From an uncultured bacterium (lineage in GTDB: Bacteria; Verrucomicrobiota; Verrucomicrobiia; Verrucomicrobiales; DEV007): a DNA stretch of 64,000 bases. The stretch's first letter is position 1, and each line of letters begins with the position of its first letter. The position numbers and the translations under genes are program-made. The stretch is taken from assembly GCA_963977015.1 (NCBI GenBank), contig CAXBMO010000020.1, positions 1 through 64,000 of the forward strand, written 5' to 3'. This document shows positions 1 to 64,000 of the stretch, one piece after another. The notes below the pieces were generated by a model that was not told the origin of the DNA, ran no database searches, and saw only the letters and a list, made by a program, of their open reading frames with translations.

Positions 1-604
<604 letters not shown>

Positions 605-786
605 GAGCATCCTCTTGAAATGCGTTATTGAGTAGTAAGCATTCGTAAGCGTGAAATGAACGAAATACCTATTTATGCAGTTGTCAGAGAGTTACTTTCC
701 TCGCGAAGAAGTGAAACGTTCTTTGAAAAACAGGCACATCGAAATGTCACCAGAGATCCGGACTTCCCCCTAAAGCGAAGTTCGTC

Positions 787-903
787 CTCTGGTGACTATA
801 GCACAGTGGCACCACCCGGCTCCATCCCGAACCCGGCAGTGAAACGCTGTTGCGCCGATGGTAGTGCGGCGAAAGGCCGTGTGAGAGTAGGTCGTTGCCA
901 GAG
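787..903 (+). rRNA. rrf: 5S rRNA
   Basis: CTCTGGTGAC...CCATCCCGAACCCGGCAGTGAAAC...GCCGATGGTAGT...GAGAGTAGGTCGTTGCCAGAG; ends pair; ~117 nt, downstream of 23S. Confidence 0.97.
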
Positions 904-909
904 TTTTTT

Positions 910-947
910 CCCCACCTTCCTGTGAAAACAGGAGGTGGGGTTTTTTT
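910..947 (+). terminator. Intrinsic terminator of the rRNA operon
   Basis: CCCCACCTTCCTGT-GAAA-ACAGGAGGTGGGG followed by T7. Confidence 0.9.
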
Positions 948-1100
948 GTTTACGGGAAGCGCCTTCAGCTCATCTTCGTCTGGTCTCCATAAGGCAACCG
1001 ATTCACATCCCCTTCCGTCTACACTCCAATTGCCTTCAATTAGTGATTGTGTTTCCGATTTTTGAAATTTGAGTTTTCCGAATCGTCTAGCTTCACCACC

Positions 1101-2147
1101 ATGCATCGCTTTTTGCTCATCGGGATTTCCTGCTGCTTCGTTTTCTTCGACTCAAACGTTTTTGGGCAGGGAGACTTCAAGCCACTTGGCCTCACTCTGC
1201 CGACCGAAAACAAGGCCATCTTCTCGAAGAACCAGAGCCAGTTCTACATGTACACCAATCGAAATTTCGAGGGTGTCCGGAGTACTCCGTGGACCGCCGG
1301 AAAATATGGCTTCGTCCGCAACCAACGTAGAAGCGCAGAAGGCATTATCATGACCCGCTTCCATGAAGGGATCGATATTCGCCCCTTACAGAGAGACAAA
1401 TCAGGCAATCCGCTTGATATGGTTCGCGCGATCGCGCCCGGTAAGGTTGTTCACGTCAACAGCACCTCCTCTCATTCCAGCTACGGCAAGTACGTCGTGG
1501 TGGAACATGATTGGGGCTACGGTCCGTTCTACAGTCTTTCTGCGCACCTGATGGATACAAGGGTCAAAGTTGGGCAGAAAGTCACCAATGCTACGGTGCT
1601 CGGGCGTCTTGGCTATACGGGCAACGGAATCGACCGCACTCGCGCTCATGTCCATCTGGAGCTCAATCTGTTACTGAGCAAACGCTTTGAGAGTTATCAC
1701 AAAAAACACTACCGGACGCCCAATTATCACGGCAACTTCAATGGAATCAATCTGGCGGGTTTGGACATCGCAGGGCTTTATCAGAGGCAAAAAGAGGACC
1801 CCAGTCTCTCCATTCCTGAGTTCCTGACGCGGATGGAAGTTCATCACAAAGCTCTTGTGCCACGCAAAGGTAACCTAGAGATCCTTTCCCGGTATCCGTT
1901 TCTCGGGAAGAATCTGGATCAAGCCGGAAGTTCGCCATCCTGGGAAATCCACTTCAGCCGATCAGGAATTCCACTCCAAATCTCGCCCTCCAGCCAACGC
2001 GTCTCTCGACCGACGATCAGTTGGGTCAAGTATTCCAAGACCTATCATAGCTATCTCACTCGTGGGCGACTGACGGGAAGCGGTTCAAAAGGTGGATTTA
2101 GCGATAGTGGCCTGCGCTATATTGCCCTTTTGACCGGCCAATTTTAG
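1101..2147 (+). CDS. M23 family metallopeptidase, exported
   Basis: Signal peptide; HEGID (HxxxD), YGKYVVVEH and HVHLE (HxH) motifs; ATG at 1101 chosen. Confidence 0.85.
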   Translation: MHRFLLIGISCCFVFFDSNVFGQGDFKPLGLTLPTENKAIFSKNQSQFYMYTNRNFEGVRSTPWTAGKYGFVRNQRRSAEGIIMTRFHEGIDIRPLQRDKSGNPLDMVRAIAPGKVVHVNSTSSHSSYGKYVVVEHDWGYGPFYSLSAHLMDTRVKVGQKVTNATVLGRLGYTGNGIDRTRAHVHLELNLLLSKRFESYHKKHYRTPNYHGNFNGINLAGLDIAGLYQRQKEDPSLSIPEFLTRMEVHHKALVPRKGNLEILSRYPFLGKNLDQAGSSPSWEIHFSRSGIPLQISPSSQRVSRPTISWVKYSKTYHSYLTRGRLTGSGSKGGFSDSGLRYIALLTGQF

Positions 2148-2301
2148 AAATAGCTTTTCCCATTCTAAGGAGCGTTCGAAAATAGAAAAGAGGCACTCTG
2201 CGAGTGATTCTTTCGTGGCTTCTGTGAGTGTTCAGCACCCTCACAAAGTCCCATTCAGTATTCTTCAGTGGAGAATGCCCCGCATCTCGAACGGGACCTG
2301 T

Positions 2302-4140
2302 CTAAAAGACTTTCCGTTCGTTTTCCTCCAACCAAGAGCTCACTTCCTGAAGAAACTGCTCTCCAAAATCAGCCAGTTTCTTGGCCCCTACCCCGGGAAT
2401 TTCAAGAAACTCGTTTTCGTCGCCGGGATAGCTTCTGGAGATATGCCGGAGCGTTTGATCTCCAAAAATCACATAGGGCGGAACATCCCGCTCATCGGCA
2501 AGCCGCTTTCGCAAATTTCGGAGGACATTGAAGAGACCTTCGTCACAAGCAACAGATCCCGCACGCGCAACTTTGGATACCGATTTCTCTTCGCCTGCCG
2601 AAGGTGATTTTGTCAGGCTCAGTGTTTCGCGGTTGCGGAGAAATGCCAACCCCTTGTCTCCGATCCCAATCGTCTGAAATTTATCTTGGCTGAGTTGGGC
2701 ATACCCAAGCCTGACCAATTCCCGCCCTACATGCATCCATTCCTCACGTGGAAGCTCTCGCCCAATCCCGTGGGTGCTAAGTTGATCATGCCCCCATTTG
2801 CGAATCTTCTCCGTTTGCCCTCCGGTCAGTACTTCTACGGCGTGTTTGAGCCCCAAGTCAAATCGGCTTTTCTGCCGAATCCGAACCAGGCAGGAAAGGA
2901 GTTTCTGAGCCGCTTCCGTCGCATCCCATTCCTCTCTGGGGTCCAGACAGATATCGCAGGCTCCGCAATTCTGCTCTGACCAATCTTCACCGAAATATCC
3001 TAACAGCGAAACCCGACGACACACCGTGCTATCAGCAAAATCGACCATCTGCCCCATCTGTCTTCTCGCGATCTCCGCCGCTCCCTTGTCTGACATTTCG
3101 TCCAGAAACTTCAGGTTCTTGAAGATGTCTCCCCGCGAAAACAGCAGGACACAATCAGAGGGCAAGCCATCCCGGCCGGCACGCCCGGTCTCCTGATAGT
3201 ATCCCTCCACATTCTTGGGAAGATCCGCATGAATGACATAGCGCACATTCGGTTTATCGATTCCCATGCCGAAAGCAACCGTCGCGCAGACCACTTTTGC
3301 TTCGTCACGCAGAAAGGCCTCCTGATTTGCTGAACGCACGCTTTGATCGAGACCTGCATGGTAAGCCAACGCAGAAATCCCGTTTTGCTGTAAGGCCTCT
3401 GCCAGGCTCTCTGCCGTTTTCCGGGCCTGTACATAAACGATTCCGGATTCCGCCGAGCGTTCCCGGATGTAGTCACAAACCTGTTGAACGGATTTCTTCT
3501 TCGGAACAATGGTGTAGTTCAGATTTGGCCGATTGAAGCTCGCAACAAATGTTTCCGGCTCGTGTAAGCCGAGCTGCGACGCAATGTCCTCGCGGACACG
3601 TTCCGTCGCCGTAGCCGTCAGGGCAATCAACGGAACGTCCCGAAGTTCTCCCCTCAATTTCGCCATCTGGCGATACTCCGGTCGGAAGTCGTGTCCCCAT
3701 TCGCTGATGCAGTGAGCTTCATCCACCGCAATCGCCTGGAGATTCCAACGCTTCAGATCCTGAATAGAATCTCCAGCCATAATCCGTTCCGGAGCGACAT
3801 AGAGAAGCTTGTATTCGCCTGCATTCAGCCCACGAAAGCGCTCGCGAGCTTCTTCCCTTTCGAGCGATGAATTGAGAAACGTCGCGGGAACGCCACTGGC
3901 CGTCAGCGAGTCCACCTGATCCTTCATCAACGCGATGAGCGGAGAGACCACCAACGTCAGACCGTCCCGGGCAAGCGCTGGCAATTGGTAACAGAGCGAC
4001 TTTCCTGCTCCCGTTGGAAGAATTGCGAGCACATCCTTCCCCGACATGCCTGCTTTCACGATTTCTTCCTGGAGAGGCCGAAATGAATCGTAGCCAAAAT
4101 TCTCCTTCAGCAGAACACGTAACTGATCAATCTCGGTCAT
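2302..4140 (-). CDS. recQ: ATP-dependent DNA helicase RecQ
   Basis: PTGAGKSLCYQLP, DEAHCISEWGHDFRPEY, QETGRAGRDG, Zn-binding CRR...CGACDIC, RQC and C-terminal HRDC (VPPYVIFGDQTL). Confidence 0.97.
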   Translation of the reverse strand: MTEIDQLRVLLKENFGYDSFRPLQEEIVKAGMSGKDVLAILPTGAGKSLCYQLPALARDGLTLVVSPLIALMKDQVDSLTASGVPATFLNSSLEREEARERFRGLNAGEYKLLYVAPERIMAGDSIQDLKRWNLQAIAVDEAHCISEWGHDFRPEYRQMAKLRGELRDVPLIALTATATERVREDIASQLGLHEPETFVASFNRPNLNYTIVPKKKSVQQVCDYIRERSAESGIVYVQARKTAESLAEALQQNGISALAYHAGLDQSVRSANQEAFLRDEAKVVCATVAFGMGIDKPNVRYVIHADLPKNVEGYYQETGRAGRDGLPSDCVLLFSRGDIFKNLKFLDEMSDKGAAEIARRQMGQMVDFADSTVCRRVSLLGYFGEDWSEQNCGACDICLDPREEWDATEAAQKLLSCLVRIRQKSRFDLGLKHAVEVLTGGQTEKIRKWGHDQLSTHGIGRELPREEWMHVGRELVRLGYAQLSQDKFQTIGIGDKGLAFLRNRETLSLTKSPSAGEEKSVSKVARAGSVACDEGLFNVLRNLRKRLADERDVPPYVIFGDQTLRHISRSYPGDENEFLEIPGVGAKKLADFGEQFLQEVSSWLEENERKVF

Positions 4141-4250
4141 TCCCTTTGTTTGGTGAACCCTAACAAGGTCATCTGCTCTTGCCAGAAAAAGATTCGGCTG
4201 ATCTTTGAATCACCCGTTGACCCGATCGACCAGAACGCGAAGCTGGAGGG

Positions 4251-5600
4251 ATGAACAACCCCTTTTGTCTCTGTTTGCTCTTTGTCGGGCTTCTGACCAA
4301 TCAGATTTCAGCTCAAGAGCCAACTCCCCTGCCCTTTGATCCGCAAGATGGAGAGACGGTCGTCTTTCTCGGCGACTCAATCACCCACCAATGTCTTTAT
4401 ACTCAATATCTTGAGAATTTTTTCCTGACACGTTATCCGGATCGCCAAATCCGGTTTCACAATGCGGGAGTATCCGGCGACAAAGTAGGAGATGTCTTGA
4501 CTCGTTTTGATGATGATGTCGCGGCTTATGTCCCTGATTATATCACCATCCTCCTCGGGATGAACGATGGCCAGTATGAGGACTTTAATGCCGAGACGTT
4601 CGCGACCTATCAGTCCGGCATGAAGGAACTCCTGGACCATATCAACAGCCTGGAAGCAAAGCCCATTCTTCTTTCACCGACGATGTTTGATCATGCGACG
4701 GTCGCTCGCCGGATCGACGATTCCACCTGGCGCTTTCGGACCCGTGAGTTCTCCCCAAATTACAATGCCCTGATGGCATTCTACGGCGGATGGACCCTGG
4801 AAGAAGCAGGCCGGCACCGCATTCCCTTTGTGAATCTTTGGGCTCCACTGAATACCCACACGATCGCGCAACGACTTCAGCAACCAGATTTCACCATGAT
4901 CAATGATGCAATTCATCCCCAGGCATCCGGTCAATTTGTGATGGCATTTGAAACCCTCTCGCAGCTGGGGGTCCGGAAGCGTTCCGCCAACGCCATTGCG
5001 ATCACAAAACGTGGCAATCGATGGATCGGCAAAGGGGTTGAAAACTTGACGACTTCTGAAGACGGCCGGGAGCTTCGTTTCTCCTACCAACCCGAGTCTC
5101 TTCCCTGGGTAATCCCGGAGGATCAATCTTCCATCGACTTAAAATGGCAGCTTCCCTCTGATGGGCGCCTGGGCTATACCATCACCAAAGCTGGCCACAA
5201 ATTGAGTGCAGACCGGTTGAAGATTGCCGGATTGGAACCTGGGGACTACGACGTATCGATCAATGGCCAATCCATCGGGGTCTGGAATCACATCTCGTTG
5301 GGAACCAAGATCGAGATTCAGGAGAATCCAAAAACCCCGCAATACCAGCAAGCCCTGCAGGTTGCCCTCCTCAATCAAAAGCGCAACGACGAGTTCGTAA
5401 GGCCGCTTCGAAACACTTGGGCTCAGATCAAGGGCTACCGCCGGAAGATCGCTGAAGGAGACTCCCACTTGGAAACAAAGCTCGATCAGACCATGCTCGA
5501 AGCCAAGACCCTCAGCGATGCGGCGATGAATTCCCTTGTGGAAATCTACCAGGTTGCTGAACCAAAGAGACAGGACTGGTTGATTCGAAGGGTCGAATGA
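4251..5600 (+). CDS. SGNH/GDSL family hydrolase, exported
   Basis: Signal peptide; FLGDSIT, NAGVSGD, LGMND and DAIHP blocks. Confidence 0.9.
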   Translation: MNNPFCLCLLFVGLLTNQISAQEPTPLPFDPQDGETVVFLGDSITHQCLYTQYLENFFLTRYPDRQIRFHNAGVSGDKVGDVLTRFDDDVAAYVPDYITILLGMNDGQYEDFNAETFATYQSGMKELLDHINSLEAKPILLSPTMFDHATVARRIDDSTWRFRTREFSPNYNALMAFYGGWTLEEAGRHRIPFVNLWAPLNTHTIAQRLQQPDFTMINDAIHPQASGQFVMAFETLSQLGVRKRSANAIAITKRGNRWIGKGVENLTTSEDGRELRFSYQPESLPWVIPEDQSSIDLKWQLPSDGRLGYTITKAGHKLSADRLKIAGLEPGDYDVSINGQSIGVWNHISLGTKIEIQENPKTPQYQQALQVALLNQKRNDEFVRPLRNTWAQIKGYRRKIAEGDSHLETKLDQTMLEAKTLSDAAMNSLVEIYQVAEPKRQDWLIRRVE

Positions 5601-5628
5601 GTTCAATCCTACTCATCCAAGCGCAACA

Positions 5629-5663
5629 GCAACCCCGGCTGATCATTCTTCAACCGGGGCTGC
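5629..5663 (-). terminator. Hairpin between convergent genes, probable terminator
   Basis: Minus strand GCAGCCCCGGTTGA-loop-TCAGCCGGGGTTGC; weak U-tract. Confidence 0.5.
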
Positions 5664-5694
5664 CCGTGCACTAACGTTGTTTATGTATGGAACT

Positions 5695-6300
5695 TTAGAA
5701 GGTAACTCTCTTTGCTCGCATCCGGTCACTTGAAAACCGGTCGCGATCACTTCCTGAGTGCGAATTGACCGGTCGACGTTCCCGGCCAAAATCACGCTCG
5801 TTTACCCGTCCATGGCCGTGGTCACCGTGAGAATCCCCCACATTGCAGGACCGCTCGAGGGAACGAAGCGCACTCTGGGTTTGGCTTAACCGAATACGGA
5901 TGGGGCGGTTCAAACTCATGCGGGACATTCGGCTCAGGTCTTCTTCAATATGCCGAATCTGGCCGATCAAGGATCTCTCCGATTTTCCCTGATGAACGGA
6001 TCTCACCAACTGTCTCGAATGTTCGTCCACTGCCGCGCCCAAAGAATGAAGCGCGTTCATCGAATTCGATCTCGAACGCCGATCTCGTTCCGTTCGGTGG
6101 CTAAACCGGCTATTGTTGCTATAGCGAATCGACGCATCAATGACCCGGTGCAATTCTTCAACTGAGCGTTCAAACTCTTTCGCTCGGGAAAGGAGAGCAT
6201 AGTTTCCACGATCGCCATGGGGGGCTGCATAGGAGGTTATTGAACTAATCAGCAGCACGACTCCGGCTGCTGCGATGGTTATCTTTGGGGTATATATCAT
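5695..6300 (-). CDS. Hypothetical exported helical protein
   Basis: 201-aa ORF with signal peptide (SYA-AP), amphipathic helices and an Arg/His-rich tail. Confidence 0.65.
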   Translation of the reverse strand: MIYTPKITIAAAGVVLLISSITSYAAPHGDRGNYALLSRAKEFERSVEELHRVIDASIRYSNNSRFSHRTERDRRSRSNSMNALHSLGAAVDEHSRQLVRSVHQGKSERSLIGQIRHIEEDLSRMSRMSLNRPIRIRLSQTQSALRSLERSCNVGDSHGDHGHGRVNERDFGRERRPVNSHSGSDRDRFSSDRMRAKRVTF

Positions 6301-6635
6301 TATATCAGGGTATTAAGGTATGGATGCTCCCAGACGCTCACCTGAACTTCAATTGCACCATTCGCGACAAAGCGTGCCTAACCAACTACCCCAAGATTTA
6401 TTCAATCTTTTCCGCAGAATGACCAATCAATCCTTTTCTGATCGATGCCCCTAACCGAGACTCAATCATTTCCTTCCTGCTGCCAATCTCCCCCTTTCCA
6501 CGGCAAGCCTAGTGGAAACTCGGCGACTTCCGACAATCGTTGAGTCCCGATTAATCAAGGACAGTTAATCACCAAAAATGCTTTGATTTCTTGGAACTTG
6601 GGTATTTAAGACTAGTAATCCTAACACTTTACCCC

Positions 6636-7790
6636 ATGTCCACCTCTCAACGGCACCATTTTCTGAGGATTCTCGTCTGCCTCTTCGGGTTTCTTCTCGC
6701 ACCAATCTCAACCCAGGCCCAATTGGATTTCTACACGGAGGCCGAAACGTCATTGATCGATGTCGGGGCCGGGGCAGCCTACAGTGACATGATGAGCGAG
6801 GGCTGGATCGATGCGGTCATTCCGCTCCACAGTCGCGATAAATTCGCCGTTGGATTTCACGGTCGCTACGCGGGAAGCGAGTTCGACCGCTCAGATTACT
6901 CGATTGGTCTCATCACCGGATTCTGGTTTGAACGCGCCAATCTCATCACCAATCTCTACGGCTATTGGGATCGTCACGAATTCGCCAGCGGCGACTTTGA
7001 TGAAGCCGTTTTCGGAGCCGAATTTCGCCATCCGCGTTGGGGAGAACTGCGGGCCGCAGCCCACCTTCCCGAAGACGGAGTTTTCGTGACCGGAGTTCGT
7101 CAGGTATCCTCCGGTTCTTCGGAAACGGAAGTTTTCTCTCAAACCCGGATTGAGGTCGAGGGAAGAACCACGAGAATTTTTGAGGATCGCCGCACGACGG
7201 TGACCGAGACCACGATCGACACGGTTTTTCGCGATTTTCTTGAAAATGGCGACGCTTTTGAGGTCGAATACGGACGTCGCCTCCCCTGGTTCGATCGCTA
7301 CGGCAATCTGGGGCTGTTCGTCGGCTACAGCTGGTGGGATCGATCGGTGGAGCCGATCGAAGGGATCTCAGCGCGTCTCCAATTTGCGTTCAACGATTAT
7401 CTCGCCGTCCAGGTGCGCTATTTTGAGGACGATTTGATCCTGGGCGGCCAAGACCACTGGCGGTTCGAAATTGCGGGTCGAATTCCGCTCGGACGCCGCG
7501 AATTGCCAACCCGCGGAACTTTCCTCGGAAGCGGACCCAAAGCTGCCGCCATCGACGAACCTCGCCCGGCTTTGCTGAATCGCCCATCCCGCATCACATG
7601 GCCGGTTTTCGGTCGTGGCCAACGGATTGACTCCGACACCACGGTTAGTTCCGCCACCACGAATGAAACCATCCTTCTTCAGCTCATCATCGAACCCGAG
7701 CCCGAACCTGTCGTGGCAGCGGAATCCGGTGGTGGTGGTGGTGGCGGAAACACACCTCCTCCGGACATGGAGGAGGAAGTCGATGAATAA
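6636..7790 (+). CDS. Inverse-autotransporter-like beta-barrel outer-membrane protein with no clear passenger
   Basis: Signal peptide (TQA-Q); alternating amphipathic strands (SIGLITGFW, NLYGYWD, FGAEF, LFVGYSWW, GRIPLG) in the order typical of IAT_beta domains. Confidence 0.6.
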   Translation: MSTSQRHHFLRILVCLFGFLLAPISTQAQLDFYTEAETSLIDVGAGAAYSDMMSEGWIDAVIPLHSRDKFAVGFHGRYAGSEFDRSDYSIGLITGFWFERANLITNLYGYWDRHEFASGDFDEAVFGAEFRHPRWGELRAAAHLPEDGVFVTGVRQVSSGSSETEVFSQTRIEVEGRTTRIFEDRRTTVTETTIDTVFRDFLENGDAFEVEYGRRLPWFDRYGNLGLFVGYSWWDRSVEPIEGISARLQFAFNDYLAVQVRYFEDDLILGGQDHWRFEIAGRIPLGRRELPTRGTFLGSGPKAAAIDEPRPALLNRPSRITWPVFGRGQRIDSDTTVSSATTNETILLQLIIEPEPEPVVAAESGGGGGGGNTPPPDMEEEVDE

Positions 7791-7822
7791 GGCGAACTGG
7801 ATTAACTTCTATCCCGTTCGTA

Positions 7823-8698
7823 TCAGGTATCCATCAGGTCTGCGCTGATCTTTCCATCTGCGATCGCGACTTTCAGGCAAAAATCATCGGTCCCCACCTT
7901 GATCGGCACCAGAATGTGGCTGCCTTCAATACGAATTTTACCACCCTCAATCAGGATGTCACCCAACGGGGTTCCTTCGATGGGTTTGTCAGGAATGATC
8001 CGGGGATCACTGAGAATCGATTGGAGGAAGGAGGATGTGATTTCGAGTTTCGCGCTCATGTTGGAACCGGGTTGAACCGATAAATCAGGTTGTCGCTTGG
8101 TGGTTAGGGAAATTCTGACTTCGTTGTCGACCCGGATCTCCGTGATCTCGAGCCAAGGCCAATCGGCCAACAGACTGGCAATGCCAACGCCAACCCGCTT
8201 GCCATCCACGTGGACCTCTTCCTTCGCAAACCGCATCGCCCCCTCATCAAGTGGCGTGCTTGGCGCGGGCGTGGAACTTGTGGTGATCGGCTTGGCGGTG
8301 GTGATGGGGCGGCTCCCTTTCCGGGTCATATTGCGTCGCTTGGCCCGGCGCGTCCGGTTTTTCACCACCTTTTCGTGAAGCTTCTTGTGCATCATCTTGA
8401 TGGCGACCTTGAGCCCCGTGTTCACCACACGATCAAACGCGCCTCCTTCCGACTTCGGTGTAAACCAGAGAATGCCGTCCTTCTCCTTGATGTCGGCCAA
8501 GACCATTTCCCGCTTGCCGGTAATCTTCCCTTCCAGCGGGATTCGAACCTCATCGTTCCTCAACTGCAGGCGGGAGATGAAAATGTCGAGTTGGCCTCTG
8601 AAAACGCCGACCGGCACCTTCATCGTTTCCTCTTCTGCGATGGCCGTCAGAAGCTTCGCCACCACGTGTTGGCTAATATTTGCGTTGATGGTATTCAC
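7823..8698 (-). CDS. Hypothetical protein
   Basis: 291-aa ORF filling the gap between flanking genes; basic/Thr-Pro linker between two beta-rich halves. Confidence 0.65.
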   Translation of the reverse strand: MNTINANISQHVVAKLLTAIAEEETMKVPVGVFRGQLDIFISRLQLRNDEVRIPLEGKITGKREMVLADIKEKDGILWFTPKSEGGAFDRVVNTGLKVAIKMMHKKLHEKVVKNRTRRAKRRNMTRKGSRPITTAKPITTSSTPAPSTPLDEGAMRFAKEEVHVDGKRVGVGIASLLADWPWLEITEIRVDNEVRISLTTKRQPDLSVQPGSNMSAKLEITSSFLQSILSDPRIIPDKPIEGTPLGDILIEGGKIRIEGSHILVPIKVGTDDFCLKVAIADGKISADLMDT

Positions 8699-8777
8699 CC
8701 GTTCTGTCCTCGAAGTGGCGCGAGTCTAGCGGGTCGCCCAAAATCGCGCAAGGTTTGTTTTTCCCTTCACCGGCAAC

Positions 8778-11243
8778 ATGAAAGCTTGGTCATCTGCAAC
8801 CCGTGTTTTCAGGAACGTGGAGATTCGATTGATCTTTAGCCTGATGCTCGGCATCACTTATGCGGCAATCCCGGCCAGCCCGGTCACCGCCAGTGCTGCT
8901 GACATCGACGAGACGTATCGGCAGGAAGTCCGGCCGCTTCTCGCCGAGCTTTGCTTCGAGTGTCATGGCGCCGAAAAACAAAAGGGCGACATCCGCTTCG
9001 ACACACGGAACCCCGATTTGACCGATCCAGCTGAGGTCGAGCTTTGGCACGACGCAATGGATCAGATCAACCTTGGCGAAATGCCGCCGCGCAAAGCCGG
9101 GCAACCCGATTCGGAGCAACGCAAGACGCTCGTTGCCTGGATGTCCAGCGCCTTGCGCCATGCCGCGGAAACCTCCCGCTACAACGAAGGACGCGTCGTC
9201 ACCCGCCGGCTGACCCGCTACGAATACGCCAATACGATGCGCGACCTGCTCGGTGTCGATCTTGACTTTGCCCGCGAAGTTCCCCCGGATCCCGCTTCTG
9301 CCGAAGGATTCGTCAACAACGGCGCGACGCTCGAAATGTCGCCAACCCAAATCGAAACTTACCTTTCCATTGCTCGAAAAGGGATGGCCGAAGCCATTGT
9401 CACTGGCGAGCGCCCCAAGCTTCATCAGTTTACCCAGGACCAAACGGCCAAGGGCAACCTGCCGAATCGCAAGGTGCAGGGCCACGTCGCCGTCAATCCC
9501 GAGTTTATTCTCGACCTCAAGCAATACCCTCGCGCTGGAGAATTCGAGGTGCGGGTGCAGGCACGAGCCGCGATTCCCAAGGGTCAGGACTTCCCCCGCA
9601 TTCAACTCACCCTCGGCCACGTTCCCGGCATCATTCACGTGCCGCGTGGCGAAATCGGATCGGCAGACGTCTCCACCGAGTCCCAGGTATTTACCTTTCG
9701 AGGCCGGATGGAAGACTTCCCGTTGCCTGGCCCCATCTCGTTCGGCAGCTCCGGCTTCAAAGGCATGATCGTGATGGTCGATTTCGTCGATGCGGACGGA
9801 AAGGAACTGCGTTACCCGGATCAACAATACGCGCGCAATCCCGCCAAGCCGAAAAAGGGCCAAAAACCGAAACCGCGTCCGACTCCCCCACCCTTTGGAT
9901 CGCGTCTCGACATCAAGATCGAGTCGATCGAGTTCGAAGCGCCTGTCTTCGCAAGCTGGCCGCCTCCGAGTCATCGGCAGCTCGTGGGTGACTCCAAGAA
10001 CCCAGACGCTCGCGAACTCCTGAAGTCGTTCATGACCCGCGCCTATCGACGTCCCGTGACTGCGGCGGAGTTGGATCGGCAAATGCGATTGTTCGCCACG
10101 TTGGAACAACGATCCGATTCGTTCGAAGCCGCGATTCGCGAAACGTTCGCCTCAGTCCTCGTCTCGCCGCATTTCCTTTACCGCGTCGAGTCCAGACCTG
10201 AGATCGCTGAAGCACGTGCCACACCCACCTCCCTTTCTCCCTATGAATTGGCTTCGCGACTCTCCTACTTTCTCTGGAGTTCGATGCCGGACGATCGCCT
10301 TTTTGAACTCGCCGCCTCCGGTCGCCTTCACGATCCCCAGGTTCTTGACGACGAGGTTTCGCGCATGCTCGCCGATCCCCGCGCCAAGCAATTTGCCGGC
10401 CACTTCACGGATCAATGGCTCGATCTCGAGGCCCTCGATCGCATCGCGGTCAATCCGGAGTTCTTCCCGAATTTCAACAACGCACTGAAAGACGACATGC
10501 GGACCGAAACCCACGCGGTGTTTGCCGAAATCCTCCACAGCGACGGAAGCGCACTTGACCTGCTCGACTCGGATTGGACGATGCTCAATCGCCCTCTCGC
10601 ACGGCACTACGGACTGGCAGGACCGCGTTCGTCCGCCTTCGAAATGGTCGCGCTCAATCCGGAGGATCACCGCGGCGGTCTTCTCACCCAAAGCGCCTTT
10701 CTTCTCGCCGCCTCCAATGGCGAAGACTCGCACCCCATCAAACGCGCCGTCTGGATTCTGGACCGTCTCCTCGACTCGCCTCCCGCGCCACCGCCACCGG
10801 ACGTTCCCGATCTCGACCCCGCGAACCCCGATCTCGCCGGGCTTAGCCTCAAAGATCAACTCGCCGTTCATCGCGAAAAGGAATCCTGCACCAGTTGCCA
10901 CGAAGGGATCGATCCGTGGGGCATCCCGTTGGAAAACTACGACGCCGTCGGCCGGTGGCGATCGCAGATCAAGGACGCTCCCGTTGATGCCGCCAGCACC
11001 CTTCCCAACGGCGAAACCATTGACGGCATTCGCGAACTCCAGGCTTTCCTCCTCAGCGATCGACGCGACTGGTTTGCCCGTTCCCTCGTCAAACGCCTCC
11101 TGAGCTACGCCCTTGGTCGTTCGCTCGATCTCGGCGATCGTCCCGTCGTCGAGACGCTGACCGAAGATTTCGTCGCCAGTGATTTCCGCCTGCAACGCCT
11201 CATCATCGACCTGGTGCAGAGCGAGGCTTTTCTCACGAAGTAG
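8778..11243 (+). CDS. DUF1592-type (PSD/Planctomycete cytochrome c) multidomain protein
   Basis: CFECH, MPP, RRLTRYEYANTMRDLLG, YELASRLSYFLWSSMPD, CTSCH...IDPWG, LLSYALGR; start may be downstream. Confidence 0.92.
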   Translation: MKAWSSATRVFRNVEIRLIFSLMLGITYAAIPASPVTASAADIDETYRQEVRPLLAELCFECHGAEKQKGDIRFDTRNPDLTDPAEVELWHDAMDQINLGEMPPRKAGQPDSEQRKTLVAWMSSALRHAAETSRYNEGRVVTRRLTRYEYANTMRDLLGVDLDFAREVPPDPASAEGFVNNGATLEMSPTQIETYLSIARKGMAEAIVTGERPKLHQFTQDQTAKGNLPNRKVQGHVAVNPEFILDLKQYPRAGEFEVRVQARAAIPKGQDFPRIQLTLGHVPGIIHVPRGEIGSADVSTESQVFTFRGRMEDFPLPGPISFGSSGFKGMIVMVDFVDADGKELRYPDQQYARNPAKPKKGQKPKPRPTPPPFGSRLDIKIESIEFEAPVFASWPPPSHRQLVGDSKNPDARELLKSFMTRAYRRPVTAAELDRQMRLFATLEQRSDSFEAAIRETFASVLVSPHFLYRVESRPEIAEARATPTSLSPYELASRLSYFLWSSMPDDRLFELAASGRLHDPQVLDDEVSRMLADPRAKQFAGHFTDQWLDLEALDRIAVNPEFFPNFNNALKDDMRTETHAVFAEILHSDGSALDLLDSDWTMLNRPLARHYGLAGPRSSAFEMVALNPEDHRGGLLTQSAFLLAASNGEDSHPIKRAVWILDRLLDSPPAPPPPDVPDLDPANPDLAGLSLKDQLAVHREKESCTSCHEGIDPWGIPLENYDAVGRWRSQIKDAPVDAASTLPNGETIDGIRELQAFLLSDRRDWFARSLVKRLLSYALGRSLDLGDRPVVETLTEDFVASDFRLQRLIIDLVQSEAFLTK

Positions 11244-11297
11244 TCCGGGCGCTTTTTCCGACATAAATCGCCCGATCACACCGTGTAAGAAGGAGAC

Positions 11298-12608
11298 ATG
11301 AAGAAATCCTGGCATCTCGATCGTCGAACTGCGTTGAAAGCCGCTGGCGTCAGCCTCGCTTTGCCCTGGCTCGAAAGCATGGCGGCTCCCGCGACACCGC
11401 GTCCCCGCCGCATGTGTTCGATCATGTTTCCGTTCGGAATCGCGATTCCCAAGGAGGATGCCGAGGATCGGGATTGGGGGTGGTTCCCGACCGGCGCAGG
11501 CAAGGACTACCAACTCACGAACGTCCTTCGGCCCCTGGAACCGCTCATGGACGAAGTAACCGTCTTCGGTGGTCTATCGCATCCGCATTGTCGCGGCATG
11601 AACGGTCACGACACCGGCGATACCTTTCTCACGGCCAACAACCTCGAAGCCGTCACCTACCGGAACTCCGTCTCGCTCGATCAGTACGTGGCCAACCGGA
11701 TCGGCGAGCAAACCCGGCACGCCTCCCTCACCCTTTCAACCGATGGCGGCGTTGGCCCGCGCACCCGCACCACGACCCTCTCCTATTCCGAGAAAGGTCA
11801 GCCGATTCCCGCGCTCTCCGATCCCAAGCTCATTTTCCAGCGTCTCTTCGGTCAGGATGGAGCCAGCCAGAATGATCGCCGCAAGCTGGAGAACTCCGGT
11901 AGCATCCTGGATCTGGTCATGGATCAATCCAACGCGCTCCGTCGCAACCTCGGCATCGCCGATCAACGCAAGCTCGACGAATTCGAAACCTCTGTCCGTG
12001 AAGTCGAGCAACGCGTCGAACGGTCACGCAGCTGGCTCGATGTTCCACTTCCCAACGTCGATTCCAGTTCCATCCCGCTCGAAGCCACGACCGAGGCACC
12101 CAAGGATTACCTCCGCGCGATCTACGACCTCCAGTTCCTCGCCTTCCAAACCGACCTCACCCGCGTCACCACCTACCAGATCGGCAGCTACGGTCCGTCG
12201 CGCGCCCGCACCTTCCCCGCCTGCATCGGCCTCAAGGGAGACTGGCATGGATTGGCTCACGCCGCCGGGAAGAAGGGCGGTCCTGAAAACATCGGCCGGT
12301 TCGACCAATTCCTCGCCCAAAACCTGGCGCGCTTCCTCACCCGGCTTCGGGAAACTCCGGAAGGCGACGGCAATCTGCTCGACCACACCCTCGTCCTTTA
12401 CGGCAGCAGCAACAGCCGCACCCACCAGAACCGCAACTACCCACTTCTCCTCGCCGGAGGCAGCAAGCTCGGCCTCAAGCACAACCACTACCTCCGCTTC
12501 ACCGAAGCAACACCCATGTCCAACGTCTTTGTCACCATGCTCCAAGCCATGGGCCTTGAGACGGAGCGCTTTGTCGATAGTACCGGGACGTTGGCGGGAT
12601 TAACGTAG
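11298..12608 (+). CDS. DUF1552 (HXXSHH) family protein
   Basis: Tat-like DRRTALKAAGVSLALPWLESM; SVSLDQ, SILDLV, LAFQTDLTRV, LLDHTLVLYGS; AAGGAG RBS. Confidence 0.92.
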   Translation: MKKSWHLDRRTALKAAGVSLALPWLESMAAPATPRPRRMCSIMFPFGIAIPKEDAEDRDWGWFPTGAGKDYQLTNVLRPLEPLMDEVTVFGGLSHPHCRGMNGHDTGDTFLTANNLEAVTYRNSVSLDQYVANRIGEQTRHASLTLSTDGGVGPRTRTTTLSYSEKGQPIPALSDPKLIFQRLFGQDGASQNDRRKLENSGSILDLVMDQSNALRRNLGIADQRKLDEFETSVREVEQRVERSRSWLDVPLPNVDSSSIPLEATTEAPKDYLRAIYDLQFLAFQTDLTRVTTYQIGSYGPSRARTFPACIGLKGDWHGLAHAAGKKGGPENIGRFDQFLAQNLARFLTRLRETPEGDGNLLDHTLVLYGSSNSRTHQNRNYPLLLAGGSKLGLKHNHYLRFTEATPMSNVFVTMLQAMGLETERFVDSTGTLAGLT

Positions 12609-12737
12609 GCACCTTTCCCCGCGCCAACCAGAGCCCGGCGACGACGCTTATGACAAAATTTCTGCAACGATCTGTTCCTCCACTTTGCCGAAATGCGTAT
12701 TGACTAGAGGAACCCTCAGCGTAATTCTCACTCGCCC

Positions 12738-13127
12738 ATGTCGCGTCACGCATGCCATACCTTGTTTGCATGTCTCCTCCTTCTCTGCGTTGGAGGCAAC
12801 TGGCATTTTGCCCAGTTGATGGCTTGGACTGCGATGGTCCATGAACGTGCGCCGGAAATGGGTTTCATGACGGCGGTGAGTTCCGTCCTTTCGGGGGAGG
12901 AACCGTGCGAACGTTGTGAAGCGATTCGATGCAGTCAGGAGCAGCAGCAGGAACGTTCCCCGGCTCATCTGGCCGATGGAATGAACAAGATTCATCTTGT
13001 CGTCACTTCGTTTGGCTCCATGCATCCTCCGCTCCCGCCCTTGCTGGTTGAGCTTTCAACGGCAACCGCTCGCTGTCCAAAGGATGGCGTGCCGGACATC
13101 CCGACTCCGCCGCCGGAGCAGGTTTAG
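12738..13127 (+). CDS. Small exported CxxC protein with C-terminal Pro-rich motif (DUF2946/CruR/CutF-like candidate leader protein)
   Basis: Hydrophobic N-terminus, EEPCERC, ends DIPTPPPEQV; directly upstream of a His/Met-rich channel gene. Confidence 0.7.
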   Translation: MSRHACHTLFACLLLLCVGGNWHFAQLMAWTAMVHERAPEMGFMTAVSSVLSGEEPCERCEAIRCSQEQQQERSPAHLADGMNKIHLVVTSFGSMHPPLPPLLVELSTATARCPKDGVPDIPTPPPEQV

Positions 13128-13292
13128 AAGCGTCCCTACCCCTTCCATAAGACGTCGAGGGCCTATCCCTCCGTCTTTCGGCTTCACCTTGCGGCGCAAC
13201 CCTGCCCGCAAGTGGTGTGCCGGATTTCTCGCAGTGCGAAGCTGTGTCAACTCTCGTCGCACACCCCCTTCTAAACCTGATTTTCTTAACTT

Positions 13293-14381
13293 ATGAACTC
13301 TATTTCAAAACTTACTTTATCTCTTCTTTGTCTCACGACTTCCGCCTGGGCCGACAACCCGGTCAACGACGCCATCGTTCCCCAGGATCCCAAGAACCCC
13401 ATCCTGGAATCGCTCTGGGACCCAGCGCGGGTCGACAGCCACGCACCCATTGGCGTGATGGGCGATCACACGCATAGCGCGGGCGAGATCATGCTCTCCT
13501 ATCGCTACATGCAAATGGCGATGGGCGGCCACCGCTCCGGCACGGACAGCCTGTCCAGCCAGGAGGTTTATCATCGCGGATTTGGCGCTGCCGCCACTCA
13601 GATGGACATGCACATGCACATGTTCGGGATGATGTATGCACCTTCGGATTGGCTCACCCTCATGGCGATGGTGAACTATATTGAAAAGGACATGCATCTG
13701 GTCGCCGCGCCTGCCACGGGCCACGGCCATGGGCACGGCGGGGGCCATGCCCACACCGGAACCTTCGGCCACTCATCAGCGGGCGCTGGCGATGTAACGC
13801 TGGGAGGATTGATCAAGATCTATGACGCCAATCGCCAGCGCATTCATCTGAACCTGTCGCTCGGTTTACCCACGGCAGATGTCGATGAGATGCAGGATGG
13901 AGTCTTCCTCCCCTACGGCATGCAGCTGGGCCGGGGAACCTGGAACATTCGTCCCGGGCTTACCTACCTTGGACAAACCGACCGGCTGTCCTGGGGAGCT
14001 CAAGCCATTGGCACCTTTGATCTGGAGGAAGAAAACGACAGCGGCTTCTCCTACGGCAACAACGTGAACACCACGGCGTGGCTGGCCATCCCGCTAACCG
14101 ATTGCCTCAGCATCTCTGGTCGCATCAACTACTTCCATGAGGATGCCATCGACGGGCACTACAACGGTGCTCACAACCATGTCGCTCCCCCTCATTTCCA
14201 GCCCAACTACGGAGGGGATTACCTCGACGGCGGTCTTGGCCTGAACTTCTACGCCTCCGGCGGGTTCTTCCAAGGTCACCGCCTTGCGCTGGAGTGGTTG
14301 TTCCCGCTCTACCAGGACCTCAATGGCGTGGGCATGGAGCGCGATCACAGCTTTGTGGTCGGCTGGCAGAAATCCTTCTGA
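13293..14381 (+). CDS. His/Met-rich outer-membrane beta-barrel transporter (putative metal uptake)
   Basis: Signal peptide (AWA-D); DSHAPIGVMGDHTH, MDMHMHMFGMMY, GHGHGHGGGHAH; C-terminal strand ending VGWQKSF. Confidence 0.75.
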   Translation: MNSISKLTLSLLCLTTSAWADNPVNDAIVPQDPKNPILESLWDPARVDSHAPIGVMGDHTHSAGEIMLSYRYMQMAMGGHRSGTDSLSSQEVYHRGFGAAATQMDMHMHMFGMMYAPSDWLTLMAMVNYIEKDMHLVAAPATGHGHGHGGGHAHTGTFGHSSAGAGDVTLGGLIKIYDANRQRIHLNLSLGLPTADVDEMQDGVFLPYGMQLGRGTWNIRPGLTYLGQTDRLSWGAQAIGTFDLEEENDSGFSYGNNVNTTAWLAIPLTDCLSISGRINYFHEDAIDGHYNGAHNHVAPPHFQPNYGGDYLDGGLGLNFYASGGFFQGHRLALEWLFPLYQDLNGVGMERDHSFVVGWQKSF

Positions 14382-14395
14382 TCGGATTTGGATCG

Positions 14396-14425
14396 AGCCC
14401 GGTCTCAGGGTGAGACCGGGCTTTT
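14396..14425 (+). terminator. Intrinsic terminator
   Basis: AGCCCGGTCTCA-GGG-TGAGACCGGGCT followed by TTT. Confidence 0.85.
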
Positions 14426-14456
14426 ATCGTCAAAGCATTTGGTCTGTCGACCAGGC

Positions 14457-15443
14457 TCAGGAAGCCGGAGCTTCCGGAGCGAGCGCCATCTTCAGGTCGC
14501 TGGCCTTGGTCGAGGGAGTCGCGTCGGCTTCGAGATCGCCGAGCGCATACTGAATGCCATCCAGATAGTGTTGCAGAATCGGCCCGTGCCAGTTGGTCTC
14601 ATTGCGATGACCAAGGTTGCTGTAGTAGACGCGTCCGCCGTTGTATTCGCGGATCCAGGAGACGGGAACTTCGCGGGCTTTGGCTTCAACTTCGGAAACA
14701 GGGTTTTTCTTGGATTTCACCAACACGGAAATGTTTTTGGATTTGCTCATGTCCAGACTGACGAGAACGCGGAGGCTGTCGTCGCCGGCGTAGGTCTTTG
14801 GGTTGTACTGGTAGATTTCGTCTTTGTGCCAGAATCCTTCGTTGCCAAAGGCTTCGTTGATCGGACTCCCGGTGTCGTTCAGCTTGAACGCCCATTCGCC
14901 GCCCGCACCCCACGGGTGACCGTTAAAAATTCCTCCCATCATCTCCAACGCTTCAGGCCAGTTGTCGAAATTATCGCTCGCGGCGTGAATGCCTGCGATT
15001 CCTTTACCTGAAGACACGAAATCCATGATTGCCTTCCGATGATTTTCATCGGGAAACTTGAGACGCGTGGTGTTGTTGAAGAGAATCAGGTCGTATTTGG
15101 CGAGGTTTTCCGCCGTGAAGACGCTGTAATCGTCAGCAAGGTCCGCCTGAAATGCGCCCGTCTTTTCGCCCATCTGTTGTAGCATGAAATTGCCGTAGGG
15201 GATGGACCGGTGGATAAAGCCTTCGCAAAGCCAAAATACCAGGATGCGGCGGGCCGACTTGGGTTCGGCGGTCGGCTTTTCCGGAATCGCGGCGATGATC
15301 TTGCCCTGTTCTTCTTCCGTGAGAGGCTTGAAGTGGGAGGCCTTTTTCTCTTCCCAAGTCTGGGGTTTCTTTTTGGCATCCTGCGCAACGAGGGCAAGAA
15401 CGGGAATGGTGATGGCGAAGCAGATCGCGAGGAGTTTTTTCAT
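14457..15443 (-). CDS. ThuA-like domain protein, exported
   Basis: Signal peptide; GFIHRSI, GKGIAGIHAA, GGIFNGHPW, DEIY, GRVYYSNLGH. Confidence 0.88.
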   Translation of the reverse strand: MKKLLAICFAITIPVLALVAQDAKKKPQTWEEKKASHFKPLTEEEQGKIIAAIPEKPTAEPKSARRILVFWLCEGFIHRSIPYGNFMLQQMGEKTGAFQADLADDYSVFTAENLAKYDLILFNNTTRLKFPDENHRKAIMDFVSSGKGIAGIHAASDNFDNWPEALEMMGGIFNGHPWGAGGEWAFKLNDTGSPINEAFGNEGFWHKDEIYQYNPKTYAGDDSLRVLVSLDMSKSKNISVLVKSKKNPVSEVEAKAREVPVSWIREYNGGRVYYSNLGHRNETNWHGPILQHYLDGIQYALGDLEADATPSTKASDLKMALAPEAPAS

Positions 15444-15559
15444 AGTCTGGTTAGAATTCATCAGTTCTAGATCCTACCTCACCGGTTGTCCAACCCGATT
15501 CTTTCGCGGGTCCGCGTGTTCGTTTGAAGATTGCGGAAACGCGGTCGAAACTCCATGCC

Positions 15560-16510
15560 ATGTCCGAAAAAGGCTGCTGCACCCCTTCCCTGCCCCACGG
15601 CGACTCTAAAGTTGTTTCGGATTTTGCGCCGGGACCTCATGCAGAGTCGAAACGGGGGATGATCACGCTGGAAGGGGGAACGTTTCGAATGGGAGGCGAG
15701 GGGCCGGAAGTTTGGGAGAGTGACGGTGAAGGGCCCATCCGCGAGGTGACGCTGGATCCGTTCGCGATGGATCGATGCGCGGTGACAAATACGCAATTCG
15801 GCGAGTTTTGCGACGCGACCGGTTACGAGACCGAGGCGGAGCGGTTTGGCTGGTCGATCGTGTTCTACAACCAGGTTCCACCGGCTCATCGCAAGCGCAC
15901 CAACTACGATTCGCTGCCCGACATGCCGTGGTGGCTAAAAGTGGAGAAGGCGGATTGGCGAAAGCCGGGTGGGCCTGGGACGAACGTCCGCAAATTGGGC
16001 GATCATCCGGTGGTTCACGTTTCCTGGAATGATGCGAATGCCTACGCCAAGTGGATGGGACGTCGGTTGCCAACGGAAGCCGAATGGGAATTCGCGGCTC
16101 GCGGCGGACTGGAACAGGCGCTGTATCCGTGGGGCGATGAGCTCGAACCTGGCGGCAAGCATGCCTGCAACATCTGGCAGGGGAAGTTCCCTGAGAACGA
16201 CACCGCGGCCGATGGTTTCGCGGGAACGGCTCCTGTGCGCGCCTTTCCGCCCAATGGGTTTGGCCTCCACAACGTTTCCGGAAACGTTTGGGAATGGGTC
16301 AACGACTGGTTTTCGCCGTCCTGGCATCTGAACGGTCCCCGCGTGAATCCCCGTGGGCCCGAATCCGGGGAATCGCGGATTATCCGGGGCGGATCGTTCC
16401 TCTGCCAAGCCAGCTACTGCAATCGCTACCGCGTTAGCGCGCGAACCGCGAATACGCCGGACAGTTCAACCTGCCACACCGGTTTTCGCCTTGCGAAAGA
16501 CATTCGCTGA
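15560..16510 (+). CDS. Formylglycine-generating enzyme (sulfatase-modifying factor)
   Basis: HPVVHVSWNDA, RLPTEAEWEFAARGG, GNVWEW and catalytic RGGSFLCQASYCNRYRVSAR. Confidence 0.92.
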   Translation: MSEKGCCTPSLPHGDSKVVSDFAPGPHAESKRGMITLEGGTFRMGGEGPEVWESDGEGPIREVTLDPFAMDRCAVTNTQFGEFCDATGYETEAERFGWSIVFYNQVPPAHRKRTNYDSLPDMPWWLKVEKADWRKPGGPGTNVRKLGDHPVVHVSWNDANAYAKWMGRRLPTEAEWEFAARGGLEQALYPWGDELEPGGKHACNIWQGKFPENDTAADGFAGTAPVRAFPPNGFGLHNVSGNVWEWVNDWFSPSWHLNGPRVNPRGPESGESRIIRGGSFLCQASYCNRYRVSARTANTPDSSTCHTGFRLAKDIR

Positions 16511-16534
16511 CGAGGTTGCCCGCGAACCTCCAAC

Positions 16535-17338
16535 TTAGCGTCGAATTTTGCCCAGAAGCCGGCTCAGGCGACCCTCGCGCTTGGCGTCTGGTTCGGATTT
16601 CGGCTCTTCACCTCGATCCTGGCGGACATTCTTCCAAACCCGGGAGATGACGTTGCTGCGTTCATCGTCCTCTTTGGCCGAATCCGGCGATGCAACCTCG
16701 ATCGTCTCGTATTGATTGGGGGCGCCATTGTCGCTCGGATGCTCCTTCCGCGTCCGCATCCGAGAAAAACTGGACGGGGTCATTGCGCTCCAAAGGCTCC
16801 GCACCGCGCCTCTTTCCTCGGCTTCCTCGGGTTTGCGTTCTCCCAGCGGAATCGCACCCCACAACCCGATGAATCCACTCGACTCATCCAATTCGTGATC
16901 CCGAAAAAAGGAGGCTTCAAAATGAATCTTGTTGGTAATCGCCACATCCATTCCTGCCTTCATCGCGCTGTAGTCATCCTCCGGACCTTCATCGAACTCG
17001 TAGTAGCCGGCAAACAAGTTCAAATCCATGAGATTGCTGATGCGCCGCGTGATCTCAAACGACTCCGATTCCGACGCCGCCATGGCGGATGAACCACGAA
17101 CCTCAGTATTGAAATCAAACTTGCCAAAATCAGGGAAGGCAGGAGCTTTTTCAGGGGGCTGCGATTGGATCGGGAAATTGACCGAAGAAACGGATGAAGT
17201 CTTCGTGTTGGTCTCTTCAGCCAACAGCGACGGAGCCATCGCCATCGTCACAAACAGGAGGCTCAACCAACCGGGCCAGCCTCCCAGGAAAAAGGTCAAT
17301 CGCTGGTTCGGTTCACAAAGTTTCACGGCGGCGTTCAT
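16535..17338 (-). CDS. Hypothetical exported protein with a partial beta-barrel segment resembling the C-terminal half of the 6636-7790 protein
   Basis: Hydrophobic signal segment; LNLFAGYYEF...FEASFFRD...GAIPLG; charged tail; start uncertain. Confidence 0.6.
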   Translation of the reverse strand: MNAAVKLCEPNQRLTFFLGGWPGWLSLLFVTMAMAPSLLAEETNTKTSSVSSVNFPIQSQPPEKAPAFPDFGKFDFNTEVRGSSAMAASESESFEITRRISNLMDLNLFAGYYEFDEGPEDDYSAMKAGMDVAITNKIHFEASFFRDHELDESSGFIGLWGAIPLGERKPEEAEERGAVRSLWSAMTPSSFSRMRTRKEHPSDNGAPNQYETIEVASPDSAKEDDERSNVISRVWKNVRQDRGEEPKSEPDAKREGRLSRLLGKIRR

Positions 17339-17534
17339 TTTGTTGTTTTTGGAGAGCGCGACCACGGTGGCTGGTGGTCACGCATTCATCATTTCTCAAA
17401 ACTTCAGCTCCAAAACATTTCTGGAAATGATTCGTAACCAATAGCTTCCGATTGAAGCACAAGGCTATACTAACCTTGCAACAATTGAGATTTGAAGCAT
17501 GTGAGGGTCTGACTGTCAACCACTCCCAAGCACG

Positions 17535-17570
17535 AAAAAGCCGGGTCTCGAATCTCGAGAGCCCGGCTTT
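17535..17570 (-). terminator. Intrinsic terminator
   Basis: Plus strand AAAAAGCCGGGTCTCG-AATC-TCGAGAGCCCGGCTTT; U-tract on minus strand after the 17598 gene. Confidence 0.8.
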
Positions 17571-17597
17571 GTTCGAAAAGTTTGCGATTTGCTAAAT

Positions 17598-18086
17598 CTA
17601 TTCGCCAGCAACGTTCAAAAACTCACGGACGGCGAGATTTTCGACGAATTTCTTATTCAGCGGCACCATGCGCATAATGCTGTCGGGACGAAAATACGCG
17701 TTCTTCTGAAGAATCGGAATCGCGCCACCGGTCGATGCGTCAAAGCGCGAAAACTGGCGGGTTGCCTGATTGTAGTAGAAAACTTGCTGAATCATGACCA
17801 TTCCCTTGGCGGAACCATTGGTGACGGCATCAAGATCGGCTTTCTTGATCGCGCCAAAGTAGTCGCGATTGGAAGCGACGCGGCCATCGTCCACGATGAA
17901 GGAGACCCACTCCAAATCTTTGTTCCACTTGAGATCTTTCGGGTCGATCATTTGAGGACCTTTGGCGGTTCTCGCGGCAGCTTGAGCGGTTTCTTCGCTT
18001 TCGGCCGGAGCGTCTTGAGCTTGAATTCCTCCAGCAAGGAACAGGGCTCCAACAGCCATCAGGGTTAGGTAGTTTGCTTGTCTCAT
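17598..18086 (-). CDS. Hypothetical exported protein
   Basis: Signal peptide (IQA-QD); 51 bp downstream of the Skp-like gene, followed by a terminator. Confidence 0.75.
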   Translation of the reverse strand: MRQANYLTLMAVGALFLAGGIQAQDAPAESEETAQAAARTAKGPQMIDPKDLKWNKDLEWVSFIVDDGRVASNRDYFGAIKKADLDAVTNGSAKGMVMIQQVFYYNQATRQFSRFDASTGGAIPILQKNAYFRPDSIMRMVPLNKKFVENLAVREFLNVAGE

Positions 18087-18137
18087 CGTGTTTGGGATGT
18101 TTTTCGTCTATTGGTTAAAAGGGATCGATATTAAGAG

Positions 18138-18728
18138 TTAGGGAACGAGGGGCGTCAATCCGGATCCTGGGGCGGCCATGCGCCGGATCACCTCTTCGGT
18201 AATGTCGTAATTGTCGTCGTAGGCAAACAACACGGCCTCGTTCTTGGTCAGAACAATGCTGAATCCCCGTTCCAAGGCGATTTTCACCGCAACCGGACGC
18301 ACTTCGTTGCGAAAGTTCTGCACCAGGGTGATTTCATCGCGATTCAATTGCTGCTGGGCCGTGCTCTGCGCCCGGGAAAGCTGAACGTTCAGGTTGTTCA
18401 CGAGTTGGGCCAATTGTTGCTGTTGCTCCTGGGTCGGCTCGGTGCCGAGTTGCTGCTGCTGAAGCTCGACCTGCTGGCGAAAGCGGTTGCGCAGTTGGCT
18501 GAGCTCGTTGTTGAACTGGCTCTCCCGCTGCTTGAGCGCGTTTTGCAGTTGCACATCTTTCTTCAACCGCGATGCAATCTGGTCGAGATCAATGATCGCA
18601 AAGCCGTTTGGCTGACTCTGTGTTGCGGTGTTTCCACCCGTTCCGCCAAGGTTGATTCCTAATTTGTCACATCCGGTGAAACTCAGTGCCAATGCGCCAA
18701 GAGTTAGGAGATAAAGAGTACGTATCAT
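18138..18728 (-). CDS. OmpH/Skp family chaperone-like lipoprotein
   Basis: Lipobox FTGC; FAIIDLDQI, Gln-rich coiled coil, IALERGFSIVL...DITEEVI. Confidence 0.85.
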   Translation of the reverse strand: MIRTLYLLTLGALALSFTGCDKLGINLGGTGGNTATQSQPNGFAIIDLDQIASRLKKDVQLQNALKQRESQFNNELSQLRNRFRQQVELQQQQLGTEPTQEQQQQLAQLVNNLNVQLSRAQSTAQQQLNRDEITLVQNFRNEVRPVAVKIALERGFSIVLTKNEAVLFAYDDNYDITEEVIRRMAAPGSGLTPLVP

Positions 18729-18812
18729 GTGTTTGGGGTTAAGCCGAGTGGCTTGCTTTAAAATAACATTGTCGTGGTGTCTAGCATGTGACGGGGTTTT
18801 CGTGAACCGTTT

Positions 18813-19904
18813 TCAGAAAAGCTGCAATTGTTCCCCGGGATTTTGACGAAAGGAAGCCGTCGAAAGTCGGATGCGCGAGCCCTTATAACCCAGCCTTTTC
18901 GTAGAAACTTTGAACAGTCTGGAAATTCCCTCAGCTATGATGCCTTCGCCGCTCATGCGCTTTCCGAATCGGCTGTCACTCAAATTTCCGCCCCGGACCT
19001 CTCGAATCCGTCCTTCCACCAGATCCCGGCGCTCCGGGAAATGCCGATCCAACCAGCTGAGAAATAATTCCGGCAAACCGTGAGAGAAGCGCACCACTGT
19101 GTAAAACGCATATTCCGCGCCAGCCTCGCGCGCCGCCTCCAGAATCGCGGGCATTTCATGGTCGTTGAGCCCCGGAATGACGGGCGCCAGCGAAACGCCC
19201 GCCGGAATTCCCGCTTCCTGAAGTTCGCGGATCGCTTGAAGCCGAAATTCGGGCGTGGAGGCACGCGGCTCCATTTTGCCGGCAAGTTCGCGATCGAGCG
19301 AAGTGATCGAAATCACGGCGGTCGCGGCGTTGTGATGGGCCAACTCGGCGAGGTAGTCGATGTCGCGCGTAATCAGATGATTTTTCGTGATCATGCCAAC
19401 CGGGTTTCTGAATTCCGCGATCACTTCGAGACAACGCCGCGTGATTTCCAGCTTTCGCTCGATGGGCTGGTAGCAATCCGTAATTCCGCTGCAGGCCAGC
19501 GTCCGCGGAACCCATTTTTTGGCGCCCAACTCCTTTCGCAGCAACTCCGGCGCATTCGGTTTCACCATGATCCGCGTTTCAAAGTCCAACCCTGCGCTGA
19601 ACCCGAGAAACTCGTGTGACGGACGCGCGTAGCAATAGCTGCAACCGTGTTCACAACCGCGATACGGATTCAAACTCGCCTCAAAACCAATGTCGGGACT
19701 CGAATTCCGGCTGATGATGGACTGCGAGTCGTCTCGATAAAAGTGGGTCTTGGGACGTTGAACCGCGAAATCGGGCTCAGCCGCGATCAAATCGTCGAGC
19801 GCATCGGGATCCGGCTCGACATCGAGCTGCTCGAATCGGTTGCCGGGATTTTCAACCGTTCCCCGTCCTTTCGCACCAACAAACCTGGAAAATGACTCGC
19901 TCAA
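18813..19904 (-). CDS. PA0069-family (SplB-like) radical SAM protein
   Basis: KGRG...NRFE, SLNPYRGCEHGCSYCYARPSHEFLG, TDCYQPIE, MEPRA; ends QLQLF. Confidence 0.92.
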   Translation of the reverse strand: MSESFSRFVGAKGRGTVENPGNRFEQLDVEPDPDALDDLIAAEPDFAVQRPKTHFYRDDSQSIISRNSSPDIGFEASLNPYRGCEHGCSYCYARPSHEFLGFSAGLDFETRIMVKPNAPELLRKELGAKKWVPRTLACSGITDCYQPIERKLEITRRCLEVIAEFRNPVGMITKNHLITRDIDYLAELAHHNAATAVISITSLDRELAGKMEPRASTPEFRLQAIRELQEAGIPAGVSLAPVIPGLNDHEMPAILEAAREAGAEYAFYTVVRFSHGLPELFLSWLDRHFPERRDLVEGRIREVRGGNLSDSRFGKRMSGEGIIAEGISRLFKVSTKRLGYKGSRIRLSTASFRQNPGEQLQLF

Positions 19905-19909
19905 AGAAG

Positions 19910-19923
19910 TGTTCTTTTGAACA
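19910..19923. promoter_or_regulatory. Verrucomicrobia-type LexA (SOS) box
   Basis: Perfect TGTTC-TTTT-GAACA palindrome 5 bp upstream of the radical SAM start codon. Confidence 0.8.
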
Positions 19924-20064
19924 GTTTCGCTCGGATGACATCCGTGTCAATGGCGACGTCACTGCTGCGTTTCAGAAACCGGATCAATCCCCGGCTGGTC
20001 CATTGCCCCTAACATTAACGCCAGCTTTATAGTTTGACATTATTGATAATCATTCAAGAATTCC

Positions 20065-20538
20065 ATGATGATGCGCAATGTAGAGATCTACTTTGACGAT
20101 CCTTTCTCCAAGCGACCGATCAGCGACGACAACCTGAAGGCTTACTCGGCCCTTCACATCGAGCTGTTGATCATGAATGGTCGTTTTGAAACGATTGCCA
20201 CGAAGACGAAAGCGCTTCACCAAGGCTATTTTGGGCCAGGAAACGAGACGACGCGGGCCGAGTTGACCGCACAACTCACGAAAAACATCCTCGCTGTCGC
20301 CCTGGAAGTCTCGGATGCTTCCGACCCGGAAAAAGCGGAAGCGATAAGCTTATTTCCCCAACATTTGTTGGAACCGAAAAAGCGTTTCGGAATTCGAGGT
20401 GCGGAAACGGACTTGGCAGTTCTCAATGTGATGAGCCCTGCGTTGGCTGCCTTGCCGAGGTCCAAAAATAGCGCAATCGCCACAGGTATCGCTGAAGATT
20501 CTAACGAAGAGGAATCAACTTCTCCGTTGAGCAGCTAG
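20065..20538 (+). CDS. Hypothetical protein
   Basis: 157-aa ORF after an AT-rich promoter-like region containing TTGACA. Confidence 0.65.
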   Translation: MMMRNVEIYFDDPFSKRPISDDNLKAYSALHIELLIMNGRFETIATKTKALHQGYFGPGNETTRAELTAQLTKNILAVALEVSDASDPEKAEAISLFPQHLLEPKKRFGIRGAETDLAVLNVMSPALAALPRSKNSAIATGIAEDSNEEESTSPLSS

Positions 20539-20568
20539 CGCCGCGCTTCAGAGCCAATGGCGGTGCCA

Positions 20569-21003
20569 TTAGCCGCCTTTTCGCATCGAATCGAGAAACG
20601 TCGCCAGGTCAATGAGGTCCGAGATGGTCAACACTGCGTTGAAATTTGGCATCGGCGTTTCCTGAGAGCCTTTTTCGTCACCGGCCTGAATCATGATGGC
20701 TTGATACTGCGGAGAAACGACGTGTTCGGGATTGAGAATGGCCCGTCCAAATTCATCGCGATCCCAGAGGGTGTGGGTATCGCCTCCCAAATGGATTTTC
20801 AACTTGGCGGGAAGGTCGAAATCCGGGAGTTCGCGACCTTCCAAGGTGTGGCAGCGGTAGCATCGCTGCTCCAGAAAAATGCTTTCTCCATTGGCCGAAT
20901 CTCCCGGCGGAATCATCGGACGAGAAGCCCCGTCTTGACCCAACACATTGCCGAGCGAAGTCAGAACCAAGCTCAACGAGAACAGCCAAAAGGATTTTTT
21001 CAT
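20569..21003 (-). CDS. Monoheme c-type cytochrome, exported
   Basis: Signal peptide, GESIF...CYRCH, distal PMPNF Met ligand. Confidence 0.88.
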   Translation of the reverse strand: MKKSFWLFSLSLVLTSLGNVLGQDGASRPMIPPGDSANGESIFLEQRCYRCHTLEGRELPDFDLPAKLKIHLGGDTHTLWDRDEFGRAILNPEHVVSPQYQAIMIQAGDEKGSQETPMPNFNAVLTISDLIDLATFLDSMRKGG

Positions 21004-21065
21004 GGTTCGTAACATAGTGCCGGATCCGGGGACTTGCATCTCAAGGCTTGGCGAGCGATGCGCGT

Positions 21066-23744
21066 TTATTGACCCGTTTTCTCGGCAATCTGGAGCCAGT
21101 TGACGCACGTGTTGGAATTCGCTTTGCCGGACCCTATCTCCAGGGTCAACCGGCCATCCGACACCTGAACCTCGACCGTTTTCTCCGCGAATTGTCCGCT
21201 CTGCGTGGTTTCGCCCGACCACAACTCGACACCTTCGATCGCGGCGGCCTGGTGCAACTGCTCATGCCCGGAGTCCCCGATGCACAGCGTCACTTGATAG
21301 GTTCCGTTCGCAATCGCGAGCTCCCAGGTGTCCCGACCTCGCGTGAAGAGAAAGCTATCACTCGGACCATCGATCGCGTTCCGAACCCGCCGATTCTTCC
21401 GGAGATCACGCTTCCAGCCAAAACCGCGACTTTCGTCGAAAACGGCACCGTGTTCTTGAATCGGTGAACCCGGCTTCGACGTCTCGACACCGCCAAAATC
21501 AAAGAATCGAGCATCGTTCACGACCTCGGCAATTCCGTCGGATTCCGGCGTGAGCGGAGGCTCTTGAATGGCAAACACGATCGGTTGATTCGGCGTGAAC
21601 AGGAGCGCGTCCTCGCGATCGGGAATCCCGTCGCCATCCGCATCTTCGGAATCCCGCCGTGGGAACGCGGGAAGCTGCAGCGTTTTGACAAACTCCCACA
21701 TCTTTTGACAAACGTCCCCGCGCGCCGCGCCGTGCGGCACTTCGAGCCGAACCTGGATACTGGGAAACAATTCCGAGAATCGATCAACCAGCGAGCGAAC
21801 CCATACCTCGTCAGCCGCAACATCCGCCTGAAAATCGACTTCCAGGCTTTCCGTTCCGACCAATCCCAAGGCCGCCAACCGATGAATCGCCACCGAGTTT
21901 GGATGATCAGCCGGCAAGTCGCGGAACGGCCACAATCCCACCGGAACGCCATCGTTCCCTCCCCCGCAGAGCGCGTCGCGAACCCTCTCAAGATGCTCGC
22001 GATGATACGGAATCGAACGCGGCTCCACGACTTCGCGCAAGGCGACCGCAGCCGTCGCTCCCGCCGCCTGACCAATGTGAATCCGCTGATCATGAAGCCG
22101 AATCGCCGCGCTCACGATGCTACTGAACCCGACATTGCCCTGGGCACCGATCAACCCATCCATCGATTCCGGAATCAAACTGCGCAGGGGAAATACACAA
22201 CGATCGCTGATGAACTTGGTGTGCCGGTTCGGCTTGTGATAGTCGATCCACGGCCCTGTCGCCCCTTCCGCCGCGAGATAGGTGCGGCCGGTGCGATGAA
22301 AGTCGTAGTGAAACTGCCACGCAAAAAGTCCGTCCGGATACATGACCTCCGAAAAGCGGGGTTTCGCACCCTTTTTGGTCTTGCTGTCGCGATTCCGTCC
22401 GTCCTGCTCGCGCATCATGTACATCGCTTTGAGGCGAAGCGATTCCCGAATGTAAGGCTTGGGCGGAAGATCATCCGGGGTGCCGAATTCCCTGCTCAGG
22501 TGAAAGTTCCGAAAGCTGTTCACCTTATCCGGCGCCCGCTCGTGAACGAAATTCTGCAGGTGATGGAGCACGCCGAGTGAATGGCGCTTGGCGTCGTTGA
22601 AGATGATCTGCCGTTGTTTCCGCGTCATCGCGACAATGTTTTTTCGCGACGCTCCCGGTTCGGTCGCTTCCAGCGCATCGCCCACGGTTTGCGGCAACCG
22701 CTCCAGCGGATAGTCCTGACCGTTCATGTAGTTCAGCAGAATGGAAGTCTTCCCGTCCCTGCTCGAATAGCCATCCACAATGCGGCGAACCGAATAGACG
22801 CTCAGTTGCCGGCTCGAAGCCTGGTTCGCGGCCGGCCACGCCGCAATGCTGCCAACTCCCGGTTTGGCGATATCCCATTTCAACTCGCCAAAGGCTTCTC
22901 TGCTGAACGGCGTTGCCCGCGGGTAATTGCGATCGTCGAAGCGTTCCGGCTTCGAAATCGGCGTTTCCCCTTCGGACTCCGCCACGATCATGGCCCAGGT
23001 AATCGGGTTCATCTCGTTCTCAGGATATTCGGTAGGAGCGCTCGCTTCTCCGTAGCGTGAACTCGGATCGGGTCCGCATTCATACGCGGCGCCGGAAACC
23101 TGAACCACATCGCCCCAGTCCGACGCGTCGATCGTCAGTTTTGCCACCACGCGAAGATCCGGCTCGCCGGATTCGGCTGTCTGAAGATCAATCGGCGCGA
23201 AGGTCACGCTTCGCAATTTCGGATGCTTGGTGTCGGTTTTCAGCACTTCAGCAGAAACCGGATACCGCTTCCAAATCACCCGAATTTGGCCGGAATCCAG
23301 GTAGGGCTGAATCAGGGCGCGAAACGCGGCTTCCGCTTCGGCCGGCCGAAAGGTCGAAGGACCGTGCCACGGTTTTCCCGGCATGGGAGATCCATAGTTC
23401 TCCGTGTTCTGCGCCTCGATCCGGTCCATCAATTCCTTAAACAATCCACTGCGATGAAACGCCCGTTTCATGGGATGCCAGTCCACGCCCCAGCCGACAT
23501 TGTCCATCCCCTTGTTCTCGTCAACACAGGCGAGCGCCTGCTCCGTGTATTGGCCACCGAACCATTCGCCATCGTGGACGATGAGAATCGAATCGACGCC
23601 GAGTCGCGCCGCTTGAATCGCCGCGGCCCAACCGGATTCGGTGGCGCCAACGACGAGGATGTCCGGGTTTACGGTCTCGACCTCTGCCTTCGACAACGTC
23701 AGAGACCAGCTGGTTAGCACCACCAGCAGGATCAGGGTTTTCAT
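21066..23744 (-). CDS. Exported FAD-dependent oxidoreductase with SLH-like and carbohydrate-binding C-terminal domains
   Basis: DILVVGATESGWAAAIQAAR, TIDASDWGD, PYIRESLRL, HIGQAAG; C-terminal GTYQVTLCIGD beta-sandwich. Confidence 0.85.
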   Translation of the reverse strand: MKTLILLVVLTSWSLTLSKAEVETVNPDILVVGATESGWAAAIQAARLGVDSILIVHDGEWFGGQYTEQALACVDENKGMDNVGWGVDWHPMKRAFHRSGLFKELMDRIEAQNTENYGSPMPGKPWHGPSTFRPAEAEAAFRALIQPYLDSGQIRVIWKRYPVSAEVLKTDTKHPKLRSVTFAPIDLQTAESGEPDLRVVAKLTIDASDWGDVVQVSGAAYECGPDPSSRYGEASAPTEYPENEMNPITWAMIVAESEGETPISKPERFDDRNYPRATPFSREAFGELKWDIAKPGVGSIAAWPAANQASSRQLSVYSVRRIVDGYSSRDGKTSILLNYMNGQDYPLERLPQTVGDALEATEPGASRKNIVAMTRKQRQIIFNDAKRHSLGVLHHLQNFVHERAPDKVNSFRNFHLSREFGTPDDLPPKPYIRESLRLKAMYMMREQDGRNRDSKTKKGAKPRFSEVMYPDGLFAWQFHYDFHRTGRTYLAAEGATGPWIDYHKPNRHTKFISDRCVFPLRSLIPESMDGLIGAQGNVGFSSIVSAAIRLHDQRIHIGQAAGATAAVALREVVEPRSIPYHREHLERVRDALCGGGNDGVPVGLWPFRDLPADHPNSVAIHRLAALGLVGTESLEVDFQADVAADEVWVRSLVDRFSELFPSIQVRLEVPHGAARGDVCQKMWEFVKTLQLPAFPRRDSEDADGDGIPDREDALLFTPNQPIVFAIQEPPLTPESDGIAEVVNDARFFDFGGVETSKPGSPIQEHGAVFDESRGFGWKRDLRKNRRVRNAIDGPSDSFLFTRGRDTWELAIANGTYQVTLCIGDSGHEQLHQAAAIEGVELWSGETTQSGQFAEKTVEVQVSDGRLTLEIGSGKANSNTCVNWLQIAEKTGQ

Positions 23745-23763
23745 GGGGTTTTTGGGGTTGCGT

Positions 23764-24831
23764 CTAGAACTTCACGCCGAAGTCGTCGCCTTCGAGAATG
23801 GACTGACAGAAATTCGCCAACAAGTCGATCGTCATTTCCACATCCTTCAAATCCGCGACCTCGACAACGCTGTGCATGTAGCGCAACGGCAGGGAAACCA
23901 ACGCGGTGGGAATCCCTTCGCGAATCGGGTAAATCTTGTCGGCGTCCGTCCCGGTAAATCGCGAGGCGGATTCGTGCTGAATCGGGATTTTGGAGGTTTC
24001 CCCAACTTCAATGAGCCGCTTCACGACGTTGACATGGTTCGCAGCACCATGCGTCAACGTCGGTCCGCCACCGAGCTTCACCTCACCATGTTGGGATTGC
24101 TGAATATCGGGGCTGTCGGTCGCGTGAGTCACATCCAACACCACACAAATGTCGGGCATGATGCGGTGCGCCGTCATCATCGCTCCCATCCCGCCGATTT
24201 CCTCATGAACACAGTTCGCCGCGTAAATCGTCGCCGCCGGTTTATCCTGGGAAAGCCGCTGCATCACTTCGGCGATGATGAATCCGCCAATCCGGTTGTC
24301 GAGCGCCCGGCCCACGATCTTGCCCTTCCCAAATTCCTCAGCCGCATCCTGATACACGGCGGGATGGCCGACGCGAAGCCCCAACTTCGCAACTTCCTTG
24401 GCGCTGTTCGCTCCCACGTCGATGTAAAGTTCGTGAACTTCGGGAGCCTTCTCGCCGTTCTTGCGGTCACGAATGTGAATCGCGGTATTCCCGATCAGGC
24501 CGGAAACATCGCCCTTGTCGCCGAGAATCGTGACCCGCCGACCCCGCGCCGTCGCGTGATCCACTCCGCCCACACGATCCACCCGCAGATAGCCCTCGCT
24601 CGAAATGTGCTTGATGATGAAACCGATTTCATCGGCGTGCGCTTCCAGCATCACCTTGGGGCCTCCGCTGCCCTGAATCACGCTCCACGCGTTGCCGTAG
24701 GCGTCGTGATCGACTTCATCCGAAAACTTGCGAACGTAATCCGTCCAGATTTTTTGCCCCCGCGTTTCCCAGCCCGTCGGACTGGGCGTGCTGAGGAGAT
24801 CGAAGAGGAAGGATTTTTCAGCTTTGTTCAT
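23764..24831 (-). CDS. M42 family metallo-aminopeptidase
   Basis: SPTGWE, AHADEIG, ALDNRIG, HEEIG, GTDAD, LRYMHS. Confidence 0.93.
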   Translation of the reverse strand: MNKAEKSFLFDLLSTPSPTGWETRGQKIWTDYVRKFSDEVDHDAYGNAWSVIQGSGGPKVMLEAHADEIGFIIKHISSEGYLRVDRVGGVDHATARGRRVTILGDKGDVSGLIGNTAIHIRDRKNGEKAPEVHELYIDVGANSAKEVAKLGLRVGHPAVYQDAAEEFGKGKIVGRALDNRIGGFIIAEVMQRLSQDKPAATIYAANCVHEEIGGMGAMMTAHRIMPDICVVLDVTHATDSPDIQQSQHGEVKLGGGPTLTHGAANHVNVVKRLIEVGETSKIPIQHESASRFTGTDADKIYPIREGIPTALVSLPLRYMHSVVEVADLKDVEMTIDLLANFCQSILEGDDFGVKF

Positions 24832-24940
24832 CCCTCCTCATTTAGCGAGCTTACCTCGCCCCGCCAGTCTATTTTGCGGCGGGGCGAAGGATAAATGAGC
24901 TCGCGCGAGGTCCGAAAGACCCCGGCTGTCACGATGAAGC

Positions 24941-25429
24941 CTATTCTTCGACCGTGATCGTGATCACTTCCGAGAAGACCGGAGGATCGTGGGGAACGTG
25001 AGTCCAGTTGCCGAGAATGAGCTGCAAGGTGTGTTTTCCGGGAGGAAGCGTCAGCGTGGTTTCGGTCTGGCCACCACCAAAGTGGATATGCTTTTCATCC
25101 GCAGGAAGCGGAATATTCATCGCGATCAACTTGGTCACGTCGGTGTCGACCAAGAGGTGATGATGTCCGGTAGGCTTATCGGCAAAATGGACGCCGGCAG
25201 GAGCGACTCCCATGCCTTTAAGTCCAAAAACGACGGTGAATTCTCCTTTCACGGTGTCGCCATCTTTGGGAGTCACGATGTAGGCTTTCGCGCCTTCCGC
25301 AGAAGGGGTGATCATGGGGCCGGGAGCTGCTGCGGCGGCGGGAGCGTGGGCTGCTTTTTTGTCCTCAGCAAAGCCCGAGGCCATTACCGCAACGGTGATC
25401 GATAAAAGGGTAAGAATGGATTTTTTCAT
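24941..25429 (-). CDS. DUF4399 domain protein, exported
   Basis: FGLKGMGVAPAG, GHHHLLVD, HFGGGQTE, PGKHTLQL. Confidence 0.88.
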   Translation of the reverse strand: MKKSILTLLSITVAVMASGFAEDKKAAHAPAAAAAPGPMITPSAEGAKAYIVTPKDGDTVKGEFTVVFGLKGMGVAPAGVHFADKPTGHHHLLVDTDVTKLIAMNIPLPADEKHIHFGGGQTETTLTLPPGKHTLQLILGNWTHVPHDPPVFSEVITITVEE

Positions 25430-25632
25430 GATAGTCGATTGAGATTACAAGTTGTGGTTGCGGGCGCAACCCACGTTTTCGGGAATCGGGTGGGGTTAGG
25501 ACTCCCATGAAAGTATCCCGAAAGCCCCGAAGTTGGACATCAAAACCGCCACACCGTCGAAAAAACCGCCCCTTCGATTGTCGGTGCCTGTTTTGGCTTT
25601 ACTCGTGCACGGTATTCGCAAGATTGCCCACC

Positions 25633-26382
25633 ATGAGTCAGAAAAACCTCTTTGCTGTTGTCGCCGGTGTCGTCACCCTCGCGGTTTCCGGAACTGCCGT
25701 TGCCCAGGACGGCTGGGTTTCCCTCTTCGACGGAAAATCGATCGGAACGGAATGGGACATCAAAAGCGGATTTGCGACCTACCGGGTTCAGGATGGGGCG
25801 ATCGTTGGGAAAACCGCCGAAGGCAGCGGAAACACCTTTCTCTGCACCAAGAAGGAATACGGCGATTTCGAGTTGGAATTCGAAGTAAAGGTCGATGACG
25901 CGCTCAATTCCGGCGTCCAGATCCGCTCCAAGCTCAAGTCCGTCGATCACAAAGGAAAGACCACCGGTTATGGCGGTCGCGTTTACGGCCCACAAGTGGA
26001 GTTGGAAGCAAGCCCGGGCCAGGCTGGATTCATCTATGGTGAGGCGACCGGGCTGGGCTGGCTTTCTCCGGAACCCGGCGTGCCTGCGGGATCCTGGATC
26101 ATCAAGCCGGACGGCAGCGTTTCCGTCGTTTCTGAAGGGACCAAACTCGAAGTCGCCCACACCCACATGAAAAACGGTGCGTGGAACAAAATCCGGATCG
26201 TCGCCAAGGGCCCGCAGATCCAAACCTGGATCAATGGCAACATGGTCGCGGATTTGACCCAGGAAGAGATCTACAAGGAGCACAAGAAAGGGATCATCGG
26301 CCTTCAGGTTCACGGCATCAAAAAAGGAACCGGCCCCTACGAAGTCGCGTGGCGCAATCTCCGTATCAAGGAGACCAAGTAA
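25633..26382 (+). CDS. DUF1080 (3-keto-disaccharide hydrolase-like) protein
   Basis: GWVSLFDGK, YGDFELEFE, NSGVQIRS, GIIGLQVH, WRNLRIKE. Confidence 0.9.
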   Translation: MSQKNLFAVVAGVVTLAVSGTAVAQDGWVSLFDGKSIGTEWDIKSGFATYRVQDGAIVGKTAEGSGNTFLCTKKEYGDFELEFEVKVDDALNSGVQIRSKLKSVDHKGKTTGYGGRVYGPQVELEASPGQAGFIYGEATGLGWLSPEPGVPAGSWIIKPDGSVSVVSEGTKLEVAHTHMKNGAWNKIRIVAKGPQIQTWINGNMVADLTQEEIYKEHKKGIIGLQVHGIKKGTGPYEVAWRNLRIKETK

Positions 26383-26420
26383 CCTCGGTAGAAAGCGGAA
26401 CGACAACCTGACACCTCCCC

Positions 26421-27377
<957 letters not shown>

Positions 27378-27387
27378 ACCGAGCGAC

Positions 27388-27633
27388 CTACGGAATCTCG
27401 TATTCCTTTTTGAAGGAATCGATTTCCTGAAGGAGTTGCTCCGCCATTTTCTCGTGATTCGCGCGTTTGAAGATGCTCGCAAGCACCTCGCGCTCCTCGT
27501 CATCAATCACGTGGTCTTCCAGCGCGAGCTTCTCCAGCATGTGAAGTTCTTCCTCCGAGATCGTGTCATCATTGGCAAAAATGACCAGAAAGGAGTAACC
27601 GATTAATTGCTTTGCTTTGGATGTTGGGGTCAT
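27388..27633 (-). CDS. Small acidic TerB-like protein
   Basis: Two ANDDTISEEE / EDHVIDDEE motifs in 81 aa. Confidence 0.6.
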   Translation of the reverse strand: MTPTSKAKQLIGYSFLVIFANDDTISEEELHMLEKLALEDHVIDDEEREVLASIFKRANHEKMAEQLLQEIDSFKKEYEIP

Positions 27634-27769
27634 AGCACAAACTTCACTCTGGTTCAGGCCGCCGCCGTGCACCAATCGCCAACTGTGAAGCAAACGTTGC
27701 AATTTTCGCTTTTCCACATCTAGGTGCGCACCGTAGTTGGCACTTATCTTGCTACGTCAGGACGTGCCT

Positions 27770-29203
27770 ATGGAACCCACCCGCAATTACTATCGCCACA
27801 CCAAAATCGTGGCCACGCTCGGACCGTCGACCGATAGTCCCGAGATTCTGGAAAAGATCATTGCGGAAGGCGTCGATTTGGTGCGCCTCAACATGGCCCA
27901 CGCAACGCCGGAATGGACACTCGACCGGGTCACCCGAATTCGCGAGGCCTCGAAGCGGGTTGGGCGTCAAGTTGCGGTGATGATGGACGTGAAAGGGCCG
28001 GAAATCCGGACCGGTCCCGTCGAAGAGCCAATCCCCCTCAACCCGGGCGACCGCATCACGTTTTACACGAGGGGCGCAACGCCGCCGTCCAACGGGCTGG
28101 GCGTTGACGTCAACTATCCGCGCTTTCCCGACGACGTCGAACTCGGCAAGGTCGTCCTCGTCGACAGCGGGCTCATTCGCTTGAAACCGATCTCCAAAGA
28201 TCAGGAGCACGTCCTGTTCGAGGTCATCGTCGGCGGAATGCTCGGTTCCCGCCGCCACATCAACCTTCCCGGCGTCAAAGTGAACCTCCCGGCGTTGACG
28301 GAAAAGGACGAAGTGGACCTCAAAGCCGGCATCGAGGCGGGAATTGATTTCGTCGCCCTTTCCTTCGTCCGCGAGGGAGCTGACATTCGCGAACTGCGCG
28401 AATTTTTGCAGCAAAATGGTTCCCGCGCACGAATCGTCGCAAAGATTGAAGACCAGACTGGCGTTCGCAACCTGACGGACATCGTCAAGGAGTCCGATGG
28501 AATCATGGTCGCGCGCGGCGATCTCGGAATCGAGATCGACTATCACAGGCTCCCCATCGTCCAGCGCGAAATCGTCAAGCAATGCCGGGTCGAAGGCAAG
28601 CCCGTCATCATCGCGACCCATCTGCTGGAAAGCATGATCGACTCGCCCGTCCCCACCCGCGCGGAAATCTCCGACGTCTCCAACGCCATTCGCGAGCAGG
28701 CCGACGCCGTGATGCTTTCCGGCGAAACCACCACCGGCAACTTTCCGCTCGAAAGCATCGACGTCCTCAAAAACATCATCCATTCGATCGAACCGACCGT
28801 CAATTTTGAGCTCAACAAGGACATCATCCTCCACAAACCCAAGTCAAAGATGCTGCGTTCCGCCGTCGTCCTCGCCCAGGAACTTGGAGAGGATTCCGGC
28901 ATTGTCGTCTTCACTCGTTCCGGATTTCTGGGATACGTTCTGGGCGCAATACGCGGTCGAGGGGTGCCCATTTTTGCCTTTACCGATGACGAAACCGTCT
29001 TTCGCCATCTCCTCTTTCCCTGGGGCGTTGAGCCCTTCTTCATGGATTTCAACGACGGTGACCCAGAGCAAACCATCCAGGATGCGCTCACCAAGCTGAA
29101 GGAGAAAAACTGGTGCAAATCCGGCTCCACCCAAATCGTCATCACCAACGTCCTCGCTGGCGACCAGATCATCGACTCGTTGCAGTTGCGCCAAATCGAC
29201 TAG
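27770..29203 (+). CDS. pyk: Pyruvate kinase
   Basis: TKIVATLGP, RLNMAH, KGPEIRT, AKIE, MVARGDLG, PTRAEISDV, DAVMLSGET. Confidence 0.97.
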   Translation: MEPTRNYYRHTKIVATLGPSTDSPEILEKIIAEGVDLVRLNMAHATPEWTLDRVTRIREASKRVGRQVAVMMDVKGPEIRTGPVEEPIPLNPGDRITFYTRGATPPSNGLGVDVNYPRFPDDVELGKVVLVDSGLIRLKPISKDQEHVLFEVIVGGMLGSRRHINLPGVKVNLPALTEKDEVDLKAGIEAGIDFVALSFVREGADIRELREFLQQNGSRARIVAKIEDQTGVRNLTDIVKESDGIMVARGDLGIEIDYHRLPIVQREIVKQCRVEGKPVIIATHLLESMIDSPVPTRAEISDVSNAIREQADAVMLSGETTTGNFPLESIDVLKNIIHSIEPTVNFELNKDIILHKPKSKMLRSAVVLAQELGEDSGIVVFTRSGFLGYVLGAIRGRGVPIFAFTDDETVFRHLLFPWGVEPFFMDFNDGDPEQTIQDALTKLKEKNWCKSGSTQIVITNVLAGDQIIDSLQLRQID

Positions 29204-29376
29204 ACTAGGTGTGCTCTACCGCCAACCGAGGTGCTGCAAGCTCAGGCAGAGCGGGAAGATCTGCGCCCATTCAGGATTGGGTTCCACAAAATCGCCGATA
29301 ATCGACTGGACTTTCAAGAAAATGTGCTAGGCTGTGTTAGGAACGTTGTTCTAACGAACGGCAAACAGGGCTAGAC

Positions 29377-31647
29377 ATGAAAACATCAGAACCGACTGAT
29401 TGGGGTTCTTTAAGCGCGTGGAGATGCTTTTGGGCAATCCTTGTTGCTTTGGGCTACCAAACTGGGAGTGCAATCTCTGAACAGGATTCGCCCCCTTCAT
29501 CCAGCGGATTTGGGCATCTGCCAAAAGCTGCTCTCCTTCACGAACTGGATACGAAACGCGAGCGAACGCTTGCCTTGAAAGCGCAAGCGATTGCAAACAC
29601 TGATCAAGCTCGCGAACGCCTCGCGAAAACAGAGTCCCTGGTGCGCCGGGGCTTTGCTTCTTCCGCGGAACTGGCCGAAGTGCGGCGACAGTTCAGCAAC
29701 GCTTACGAGCAGCAACTCGCGCTGAACGCGCATCTGGAAATCATCCGTCATGCGCGACTGGTGGCGAGCACAACTCCGGAGAAGGAGAGCGCTGCGCGAA
29801 GAGACCAGCGAACCGCAAGCACGATGCGGCTCCCCGGCATCAGCCAACGTTACGGGAATCTGGAACTCTTCACGCTTACCGCAAATCTCGATCGGCCGAC
29901 GATGGGATCGTTGGCCGATTTTCTTGAAGCCCAATCCCGGGTCGCGTCCGCTGGAGGCCAGGTTCAGAAACTGGATGCGCGACTGGCGACCGAGAAGCTT
30001 TCGGCCATACAGGCGCTCCGCAGTTCCCGACCCATGGAATTGACGAACGCCCGAACGCAGCATCAGAATGCCTCGGCGGAGCAGAAGCTCGCATTGGCTG
30101 AAGTGGCGACTCTCCAGCGCCAGATCGGCCAACTGCGAGCCCTCGCAAATTCCGAATCAGACGAATCATCAGAAACCGCCGCAATCCCCTGGCTGGAGGA
30201 GCCGGTCGGGATGCTGGGAAGCGGTTGGCGATTCGCCGCGCCCGCCAATCCTGACATGATCCGGATTTGCCTGCCATGGTCTGAGGCACGCCAGAACGCG
30301 GATGGTCTCGTGCGAATGGCGGAAGCGGATCTGGTCGCAGCCAGTTACCGACTTAGTCTGGTGCGAAGAGCCCAACAGCGGGACGTAGCAGGTTCGGCAG
30401 AGGTACGAATTGCGGAACGTGATCTCGCCTTGGCTGGCGCAAAGCTCGATGTGGCCAAGGCCGAGGTTCGGATCGCGCAGCAGCGGCATCAGATGCTCGT
30501 TGCCGTCGCGCGGAAGCTCGATATCAGGCTCAGCGATCATCTCCGCCCGGTACGGGGGTCGATCGACACCAACACTCTGGTTGATATGATGAAGTCCGAG
30601 CTCGATCTCGGATACACCGATCCCGCTTTCCGTTTTGGCTATGTTCGCATCGCCGAGCGTTTGCTGAATGCCATCGCCAAAAAGAATAGCGCGAAATCCG
30701 ACCGCGATTTTCGGGCAAGCCGCTTGAACGGGCTCAAAGCCCTGCGTTCGGCGCGCTCTTCAGAACTGCGCTGGGCGGAGGTTGCACTCCAAAAAGCCGA
30801 GGGTCGACTTCGCGCCGCAACCCAGGACCATCAGCTAAAGGAATTGGAGCTGATTCAGTGGGCTTCGCTCGGGGAATTGCTTCGCGAAAACCCGAATCCC
30901 AGTCCAACGTCACTCGATCCGATTCTCCAGTCCGAGGCACAAACCCTCGCCAAGTTGCAAGGCCAACTGGAGCAACACCGATTGGCCGGGGCGAAGATTC
31001 GGCTCGACTACCAGACCGATCTCGCAAGGCGCACGCTGCGCCTTCGATCGGCTTCAAGCTACGAGAGGGAGAAGGTCGTCCAGTTGCAGAAGCAGGCTCA
31101 CGGTCAATGGGCGTCGGCAAATCACCAAATCACACTCGCCCGCCAAACGCTGAACTTCGCATCGAGCTTGAACACGGTCTACCGGCCCTATGATGTCGTC
31201 GATCTGCCGTCTTCGGTTCGCCAACAATTGCATGGTATCGCCCACCAAAGCCACGGCTCCAACGCTGGTGAAATTGCCTCGCTCGATGCCGAATATCGCA
31301 TCGCAAAAGCGCGAGCGGACCGCCTCGTGGTGCTTCTGCATCGCGGCGTGGCGTCGAGGGAGGAAGTGCGACAAAGTCGTGCGGCCGAATCCCGGCTCGC
31401 GGCAAAGATCGAGGCCGAACGCGCCAAATCGTCGGTCGCCCAACAAGCTGGAATGCTGATGGCATCGGTCGATCGCGCAGTCGAAACCACGACGTCCCCA
31501 ACGGACCGTCGCCCGATGAGTCTCGCCGAACTGCCGGATCAGTCGTTGCTCGAAACTACCGATGGAACAGCGCTCAAGCCCATTCCCGAATTGCCGACGT
31601 CCGCAACCTCACTTGCCACTCAGAAGAAGCATCCGATCAAACGGTAG
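29377..31647 (+). CDS. Large exported coiled-coil protein with repeated TolC/MFP-hairpin-like motifs
   Basis: Probable signal peptide; Ala/Leu/Arg/Gln-rich helices with recurring turn motifs such as LVRRGFASSAEL and LLHRGVASREEV. Confidence 0.7.
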   Translation: MKTSEPTDWGSLSAWRCFWAILVALGYQTGSAISEQDSPPSSSGFGHLPKAALLHELDTKRERTLALKAQAIANTDQARERLAKTESLVRRGFASSAELAEVRRQFSNAYEQQLALNAHLEIIRHARLVASTTPEKESAARRDQRTASTMRLPGISQRYGNLELFTLTANLDRPTMGSLADFLEAQSRVASAGGQVQKLDARLATEKLSAIQALRSSRPMELTNARTQHQNASAEQKLALAEVATLQRQIGQLRALANSESDESSETAAIPWLEEPVGMLGSGWRFAAPANPDMIRICLPWSEARQNADGLVRMAEADLVAASYRLSLVRRAQQRDVAGSAEVRIAERDLALAGAKLDVAKAEVRIAQQRHQMLVAVARKLDIRLSDHLRPVRGSIDTNTLVDMMKSELDLGYTDPAFRFGYVRIAERLLNAIAKKNSAKSDRDFRASRLNGLKALRSARSSELRWAEVALQKAEGRLRAATQDHQLKELELIQWASLGELLRENPNPSPTSLDPILQSEAQTLAKLQGQLEQHRLAGAKIRLDYQTDLARRTLRLRSASSYEREKVVQLQKQAHGQWASANHQITLARQTLNFASSLNTVYRPYDVVDLPSSVRQQLHGIAHQSHGSNAGEIASLDAEYRIAKARADRLVVLLHRGVASREEVRQSRAAESRLAAKIEAERAKSSVAQQAGMLMASVDRAVETTTSPTDRRPMSLAELPDQSLLETTDGTALKPIPELPTSATSLATQKKHPIKR

Positions 31648-31656
31648 CGACGAATC

Positions 31657-32988
31657 TCAGGGCCGGGCGGAGATCACTTCCGCTTCCCAGCTTTGGAGCA
31701 TGGCGGTGAGACGGGCTTTCGTGGCTGGGTCATCCAGCGGCGTGGATTCCGTTGGGTCCCCGGCCAGATTGAACAGCCAGTTTTCAGTCGCGCCGCCTTC
31801 CTCGCGCCACACCATCTTCCAATCGTGATCGCGAACGGCTCGCCAGGTTCGGTCGCCGCGCTTCGATCGCCAGTAGAGGGATCGGGGTGAGCTGGGGCGT
31901 TCGGCGCGTTCGTGCGCCAGAATGTCGATCCCGTCGAGCCCGTCCGGCACCTGAGCGCCTGCAGCTTGCAGAAACGAAGTCGACAAATCCATGAGACAAC
32001 CGACGCGATGGGAGACCGTTCCCGGATGAAGCTGCCCGGGCCAGCGAACGATGCAGGGAACACGGATGCCGCCTTCAAACAACGTGCTTTTGAAATCGCG
32101 AAGCGGAGCGTTGAACCCGGGCGCGATCGCGCCGTGATCGCTCGCAAACACGACCAGGGTATTGGATGAGAAATCCGCCCGATCCAGTTTCTCCAGGATT
32201 TGCCCGACGTTCGCGTCCATGTCCTCAAGCATCTTCACATAGGTTTCGCGCGTGCCCTTGGTCCACTGCTCCGCCGAAACGGGCTCCGGCGTCAGGTCGT
32301 CGGGCCCTTGAAACGGAAAGTGCGGCGCACCGTAGGGAACGTAGAGAAAGAACGGCGATTCGGCGCTCTGCCGGTCGAGGAAATCGAGCGCGTCCTGGGT
32401 GATGAGATGCGTCATGTATCCTTCGCGTTTGATGACCTCGCGACCATCAAGGCAGACCGGGATATCCGACAGTTCGATGTGATGAAAGTAGTCGACATTG
32501 CCGCCCAAAAATCCGCGAAACTCATCAAACCCCTGGTCGAGCGGGTTGAATTTAGGCTCGTAACCGAGGTGCCACTTTCCAAAAACCGCCGTCCGATACC
32601 CGAGCTTGCTCAGGCCCGGTGCCAACTCGGCGTGTTCTGGCGGAAGCCCGAGGTCGGCGGTTTGGGCCAACGCTATGGCATCGTCATAGCGCCCGACATT
32701 GCCGGTTCCGATCGCGCATTCCAGACCGCCAACCCGTTGCGGGTAGCGCCCGGTCAGAATCGCAGTTCGCGAGGGCGTGCATTCGGGTCCATTGGCGTAA
32801 AACTGGCTGAACCGGACCCCCTGACTGGCAAGTGCATCCAGATGAGGCGTTTCGACATCCGGAGCGCCGTAACTCGGTAAATCTCCATATCCCATATCGT
32901 CGACAAGGATGAGGACGATGTTTGGCTGATTCTGGGCGGAAAGCGCACCCGTCAGGATCAGGCTGATGGCGATAAAGATGTGTTTCAT
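31657..32988 (-). CDS. Cys-type sulfatase, exported
   Basis: PNIVLILVDDMGYGD, CTPSRTAILTG, GKWHLG, SDHG, EGGIRVP. Confidence 0.95.
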   Translation of the reverse strand: MKHIFIAISLILTGALSAQNQPNIVLILVDDMGYGDLPSYGAPDVETPHLDALASQGVRFSQFYANGPECTPSRTAILTGRYPQRVGGLECAIGTGNVGRYDDAIALAQTADLGLPPEHAELAPGLSKLGYRTAVFGKWHLGYEPKFNPLDQGFDEFRGFLGGNVDYFHHIELSDIPVCLDGREVIKREGYMTHLITQDALDFLDRQSAESPFFLYVPYGAPHFPFQGPDDLTPEPVSAEQWTKGTRETYVKMLEDMDANVGQILEKLDRADFSSNTLVVFASDHGAIAPGFNAPLRDFKSTLFEGGIRVPCIVRWPGQLHPGTVSHRVGCLMDLSTSFLQAAGAQVPDGLDGIDILAHERAERPSSPRSLYWRSKRGDRTWRAVRDHDWKMVWREEGGATENWLFNLAGDPTESTPLDDPATKARLTAMLQSWEAEVISARP

Positions 32989-33110
32989 GGATGGTTGGAC
33001 GTATCTCCCATCCGAACACGGCTTCAATCGCGTAATTTGTCTCAATTCTGTCGCGATCACCAAAGAGAACCGAATTTGCGAGGCACTTCGCGAGCCCTTT
33101 CCAAACACCC

Positions 33111-36100
33111 CTAGGATCTTTCGAGATAGGCGAGCAAGGCGGCAAACTCCTTCACCGTCAGGTTATTGACCAACCCTGGCGGCATCATCGAGGCGGGAGA
33201 TTCTTCCCGTTTGGCGATTTGATCCGGCTTGAGAACCGTCACTTTGCCGGTGATGTCCCTCACTTCGATCTCGTCAGCGGCTTCCTTGGAGACAAAGGCC
33301 ATCAGGATGTTCCCGTCTTTCAGGGTGAACAAGTTGGTGTGGAATCCCTGCGCAATTGACTTGTTGGGGTTGAGAATGGCTTCGGCCAGATCCTTCCCTT
33401 TGTAGATTCCGGAGATGTTGCCGAGATAGGGTCCTTTCAAGGGTTCGTCCGGCTTCATCGTGTGACAGATGACGCAGGTTTGCTGCCCGAAAAGGGCTTC
33501 GCCAAGTTCCGCGTCTCCCTTGATCTTCGCGACTTGGGCCAACACGGAAATCGGTTCCATCGTTCCAATCAACGCGTCCTTCGGTTTTGATTCGGCATCG
33601 AGATCGATGCGAAGCGACCTTGCGGCTGACTCCGCAGCCTTGACGACGTTGGGTTCGGGTCGCGACGCTGCTGCGATGACAATTGCTTTGGAATTGCGAT
33701 GTTTCGTTTCGGCAATCGCACGAAGCAACCAGATGAGGTGGTCCGGGTTCGATTCCAGTTGGGTTTCCTCCAAAGCGGTCTCGATTTCTCCCCGCGTTTC
33801 CGGCGCCAGCGGCTTGCGATCGAGCAATTTGACGAGCACGCCGAACGCCATTCGACCGGCTTTCTCGTCTTCACCATGCGCCACCTCGATCAGCATTTCG
33901 TAGTGATTCTCGATCTCCGGATTGTCCGGGATCGCATCGCGCAGCCAATTCTTGATGTGAGGAATCGTCTTGAACTCATTCCTCCGGACCGCGAGATCAA
34001 ACGCGACTTCGAAACCGTAGGGGTCGCGCCCTTTCGCCAACGCCCTTGCGGCGTTCAAGCGAAGCTCATCGTCGCGATCCGATGAGGTCGCGACCCGAAT
34101 CAATGCCGGAATCGCGTCAGCCGGAGCCTCGGTTTTCTTCAAAACCAGATCGACGAGCGATTTCTCCAGACTTGGATCCTTTTCCGCCAATTTGAGCACG
34201 GTCGGAATCGAATCGTTGAGATCAATCTGGTTTCGCGAAATTTCGGCGATCAACGCGGCTTTGTCGGTTTTTTCGTGCGTGAGCGCCATGCGCAGGGTTT
34301 CGGCAATTTTCTCGCTCATTTCCCAGGTTACGCGCTTGTAGTAGGGTCCGGTCGTATCGGGACGCGTTCCCCAGCTTTCCCCCTTCCACTCCCCTTCGCG
34401 AAAGTAGAGGCGAGCGAGCGTTTTCAGGATTCCCGACGCGTTGGAGGGATCGGAAGCCTCTCCGAGTTGAACCTCCAAATTCGAGATAAGGTGCTCCACG
34501 ACTTTCGGGTCGTGCATTTGCTGGAGCGCGCGATGAACTTGCGGGTATTCGAGGTAGGCTTCCAAACAGGCATCAACCGCCTTGGTTTCGACCAGGGCGT
34601 TGATCGCAACATGAGCGACGTTTGGATCACTGTCGTTCGTCATCGTGATGAGCGTATCAGCACCATCTTTGGTCGCCGCAAGCCAACGAACGATCTCCAA
34701 TCGCACCGCAGGATCGGTCGCCACAATCTCGATGGAGGGATCATCCATCGGCTTGCCGATTTCGGCCAAGGCGCGAGTCGCGACTTCGGGATACTGCTTG
34801 AGAACATCCGCCCAAAAGGAAATCGGCAACTCGCTTCCGCCGAGAGCGAGCGTGAAGATTGCCGCTGCGGCGATTTGTTCCGAACCGGATTTCGTTGCGA
34901 GAGCAACAAGGACATTCCGAGTCGCGTCGTTCAAGCCGCGCCGCAGCAGTTCCCATTGCGCCGCTTTCCGCACGGTGAAGCTCTCATCTCCAATCAAACT
35001 TGCCAATTCCTCGTCCGTCGCGTTGGCGAAATCCGGAACCGCCCGCTTCTCGTGTCCCTTGGGTTGCACCACCGCGACGTAACCGATGTAATCGCCATCG
35101 TACTTGAAGCGTCCGTCCTTCCAGCTCGAAACGTAGATTCGCCCACCCGCGTCAATCGTCGCATCGGTCGAACGAGGCGTCTTGATGAACTCGATCTGCT
35201 CATCCTCCTGAAAGGTGGCGCCCTTCTTTGAAAGTTTGTGGGCGTAAACCCAGCCCGGGCCCCAGTCCACGGTGCAGGGAATGTTTTGGTAGGGCTCCGG
35301 ATAGCCTGGTTCATCAATCCAGACCGAACCGACCCCCGAACCACCGCCATAATCGCGAAGCGGTTGAATGATCTCCTCCTCGAAGTTCCGATACAGACTC
35401 GGATATCCGTGGTGATCGAGTCCGGTAAAGTGATGAAGCCGCACATCCCAACCTCCGCCATCGTTCGTGTTGTCCCGGGTAAAGGCTTCCAGGGTCGGCC
35501 CGACCGCCACTTCGTAAATGTTCCGTGTTCCCCGGCTGAAAATGTGCATCCCGGTTCCATCGCGGCGAATGCGAACCACTCCCCCGCCTCGAAGTTGAAG
35601 CTCGGTTCCATCGGTGCCCCTGGCGTTCATGAATCCGAAATCGCCGATCGCGCAATAGATCCAGCCGTCGATTCCGAGCGTGATCCCGTTGGAAGTATGG
35701 TCGGCGGGCCGGTCCTTGAAACCGAACGCGATCCCTTCGACCAACACTTCCTCTTCGTCGGAAACTCCGTCGCCGTCGTTGTCCCGGTATCGGCTCAGAT
35801 GGGGAGGATGGAGGCAATAAAGCCATTCTCCGTCCCACTCCAACCCGCGAGGCGAGTCCACGTTTTCCACGAACTTGTGAACCTGGTCCGCTTTTCCGTC
35901 TCCGTCCGAATCCACACATTGCAAAATTGCCCCGCGGTTTGGGTCTCGAGCCAGCGAACCGTTCTTGTCCTGACTCACAAACACCACGCCATCGGGCGTT
36001 GCCTTCACAAACGTCGGGTAATTTACACTTGGCGGCTTCGCGAAAATCTTGGCCTCGAAGTTCTCGGGGACGACGACGGTTTTGAGCAACTCGGCCTCGG

Positions 36101-36182
36101 TGGACTGGGCCTGAGCGAATTGGAGGCTGGGCAAAAACGCGACAAGGGCGACCAAATGGCAAAAGGATGGGCGGGGTGACAT
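33111..36182 (-). CDS. PVC-type membrane-bound dehydrogenase with HEAT repeats and C-terminal heme c domain
   Basis: DSDGDGKAD propeller, GIDGWIY, GTRNIYE; C-terminal CVICH...GPYL...AILNPN...SMMPPGL. Confidence 0.9.
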   Translation of the reverse strand: MSPRPSFCHLVALVAFLPSLQFAQAQSTEAELLKTVVVPENFEAKIFAKPPSVNYPTFVKATPDGVVFVSQDKNGSLARDPNRGAILQCVDSDGDGKADQVHKFVENVDSPRGLEWDGEWLYCLHPPHLSRYRDNDGDGVSDEEEVLVEGIAFGFKDRPADHTSNGITLGIDGWIYCAIGDFGFMNARGTDGTELQLRGGGVVRIRRDGTGMHIFSRGTRNIYEVAVGPTLEAFTRDNTNDGGGWDVRLHHFTGLDHHGYPSLYRNFEEEIIQPLRDYGGGSGVGSVWIDEPGYPEPYQNIPCTVDWGPGWVYAHKLSKKGATFQEDEQIEFIKTPRSTDATIDAGGRIYVSSWKDGRFKYDGDYIGYVAVVQPKGHEKRAVPDFANATDEELASLIGDESFTVRKAAQWELLRRGLNDATRNVLVALATKSGSEQIAAAAIFTLALGGSELPISFWADVLKQYPEVATRALAEIGKPMDDPSIEIVATDPAVRLEIVRWLAATKDGADTLITMTNDSDPNVAHVAINALVETKAVDACLEAYLEYPQVHRALQQMHDPKVVEHLISNLEVQLGEASDPSNASGILKTLARLYFREGEWKGESWGTRPDTTGPYYKRVTWEMSEKIAETLRMALTHEKTDKAALIAEISRNQIDLNDSIPTVLKLAEKDPSLEKSLVDLVLKKTEAPADAIPALIRVATSSDRDDELRLNAARALAKGRDPYGFEVAFDLAVRRNEFKTIPHIKNWLRDAIPDNPEIENHYEMLIEVAHGEDEKAGRMAFGVLVKLLDRKPLAPETRGEIETALEETQLESNPDHLIWLLRAIAETKHRNSKAIVIAAASRPEPNVVKAAESAARSLRIDLDAESKPKDALIGTMEPISVLAQVAKIKGDAELGEALFGQQTCVICHTMKPDEPLKGPYLGNISGIYKGKDLAEAILNPNKSIAQGFHTNLFTLKDGNILMAFVSKEAADEIEVRDITGKVTVLKPDQIAKREESPASMMPPGLVNNLTVKEFAALLAYLERS

Positions 36183-36243
36183 TGGCCGCGACGATCCATC
36201 ATGGCCCGGAATCGTGCAAGTGGCGATATCCCCCAGATCCCCT

Positions 36244-38076
36244 CTACTGCAAGCCCTTCACGGGCATGAGCGATTTGTCGCGGTTCGCCTTGTTCACCAG
36301 AATTTGCTCCGCCGTGTGCCGCAGGAGTAATTCAGCGATTTTGACGGCTTCGCTGACACTGGATTTGTCCTCGGGATCAAATTTGGATTCCACATCCACA
36401 TCGTTAGGGAGTTTCTCATGATAACGAAGCTTCCCATTGGTGATCACCAGGAATCGCTTCACATCTCCCAACTTGTCGGCCGGGGGTTCCGGCGTCTTGA
36501 ACAAATGACCGTCATACGGACTGGTGGGATCATCGATGCGCCTCCCTTCAACAACCGAGGCGATTACTGCATCGAGATTTCCGTGATTTTCCGCGACGAA
36601 ATCGATTCCCGTCGAATGGGCGGCCGCGGCTACTGCAGCGACGCTTTGCGCATATCGGCGAGCTTGCAACGCTTCCTCAACATACAGGCGCCGTTCCAGC
36701 AGCCTGAGGCGCTCCGGACATTCGCTCGGGCTGACACTCATCAAATTCGTCGGCGGCTCCAACAGGTCAAAAACGTTGATGTCTGGAGAAGCTTGCTTGA
36801 GTTGGCCTCCTTCGATCTTCAAATAGGGAAGAACCCGCGCCTGTTCTTCGGTCGAAAGTCTGGGGCCATCGTTTTCCGCATCGCAGATCAACTTGATGGT
36901 CAGGGCCAGGTTTCCTCCGGCTTGTTCAACAAACGACGCGCCATTCTCGCCGGGAATTTTCCCAAGAAGCTCAACCTCAGCCGCAAGCTCTTCAGCAAAC
37001 AGGCGCTCCTTCAGCTGCTCCAGGGTGTTTACCCGGTGCACCAGCAGACGGCGAACCTCATCCAGGGTCGGCTCCGCGACTTTCGGGATTGTCGCTTCCA
37101 CTGGAGCGGAGGTGACCTTCACCGGTGGAATCGCACTAATCGGCGTATGTTTGAGAAGCTTTGGGTCCGGCTTGTTCTCCCCTTCGATCGGGTTCATCAC
37201 CGGATGAATGATAAAGCGTTGAATCCAGGCGCTCAATTGCTGACGCTCCGCCGGAAACTGATCCAGGACGACCAGAACGATGGTCGCCAGCAAACAAATC
37301 AGCGCCGGAATCCCGACGGCTGGAGAAATTTTCCGTTTGGAAGCACCGTCTGCCGACCAATCCATGGGAGCTTCGGTAACTGGAGTGGCCTTCGGTTGCT
37401 TTTCTTTTTCCTGGGCCGTGTCTGCAGCCTCATCTTCGACCTTGTCCTTCCCGAATTGGAGAAAACTGGGCTTGGAACCGGCATCTTTGGGCCGGGTCCG
37501 TTTCGTAAAGGCAGCGACAAAGCCTTTTGGACCAGGTTTCTCAGCGACGGGCTCGGGCTGAGGGGCTTCGGATGGTTCCAACGTTGCCTTTTCAGGAGGC
37601 GCCTCTTCGGCACTTGGAGAAGCCGGGTCCGGTCCCGATTCCGGCTTGGGCGGGTAACCAGGAACAGGATCTTTCGGATCTGAAACCGGCTCGGGTTGAG
37701 GCTGGGCCGACTCCGGTTGACTCTGACCCAATGCCGCGTTTAGCCCTGCTCCATCAATCAGTTGCAGAGGAACGGACTCCGCCGCCTGAAGCACAGCAGG
37801 ATCGAAATAGCTATTGGTGACAAACACCGCACTGTGCGCACCGGACTGACTCACCGCCCCCCAAAACGTATCAAGCTGCTGCATCTTGACCAATTGCGAC
37901 GGATCCGTCGCAAAACAACCAACCGCAACGTGCTGGGTGGGTTGTTGAGCCGGCGTCGCGATGAACGTGATCTCAACAGGAAGTCCGTCGGGCCGGCTGA
38001 GTTGGAATCCCGCCGAACTGTAGATTTGCGCAACCGTGTCGACCAAGCGCTGTGGCAGGTCGTTTTGGGTGGGCAT
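36244..38076 (-). CDS. Membrane protein: degenerate Mrr-like nuclease domain, Pro-rich linker, TM helix, duplicated C-terminal domain
   Basis: N-terminal AVFVTNSYF...LQLIDGAGL; TM GIPALICLLATIVLVVL; start at 38076 or 38100. Confidence 0.75.
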   Translation of the reverse strand: MPTQNDLPQRLVDTVAQIYSSAGFQLSRPDGLPVEITFIATPAQQPTQHVAVGCFATDPSQLVKMQQLDTFWGAVSQSGAHSAVFVTNSYFDPAVLQAAESVPLQLIDGAGLNAALGQSQPESAQPQPEPVSDPKDPVPGYPPKPESGPDPASPSAEEAPPEKATLEPSEAPQPEPVAEKPGPKGFVAAFTKRTRPKDAGSKPSFLQFGKDKVEDEAADTAQEKEKQPKATPVTEAPMDWSADGASKRKISPAVGIPALICLLATIVLVVLDQFPAERQQLSAWIQRFIIHPVMNPIEGENKPDPKLLKHTPISAIPPVKVTSAPVEATIPKVAEPTLDEVRRLLVHRVNTLEQLKERLFAEELAAEVELLGKIPGENGASFVEQAGGNLALTIKLICDAENDGPRLSTEEQARVLPYLKIEGGQLKQASPDINVFDLLEPPTNLMSVSPSECPERLRLLERRLYVEEALQARRYAQSVAAVAAAAHSTGIDFVAENHGNLDAVIASVVEGRRIDDPTSPYDGHLFKTPEPPADKLGDVKRFLVITNGKLRYHEKLPNDVDVESKFDPEDKSSVSEAVKIAELLLRHTAEQILVNKANRDKSLMPVKGLQ

Positions 38077-38228
38077 CGGCTCGGCGTTTTGGGAATACAC
38101 GGAGCGAAGGTTACCACAAGTGAATATTTCTTAAACCCATTTATTTCGGAAAAGTTAACTTACTTTGCGCGTACTTTACCGTCGCTAGATTCGAACACTG
38201 GCGTTCCAAACCTGTCTGAACGCTTTAT

Positions 38229-39566
38229 ATGGCCACTTTGAAGCCTCTCTCCCGCCGCACTTTACTTCGTGGACTCGGAGTCACCATGTCGTTGCCACTT
38301 CTGGAAGCGATGGGCCCTGTGCATTCCTTTGCTGCGTCCAGTTCCACCAAGTCGCCGCTTCGCATGGGATTCGTGTATCTCCCGAACGGCGTGATCATGA
38401 ATCAATGGACGCCGAACCAAGAGGGCTCGAGCTTTGAGTTGCCCAACACGCTCAAACCGCTCAACCCGCTTAAAAGCCAGCTTCAGGTTCTCAGTGGCCT
38501 CGATCATGACAAGGCCAAGAACAATGGTGACGGTGGTGGCGATCATGCCCGGGCAAACGCCACCTTTTTAACCGGCTGCCAAGCCAAGAAGACCGCTGGT
38601 GCGGATATTCGCATCGGGGTTTCGGTCGATCAGGTCGCCGCAGCAAGGATTTCCGGCCAAACGCGAGTCGATTCCCTCCAGCTGGGCTGTGATGTCGGTC
38701 GAAAAGCCGGTCGCTGCGACTCGGGCTACAGTTGCGCCTACCAGTTCAATTTCTCCTGGAAGACCGAGAATCTGCCGATGCCTCCGGAGATCGATCCTCG
38801 CGTCGTCTTCGAAAAGCTCTTCGGCAGCGGCATTTTGGGCGACGTGAAAAAGAACCAGGCGGTGCGCGCGAAATACCAAAAGAGTATTCTGGATTTTGTG
38901 CGCGAAGACGCCCTCGCCCTTCAATCGAAACTCGGGCATACGGATCGCGCCAAGTTGGACGAATACATGACCGGGGTTCGCGAGTTGGAACGCCAGATTG
39001 AGCACGCTGAGAAGTTTACCAAGCAGCTTCCTGACCTGAACGCGCCAACCGGGATCCCGAGCGAGTTCAAGGAACACATTCGACTGATGTATGACCTCAT
39101 GGCGATGGCCTTTCAGACCGACACCACGCGGGTGGCGACGTTTTTGGTCGCCCACGACGGAAGCAACCGCAGCTTCCGCGACATTGGCGTAGGTGAGGGC
39201 CACCACTATCTATCCCATCACCGGGATGAGAAATCGAAGATCGAGAAGCTGGCGAAAATCGACAGGTTCTACACCGAACAATTCGCGTATTTTCTTCAGA
39301 AGCTCGCCGGAATGCGCGAAGAAGGAGGCTCGGTGCTCGATCACTCCATGATCGTCTTCGGCGGAGGCCACAGCGACGGGAATCGCCACGATCACGAAAA
39401 TCTGCCCGTGATTCTCGCCGGAAAAGGAAACGGAACGCTGCAAACCGGGCGTCACGTCAATCACCAGAGCAAACCGATGAACAACCTGTTCCTGACGATG
39501 CTCGACAACTTTGGAACCCCGGTCGATCGGCTTGGCGACAGCACCGGCCGCCTGAGTAACGTCTAG
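38229..39566 (+). CDS. DUF1552 (HXXSHH) family protein
   Basis: SRRTLLRGLG, GYSCAY, KSILDFV, HHYLSHH, LGDSTG. Confidence 0.93.
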   Translation: MATLKPLSRRTLLRGLGVTMSLPLLEAMGPVHSFAASSSTKSPLRMGFVYLPNGVIMNQWTPNQEGSSFELPNTLKPLNPLKSQLQVLSGLDHDKAKNNGDGGGDHARANATFLTGCQAKKTAGADIRIGVSVDQVAAARISGQTRVDSLQLGCDVGRKAGRCDSGYSCAYQFNFSWKTENLPMPPEIDPRVVFEKLFGSGILGDVKKNQAVRAKYQKSILDFVREDALALQSKLGHTDRAKLDEYMTGVRELERQIEHAEKFTKQLPDLNAPTGIPSEFKEHIRLMYDLMAMAFQTDTTRVATFLVAHDGSNRSFRDIGVGEGHHYLSHHRDEKSKIEKLAKIDRFYTEQFAYFLQKLAGMREEGGSVLDHSMIVFGGGHSDGNRHDHENLPVILAGKGNGTLQTGRHVNHQSKPMNNLFLTMLDNFGTPVDRLGDSTGRLSNV

Positions 39567-39580
39567 CCTGGACTCGAGAA

Positions 39581-41203
39581 CTACGAGTCCTTCAGCAGCG
39601 CCATGGCGCGCTGAATATTTTTCTCGCGGTTGTCCAGAATCTTGGTTCTCGCCCAGCGGTAATTCGTCGCCGCCATGATTTCCGGAATGGCGGTGTCGGC
39701 TGCGATATCGCCCAGAATCTGCTCATAGGGAACCGGACCAACCGGGCGGTAGGCTCCGGAATAAAAGTAACCGTGAACGACACTGGCAAGAGCTCGCGCC
39801 TCCCGTTCGCCATTCCCTTTGATTCCTGGGTACTCGAACAGAGAGCGATAGAGCTCGCGGTTTCCGTCCGTCCGCACCACGCGATTTTTCAGGGTCGCCA
39901 AGTAACGGGTAAACGCGCGAAGGTTTTCGATCAACGGCATCGGCTGGTTCCAAACCGGCGCTTCGTCACCGATCCAGAATCGAATTTTGTCCGGTAAAGG
40001 CAAGAGCCCGCGTTCGCCTTCACTGTGAATGTGAAACGGATCCACCCTCCCCCTCCGGTTCAGCCCCATCTCCGCATAAAACACGACCCAAACCTCTTCG
40101 AGCGTCAACTTGAGAAGATCCATCCCATCATTCTGGGCATCTCGCCATTGATTGGTCTCGGTGATGAGAGCTTCGAGAGCCACACGGTTTTGCGAAAAGA
40201 ACTGCGCTTTGGTCAGGTCTTCATACACGAAATGGATTCCGGCAACTTGGTCGGCCGGATGCGAGCGCTCAACCTCTGTGGTTAGGGTCTCGGTTGGACG
40301 AACCGTGCTGATCGAGATCGCGTAATCATCGATCGCCGACGCATAAGCCGCGGCCAACTCGTCTTTCCGATCCATTCCCAACTTCATTTCGCGGTCGTTG
40401 CTCATGAAGAACGGCTCCACAATCACGGCCGGCGCTTTGGTGTTCGCAATCAGGGTCCATCCTCGACCGCCGGAAAGCGGTTTCAGCCCGCGATCCCGCA
40501 GGCCCAAGGCCTTTAAAACCTCGTCCTGCAACAAGGACGCCAACCGTTCCCCATTGCGAGAGCGGTGATGGTACAACATCTCGGTACCACTCGCTCCCAC
40601 CGTAAAGTTGCAGTGGAGACTCACAATAAAATCCGGATCCAGGCTGTTGAGTTTGGCCGGCAACCGCGTGAGACCATCCGAAACATCATCCCGGAAGACG
40701 ATCTCGACATCGGCATGCTTCACTCGCTCGGCAACGCGTTTCGCAATATCGCTGTTGTAGCCCCACTCTGTAACCTTGTATCGCTCGCTCTTCGCACCTT
40801 GAGAACTTTTGCGGTGCCCAACCACAAGCGCCACCAAAGGCTTCGGTGAACTCGGAACCACGTCGGTTGCCTCAGGTTCCGGTTCAGCCGGCCCAATCAC
40901 CTCTTCCAGAATCTCCAGCACCCGCTCTTCCAGATCCTTCCGGTCAATGTGGCCGGCATCCAAATACCGCTGAAGCAATTGGGACGTAATTGCCGGGAGC
41001 AACTCGATAATCAATGCGTCGTAGAGAACGCCATCTTCCAGGGTTCCGGTCAGAACCGCGAATTGATCCAACTCAACAGCTTCCTGAAAAGGGTGATCCT
41101 CCGGGCGTTCCCCGGTAATCGCTCTGGTCAGCGTGATGGAACCATCAGCAGTGAGAAATTCTTGAGATCCGGTAAAGCGACCAACAACGATGTCTGATTT
41201 CAT
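39581..41203 (-). CDS. N-acetylmuramoyl-L-alanine amidase (Amidase_3) with extra N- and C-terminal domains
   Basis: LVVGH...TEW, SLHCN, GTEMLY, AVIVEPFFMSN Zn/catalytic motifs. Confidence 0.85.
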   Translation of the reverse strand: MKSDIVVGRFTGSQEFLTADGSITLTRAITGERPEDHPFQEAVELDQFAVLTGTLEDGVLYDALIIELLPAITSQLLQRYLDAGHIDRKDLEERVLEILEEVIGPAEPEPEATDVVPSSPKPLVALVVGHRKSSQGAKSERYKVTEWGYNSDIAKRVAERVKHADVEIVFRDDVSDGLTRLPAKLNSLDPDFIVSLHCNFTVGASGTEMLYHHRSRNGERLASLLQDEVLKALGLRDRGLKPLSGGRGWTLIANTKAPAVIVEPFFMSNDREMKLGMDRKDELAAAYASAIDDYAISISTVRPTETLTTEVERSHPADQVAGIHFVYEDLTKAQFFSQNRVALEALITETNQWRDAQNDGMDLLKLTLEEVWVVFYAEMGLNRRGRVDPFHIHSEGERGLLPLPDKIRFWIGDEAPVWNQPMPLIENLRAFTRYLATLKNRVVRTDGNRELYRSLFEYPGIKGNGEREARALASVVHGYFYSGAYRPVGPVPYEQILGDIAADTAIPEIMAATNYRWARTKILDNREKNIQRAMALLKDS

Positions 41204-41255
41204 GGGCGGAAAGCGTGGTCGCCGAATTTGGGCCACGCCTACTGGCGACGCAAGC

Positions 41256-42209
41256 TCAATGCTGAGCGTAGAATGCCCGTTTCCCCTTCTTCGGCGGCGG
41301 ATCGATGTTGATTGCGATCCAAGTGAAGAACAATGCGGCGATGATGCTTCCCACCATCGGAAGGAAAATCCCGGGAATTCCGATCAGGAGAGGCGCGAAA
41401 AGATACAAAATGACGACCTGGCTTCCGGGGGCCGGATCATACGGATCTTCGAAGGTGCGAAGCTTCACTCTGGCCAATTGAAGTCCCAAAATCGTAAAGA
41501 AACCGCCGGCAGTGATCAAATTGATGAACAGGAGCAACGACGCAAATCCTCCCCAGAACCCGGGTTTCTCGATCGCAACGACCGCAAAGATGGTCGCCGG
41601 AATCATGGTGCTCCCAAGCACGAAAACTGCGGCAAGAATCAGCGAAACGCGGCCGAGATAATTCCGGTAGGCCGACGCACCAATGACCATCGCGCAAAAC
41701 ACGGCGTTGTTCAGCAACAAGGCCGCACCAATCATCAAATGCTCGACCAATTCAAACCCGCCGAAAAAGTAACGAAGAAACAGGTAGGGAAGAATCGAAA
41801 CGAAAACGAGGAGGCTCAGCGCGACTGAGAAGACCCATTTTCCCCGGACAATTTGCCAGCGGCTCAACCCGCTCAGCAGAAGCAGCTCCGCGTTTCTCCC
41901 GGAAAACTCCTGCTGCAGATCGAAAAACCGCGTCGCGGGAATCACGAACAGCATCATGAAGTAGGCAACCCCCCAATAAATAAGGCCGTAGCGAATCAGG
42001 TTGTCATCGGCGCCGGCAAAGGTGCTCGATCCCGAGGCCATGTCTGTCACGATAAAGTATTCCAACGCACAGGCCGCCACCATGACGATGTGGATGGCAA
42101 TAAAAGGGACGACGAACTTTCTTGCCCTCAAACCCTGGCGAAGTTCCTTCACCGTCATCGGGTGAATCCGCTCCGAAAAATCGGCGAACTTGGCTTCAGA
42201 GAAGAGCAT
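41256..42209 (-). CDS. ABC-2-type permease-like membrane protein
   Basis: PMTVKELRQGLR, ELLLLSGLSRWQIVRGKW, multiple TM helices. Confidence 0.8.
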   Translation of the reverse strand: MLFSEAKFADFSERIHPMTVKELRQGLRARKFVVPFIAIHIVMVAACALEYFIVTDMASGSSTFAGADDNLIRYGLIYWGVAYFMMLFVIPATRFFDLQQEFSGRNAELLLLSGLSRWQIVRGKWVFSVALSLLVFVSILPYLFLRYFFGGFELVEHLMIGAALLLNNAVFCAMVIGASAYRNYLGRVSLILAAVFVLGSTMIPATIFAVVAIEKPGFWGGFASLLLFINLITAGGFFTILGLQLARVKLRTFEDPYDPAPGSQVVILYLFAPLLIGIPGIFLPMVGSIIAALFFTWIAINIDPPPKKGKRAFYAQH

Positions 42210-42318
42210 GACCCATCGGATTTAGAGAAATGCTTGATTGAAGTAAAGCATCGATCCGGGGAACTGTCCGAGATCTTAGACTCTTCACTTTCATACTCAT
42301 CCGCGAGCGGAGAAAAGA

Positions 42319-42392
42319 TCGGGGAGACAGGATTCGAACCTGCGACATCCTGCTCCCAAAGCAGGCACTCTACCAAGCTGAGTTACTCCCCG
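42319..42392 (-). tRNA. tRNA-Pro (TGG), CCA not encoded
   Basis: Reverse complement CGGGGAG-TA-ACTC-AGCTTGGTA-GAGT-G-CCTGC-TTTGGGA-GCAGG-ATGTC-GCAGG-TTCGAAT-CCTGT-CTCCCCG-A folds as a cloverleaf. Confidence 0.97.
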
Positions 42393-42531
42393 ATATGAGT
42401 TACTCGCGAGGCGTGACTGTGCCTTGGAAAGTACAAAGTGCAAGGCTCAAATTTTCATAAATGTAAAGTTTTTCTTGATAATTAGGATTTCTTAAGGTTT
42501 ATAGAGATTATGTTACGTTAGGAAATTTATT

Positions 42532-45500
42532 GTGTCTGCCTATCCTCAATCCATTCTCTCCGGAATCCTTGCCCTTATCCTGGCGGGATCCGCCATGGCC
42601 CAGCAAGATGACGGGCCACCCGCAACTGTGGCTCCCGATGCCACCTCCGGAGAAACATCGCCCCCCGAGAAGAAAGACACAGCCGGTCAAACGGAAGAAA
42701 AAGCCGATTCTCCCGCGATGGACGCTCCCGGGAACCGCACCACACTGTTCCCTCCCCTCGATCAAACCCAGAAAATGCGGGAAAAGGTCGAGTCCGGCAG
42801 TTTGCGGGAAGATGTGGGACTCCCCACTCCCGAAGGAGGAGAAACAAAAATCCTCGCAATCGTCAGGGACGGGGACTCCTGGTATTTCGATAGTCTGGTG
42901 GAGGAATTCATCTTTCAGCTCGAGGAGCTGGCAGTTGGGAACTATGGGCTGGAGATCTATGAGGCGAATGCCGAATACGATCCCGAAGTCGTGCGGGAAT
43001 TGCTCGCTCAGGCGCTGGAAAACCCAAGTGTGGATTTGATTTATGCCGCCGGAATCGTTGCTACGGAAATCGCGGCGAAAATGCCGGATGTAGATCGCCG
43101 CGTTCCGATCATGGCGGGAGCCGTTCGATTTTCGGATTTGCGCGGACTGCGCATTTCTCCTGAGGGAACGTCCGCGATTCCAAACCTGACGTTCATTACC
43201 AATCCCCAGCGTGTTTCTGAAGATCTCCGAATGCTGAGAGACCTTACCAAAACCAAAAAAATCCACGGGTTGATTGATGCCTATGCGCTCAGCGACATGC
43301 CGGGGCTTGAGAGCGCAAAACTCCAGGCGGAGAAGGCACTCGGAGTTTCCCTGGAAATCATTGGCAGCAAAATGACGGCCAAAGACACGCTTGACGCCAT
43401 TCCCAAAAACGTCAGCGACGTTTACGTAACCATTTTGCCAAGCCTGGACATCTTTGAACGCGAAGACCTCTTCGTCGGCTTAGCTGAACGGAACATTCGC
43501 ACCATCTCAATGCTCGGAGAATCAGACGTTGAAATTGGAGCAATGGCGGCATTGGCACCCGACAATTCGGAATCGGTCGCCCGGCGCACTGCGGTGAACG
43601 CTCACCAGCTTCTGCAAGGTGTCTCGACCGAACTGCTCCCGGTCTATCTACCGGTCGAGGACAATCTCGTCATCAACATGGAAACAGCCGACGCGGTGGA
43701 ATGGTCGCCTGACTATGAGACTGTCCTAACCGCCCAGTTCGTCAACGAAGACAGCGGCGAGACCGGAGATTCCATCGACGTTTCCAAAGCAATGGCGAAA
43801 GCCGCCAAACGGAATGCGCAAGTCCGCACCACAGCCGAGGACGAAGCGATTGCCCAACAAGACGTCTACATCACCCGGAGCAATCGACGTCCGCAAATTT
43901 CGCTCGAGGGAAACCATGGAAGGCAGGATCTCGCGGATTCCTACCTGGATTTTCCGGGAGCGACGCTCGCTACTCCCACCGGAGATTTCACGCTTCCCAG
44001 CTTCGACCTGTCGGGAAGCTCGTTCCAGGGCGAATACGGGGTCCAAGTCCGCAAAGTCCTGTTCAACGATGAGATCCGGAGTGGCGTCAAAGCTGGTAAA
44101 GAAGCGGTCATCTCCAATCGACTGGAAACCCGATCGGTGCAACTGGATGCGATGGAGGACGCCGCAATTGCCTACTTCAATTACCTCAGCGCCGACAATC
44201 TCTACGAAATTGAAAAGGAGAACCTGCGCCTCACCGAAAACAACCTTCAGCTCGCCAAACTGCGGATCGAGATTGGGTCCGCAGAACCTTCCGAGCGCTA
44301 CCGATGGGAACAGGACGTCGCCCGAAGCCGGGCACGCCTCTTTCAGCGGGATTCGGACCGCGCCGACGCCCTCGTTGAATTCAACCGGATCCTGGGTGAA
44401 CCTCGTGGGAAGAAATGGGATTTCGAGGACTACGAAGTTGGGGACGACGAGTTCTTCTTCATGGATGACGACCTGGGACCACTGATCGAAAACATCCGGG
44501 ACTTTAAGAAATTCAGCCTCTTTCTCCAGTCACTCGCCGTCGTGAATTCTCCGGAACTTCGCGCCTTCGAACACAGTCTCGCCGCACAAGGCATCCTGCT
44601 CGAAAAAAATCGACGCAGCTTCTTCGTTCCTGAGGTTACCGGGTTCGTCAGTCAAAACCGCACCGTTCTTGGCAGTTCTTCCCTCTCTGATCATCTCAGC
44701 CAACATGAATCCACCGTCGGTTTTCAGTTCAGCCTCCCCCTCTTCGAAGGTGGACGCCGAACCGCTGAGGTCGAACGTCAACGCGCCGTTATCCGTCAAC
44801 TGGCCGCCCAACGTGAGAACGCGCTCGAACTGATCGAGCAACGCACCTATGCCGCAGTTCACGGCATTTCGGCGGCGCATCCAAACATCCGTTTCAGTCG
44901 ACTCGGCCTTGAAGCATCAGAAAAGACGTATGAGTCGGTGCAGGAAAAATACTCACAGGGTGCAGCCAGTATCTTGGATTTGTTGGATGCCCAATCCGCC
45001 CTTCTTACCCAACGGCAGCAGGCTGCGATTGCGACCTACTCCTATCTTCAACAGATTCACCGCCTGCAACGATCCATCGCCTGGTTCGAACACGAAAAGA
45101 GCGCGAGCGAGAAAGAGGAATGGACGGATGCCCTGAAGAGCTACCTCGACGATGGCAACCTCGGCGACTTCAAATTTTCTCCCGGCGTCAGCGTTCCTTC
45201 CAGTCCGGATTGGGAAGAGGCAATTGTCGCCTCGAAGAGCAAAACAAAGTCCAAGAAGAGTCGGAAGTTCAGACCTTCCGATGACGATTCCAGTGACAGC
45301 AGTGAGACGGATAGCGAAAGCGTTGAACTCGGAGAAAGCGGCTTCGAATTCGTGGAGTATGAGATTATCGAAGCTGACGACAGTCCCGAAGACCAGGTGG
45401 AAACGGCAACCGGCGATCCCGAAACCGAGACGGAGCTTGAATCGCTTCCCGGAACCGAGACGCCCGAACGAGATCGCCGTTCCAGATTGGGCCATCGCAA

Positions 45501-45774
45501 TTCAGGATCGTTTTCACCATCATCCGAACAGGAACCGATCGAGTTGAGTGAAAGTTTTACCCGGGTTCGCTCCGCGCTTGGTCGTTCCGACGTTGCTTCT
45601 GCACCGGAAACAACACCTGAAATCGGGAAGCCATCCAAGCTCGTCCCCGTTGTTGAGATTTCCCCGCCGTCGCCAAGTGTTCCCGTCGCCACTGACAACG
45701 TTCCCAAACATACTGCGACACCCCAAAAGCCAAAAGGACGGCGCATTGGCGCGATCGTGCGCAGACGCAGATAG
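42532..45774 (+). CDS. TolC-family outer-membrane factor fused to an N-terminal ABC-type substrate-binding domain, with a long acidic tail
   Basis: Signal peptide; N-half with NLVINMETADA; C-half with RIEIGSAEPSE, FSLPLFEGG, YSQGAASILDLLDAQ; S/E/D/P-rich tail. Confidence 0.85.
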   Translation: MSAYPQSILSGILALILAGSAMAQQDDGPPATVAPDATSGETSPPEKKDTAGQTEEKADSPAMDAPGNRTTLFPPLDQTQKMREKVESGSLREDVGLPTPEGGETKILAIVRDGDSWYFDSLVEEFIFQLEELAVGNYGLEIYEANAEYDPEVVRELLAQALENPSVDLIYAAGIVATEIAAKMPDVDRRVPIMAGAVRFSDLRGLRISPEGTSAIPNLTFITNPQRVSEDLRMLRDLTKTKKIHGLIDAYALSDMPGLESAKLQAEKALGVSLEIIGSKMTAKDTLDAIPKNVSDVYVTILPSLDIFEREDLFVGLAERNIRTISMLGESDVEIGAMAALAPDNSESVARRTAVNAHQLLQGVSTELLPVYLPVEDNLVINMETADAVEWSPDYETVLTAQFVNEDSGETGDSIDVSKAMAKAAKRNAQVRTTAEDEAIAQQDVYITRSNRRPQISLEGNHGRQDLADSYLDFPGATLATPTGDFTLPSFDLSGSSFQGEYGVQVRKVLFNDEIRSGVKAGKEAVISNRLETRSVQLDAMEDAAIAYFNYLSADNLYEIEKENLRLTENNLQLAKLRIEIGSAEPSERYRWEQDVARSRARLFQRDSDRADALVEFNRILGEPRGKKWDFEDYEVGDDEFFFMDDDLGPLIENIRDFKKFSLFLQSLAVVNSPELRAFEHSLAAQGILLEKNRRSFFVPEVTGFVSQNRTVLGSSSLSDHLSQHESTVGFQFSLPLFEGGRRTAEVERQRAVIRQLAAQRENALELIEQRTYAAVHGISAAHPNIRFSRLGLEASEKTYESVQEKYSQGAASILDLLDAQSALLTQRQQAAIATYSYLQQIHRLQRSIAWFEHEKSASEKEEWTDALKSYLDDGNLGDFKFSPGVSVPSSPDWEEAIVASKSKTKSKKSRKFRPSDDDSSDSSETDSESVELGESGFEFVEYEIIEADDSPEDQVETATGDPETETELESLPGTETPERDRRSRLGHRNSGSFSPSSEQEPIELSESFTRVRSALGRSDVASAPETTPEIGKPSKLVPVVEISPPSPSVPVATDNVPKHTATPQKPKGRRIGAIVRRRR

Positions 45775-45813
45775 TTTTGTCTTTGAATCCGCCTCACTTT
45801 CTCCGAACACGCC

Positions 45814-46860
45814 ATGAGCCATCCCTTCCACTTCACTATTTCCTGGTTTGCGGTTCCGTGCATCGCAATGGTTTTCGCTGGATGCGGCAAGCCTGAACCC
45901 ATCGCTCCCCAAAAGCCACGCCCCGTTTACACGATCGAAGTTGAAGCGCCGGAATCGACCATCCGGCGATCATTCTCCGGCCTGGTCAATTCTGCCGAAG
46001 GAGTTGGAATTGCGTTCGAAGTCGGAGGTCGAGTCATCGATGTCTACGCGGAGGAGGGTGTGCGTTACAAGAAGGACACAATTCTCGCGAAGATCGACGA
46101 CACGGAATACCGAAATCAGATGGTCGGAGCGGAAGCCCAACTGACCGAAGCGATCCAAAATCTCCGCCGGACTCAGCAACTGTTCGAGACCGGGAACGCT
46201 GCCCAGGGAGCCCTCGAGACCTCGATCGCGCAGGAGAAGGCAGCACGCTCCAACTACAACAGCGCCCAAAAACGGGTTCAAGATTCCGTCCTCAAAATGC
46301 CCTACGATGGCGTCATTGGTGAAGTCAACATCGATGCCCAGCAAGTGGTGAGCACCGGCCAAACCGCCATGACGATTCAGGGAGAATCCGGGCTCGAGTT
46401 TGAGATCGGCGTTCCCGCCGAGGTGGTCGCAAGCATCAAACCGGAACAATCTGCCGTCATCGAGTTGGGCACACTTCCCGACAAACAGTTTCCCGCCAAA
46501 ATTGTAACGGTTTCTCCTCAGCCAGGCGCGAACACGACCTATCCCGTAACGCTGGAGATTGAAGAGGCCGACGATCGAATTCGCGAAGGAATGGACGGTG
46601 AAGCCATTCTGACACTCACGAACCCGGACGGCGCTCTCACCAACATTCCGGCCGTTTGCGTCGTCGCGGAACCCGGAGATTCACAGTTCGTCTGGGTTTT
46701 CAACGAAGGCCAGGTTTCGAAGCGCACGGTGAAGACTGGTCGCCTTCGCGATAACGGCATGATCGAGATTGTTGAAGGACTCGAAAAAGGGGAGACGGTC
46801 ATCTCCAGAGGAGTGCATCGACTTCGCGAAGGACAAACCGTGCGTCTCCTGGAGCAGTAA
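45814..46860 (+). CDS. RND efflux periplasmic adaptor (MFP), lipoprotein
   Basis: Lipobox FAGC; AFEVGGRV, LKMPYDGVI, TYPV, GLEKGETVISRG. Confidence 0.93.
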   Translation: MSHPFHFTISWFAVPCIAMVFAGCGKPEPIAPQKPRPVYTIEVEAPESTIRRSFSGLVNSAEGVGIAFEVGGRVIDVYAEEGVRYKKDTILAKIDDTEYRNQMVGAEAQLTEAIQNLRRTQQLFETGNAAQGALETSIAQEKAARSNYNSAQKRVQDSVLKMPYDGVIGEVNIDAQQVVSTGQTAMTIQGESGLEFEIGVPAEVVASIKPEQSAVIELGTLPDKQFPAKIVTVSPQPGANTTYPVTLEIEEADDRIREGMDGEAILTLTNPDGALTNIPAVCVVAEPGDSQFVWVFNEGQVSKRTVKTGRLRDNGMIEIVEGLEKGETVISRGVHRLREGQTVRLLEQ

Positions 46861-46861
46861 C

Positions 46862-49800
46862 ATGAATCCGGCAGCCTTCACCCTTAAGAACAACCGCACC
46901 GCCCTGGTCATCTATGGGGCGACGCTCTTGTTTGGAGCCGCGACGTTCCTCTCGATCAGCCGTCTCGAATATCCCGAGTTCACGATCCGCAACGCCCAGA
47001 TCATCACCCAGTATCCTGGCCGAACCACCGTTCAGGTTGAACAGGAAGTCACCGAACCGATCGAGCAAAAACTGCGGCAAATGCCGGAAATGTTGGAGAT
47101 CAAGTCGACCTCCAAACCAGGGCTTTCCATCATCACGGTCGAGATCCGCGATGAGTTCTTCGACATGGAAGACATCTGGACCGACATGCGAAATCGCATC
47201 AGTGAAGTCCGACTCCCCCAGGGTGCTCAGGAGCCGACAGTCAACGATGATTTTGGCGATGTCTTTCCCTATATTTACGCCCTGACGAGCGACGGCTTCA
47301 GCTACCGCGAAATGCTTGATCACGCCGAGGATATCCGTGACGCGCTTCTCGCCATCGATGGAGTCGGCAAGGTGGAGTTCCACGGCGAACAGGAAGAACG
47401 CATCTATCTGGAATTTTCGAGTAGCGAAGTCGCGGCCTATGGTGCCTCGCCGACGCGAATCGCCGGGGTCATCAACAATCAGAACGCAGTCTCCACCAGT
47501 GGAGACGTTCAGTTTGGTCCGGAACGCATCAATCTGATCACCCTGGGTGAGTTCGAAAATCTGGACGAGCTCAAGAGTTACCGCCTGACCATTCCGGGAG
47601 AAGCCACCAGTGTCCAGGTCTCCGATCTCTTTAATGTTCAGCGCAGCTATCAGGATCCGCCAAGATCGATCACTCACTTCAATGGCGAACGGGTAATCTG
47701 CATTGCGGTCTCCATGCTCGACGGAGGGGTCGTGACCAAAATCGGCGACGCGATCGAGATGAAGCTCGCCGCCCTGCAACAAGAACTTCCCGTTGGGCTC
47801 GATATAGAGTCCATGTTCTTTCAACCGGAATACGTCGCCAAGTCGGTGAACGATTTCGTCGTCAATCTCGGCCAGGCTTTCTTTTTCGTCGTCATCGTCA
47901 TGCTCCTCTTCGCTGGTTGGAGGATCTCAATCATTGTCGGCATCCTGGTTCCTTCCGCCATTCTCATCGCGTTCGCGTTAATGCCCTCCCTGGGGATCGC
48001 GCTGGAGACCATGTCGATCGCCGCCCTGATCATCGCGCTTGGTCTCCTCGTCGATAACGCCGTCGTCGTCAGTGAACAGATCCTGGTTCGTCTCAACGCC
48101 GGTCAGTCACGGTTTGAAGCGGTCACGGAGTCGGTGCGAACCCTGACCATTCCACTTCTTGCCGCCAGCGGAACAACGATTGCCGCCTTCTCCACCATCG
48201 CCCTGGCATCCGGCCAAACCGCGGAGTTCACCTACAGCCTTTTCGCCGTTGTTTCGCTGACATTGCTGGGTAGCTGGATCCTTTCGATCACCATCATTCC
48301 GCTCTTTTCGTTCTACTTTCTCAAAGAGTTGAAACGCGACACGCTGATCGGACGCGGGCTCAACCGCCTCTACGATCCCTACGAGCGCATGCTGCGCTTT
48401 CTCCTCAAGCTCAAATGGGCCTACCCAATCCTCATTCTGGTCCTGACGCTTGGCGCGGGGATGCTGTTCGGGAAGGTGCCGAGCATCTTCTTTCCACCGA
48501 ATGAGCGGGGCCAGTTCGTGATCGAATTCGAACTTCCGCTTGGAACCGACATTTCCGAGACCGAGGCCAGGGTCGCCGAGTTGGAATCCTATCTCCTTTC
48601 GGAAGAACGCGATCAGATTCGACGTGTGTCGACCTGGATTGGGGATGGCGGACCGCGTTGGTATCTCAGCTTGTCGCCCGAACCTCCGAATTCAGGCTAC
48701 GCCTTCTTTTCGGTCCTGACCCATTCGAATGACCCCAAGTCCATTCAACGGATGATCAATCGCATTCATCAGTTTGCCGAGAATCAGGATCCCAATGTCC
48801 GCGTGGTCGCCCGGACGTTGGAGAATGGTCCTCCGGTAGGCGACCCGATCCAAATTCGCCTCTACGGACCGGACATGGAGACTCTCTACAAGCTTCGGGA
48901 CGAGATCATCCCTGAAGTGGAAGCCGTCCCCGGAATGTTCGATGTGCGGGATAGTTGGGGATCCTGGGTGAAACAAATTAGCGTGGATCCGGATCCCGTG
49001 CGATCCGTCCGCCTCGGTCTCACGACGAACAGCATCTCCGAAAGTCTCAATCTGCAGTTCAGCGGTCTCAATTTTTCGACCTTCCAAGAGGATGAAGAAG
49101 CGATCCCGATGGTGATGCGTTCCAAGGAGGATTTTCGGGAAAACCCGGATCGCATCGCTGACCTACCCATCTTTATCAGCAGCGGAACGGTCCCCCTTGG
49201 CCAAGTCGCCGACACCAGCGTGGATTTTCTTCCCGGATCCATCAAGCGCGAAGACACGATTCGCATGATGACCATCAAAGGCCGCGTCCGCGATCGATTT
49301 TCCAGTGAAGCGCTGGCCGAGGTCCAGCCTCGGATCGCCAAGTTGGTCGAAGGCGAAAACTGGCCGATCGGCTACTGGATTGAGTACGGCGGGGAACAGG
49401 AGGAGAGCGCCAAATCTCAGAAGTCCATTGGAAGCGCCATGCCCATCTCCTTGACGATTCTATCGCTCATCCTGATTGGTCAGTTCAACAGCCTGCGACG
49501 TTTTGCCATCATTCTCCTGACGATTCCACCAATGCTAATCGGCGTCGTCCCCGGACTGCTGATCACGGGATCTTCCTTCGGCTTCATGACGCTCCTCGGC
49601 ATGATTGCGCTTCTTGGGATCATCGTGAACAACGCCATCCTTCTCATCGACGAAACCGACCATCAAATCGATGAAGGATTGGAGCTGGAAGAGGCGATTG
49701 TTGAGGCCGCAAAATCGCGGCTCCGCCCGATCATCATGACCACGATCACGACCATTATTGGTCTCCTGCCCCTGGCCATCAGCGGTGGCGGAATGTGGAG

Positions 49801-49912
49801 TTCGATGGCCTATGCGATGATGTTCGGTCTGGGCTTCGCCACCCTGCTCACCCTGGCACTTTGCCCGGTCCTGTTCTTCCTCTTTTTCAACCAGAAGGAA
49901 AAGACCGCCTAA
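46862..49912 (+). CDS. RND efflux permease (AcrB/AcrD/AcrF family)
   Basis: VEQEVTEPIE, ALGLLVDNAVVVSE, GIIVNNAILL, RLRPIIMTT; ~1016 aa. Confidence 0.95.
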   Translation: MNPAAFTLKNNRTALVIYGATLLFGAATFLSISRLEYPEFTIRNAQIITQYPGRTTVQVEQEVTEPIEQKLRQMPEMLEIKSTSKPGLSIITVEIRDEFFDMEDIWTDMRNRISEVRLPQGAQEPTVNDDFGDVFPYIYALTSDGFSYREMLDHAEDIRDALLAIDGVGKVEFHGEQEERIYLEFSSSEVAAYGASPTRIAGVINNQNAVSTSGDVQFGPERINLITLGEFENLDELKSYRLTIPGEATSVQVSDLFNVQRSYQDPPRSITHFNGERVICIAVSMLDGGVVTKIGDAIEMKLAALQQELPVGLDIESMFFQPEYVAKSVNDFVVNLGQAFFFVVIVMLLFAGWRISIIVGILVPSAILIAFALMPSLGIALETMSIAALIIALGLLVDNAVVVSEQILVRLNAGQSRFEAVTESVRTLTIPLLAASGTTIAAFSTIALASGQTAEFTYSLFAVVSLTLLGSWILSITIIPLFSFYFLKELKRDTLIGRGLNRLYDPYERMLRFLLKLKWAYPILILVLTLGAGMLFGKVPSIFFPPNERGQFVIEFELPLGTDISETEARVAELESYLLSEERDQIRRVSTWIGDGGPRWYLSLSPEPPNSGYAFFSVLTHSNDPKSIQRMINRIHQFAENQDPNVRVVARTLENGPPVGDPIQIRLYGPDMETLYKLRDEIIPEVEAVPGMFDVRDSWGSWVKQISVDPDPVRSVRLGLTTNSISESLNLQFSGLNFSTFQEDEEAIPMVMRSKEDFRENPDRIADLPIFISSGTVPLGQVADTSVDFLPGSIKREDTIRMMTIKGRVRDRFSSEALAEVQPRIAKLVEGENWPIGYWIEYGGEQEESAKSQKSIGSAMPISLTILSLILIGQFNSLRRFAIILLTIPPMLIGVVPGLLITGSSFGFMTLLGMIALLGIIVNNAILLIDETDHQIDEGLELEEAIVEAAKSRLRPIIMTTITTIIGLLPLAISGGGMWSSMAYAMMFGLGFATLLTLALCPVLFFLFFNQKEKTA

Positions 49913-51342
49913 CCTTTCGGCGTCGGAAACCGGGCGCCGGATTCTTGCAGCTGCCGTTTGAGCTCAGCCTTCCACTCTGCGGCCAATTCCGGTCTCGCCT
50001 TCGCGAGATCGTCCTGCTCTCCGAGGTCGGATTCCAGGTTGAAGAGTTCAACACGATCATCTTCGTGATAGTGGATCAGTTTCCACGCTCCTTTTCGAAT
50101 GGCGGAACTGGGACGCGTCTGGCTCGTCACAAAATCCCCCATCCCGATTTCCTTCGGGCTTTTCTCAAACCCCTTCTCCGGATGATAATACGGAAAGTGC
50201 CAGATCAATGGCCTGGCGCGAGGCAGTTCGAAGCCAGGATTTGCCAACACGGGAACCAGGCTCGTTCCGTCACGCGATTCATCGGACTGCGGCATCTCGG
50301 AAACCTCGCAAAACGTCGGGAACCAATCGCAGCCGTGAACCACCGCGTCGCACGCCTTGCCTTCGGGAATTCGACCGGGCCACCGCGCGATCATGGGCAC
50401 TCGAATGCCTCCTTCATAGAGGTTCCATTTGCTTCCCCTAAGCGGGGCATTGCTCGTGTAGTTGGGATGACCACCGTTGTCCGCCATCAAAACCACCAGG
50501 GTGTTCGAAGCCAATCCCGATTGATCCAGCGATTCCAAAACCCGCCCGACGAGATGATCCAGGGTCTCGACCATCGCGCCGTAGGAGGCGCGAATCCCGG
50601 GAGCGTCAGGCGGAAGTCGATCCCGATATTTCTCGATCAACCACGCGCATCGCGAATGGACCGGGTCATGAACAAAGTAGTGGGAAAGGTAGAGGAAAAA
50701 CGGCTCCTCCTTGTGATGGTCGAGAAATTCGAGCGCCTGATCGGTCAGCGAATCCTGCGGAAACTCCCCATCGGAAACGGGTTCATCGCGAAGTCTCTTG
50801 GTCTTGCGATAGGCGTAGGGGTGAGAACCAAAGTCAGAGCTTCCACTCTGGAAACCTTGTTGCAGAGGCCCATGGGTAGGCGACCAACCGAGGTAACCCT
50901 GGTAGTGTTGACTCACATGCCACTTCCCGAAAAATCCCGTGGTCATCCCCGCAGAAGCAAGCGCTTCTCCGATCGTCTCTTCTTCCAAACCCAGATTCAG
51001 GGTAAAGGGCGGCGATTGCAGTGGCACCTCGCCGTTGGCGAATTGCTGCTGGCCCGGCTTGTCCTTGGTCACAAACTCGAAATTCAGCCTTGCCGGCGTT
51101 TTACCAGTGAGGATCGCAGCGCGAGAGGCGGAACAAATGGGCGCGGGTGCGTAAGCCTGCGTAAACCGCATCCCCTGCCCCGCCAGGCGATCGATGTTCG
51201 GCGTGTCGTGAATCGGATTTCCGTAACATCCGAAATCGCTCCACGCGACGTCGTCGGCCAGAATGAAGACGATATTGGGAACCTCTGCCTTGGCGCTTGC
51301 CCAAGCACAAATTCCAGCCAGAACGAGCAGGCGAAGCGTCAC
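49909..51342 (-). CDS. Cys-type sulfatase, exported
   Basis: PNIVFILADD, CSASRAAILTG, GKWH, DNGG, YEGGIRVP. Confidence 0.95.
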   Translation of the reverse strand: MTLRLLVLAGICAWASAKAEVPNIVFILADDVAWSDFGCYGNPIHDTPNIDRLAGQGMRFTQAYAPAPICSASRAAILTGKTPARLNFEFVTKDKPGQQQFANGEVPLQSPPFTLNLGLEEETIGEALASAGMTTGFFGKWHVSQHYQGYLGWSPTHGPLQQGFQSGSSDFGSHPYAYRKTKRLRDEPVSDGEFPQDSLTDQALEFLDHHKEEPFFLYLSHYFVHDPVHSRCAWLIEKYRDRLPPDAPGIRASYGAMVETLDHLVGRVLESLDQSGLASNTLVVLMADNGGHPNYTSNAPLRGSKWNLYEGGIRVPMIARWPGRIPEGKACDAVVHGCDWFPTFCEVSEMPQSDESRDGTSLVPVLANPGFELPRARPLIWHFPYYHPEKGFEKSPKEIGMGDFVTSQTRPSSAIRKGAWKLIHYHEDDRVELFNLESDLGEQDDLAKARPELAAEWKAELKRQLQESGARFPTPKG

Positions 51343-52766
51343 AAGATCGCTCCCGGCTCGTAGGCTTCGGCATCGGGATACGCCTCACAAAGCTTCTTCA
51401 CGTTGGCCACAAATCCGTCGATCTGCGCTTTCGCGGCACCTGTCCGGGAGCGCCCGGCTTCCAGAATGCTGTTGAGATCCTCCCGCGACATTCCAATCCG
51501 CTCATCCTTCGCCAACCGCTCCACAAAATCGTTCTCGACCTGCTCACCAGATCGCAACGCTTTCACCGCAGCAACCGCGTTTTCCTTGATCGCCTCGTGG
51601 GCAACTTCGCGACCCACGCCAGACTTGACCGCCTCCATCAGAAACGTCGTCGAAAGCAGGAACGGCAGATAATGTTCGTTCTCCCGTTCGATGACCGCCG
51701 GATAGACTTCCATCTGGCCCAGCACCGTCAAAAACGTCTCCAGCAAGCCATCCATCGCGAAAAACGCGTCGGGCAACATCACCCGCCGAACGACACTGCA
51801 GGACACATCACCTTCGTTCCATTGATCGCCTGACAATCCTGCCGCCATCGTCTGATAGCCTTTCAAGATCGTGTGGAAACCGTTGATTCTCTCGCAACTG
51901 CGGCTGTTCATCTTGTGCGGCATCGCGGAAGAGCCGACCTGGCCTTTCGCAAACCCTTCGCTTGCCGTCTCGTGACCGGCCATCAGGCGAAGCGTCTTGG
52001 CAAAGCTGCTCGGTCCCGACGCGAGTTCGACCAACGTGCTCACCACGCGTCCGTCGAGGCTGCGGGGATAAACCTGACCGACTGCCGAGTAGGTTTGGGG
52101 GATTCCCAAGTGATGGACGACTTTCTCCTCCAGACTCGACGCCCGTCCAGCATCGCCTTCAACCAGGCTGAGTTGATCGAGCTGCGTCCCGACCGCACCC
52201 TTCAACCCTCGCGCCGGATACGTTGCAAGAATGTGGCGAAGTTGCTCAAAGCTGGAGAAAAACTCTTCGCCAAACATGGCGATCCGTTTCCCGAACGTTG
52301 TCAATTGCGCTGCAACATTGTGGGTCCGCGCCGTGATGATGATCTCGGCAAATTCGTCCGCGCGGCGCGCCAAAGCCGCCAGCGTTGCCGCTGACTTCCT
52401 CTCGATGACCTGAAGCGCCCGAAAAACCTGCAACTGCTCGACGTTCTCCGTCAAATCGCGGCTCGTCATGCCTTTGTGAATGTGCTCGCAGCCTGCCAGA
52501 TCACAAAACTCCTCGATCCTGGCTTTCACATCATGCCGCGTCACTCGCTCGCGCTTCATGATGGAATCGAGATCGACCGTGTCCTTCACCTTCTCGTAAG
52601 CCGCAATCGCTTCGGCGGGAACTTCGATTCCCAAATCCTGCTGTGCCTTCATCACGGCAATCCATAACTCACGCTCCAGAACGACTTTACCTTCGGGCGA
52701 CCAAATTTGACGCATCGCTGGGGATGCATAGCGTTCCGCGAGAACGTTGGGGACAGATGATGACAT
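51339..52766 (-). CDS. purB: Adenylosuccinate lyase
   Basis: RYAS, TRHDVKA, HKGMTSRD, RTHNVAAQ, signature GSSAMPHKMN. Confidence 0.95.
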   Translation of the reverse strand: MSSSVPNVLAERYASPAMRQIWSPEGKVVLERELWIAVMKAQQDLGIEVPAEAIAAYEKVKDTVDLDSIMKRERVTRHDVKARIEEFCDLAGCEHIHKGMTSRDLTENVEQLQVFRALQVIERKSAATLAALARRADEFAEIIITARTHNVAAQLTTFGKRIAMFGEEFFSSFEQLRHILATYPARGLKGAVGTQLDQLSLVEGDAGRASSLEEKVVHHLGIPQTYSAVGQVYPRSLDGRVVSTLVELASGPSSFAKTLRLMAGHETASEGFAKGQVGSSAMPHKMNSRSCERINGFHTILKGYQTMAAGLSGDQWNEGDVSCSVVRRVMLPDAFFAMDGLLETFLTVLGQMEVYPAVIERENEHYLPFLLSTTFLMEAVKSGVGREVAHEAIKENAVAAVKALRSGEQVENDFVERLAKDERIGMSREDLNSILEAGRSRTGAAKAQIDGFVANVKKLCEAYPDAEAYEPGAIL

Positions 52767-52898
52767 GGCGCCACTTGAGCCAAGAAAAGGGCGATGTAAA
52801 CCCACGATCGACCTGGCATAATCCACGATAAACGATTGGACGCGCTGCCCCTCACGTCCAAGAATCAGCATGGGCATCCCCTGTCCGGAAAAATTACC

Positions 52899-53693
52899 AT
52901 GACCGTCGCGGATCAACTCTTCACGGATGCAGCGAACTTGTCTGTCATTTTGCTCGGCATCGCCTTGCTGACAGGACAATTGTTTCGGCGGAAATTCGCG
53001 TTCCAGGAGGCAGCACCACTCGGAAACGTCTCCGTTGAGGAATACCGCGCGCCCGAGTTGCTGATCGCTCTTGGCATGATCGTAATTTTCTACATCAAGG
53101 GAACCACCGCGTTCTCGGCCTCCTGGCTAACGCTTCTCGCTCCCATCCTGGTCCTGATTCATCTCGGGCCCATTCGAAGTTTGCCACTCCTCGAGCATTT
53201 TGGCCTGGACCGGAAGCTCGACCGCCCCTTTCTGGTTCGCAGAATATTGCCGATGTTTGGAATCGTGACGGCCGTCACACTGTTGACGATGTACCTTTGG
53301 CAACTGTGGCTCACGGATCTTGTTGGCGAACTCCCGGCCCAACCTGGTATTCAGATGCTCCGCGACAATCCAAAAAATGTCGGCATCTGGCTCGCCCTTT
53401 TCATCCAGGCCTGCATTTTTGCCCCGATTGCGGAGGAGGTCCTTTTCCGCGGTTTCCTATATCCGGTGTTGAAGCGCTTTGTTCAACCGTTTGCCGCGGC
53501 GGTCGTCGTCGCGGGAATTTTCGCGATCGCCCATCCCGTCAATGCCGCATCCCTCGCGCCACTCTTCGTTCTCGGCATCCTCCTCGTAATTTGCTATGAA
53601 TGGACCGGGACGCTTTGGGCTCCCATTCTGGTTCATTTCGGCTTCAACGCTTTCAATCTGGTCTACACCTTTGCTTCCGTGAATGCAGGATGA
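52899..53693 (+). CDS. CPBP/Abi family intramembrane metalloprotease
   Basis: APIAEEVLFRG, FAIAH, HFGFN; multiple TM helices. Confidence 0.9.
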   Translation: MTVADQLFTDAANLSVILLGIALLTGQLFRRKFAFQEAAPLGNVSVEEYRAPELLIALGMIVIFYIKGTTAFSASWLTLLAPILVLIHLGPIRSLPLLEHFGLDRKLDRPFLVRRILPMFGIVTAVTLLTMYLWQLWLTDLVGELPAQPGIQMLRDNPKNVGIWLALFIQACIFAPIAEEVLFRGFLYPVLKRFVQPFAAAVVVAGIFAIAHPVNAASLAPLFVLGILLVICYEWTGTLWAPILVHFGFNAFNLVYTFASVNAG

Positions 53694-54606
53694 ACGTCCA
53701 AGTGAGGAAACCCTGAAACAAGCGGGCGAAAACGCGATCATCGAGCACCTGACGAAGCATCTGCACTACGGGGACGATGTCGTCGCCGGCCCGGGCGATG
53801 ACTGCGCGGTGATTCAACAAAGTGAAGATCGATTCCAGCTTCTGAAGACCGACAGCGTGATCGAGCAAGTTCACTTTCTTCCAAATTCGGATCCTGAGAA
53901 AATCGGTTGGAAAGCAGCGGCGCGCGTTGTCAGCGATTTTGCGGCGATGGGAGGCGGCCAACCGCAAAACGCCTTGATCACCCTGATCAGCCCCGGCGAC
54001 CGTCGGCTCGACTGGGCTCGAAACATCTATCGCGGTCTCGAGCGATGTGCCCAGCAATTCGAATTCTCGATTGTCGGTGGCGAAACGTCTCAATCGCCGG
54101 CCGAAGCACCCATCGCCATCATCACCGTGGCCATGAGCGGCGAGATCGAGAACAAGCGTTGCGTGTTTCGCTCCGGAGCACGAATCGGCGATGCGATTTA
54201 CGTGACCGGACGGCTGGGCGGCTCGATTTCCGGCAAGCATCTCCAGTTCATACCACGCCTGCGGGAAGCGGGTTGGCTGACCAGGCAATTTTCCGGCGCC
54301 ATTCATGCGATGATGGATCTGAGCGATGGTCTCGCCAAAGATCTCCCGCGCTTGGCGACGGCGAGTAAAGTCGGGTTCCGGATCGACCGCGATCAGATTC
54401 CCTGCAACGAACACTGTACGGTCGAACAAGCTTTGCGGGATGGAGAGGACTACGAGCTTCTGTTTACCGCCGATCCTGACGCGAATTTGGAGACCGACTG
54501 GAAGAATGAATTTCCCGATCTCCCTCTTACTCAGATCGGTAGGATTACCGACTCCTCAGAATCCGAGAACCTGACCGGCGGATGGGACCCTTTCGAAAAG
54601 GACTGA
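53683..54606 (+). CDS. thiL: Thiamine-monophosphate kinase
   Basis: GPGDDCAV, SDFAAMGG, VGGET, DLSDGL, GEDYELLFT. Confidence 0.93.
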   Translation: MQDERPSEETLKQAGENAIIEHLTKHLHYGDDVVAGPGDDCAVIQQSEDRFQLLKTDSVIEQVHFLPNSDPEKIGWKAAARVVSDFAAMGGGQPQNALITLISPGDRRLDWARNIYRGLERCAQQFEFSIVGGETSQSPAEAPIAIITVAMSGEIENKRCVFRSGARIGDAIYVTGRLGGSISGKHLQFIPRLREAGWLTRQFSGAIHAMMDLSDGLAKDLPRLATASKVGFRIDRDQIPCNEHCTVEQALRDGEDYELLFTADPDANLETDWKNEFPDLPLTQIGRITDSSESENLTGGWDPFEKD

Positions 54607-54669
54607 GCAAGAGGCGTTGACAGCGTCACACAGACTGATCATTCTAGGGGCGAATCCGACCGAAACACG

Positions 54670-55116
54670 ATGGAAACGCCAGATCCTGCATCATCAGCCA
54701 AACCGCGAGTGCTCCTCGTTGATGACGAACCGAGTTTTACGCAACTGATGAAGGCCAACCTGGAGCGAATCTCCAATTTTGCCGTCGCCTGTGTCAACGA
54801 CTCCACCAAGGTTCTTACCATCTGTCAGGAATGGAAACCGGACGTGGTCGTCCTTGATGAAATGATGCCGGAAATCAACGGCTACGAGATTTTCAAGACG
54901 ATTCGCAATTCGGAGGTGCTTCCCAACATCCGCATCATCATGCTCTCGGCCTGTTACCGGCCACACGATCTGGAGAACGAGTTGAAGGGAAACCACGATC
55001 ACATGAAGTTTTCGAAACCGATCAAAGCCCGGGAACTCGTTCAGGCAATCACCGTGGAACTGGAGCGCGCAAAGAAGGAACGCCAAACTTCAGGACCTCC
55101 GGATTCCAAGCCTTAG
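54670..55116 (+). CDS. Single-domain response regulator (receiver)
   Basis: VLLVDDE, DVVVLDEMMPEING, IIMLSA, SKP. Confidence 0.9.
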   Translation: METPDPASSAKPRVLLVDDEPSFTQLMKANLERISNFAVACVNDSTKVLTICQEWKPDVVVLDEMMPEINGYEIFKTIRNSEVLPNIRIIMLSACYRPHDLENELKGNHDHMKFSKPIKARELVQAITVELERAKKERQTSGPPDSKP

Positions 55117-55142
55117 GCTGGTCCTCGATCAATGCACTCTGA

Positions 55143-55721
55143 ATGATCGACGATCTCTTCAGCACCTTACGACGTCGTTACCATCTGCGGCACTGGACCT
55201 GGCAAGGTGCCAAATTCCCACCCTGTCCCGAATGGTTGGAGAATGACGACCTGAAGGTCTTTTTCACCCGCGGCCCAAAGGTTCTCCGCAATGGTCAACT
55301 GACCTGGGGCATTGTCGTCCTCGCCGATCGCCATCTGCATGATCCCAAGGACCCGCGAGATGGCGTTGCCGAGATGCTCTATGCAACGCGCGGAGGCGCA
55401 GCAACGTCCATCGAGCACCTGCTCGGAGTTCGAGCCCGACTCCAGGAACTCGCCGGCAACAGCGAACCGGAAACGGACCCTTCGCACAGTTCCGAACGCA
55501 TGTTCGGCGAGGTTTTGCCGGATTGGATCGCCCAGGGAACGCCTTGTGCCGTCAGCACCACTTACGTCATTCGAAACCATTTGCCGGGTCGTCGCCTCGC
55601 CGACTACGTCGTTCCGATTCTCATGAGCCAGAACGACCCCAAAGTCGTGGCGATTCTCCCCGTGTATTTTTGGCCGAAGTATTTTGTCGCTCAGTGGCTG
55701 AATCTTCCCCGGGGGAGCTGA
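55143..55721 (+). CDS. Hypothetical protein
   Basis: 192-aa ORF in operon-like spacing; no motif recognised. Confidence 0.65.
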   Translation: MIDDLFSTLRRRYHLRHWTWQGAKFPPCPEWLENDDLKVFFTRGPKVLRNGQLTWGIVVLADRHLHDPKDPRDGVAEMLYATRGGAATSIEHLLGVRARLQELAGNSEPETDPSHSSERMFGEVLPDWIAQGTPCAVSTTYVIRNHLPGRRLADYVVPILMSQNDPKVVAILPVYFWPKYFVAQWLNLPRGS

Positions 55722-55780
55722 AAAGAGTTTTTTGCCGGATTTTGATCAAAGTAAGGCGTTGTCGGTCTGAGATCTGCAAC

Positions 55781-58102
55781 GTGACATGGCGACTCCAGCT
55801 CCTCTTTGTTTTAATTCTCGCGCCAGCGGTTCGTGCGGCTGAGGATTCCCCGCCAATCTGGCCGTTTTTCGAAAACCACTGCGTCGAATGCCACGACGAT
55901 TCCACTGCCAAGGGCGGGCTTGATTTGTATGAAGCCATTGAGAACACCATCGCCGGGAAGAAATCGGTTCAACGATGGACGGAGATTTTTGACCGCGTCG
56001 ATCACGATGAAATGCCGCCCCCCAAGAAGCCTCGTCCCGCTGCCGAGGAGAAAGCCGCGTTCCTCGATTGGATCCGTCCACGGCTGATTCAGGCCGACGC
56101 CACCGAGCGCGAAGTCGTTCACCGGAGACTCAATCGCGAAGAATACGAAAACACGGTTCGCGATCTGTTGGGGATCGAAACGGACCTGAAAGAATTGCTG
56201 CCGGAAGACCAATCGGCGTTTGGGTTCGACAACAATGGCGGGGCGCTCGCCATTTCCGCCGAGTTGATTGAGCGCTATCTGGAAGCCGCGCGGAGAGCGA
56301 TCGACGCGACACTTTATGAGGGGCCTCAACCCGAGGTTGAAACGTTTACCGCCAGTTCTCTCAAAGAAGTGACTCCATATCTCGGCGGCCATTTTGCAAG
56401 GATCGACGATCACATTTTCCGGTTCATGCGAACGCGCGGCAACTACAGCAAGATCTCCAGCCGAAGCCGGCGCACCACTCACGCCGGTCGTTACCGGGTT
56501 CGCTTTTCGGCGCGAACCGTCAACTCGCCAACGCCCATCACCTTTTCCGCTGTCGCCCTCAACCACCAAGGCATTGGCGGAAAGTCGGAAACGGTCGGCT
56601 ACTTCGAAGCGAGCGAGAAACCAACGTTCTTCGAGTTTGAAGTGAACGTCGAAAAGGGCTCTTACGTTCAGATCTTCTCCCACGATTTGCCCGTCTGGGT
56701 GAAGAACCCCTCGATCGACGAACATGCCGCCGTCGGCATCGGTCCCTTTGCGTGGACCGGCCCGCTCTATGAAAGTTGGCCGCCTCCGTCCCATCAGAAT
56801 CTCCTCGGCGACTGTGATCTCGAAACGGGAACGCTTGAGGACGCCGAAACGGTCTTTCGGAAGTTTCTTCCGAGAGCCTTCCGAAGACCCGTCACCGAAG
56901 CAGAAATTGCCCGACCCGTCGCGCTCGTAAAAAAGGCGATCGATGCGGGACGCCCTTTTTCCGAGAGTCTCCGCGTGGGACTCGAAAGCATTCTTTGCTC
57001 GCCGAATCTTCTCTTCCTCCGCGAAACGAGCCACGAACAAGATCGAATCTCTGATTACGAGTTAGCCTCGCGACTGTCCTACTTTCTTTGGAACTCCACT
57101 CCCGACCAGGTCCTCCTCGATCACGCCGCCAACGGAGAACTCAGCAATCCTACTCACCTCAGCCAGGAAGTTGAGCGCATGCTCAACCACCCCAAGAGCG
57201 ACCGGTTTGTCGAAAACTTCACCGGGCAATGGCTCAAACTCCGCGAGATCAATGCGACGACGCCGGACGGCAAGCTCTACAAGGAATTCGATGAGGTGTT
57301 GCAAGTCAGCATGATCGCGGAATCCCAGGCTTTCTTCGATCATCTCCTGACCGAGAACCTTCCGCTAACGAACTTCCTGGATTCGGATTTCGCGATGTTG
57401 AATCGCCGTCTCGCCAATCACTACGGGATCGACGGCGTTGAAGGTTTTGCGATGCAACCGGTTGCCTTGCCGCCCGGTCACGTTCGCGGCGGAGTCCTGA
57501 CCCAAGGGGCCGTTCTCAAAGTGACCGCCAACGGGACCAACACCTCACCCGTGATGCGCGGTGTCTGGGTTTTGGAGAACGTGTTGGGAAAACACATCCC
57601 TCCTCCCCCGCCGAACATCGAAGGAATCGAGCCCGACATCCGCGAAGCCACCACAATTCGGGAGAAACTGGATTTGCACCGGAATTCGGAAAGCTGCGCC
57701 AGTTGCCATCAATACATCGACCCACCGGGTTTCGCCCTCGAAAGCTTCGATCCGATTGGCAGCTACCGCGAAAACTATCTCCAGTTCAAAGTGAATCCCA
57801 AATTCGCGGACAAAGGTTGGGGATCCGTGGTCAAGGCAAAGCCCGTTGATGCATCGGGCCAGTTTGCGACCGGCGAGGCTTTTGCAACGTTTCAAGAATT
57901 CCGGGCGCTCCTTCTCGAGGATTCCGAAACCTTCGCCGCCTGCCTGACCGATCGACTGGCGACCTATGCGCTCGGTCGCGAGATGGGCTTTTCCGACCGC
58001 GAAGCGCTTCATTCCATCGTCTCCAAAACCCGGGCAGAAGGAAACGGCTTTCGCACCTTGATTCACAACCTCATTTCCAGCCCCCTCTTCTCCCAACCAT
58101 GA
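55781..58102 (+). CDS. DUF1592-type (PSD/Planctomycete cytochrome c) multidomain protein
   Basis: GTG start with signal peptide; CVECH, RRLNREEYENTVRDLLG, YELASRLSYFLW, CASCH...IDPPG. Confidence 0.92.
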   Translation: MTWRLQLLFVLILAPAVRAAEDSPPIWPFFENHCVECHDDSTAKGGLDLYEAIENTIAGKKSVQRWTEIFDRVDHDEMPPPKKPRPAAEEKAAFLDWIRPRLIQADATEREVVHRRLNREEYENTVRDLLGIETDLKELLPEDQSAFGFDNNGGALAISAELIERYLEAARRAIDATLYEGPQPEVETFTASSLKEVTPYLGGHFARIDDHIFRFMRTRGNYSKISSRSRRTTHAGRYRVRFSARTVNSPTPITFSAVALNHQGIGGKSETVGYFEASEKPTFFEFEVNVEKGSYVQIFSHDLPVWVKNPSIDEHAAVGIGPFAWTGPLYESWPPPSHQNLLGDCDLETGTLEDAETVFRKFLPRAFRRPVTEAEIARPVALVKKAIDAGRPFSESLRVGLESILCSPNLLFLRETSHEQDRISDYELASRLSYFLWNSTPDQVLLDHAANGELSNPTHLSQEVERMLNHPKSDRFVENFTGQWLKLREINATTPDGKLYKEFDEVLQVSMIAESQAFFDHLLTENLPLTNFLDSDFAMLNRRLANHYGIDGVEGFAMQPVALPPGHVRGGVLTQGAVLKVTANGTNTSPVMRGVWVLENVLGKHIPPPPPNIEGIEPDIREATTIREKLDLHRNSESCASCHQYIDPPGFALESFDPIGSYRENYLQFKVNPKFADKGWGSVVKAKPVDASGQFATGEAFATFQEFRALLLEDSETFAACLTDRLATYALGREMGFSDREALHSIVSKTRAEGNGFRTLIHNLISSPLFSQP

Positions 58103-59340
58103 AGTCTCTGAATCGTCGTCGCTTTTTGCGCGGAGTCGGCGTCTCTCTCGCCCTTCCGATCCTCGAATCCCGCGGTGCCGGCGTGAAGCCGGGTTCCGGC
58201 CCCATCAATCGCTTCGTCGCGATCAATGTTCCGCTCGGTTTTCATCCGCCACGTTTTTTCCCGACCACAGCCGGTCGCGACTACGAGACCAGCGAATATC
58301 TGAAGGCTGCCGATCATCTTCGCAACGATTTCACGATCATTTCCGGAACCAGTCACCCCGGGGTTGATGGTGGACACAGCGCGGAAAAATCTTTCCTCAC
58401 CGCCGCACCTCATCCAGGCGAGCGCGGGTTCAAAAACACGATTTCCGTCGATCAGGTCATCGCCAAGCAGATTGGCGATTCGACCCGCTACGCATCACTC
58501 GCCACCGGCGACCGCAGCTTATCATGGACCGCCAACGGCGTCTCCATCCCCCAGATCCAATCACCCGCCCAACTCTTCAACGATCTCTTCCTGTCCGGCA
58601 ACGCCAACGAAGTCGAGCAACGCCGCAGGCAACTCTCGGACGGTCATAGCATCATCGATTCCGTTCTGGACGAGGCGAAGGCCATGCAACGGGAAATCAG
58701 TCGCGCGGATCAGGAGAAAATGGATCAGTTTTTCACCGCAGTTCGCGAAACCGAAAATCGGCTGACGAAAGCGGACCGCTGGCTCGACACGCCCAAGCCA
58801 AAGGTCGAGGCGAAGCAACCTGACGACTATCGGTCCGTCGATATCGAGCAATGGACGCGTTCCCATTTTGAGGTCAATCGACTCGCTTTGATGACGGACT
58901 CGACGCGGGTCATCAGCTTTGGCGCGGCCGGTCATGGAAGTGTCGTTCCGCTGCCGGGCGTCACCATGGGATACCACGGGCTTTCCCACCATGGGAAGAA
59001 CCCGGACATGCTCCGCCAACTCGGAATCATCGAACATGCGATGATCAAAGTCTGGGCCGAGTTCATTGAGAACCTCAAAGACACGCCTGATGGCGATGGA
59101 ACCCTGCTCGACCACACCCAGGTGCTGTTGGGAAGTAATCTCGGCAACGCGAGCGGTCACCTCACGACCAACCTACCCGTGATTCTCGCCGGAGGCGGTT
59201 ACCAACATGGTCAGCACCTCGCCTTCGATGGAAAGGACAACTATCCGCTTCCCAATCTCTTCGTCAGCATCATGCAACGACTCGGGCTCGAAGCGGATCG
59301 CTTCGCCTCAAGCACGGGAACAATGACCGGCCTGGCGTGA
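58099..59340 (+). CDS. DUF1552 (HXXSHH) family protein
   Basis: NRRRFLRGVG, TISVDQ, YHGLSHH, FASSTG; ATGA overlap with the upstream gene. Confidence 0.93.
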   Translation: MKSLNRRRFLRGVGVSLALPILESRGAGVKPGSGPINRFVAINVPLGFHPPRFFPTTAGRDYETSEYLKAADHLRNDFTIISGTSHPGVDGGHSAEKSFLTAAPHPGERGFKNTISVDQVIAKQIGDSTRYASLATGDRSLSWTANGVSIPQIQSPAQLFNDLFLSGNANEVEQRRRQLSDGHSIIDSVLDEAKAMQREISRADQEKMDQFFTAVRETENRLTKADRWLDTPKPKVEAKQPDDYRSVDIEQWTRSHFEVNRLALMTDSTRVISFGAAGHGSVVPLPGVTMGYHGLSHHGKNPDMLRQLGIIEHAMIKVWAEFIENLKDTPDGDGTLLDHTQVLLGSNLGNASGHLTTNLPVILAGGGYQHGQHLAFDGKDNYPLPNLFVSIMQRLGLEADRFASSTGTMTGLA

Positions 59341-59353
59341 TCCGCCTTCCCTG

Positions 59354-60742
59354 TTAATCGCGACGTGACCGCACCTGGAAATCGATCGGCAGCCCCGAAA
59401 GATCGAGCGCATCGCGCAGGGTGTTCTCGAGATAACGTTCGTAGGTTCGCGTGAGCAATTCCGCGTGGTTCACGAACAGAAGGAAACTCGGTGGAGAGAT
59501 GGCACGGGGGCGGTCGCTCCGTTTCGTGGTCGCATAAAGCAGATTGAGCCTGCGATTTTTGCGAACCGGAGCCGGATTTTTCTCGATCGCGTTTTTGAGC
59601 GTCCGGTTCAGTTCGCCGGTTCCGATGTGAGCCGACGAAGCGCGGCAAACCTGTTCGATCCCCCCGAAAATCTTGTTGAGGTATTGGCCTTTCTTCGCTG
59701 AAACAAACACGAGTGGCGCGTAATGGAGGAAAAACAATTCGGTCTCGACATGCTCCCGAAGTTCCTCGAGTCGCGCACTCTTGCTCCCGTCCGGATGATA
59801 GAGATCAAACTTGTTGAGAATGACGATACAGGGCTTGTGGTCTTCCAGGATCTTGCGGGCGATCTTGCGATCCATCGCCGTGACGCCGGTCGAAGCGTCG
59901 ATCACGAGGAGACATAAGTCGGCGCGCCGAATGCTACGTTCACTGCGCATCACACTGAAAATCTCGACCGAACTATCCTGCTTGGTGCGTCGGCGAATTC
60001 CGGCGGTGTCGATCAAGTTATAGTGGGTTCCGCCACGCTCGTAGGGGATATCGACCGAATCGCGTGTCGTTCCCGCGACGTCACTGACGATGGTCCGCTC
60101 GTCATTGAGAATCGCATTGATCAAACTGGATTTGCCGACGTTCGGGCGACCGACCATGGCAATGGATACCGGCGGGATCTCCTCATCTTTTTCCTCGGAA
60201 TCCTCAACAGTTTCCGGCTTCCCAAATTGCTCGATCAGCTGCTGACCCAGATGCCGAATCAGCCCGTCCATGTTGCGACCGTGCTCCGCACTCACCGCGA
60301 ACGGTTGGTCGAAACCGAGCCCGGCAAAATCCGTCACCGCGTTTTCGTGCTTCCGGTCATCGACCTTGTTGACGGCGAGCACGACCTCCACATGTGCCTT
60401 GCGAAGCACCTTCGCCAAATCGGAATCGACCGGGTGAATCCCGCTTTGGCCGTCGACGACGAAGAGAATCAAGTCGGCCGAATGAATCGCAATATCCGCC
60501 TCGGCGCGAACCTGCTCGCCAAATCCATCATCCAAAATCGCGCCAATTCCGCCGGTATCGATGACCTCGAACGGAATGGGTGACTTGGTGCACTCCGCGG
60601 TAATGCGATCGCGAGTCACGCCCGGCTGATCGTGAACGATGGCGATGCGTCTCCCGGCAAGCCGATTAAAAATCGCCGATTTGCCGACATTGGGACGGCC
60701 GACGATGGCGACGATGGGCTTTTTGATTTGGGAAGCAGACAT
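59354..60742 (-). CDS. der: Ribosome biogenesis GTPase Der (EngA)
   Basis: Two G domains (GRPNVGKS x2, DTGG/DTAG, NKVD/NKFD) and KH-like C-terminus. Confidence 0.97.
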   Translation of the reverse strand: MSASQIKKPIVAIVGRPNVGKSAIFNRLAGRRIAIVHDQPGVTRDRITAECTKSPIPFEVIDTGGIGAILDDGFGEQVRAEADIAIHSADLILFVVDGQSGIHPVDSDLAKVLRKAHVEVVLAVNKVDDRKHENAVTDFAGLGFDQPFAVSAEHGRNMDGLIRHLGQQLIEQFGKPETVEDSEEKDEEIPPVSIAMVGRPNVGKSSLINAILNDERTIVSDVAGTTRDSVDIPYERGGTHYNLIDTAGIRRRTKQDSSVEIFSVMRSERSIRRADLCLLVIDASTGVTAMDRKIARKILEDHKPCIVILNKFDLYHPDGSKSARLEELREHVETELFFLHYAPLVFVSAKKGQYLNKIFGGIEQVCRASSAHIGTGELNRTLKNAIEKNPAPVRKNRRLNLLYATTKRSDRPRAISPPSFLLFVNHAELLTRTYERYLENTLRDALDLSGLPIDFQVRSRRD

Positions 60743-60895
60743 GGCAACGAGAGGAAACCCACACAAACGCGGCATTCGGCAAAATCTCAATCAATCATTC
60801 ATGCGTTCTGAATTCAGCGGGCATTGATTTTGGCCGTTCATCTTGCGCGCGGCGTGAACGCGAGCAGATTTACGATAAACCTCACCGCTCCGAGA

Positions 60896-61375
60896 ATGTC
60901 CAAGAAACCCACCGTTGGCGAACCCGCCCCACCGTTCACCGCGCCAGTCGTTGGTGGCGAATACGGCGATGACGCGACGCTGAGCCTCGCCGATTTGGCC
61001 GGAGAGACCGTTGTGCTCTATTTTTATCCCAGAGACAACACGCCCGGTTGCACGATCCAGGCCTGCGGGCTGCGCGACAATTGGGAGGCGGTCTCGGCCA
61101 AAGCGAAAGTCTTTGGCGTCAGCACGGACAGCATTGAGAGCCACAAAGCCTTCATCGAACGCAAAAAACTCCCGTTCCCCCTCATCAGCGACACCGAAAA
61201 GGTGGTGGTTCGCGCCTACGGAGTCTGGTCGGACAAAAGCCTGCTGGGAAGATTGGGTTTGGGGACCGAACGCGCGACCTTCATCATCGCGCCCGATCAA
61301 ACCATCAAAGCCGCCTTTCCCAAAGTCGGTCCGGTCGGTCACGTTGCGAAAATTCTGGCCGCGATCGAAGCCTAG
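60896..61375 (+). CDS. bcp: Peroxiredoxin BCP/PrxQ
   Basis: VLYFYPRDNTPGCTIQAC. Confidence 0.9.
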   Translation: MSKKPTVGEPAPPFTAPVVGGEYGDDATLSLADLAGETVVLYFYPRDNTPGCTIQACGLRDNWEAVSAKAKVFGVSTDSIESHKAFIERKKLPFPLISDTEKVVVRAYGVWSDKSLLGRLGLGTERATFIIAPDQTIKAAFPKVGPVGHVAKILAAIEA

Positions 61376-61549
61376 CCGGTTTTCCGTGAGTCAATCGGCT
61401 CCTTGTCGTGCTTGCTCAGCGCTGGAAGCAGCGATTCTTTGCTTGCGCCTCGAGGGTTGGGTGCTCTGCTAGGGTAAATAATTTGGCAGTATTGATTGTT
61501 CGATGATGCCAGATTTTCAACCTTCACGGCATCCCTCCAACCAACCTCG

Positions 61550-62842
61550 ATGACACCATCCACCCTTGCCCAGAGCATCGCTCTTTCCATCCTGATGGTT
61601 TGTCTGTCGAGTTGCGCCCAACTCTACAAAATCACCCAACCCCACACGCAGAAGGATCATCCCCTCTCGGAATTGGGGCTTCGCAAGGTCATTGCTGGTC
61701 CCAATGATCGCGGCAGAATCGAAGGAAGCGAATTCAACCTGCAAGCGCCCAATCCTCTCGATAAAGGACGCCCGACTTACCTGATTCTCCAAATCGACGG
61801 CGGCGGAATCATGGGCATCACCCCGGCCAAACTCATCGCGAAGATCGAGGGCGAACTCCAGAAACGTGGCGGTTTCGGTCAAGGCAAGCTGCGCGACGTC
61901 ACGTCCGTCTGCAGCGGAACCAGCACCGGCGCCATCATTGCCGGAGCGATCACCGCCGGCGTTCCCGGAGAGAAGATCAGCCAGTTTTACTACGAAGACG
62001 GCTATCAACTCTTTCGCAAGGAAGGCCGCCAACCTCTCTACCCGGCTCTGCATTACAAATTCGACCGCCGGGCATTCCAGGCCAAGATGCTGGAAACTCT
62101 GGAGGCCTACTCCGACTACCCGCCAACCGTCCGCATGCAGGAACTGCAGAACGGCCCGCTCGTGATTCTCGCCGCCTATGATCTCGTTCAGAAACAAACC
62201 ATTTTTCTCCGCAATCGCGGTCAATTGGGCGCCCCGATTCCTCCCGGCCAGGACCTTCAATTGATCGACGCGATCAGTGCTTCGGCGCTCAATGCTCCGG
62301 TCATGTTTGGCAAGCTCGGCGCTCCGGACGTCGTCACCCCGCATCTCAATGCGGACGGAACCGGTTACCACGTCAAAGGCGCGATCTTTGCCGATGGTGG
62401 TCAGGGGACGCAAAACAGCACGATTGGTCTGGCGGCGATCGAGGGACTCGAAATCCTCAAGGCGCATCCCGGCTCCCAGGTCGTCGTCATCTCCCTCGGC
62501 AGCGGCAACAACTTCGAAGAACGCGATTTCAACCAAACGATGCAACTCTGGGGATTCCAGCAGTTAACCGACTACCTCCTTCGCAATCAGGCGCGGAACG
62601 AAGCGGTTCAATTGCAATGGATGGCCGTTCGCCACATGGCGGCGATCGTCGACGGGTTGGAGGTGTTTCGGTTTGATTGGAACCACACGAACACCAAAGA
62701 CGCCACCTCCTTCTCCGTCACACCGAAGCAGCGCGACTGGCTCAGCGCAAAAGCCGACGAGATCGCGGAACGTCCCGACTTTCGTCAGCTGATGGACGAT
62801 CTCAGCGACGACCGGCTTGTCCTGAAACAGCATCGCTCGTGA
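61550..62842 (+). CDS. Patatin-like phospholipase, lipoprotein
   Basis: Lipobox LSSC; DGGGIMG, GTSTG, FADGG. Confidence 0.88.
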   Translation: MTPSTLAQSIALSILMVCLSSCAQLYKITQPHTQKDHPLSELGLRKVIAGPNDRGRIEGSEFNLQAPNPLDKGRPTYLILQIDGGGIMGITPAKLIAKIEGELQKRGGFGQGKLRDVTSVCSGTSTGAIIAGAITAGVPGEKISQFYYEDGYQLFRKEGRQPLYPALHYKFDRRAFQAKMLETLEAYSDYPPTVRMQELQNGPLVILAAYDLVQKQTIFLRNRGQLGAPIPPGQDLQLIDAISASALNAPVMFGKLGAPDVVTPHLNADGTGYHVKGAIFADGGQGTQNSTIGLAAIEGLEILKAHPGSQVVVISLGSGNNFEERDFNQTMQLWGFQQLTDYLLRNQARNEAVQLQWMAVRHMAAIVDGLEVFRFDWNHTNTKDATSFSVTPKQRDWLSAKADEIAERPDFRQLMDDLSDDRLVLKQHRS

Positions 62843-63254
62843 TCGCTTCGCGGAAAATCCTCCGGAAGTAATCTTCCAGCTTTTGGGCAAAAAATTCCGG
62901 GTCGGAACCAAACACCTCAACCCGGTAAATCGTGCCTGGCTCCTCGAGCTTGGAAAAATACCGATGGCTCAACGAACGGCCGAACTCCAACCACGGTTCC
63001 GCCAATTCGCAGCCTTGCGGCAACAACTCGCACTCGGACAGAGGCAAAACCGGCCGCCATTCGCCCTTCTGCGCCTCCATTCCGTCTGATTGCAGGTAAA
63101 ACGACCGCAGCGAGCGCGGAAGCCGAACCTCGTTGCGAGATTCCCAATCGGACAATGGCTCCTCAGCAAGCGAAGCGAAGAACGTGACGTCCATTTTGGC
63201 CACTTTCGCCGGGGGCAACTCGGTCAATTCAATGAGGAAAGGCTTCCAGTTCAT
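62802..63254 (-). CDS. SMI1/KNR4 family protein
   Basis: WESRNEVRLPRSLRSFYLQSDG; ends FFAQKLEDYF. Confidence 0.75.
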   Translation of the reverse strand: MNWKPFLIELTELPPAKVAKMDVTFFASLAEEPLSDWESRNEVRLPRSLRSFYLQSDGMEAQKGEWRPVLPLSECELLPQGCELAEPWLEFGRSLSHRYFSKLEEPGTIYRVEVFGSDPEFFAQKLEDYFRRIFREAITSDAVSGQAGRR

Positions 63255-63358
63255 CGCGGCAAAAGGTAGTCACCCTATGAGTTTTGCAAACCCGCGGTCG
63301 AAATCGCCGCGTTTCCTGCTTTGCCTCGCCCAAAACCTGGCGAAAGTCTCGACCACTC

Positions 63359-64000
63359 GTGACCCAAACCGACCTCCAACAGCTTTTCGCCGAAATCAAC
63401 CTGACCCCGAGCCGCAAACTCGGCCAGAATTTCCTGATCGACCAGAACGTGTCCGCCTGGATTGCGCGTCAACTGGAGGTCGAGAAGGACGATACCGTGG
63501 TTGAGGTCGGTCCCGGGGCGGGCTCCTTGACGCGAGAGATTCTCGAACGCACCGAGAATCTGGTTCTGGTGGAGATGGATGGGCGGCTCGCCCGGTTTTT
63601 GACTCACCACCTGCGCGAACGTCCCAAGGTCGAAATTCACAATGCCGACGCCTGCCAATTTGATGCTCGAACCCTTTTCCCTCGCCAACCCGTCAAGCTG
63701 ATCGGCAACCTCCCCTACTCCGCCGGCGGCGCCATCGTCAAGAATTTCCTCGGCGCCCATTCGCCCGTCACCGAAGCGGTGCTGATGTTGCAACGCGAAG
63801 TCGCGGAACGGATTTGCGCGAAACCGCGAACCAAGGACTTCGGCGTGCTGACCCTGCGCGTTCAAGCGCGTTGGGTGCCCAAAATCCTCAAGCACATCGG
63901 CCCGGAATGCTTCTTCCCGCGTCCCCAGATTGATTCCACCGTGATGCGGATGACGCCGCGCTCTCCCGGAGATCTTCCGGTCTACGACCAGCGGCTGTTC
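63359..64000 (+). CDS. rsmA: 16S rRNA m6,2A dimethyltransferase RsmA/KsgA (runs off window end)
   Basis: Manual translation from GTG 63359: PSRKLGQNFLID, VVEVGPGAGSLT, IGNLPYS, LMLQREVAERI, FFPRPQIDS; absent from the ORF track because it has no stop in the window. Confidence 0.95.
   Translation, partial: MTQTDLQQLFAEINLTPSRKLGQNFLIDQNVSAWIARQLEVEKDDTVVEVGPGAGSLTREILERTENLVLVEMDGRLARFLTHHLRERPKVEIHNADACQFDARTLFPRQPVKLIGNLPYSAGGAIVKNFLGAHSPVTEAVLMLQREVAERICAKPRTKDFGVLTLRVQARWVPKILKHIGPECFFPRPQIDSTVMRMTPRSPGDLPVYDQRLF

Follow-up and report, generated by a model that had tools for sequence, protein, structure and literature searches.

What kind of protein results when a nuclease fold is placed on one side of the bacterial inner membrane and pilin-like domains on the other? 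This question is raised by a single gene of an uncultured Verrucomicrobiales bacterium, lying in a stretch of 64,000 nucleotides that we refer to as the window. Type IV filament systems are understood chiefly from Proteobacteria and Firmicutes, and to our knowledge every pilin there is synthesized as a precursor whose short leader can be cleaved off. The gene described here belongs to a fusion family in which pilin heads, or in its simple members what look like whole pilin bodies, are permanently joined to a predicted cytoplasmic domain. It is a new domain architecture assembled from known folds, and our literature search found no paper on inactive nuclease or Mrr domains joined with pilins, nor on pilins with an N-terminal cytoplasmic domain.

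The fusion gene is a single intact open reading frame on the minus strand (window positions 36244..38100), which encodes 618 amino acids from a GTG start at 38100 to a stop codon at 36244-36246. The preliminary description had placed the start at 38076, where a real in-frame ATG gives a form of 610 aa, but the GTG at 38100 appears to be the likelier start because the N-termini of homologues align to the 618-aa form and the upstream DNA alignment extends up to this codon. Residue numbers below refer to the 610-aa form, termed P0001, and all segments of the gene lie on the minus strand. A scan for promoters and terminators near the gene start gave nothing above chance. The fusion-gene sequence is contained in six datasets from three studies, all of them DNA runs.

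The first domain of the protein, residues 8-114 (37735..38055), is predicted to be cytoplasmic and matches Mrr_cat (PF04471; PD-(D/E)xK) with an E-value of 2.2e-8 and 34.6 bits (cut-off 21), covering profile positions 6-113 of 115; a genome-wide profile scan recovered it at identical coordinates with 36.3 bits. An Mrr_cat pattern had already been read into the first ~115 residues, and both this assignment and the PD-(D/E)xK fold hold as judged from the profile match and from the Atlas's own model, which over residues 2-123 aligns to ten Mrr_cat clusters with TM 0.79-0.82 by query, all of these structures being predicted models. Searches of PDB sequences with the protein and with a 9-sequence profile returned just low-complexity noise and no solved relative. 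When aligned with P0077, an active Mrr_cat protein of the same genome in which D...ExK is present, P0001 carries T at the D position and G-C-F at ExK, the very replacement of catalytic residues that had been proposed. The loss is consistent in homologues, with (E/Q)xK absent from 16/16 aligned fusion proteins and D from 13/16. Among nine members, 11 positions of the N-domain are invariant and none of them is charged. These alignments show, at the level of sequence, an Mrr_cat homologue whose catalytic residues have been lost across the family, so that the domain should be unable to cut DNA by the mechanism of the Mrr family.

Behind this domain lies a low-complexity linker rich in Pro, Ala, Glu and Lys (residues 115-252; 37321..37734), with P at 19%, A at 13%, E at 11% and K at 11% over residues 116-250, a mean pairwise identity of 0.22, and a length that differs between homologues according to the alignment gaps. 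It leads to the sole transmembrane helix (residues 253-271; 37264..37320), which is the only hydrophobic segment over threshold in P0001 (KD 2.87) and is also helical in the AF2 model. The Pro/Glu linker and single helix of the preliminary description are thereby recovered. In 9/9 family members the count of K+R on the N-side of this helix equals or exceeds that on the C-side, a charge bias which supports a bitopic inner-membrane protein of predicted N-in/C-out topology, and which agrees with the earlier placement of the nuclease-like domain inside and of the repeats outside. A juxtamembrane segment follows (residues 272-299; 37180..37263) that is conserved among the closest homologues, with F274 P275 E277 R278 ... 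P292 V293 N295 P296 G299 as invariant columns in five sequences; over all nine members the mean identity of residues 253-299 is just 0.26. The periplasmic spacer beyond it (residues 300-335; 37072..37179) is predicted to be disordered, with pLDDT <50 for model residues 45-82 and a mean identity of 0.18.

The remainder of the protein forms an ectodomain with two copies of one domain. Copy 1 (residues 336-430; 36787..37071) consists of a long helix and a degenerate pilin-head-like domain, and copy 2 (residues 450-552, HMM core 472-552; 36421..36729) of a helix and a better preserved head. That the two outside repeats are related, as had been claimed, is borne out by profile-profile comparison of nine members (hhalign, 96.5% probability, E 8.8e-10, 77 columns), which supersedes a direct BLASTP of the two halves that gave no match (E 15). 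The likeness to pilins that had been put forward earlier also stands: the head of copy 2 is 34% identical over 82 aa to that of the prepilin P0006 (BLASTP, E 3e-12), a second HSP joins copy 1 to the same pilin with E 0.012, and a pilin-only HMM built from 38 small proteins scores copy 2 at 75.5 bits. In P0001 the same HMM matches copy 1 in two pieces, residues 379-398 and 405-426, between which about 18 residues are missing, and only the piece 405-426 scores (9.4 bits). Sequence comparison confirms that the ectodomain repeats are homologous to the heads of verrucomicrobial prepilins. The AF2 model of copy 2 has a pLDDT of 88.9, and an Atlas structure search with this copy gave, as its first match, a 139-aa "type II secretion system protein" cluster (TM 0.64 by target) in which 41% of the members bear N_methyl; Foldseek against the PDB, with the whole ectodomain model or a single head model, gave nothing at E <= 0.001. 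A wide VIA-align search with the head model ranked PilA4 best (6xxd_A; Z 4.3, rmsd 4.0, 89 aligned), with FimU (Z 3.5), PilJ (3.2) and EpsH (2.9) also listed, all of them under the trust level, and for the whole ectodomain nothing but generic helical bundles came up (best Z 5.6). Both AF2 models are predictions, the first built from five sequences only. P0001 has no match to N_methyl at E <= 1 in Pfam or NCBIfam, and no prepilin leader or cleavage site. The protein ends in a C-terminal helix and tail (residues 571-610; 36247..36366), identified from conservation, alignments and a helix at model residues 322-351; residues 576-608 have a mean pairwise identity of 0.51, the highest among nine regions of the protein.

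P0006 is a prepilin of 130 aa that bears N_methyl and is encoded on another contig (C9) of the same genome. In a type IV pilus/T2SS-like cluster there, which also encodes a secretin, T2SSE and a PilT-like ATPase, four prepilin genes come after T2SSF, and P0006 is the product of the first of them. Three further head-bearing pilins of this genome are encoded on contigs C1 (two) and C6 (one). Neither in the 64-kb window nor in the flanks of the four other fusion loci did we find pilus or T2SS genes (T2SSE, T2SSF, secretin, prepilin). An exhaustive search gave 70 matches, 67 of which were scanned against Pfam, where 21 carried N_methyl and 11 carried Mrr_cat above the cut-off. About 16 representatives combine a dead Mrr domain with a pilin-like head. 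Among 401 genomes of the order the fusion was found in five: G000, G613, G688 and G703 carry full-length homologues, and in G727 the copy is split. The architecture is thus not peculiar to one genome and, as far as sequences tell, it is one that recurs within a single bacterial order. Farther members are P0009-P0013, P0018, P0020, P0025 and P0040, and all cluster members with a named organism are Verrucomicrobiota MAGs. The fusion family is limited to a few genera, whereas the pilins are widespread in the order.

Five members of simpler build (P0056, P0053, P0019, P0037 and P0044) have a pilin-type transmembrane helix directly before the head, without the cleavage motif; in P0001 itself the helix is no longer pilin-like. 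These simple relatives look like whole pilins, helix and head together, in which the leader has been replaced by a dead nuclease domain, and this resemblance suggests that the family may have arisen as membrane-locked pilin mimics. The head is not confined to proteins of this kind. A sulfatase (L041) carries it at its C-terminal end as well, so the domain may serve for binding in the periplasm generally and not for docking to a pilus in particular.

Taken as a whole, the fusion protein is best explained as a non-enzymatic trans-envelope adaptor or sensor, a reading in which we place moderate confidence. The long flexible linker, the transmembrane helix and a second flexible spacer lead from the dead nuclease to the tandem heads. 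In the periplasm the pilin-derived heads would bind a partner, for which cognate pilins, a pilus or a pseudopilus are the most plausible candidates. Since the protein has no prepilin leader and its N-terminus would stay in the cytoplasm, the heads themselves could not be processed or polymerized in the way of a pilin. On the inner side, the dead nuclease fold would serve as a binding module for nucleic acid, nucleotide or protein. Published work presents REase domains without activity as sensors of nucleotides or nucleic acids that act non-enzymatically (PMC12839542). Against the adaptor or sensor speak the lack of pilus or T2SS genes around the five fusion loci, the helix of P0001 with its lost pilin character, the degenerate copy 1 and the head found on a sulfatase.

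The genomic neighborhood invites another explanation. A DUF1552 (HXXSHH) gene with a twin-arginine-type N-terminus (38229..39566, plus strand; Pfam E 2.7e-107, and synteny) diverges from the fusion gene and is the sole neighbor conserved over five fusion loci, the head-to-head pair being present in 5/5 loci with known upstream sequence, and three of the four other loci share nothing else with the window. Together with a predicted topology of the ToxR/CadC type (an N-terminal cytoplasmic domain, one transmembrane helix and a periplasmic domain), and with the sulfatase as a case where the head serves outside pilins, this pairing would fit a ToxR-like one-component regulator, in which the dead nuclease binds DNA sequence-specifically and controls, for example, DUF1552, while the ectodomain is a ligand sensor unrelated to the pilus. 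We regard this regulator as unlikely. The intergenic region between the two genes (38101..38228) is partly conserved near the gene start in five loci, but no operator-like inverted repeat is conserved across the five shared regions. A DUF1552 orthologue (E <= 1e-120) is present in 309/401 genomes of the order against five with the fusion gene, it has other neighbors in three genomes that lack the fusion gene, and more distant fusion proteins (L046) have no DUF1552 neighbor. Functional coupling to DUF1552, which we had considered as a candidate, is weakened by these counts. Nor do a disordered linker of 135 aa and an N-domain without any conserved charged residue suggest a specific DNA reader. 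A modelled complex of the ectodomain (residues 272-610) with the DUF1552 protein scored 0.00 in two runs without controls and is evidence neither for nor against contact. A term search of the main text of PMC5615132 found no mention of DUF1552, pilin or pilus.

Other readings start from the nuclease. A DNA-uptake (competence) accessory, with the heads at an uptake pilus and the dead nuclease holding incoming DNA on the cytoplasmic side, would account for pilin-derived and nuclease-derived modules in one protein, and the type IV pilus-like cluster of the genome does encode a PilT-like ATPase; yet no competence genes such as ComEC or ComEA lie near the fusion gene, DNA binding by the N-domain is purely putative, and the family is held by few genera while pilins are widespread in the order, which makes this role quite improbable. 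We judge it very improbable that the protein is an anti-phage or conflict sensor, whose inactive REase would sense invading nucleic acid (cf. NACHT/STAND and BREX-related systems) and whose pilin mimic would lure or detect phages that bind pili. The N-domain does show a weak match to NA-iREase1 (PF22722; E 0.0028, 18.1 bits), and inactive REases are described as immunity sensors in the work cited above (PMC12839542), but the score falls under the cut-off of 27 bits, a Pfam scan of P0001 shows no NTPase or effector domain and the adjoining genes encode no NTPase, and the neighborhood in the window is housekeeping or metabolic and not a defense island. PADLOC gave no match for P0001, P0020, P0056 or P0019, nor for the DUF1552 protein. 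There is finally the public annotation, which labels homologues "restriction endonuclease". An Mrr_cat match above the Pfam cut-off is what one would expect of an active Mrr-type enzyme; with D and (E/Q)xK gone in P0001, (E/Q)xK missing in 16/16 and no invariant charged residue in the N-domain, we consider such activity extremely improbable, and the present analysis corrects the label.

Returning to the non-enzymatic adaptor or sensor, a narrower version of it would see in these proteins an undescribed class of membrane-locked pilin mimics, that is, subunits which can be neither cleaved nor extracted because their leader has given way to a dead restriction-nuclease domain, and which would dock into or report on a type IV filament machine from the periplasm and couple it to DNA, nucleotide or protein in the cytoplasm. 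We offer this version tentatively and hold it to be rather unlikely. If it is true, the protein could be a stopper or anchor of the pilus, or a sensor of the pilus state with the nuclease fold as its output. Contact with the pilus machine would make these proteins a new kind of accessory, be it an anchor, a terminator or a sensor, and would offer a case, open to testing, in which a restriction-nuclease fold has taken on a non-catalytic use at the membrane. Apart from function, the analysis defines a pilin-head domain of ~80 aa for which our scans found no matching Pfam or NCBIfam model.

It remains to set the fusion protein beside the systems it resembles. With Mrr_cat, the domain of type IV Mrr restriction endonucleases, it shares a profile match over the whole domain and a predicted fold (TM about 0.80), but it lacks D and (E/Q)xK, and its nuclease-like domain is tied to the membrane by a lengthy disordered linker and joined to a domain in the periplasm. 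An Mrr-like fold without catalytic residues is likewise found in inactive REases such as NA-iREase1 and the iREase of BREX-related helicases, and those of conflict systems are proposed to be non-enzymatic sensors (PMC12839542); the fusion protein differs from NA-iREase1 in its sub-threshold score (18.1 vs 27 bits), in having no NTPase partner domain and in lying outside any defense context. A parallel exists in the same order, where the fusion partner of a degenerate Mrr_cat is bactofilin, a domain that likewise forms polymers. These proteins (L056, L060 and L062) share an N-terminal Mrr_cat without D and K, but unlike the fusion protein they are cytoplasmic, combining a Zn-ribbon with bactofilin and no transmembrane helix, and their Mrr_cat scores higher against Pfam (29-63 bits). 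In the bitopic transcription regulators ToxR, CadC and TcpP the N-terminal domain is cytoplasmic and the sensor at the C-terminus periplasmic; the predicted N-in topology is the same here, but there is no winged-helix domain and DNA binding is putative. GspL, PilN and PilO, the bitopic alignment proteins of type IV filament machines, resemble the fusion protein in general plan, with a cytoplasmic part, one transmembrane helix and, in the periplasm, a helix followed by small alpha/beta domains; no Pfam or NCBIfam match to such families was found, however, and the fusion ectodomain is homologous to pilin heads instead. From the small Verrucomicrobiales type IV pilins of the P0006 type, the fusion protein is set apart by the lack of an N_methyl leader and cleavage site, by two tandem heads, by a transmembrane helix unlike that of pilins, some 60 residues ahead of the first helix, by a cytoplasmic part of 250 aa, and by a gene located away from assembly genes. 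What joins the two is a homologous head, preceded by a helix that aligns with pilin alpha1C.

The fusion gene is one uninterrupted reading frame on the reverse strand, which starts at a GTG and codes for 618 aa (window 36244..38100, -). The preliminary description had begun this frame at the ATG at 38076, which is an internal codon giving a 610-aa form (P0001, on which residues are numbered here). Because the N-termini of homologues align to the GTG form and the upstream DNA of related loci is alignable as far as the GTG, 38100 is the likelier start. The G+C content of the window ranges between 52 and 61%, and no compositional break was seen at the fusion gene within it.

Residues 8–114 match Mrr_cat (PF04471) with an E-value of 2.2e-8 and 34.6 bits against a Pfam cut-off of 21, covering profile positions 6–113 of 115. 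NA-iREase1 reached 18.1 bits, under its cut-off of 27, and Mrr_cat_2 scored weaker still. The only other Mrr_cat protein of the genome (P0077, 58.7 bits) has its D...ExK intact, and its alignment with 16 proteins carrying both Mrr_cat-like and pilin-like domains established the loss of catalytic residues: (E/Q)xK is missing in 16/16, with G-C-[FYVIM] at this position in the close family, and D is missing in 13/16, being kept in P0020, P0053 and P0056. An acidic residue that P0001 has two positions upstream is not conserved across the family, and none of the 11 invariant positions of the domain in nine full-length members is charged. Sequence searches returned no solved relative; the predicted structure of residues 2–123 gave TM-scores of 0.79–0.82 (by query) against ten Mrr_cat clusters of the Atlas. 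Judged from its sequence, the N-domain is a real Mrr_cat homologue that is incapable of the catalytic mechanism of its family.

The following linker (residues 116–250) is composed of 19% P, 13% A, 11% E and 11% K, varies in length among members and has a mean pairwise identity of 0.22. Residues 253–271 form the sole hydrophobic segment over threshold and are helical in the AF2 model. In 9/9 members, the number of K+R in the 15 residues before this helix (3–7) is at least that after it (1–3), and because of this charge bias and the lack of an N-terminal signal sequence, an N-in, C-out topology is predicted. An AF2 model of residues 250–610 (5 sequences, mean pLDDT 74.8, pTM 0.63) predicts a disordered spacer, a long helix with small helices and a beta-hairpin, then a second helix pair with small helices and a beta-hairpin, and finally a long C-terminal helix, which together with the tail (residues 576–608) is the best conserved region (mean identity 0.51). 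The two helix-plus-lobe units are related to each other, as hhalign on nine members gave 96.5% probability and an E-value of 8.8e-10 over 77 columns.

The homology of these repeats to pilin heads became evident from the second match to P0001 in its own genome, a 130-aa ORF on contig C9 (P0006) that carries the prepilin N_methyl signature (PF07963, E 6.8e-7; TIGR02532 above cut-off). In BLASTP, residues 473–554 of P0001 align with residues 49–128 of P0006 at 34% identity (E 3e-12), with a second segment at the end of copy 1 (E 0.012). P0006 opens a row of four prepilin genes that follows a T2SSF gene, in a cluster whose Pfam gene content is that of a complete type IV pilus/T2SS-like system (L010 5539-16957): secretin, PilT-like ATPase, T2SSF, the four prepilins, a 721-aa T2SSE ATPase and a response regulator, together with four ORFs lacking any Pfam family above cut-off. 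Besides P0001, the genome holds four small ORFs bearing the head, the pilin-head-like domain (on contigs C9, C1 twice and C6). An exhaustive profile search with the C-terminal part of P0001 against 1.84 billion representatives (E <= 0.001) returned 70 matches, of which nine span the whole ectodomain; nearly all others match best within copy 2 (~80 residues), and most of these are 93–197 aa long. Pfam scanning of 67 matches found N_methyl in 21 and Mrr_cat in 11, both above cut-offs, with Mrr_cat below cut-off in one further match (P0053).

Neither the repeat segments nor the prepilin heads match a Pfam model, and NCBIfam matches of the prepilins are confined to their N-termini. The head model (AF2, residues 445–560, 41 sequences, pLDDT 88.9) predicts a long helix followed by two short ones, then a loop, another helix and a beta-hairpin. 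Foldseek against the PDB returned no match, and VIA-align in wide mode ranked PilA4 first (6xxd_A, Z 4.3, rmsd 4.0, 89 aligned), with FimU (Z 3.5), PilJ (3.2) and EpsH (2.9) in the top 50, all below the trust level of the tool. For this reason, the pilin assignment is based on homology to N_methyl-bearing proteins. A structure search of the Atlas with residues 445–558 placed first a cluster of 139-aa "putative type II secretion system protein" (TM 0.64 by target), in which 41% of members carry N_methyl and the commonest phylum is Verrucomicrobiota.

With a pilin-only HMM, built solely from 38 small proteins, copy 2 of P0001 scores 75.5 bits and copy 1 yields collinear fragments only (405–426 at 9.4 bits; 379–398 not significant), with ~18 residues missing between them. 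In distant relatives, copy 1 reaches 25.6 bits (P0009) and 39–55 bits (P0018, P0020, P0025 and P0040), from which it follows that the head duplication is old and that copy 1 decayed in the P0001 branch.

The fusion recurs in P0002, P0005, P0075 and P0009–P0013, which join a dead Mrr domain to the full ectodomain, while P0003 and P0008 are N-terminally cut homologues. P0004 corresponds to the C-terminal half of a gene that is split in G727, which belongs to the same genus; the N-terminal half forms its own ORF in a different frame (the two ORFs are L006 9186..9860 and 9998..11056). The split falls within a Gln-rich linker and may stem from misassembly or be genuine. The same plan is found in more distant relatives: P0018 has 571 aa, and P0020, P0025 and P0040 (about 950–1040 aa) carry two strong copies of the head plus an additional C-terminal region. 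One clear copy is present in P0056 (273 aa), P0053 and P0019. In the last three, as in P0037 and P0044, the TM helix just before the head resembles pilin alpha1N, and the cleavage motif is absent. In P0015 (1604 aa) a long cytoplasmic coiled coil replaces the Mrr domain; this very large relative and another at L039 have ~700 aa of cytoplasmic coiled coil and, beyond a single TM helix, two heads, thus the tandem-head ectodomain pairs with other cytoplasmic modules. A 553-aa ORF (L041 94-1755, +) carries a C-terminal head (residues 472–548, 69.9 bits) on a sulfatase (residues 26–357), therefore the head is used outside pilin-like proteins too.

All organism-named cluster members are Verrucomicrobiota or Verrucomicrobiales MAGs. 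Across a phylum-wide sample of 401 genomes, the C-terminal query was found full-length in the source genome (G000) only, plus one pilin, and the head profile matched 5 genomes. In 401 genomes of the order, full-length matches came from G000, G613, G688 and G703, with a split one in G727; these five genomes are of one family. Some match at E <= 1e-5 occurred in 162/401, and among the matches listed most coincide with the head and sit in open frames about 130–200 aa long.

The genes downstream of the fusion encode a DUF7133/HEAT/cytochrome c protein and a sulfatase. On the upstream side, a DUF1552 (HXXSHH) gene whose product has a twin-arginine-type N-terminus is transcribed divergently (38229-39566, +), and this head-to-head pair is present in 5/5 loci with known upstream DNA (window, G613, G727, G688 and G703; orthologues at L006 7728-9065, L007 7792-9126, L053 10181-11560 and L054 2-1177). 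None of the five DUF1552 genes has an adjacent DUF1592-family partner, unlike two co-directional pairs of DUF1592-family (PSD/PSCyt domains) and DUF1552 genes at window 8778-12608 and 55523-59340. Beyond the pair, the fetched flanks of G727, G688 and G703 show no match to the window. Since a DUF1552 orthologue exists at E <= 1e-120 in 309/401 genomes of the order, and has other neighbours in three genomes that lack the fusion, the pairing is specific to a subclade and is weak evidence of a functional link. A block at 39581-49912 shows synteny with G613 only; besides genes for an amidase_3 protein and for a multi-pass membrane protein without Pfam family, it has one for an outer-membrane efflux protein, after which come HlyD-like and AcrB-like genes.

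We propose that the fusion protein works across the envelope as a non-enzymatic adaptor or sensor. The heads derived from pilins would bind a periplasmic partner, most plausibly cognate pilins or a filament, since elsewhere the domain mostly forms a pilin head, and the simple relatives look like whole pilins that cannot be cleaved. Against such a pilus link, pilus or secretion-machine genes are absent from the 64-kb window, the TM helix of P0001 has diverged, and the head is also fused to sulfatase. On the cytoplasmic side, the dead nuclease fold may bind nucleic acid, nucleotide or protein; inactive REase domains are described in PMC12839542 as non-enzymatic nucleotide/nucleic-acid sensors.

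Nucleic-acid binding on the cytoplasmic side would also suit a ToxR-like regulator, which we consider unlikely; the intergenic region shared with DUF1552 holds no conserved inverted repeat. The pilin-like heads could serve an accessory of DNA uptake, and the inactive REase fold a defence sensor, with the former quite improbable and the latter ranking behind it. An active nuclease, as the Mrr_cat match alone might suggest, is very unlikely given the missing (E/Q)xK. A non-enzymatic adaptor or sensor is our preferred reading.

Both building blocks are of known kinds, and their combination and the head domain appear undescribed; a literature search, in which subscription journals were thinly covered, found no published account of a dead Mrr–pilin head fusion. 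In a Bacillota cluster of 364-aa Atlas proteins, Mrr_cat occurs in 100%, NA-iREase1 in 94% and T2SSE in 48% of members, possibly an independent link of Mrr-like domains with type II/IV secretion-type ATPases. A parallel exists within the same order, where Mrr_cat domains missing the catalytic D and K are joined, with a Zn-ribbon, to bactofilin (PF04519 above cut-off; L056 922-1851, L060 856-2160 and L062 615-1679, also L061 and L063), which adds another case of a degenerate Mrr domain fused to a polymer-forming one.
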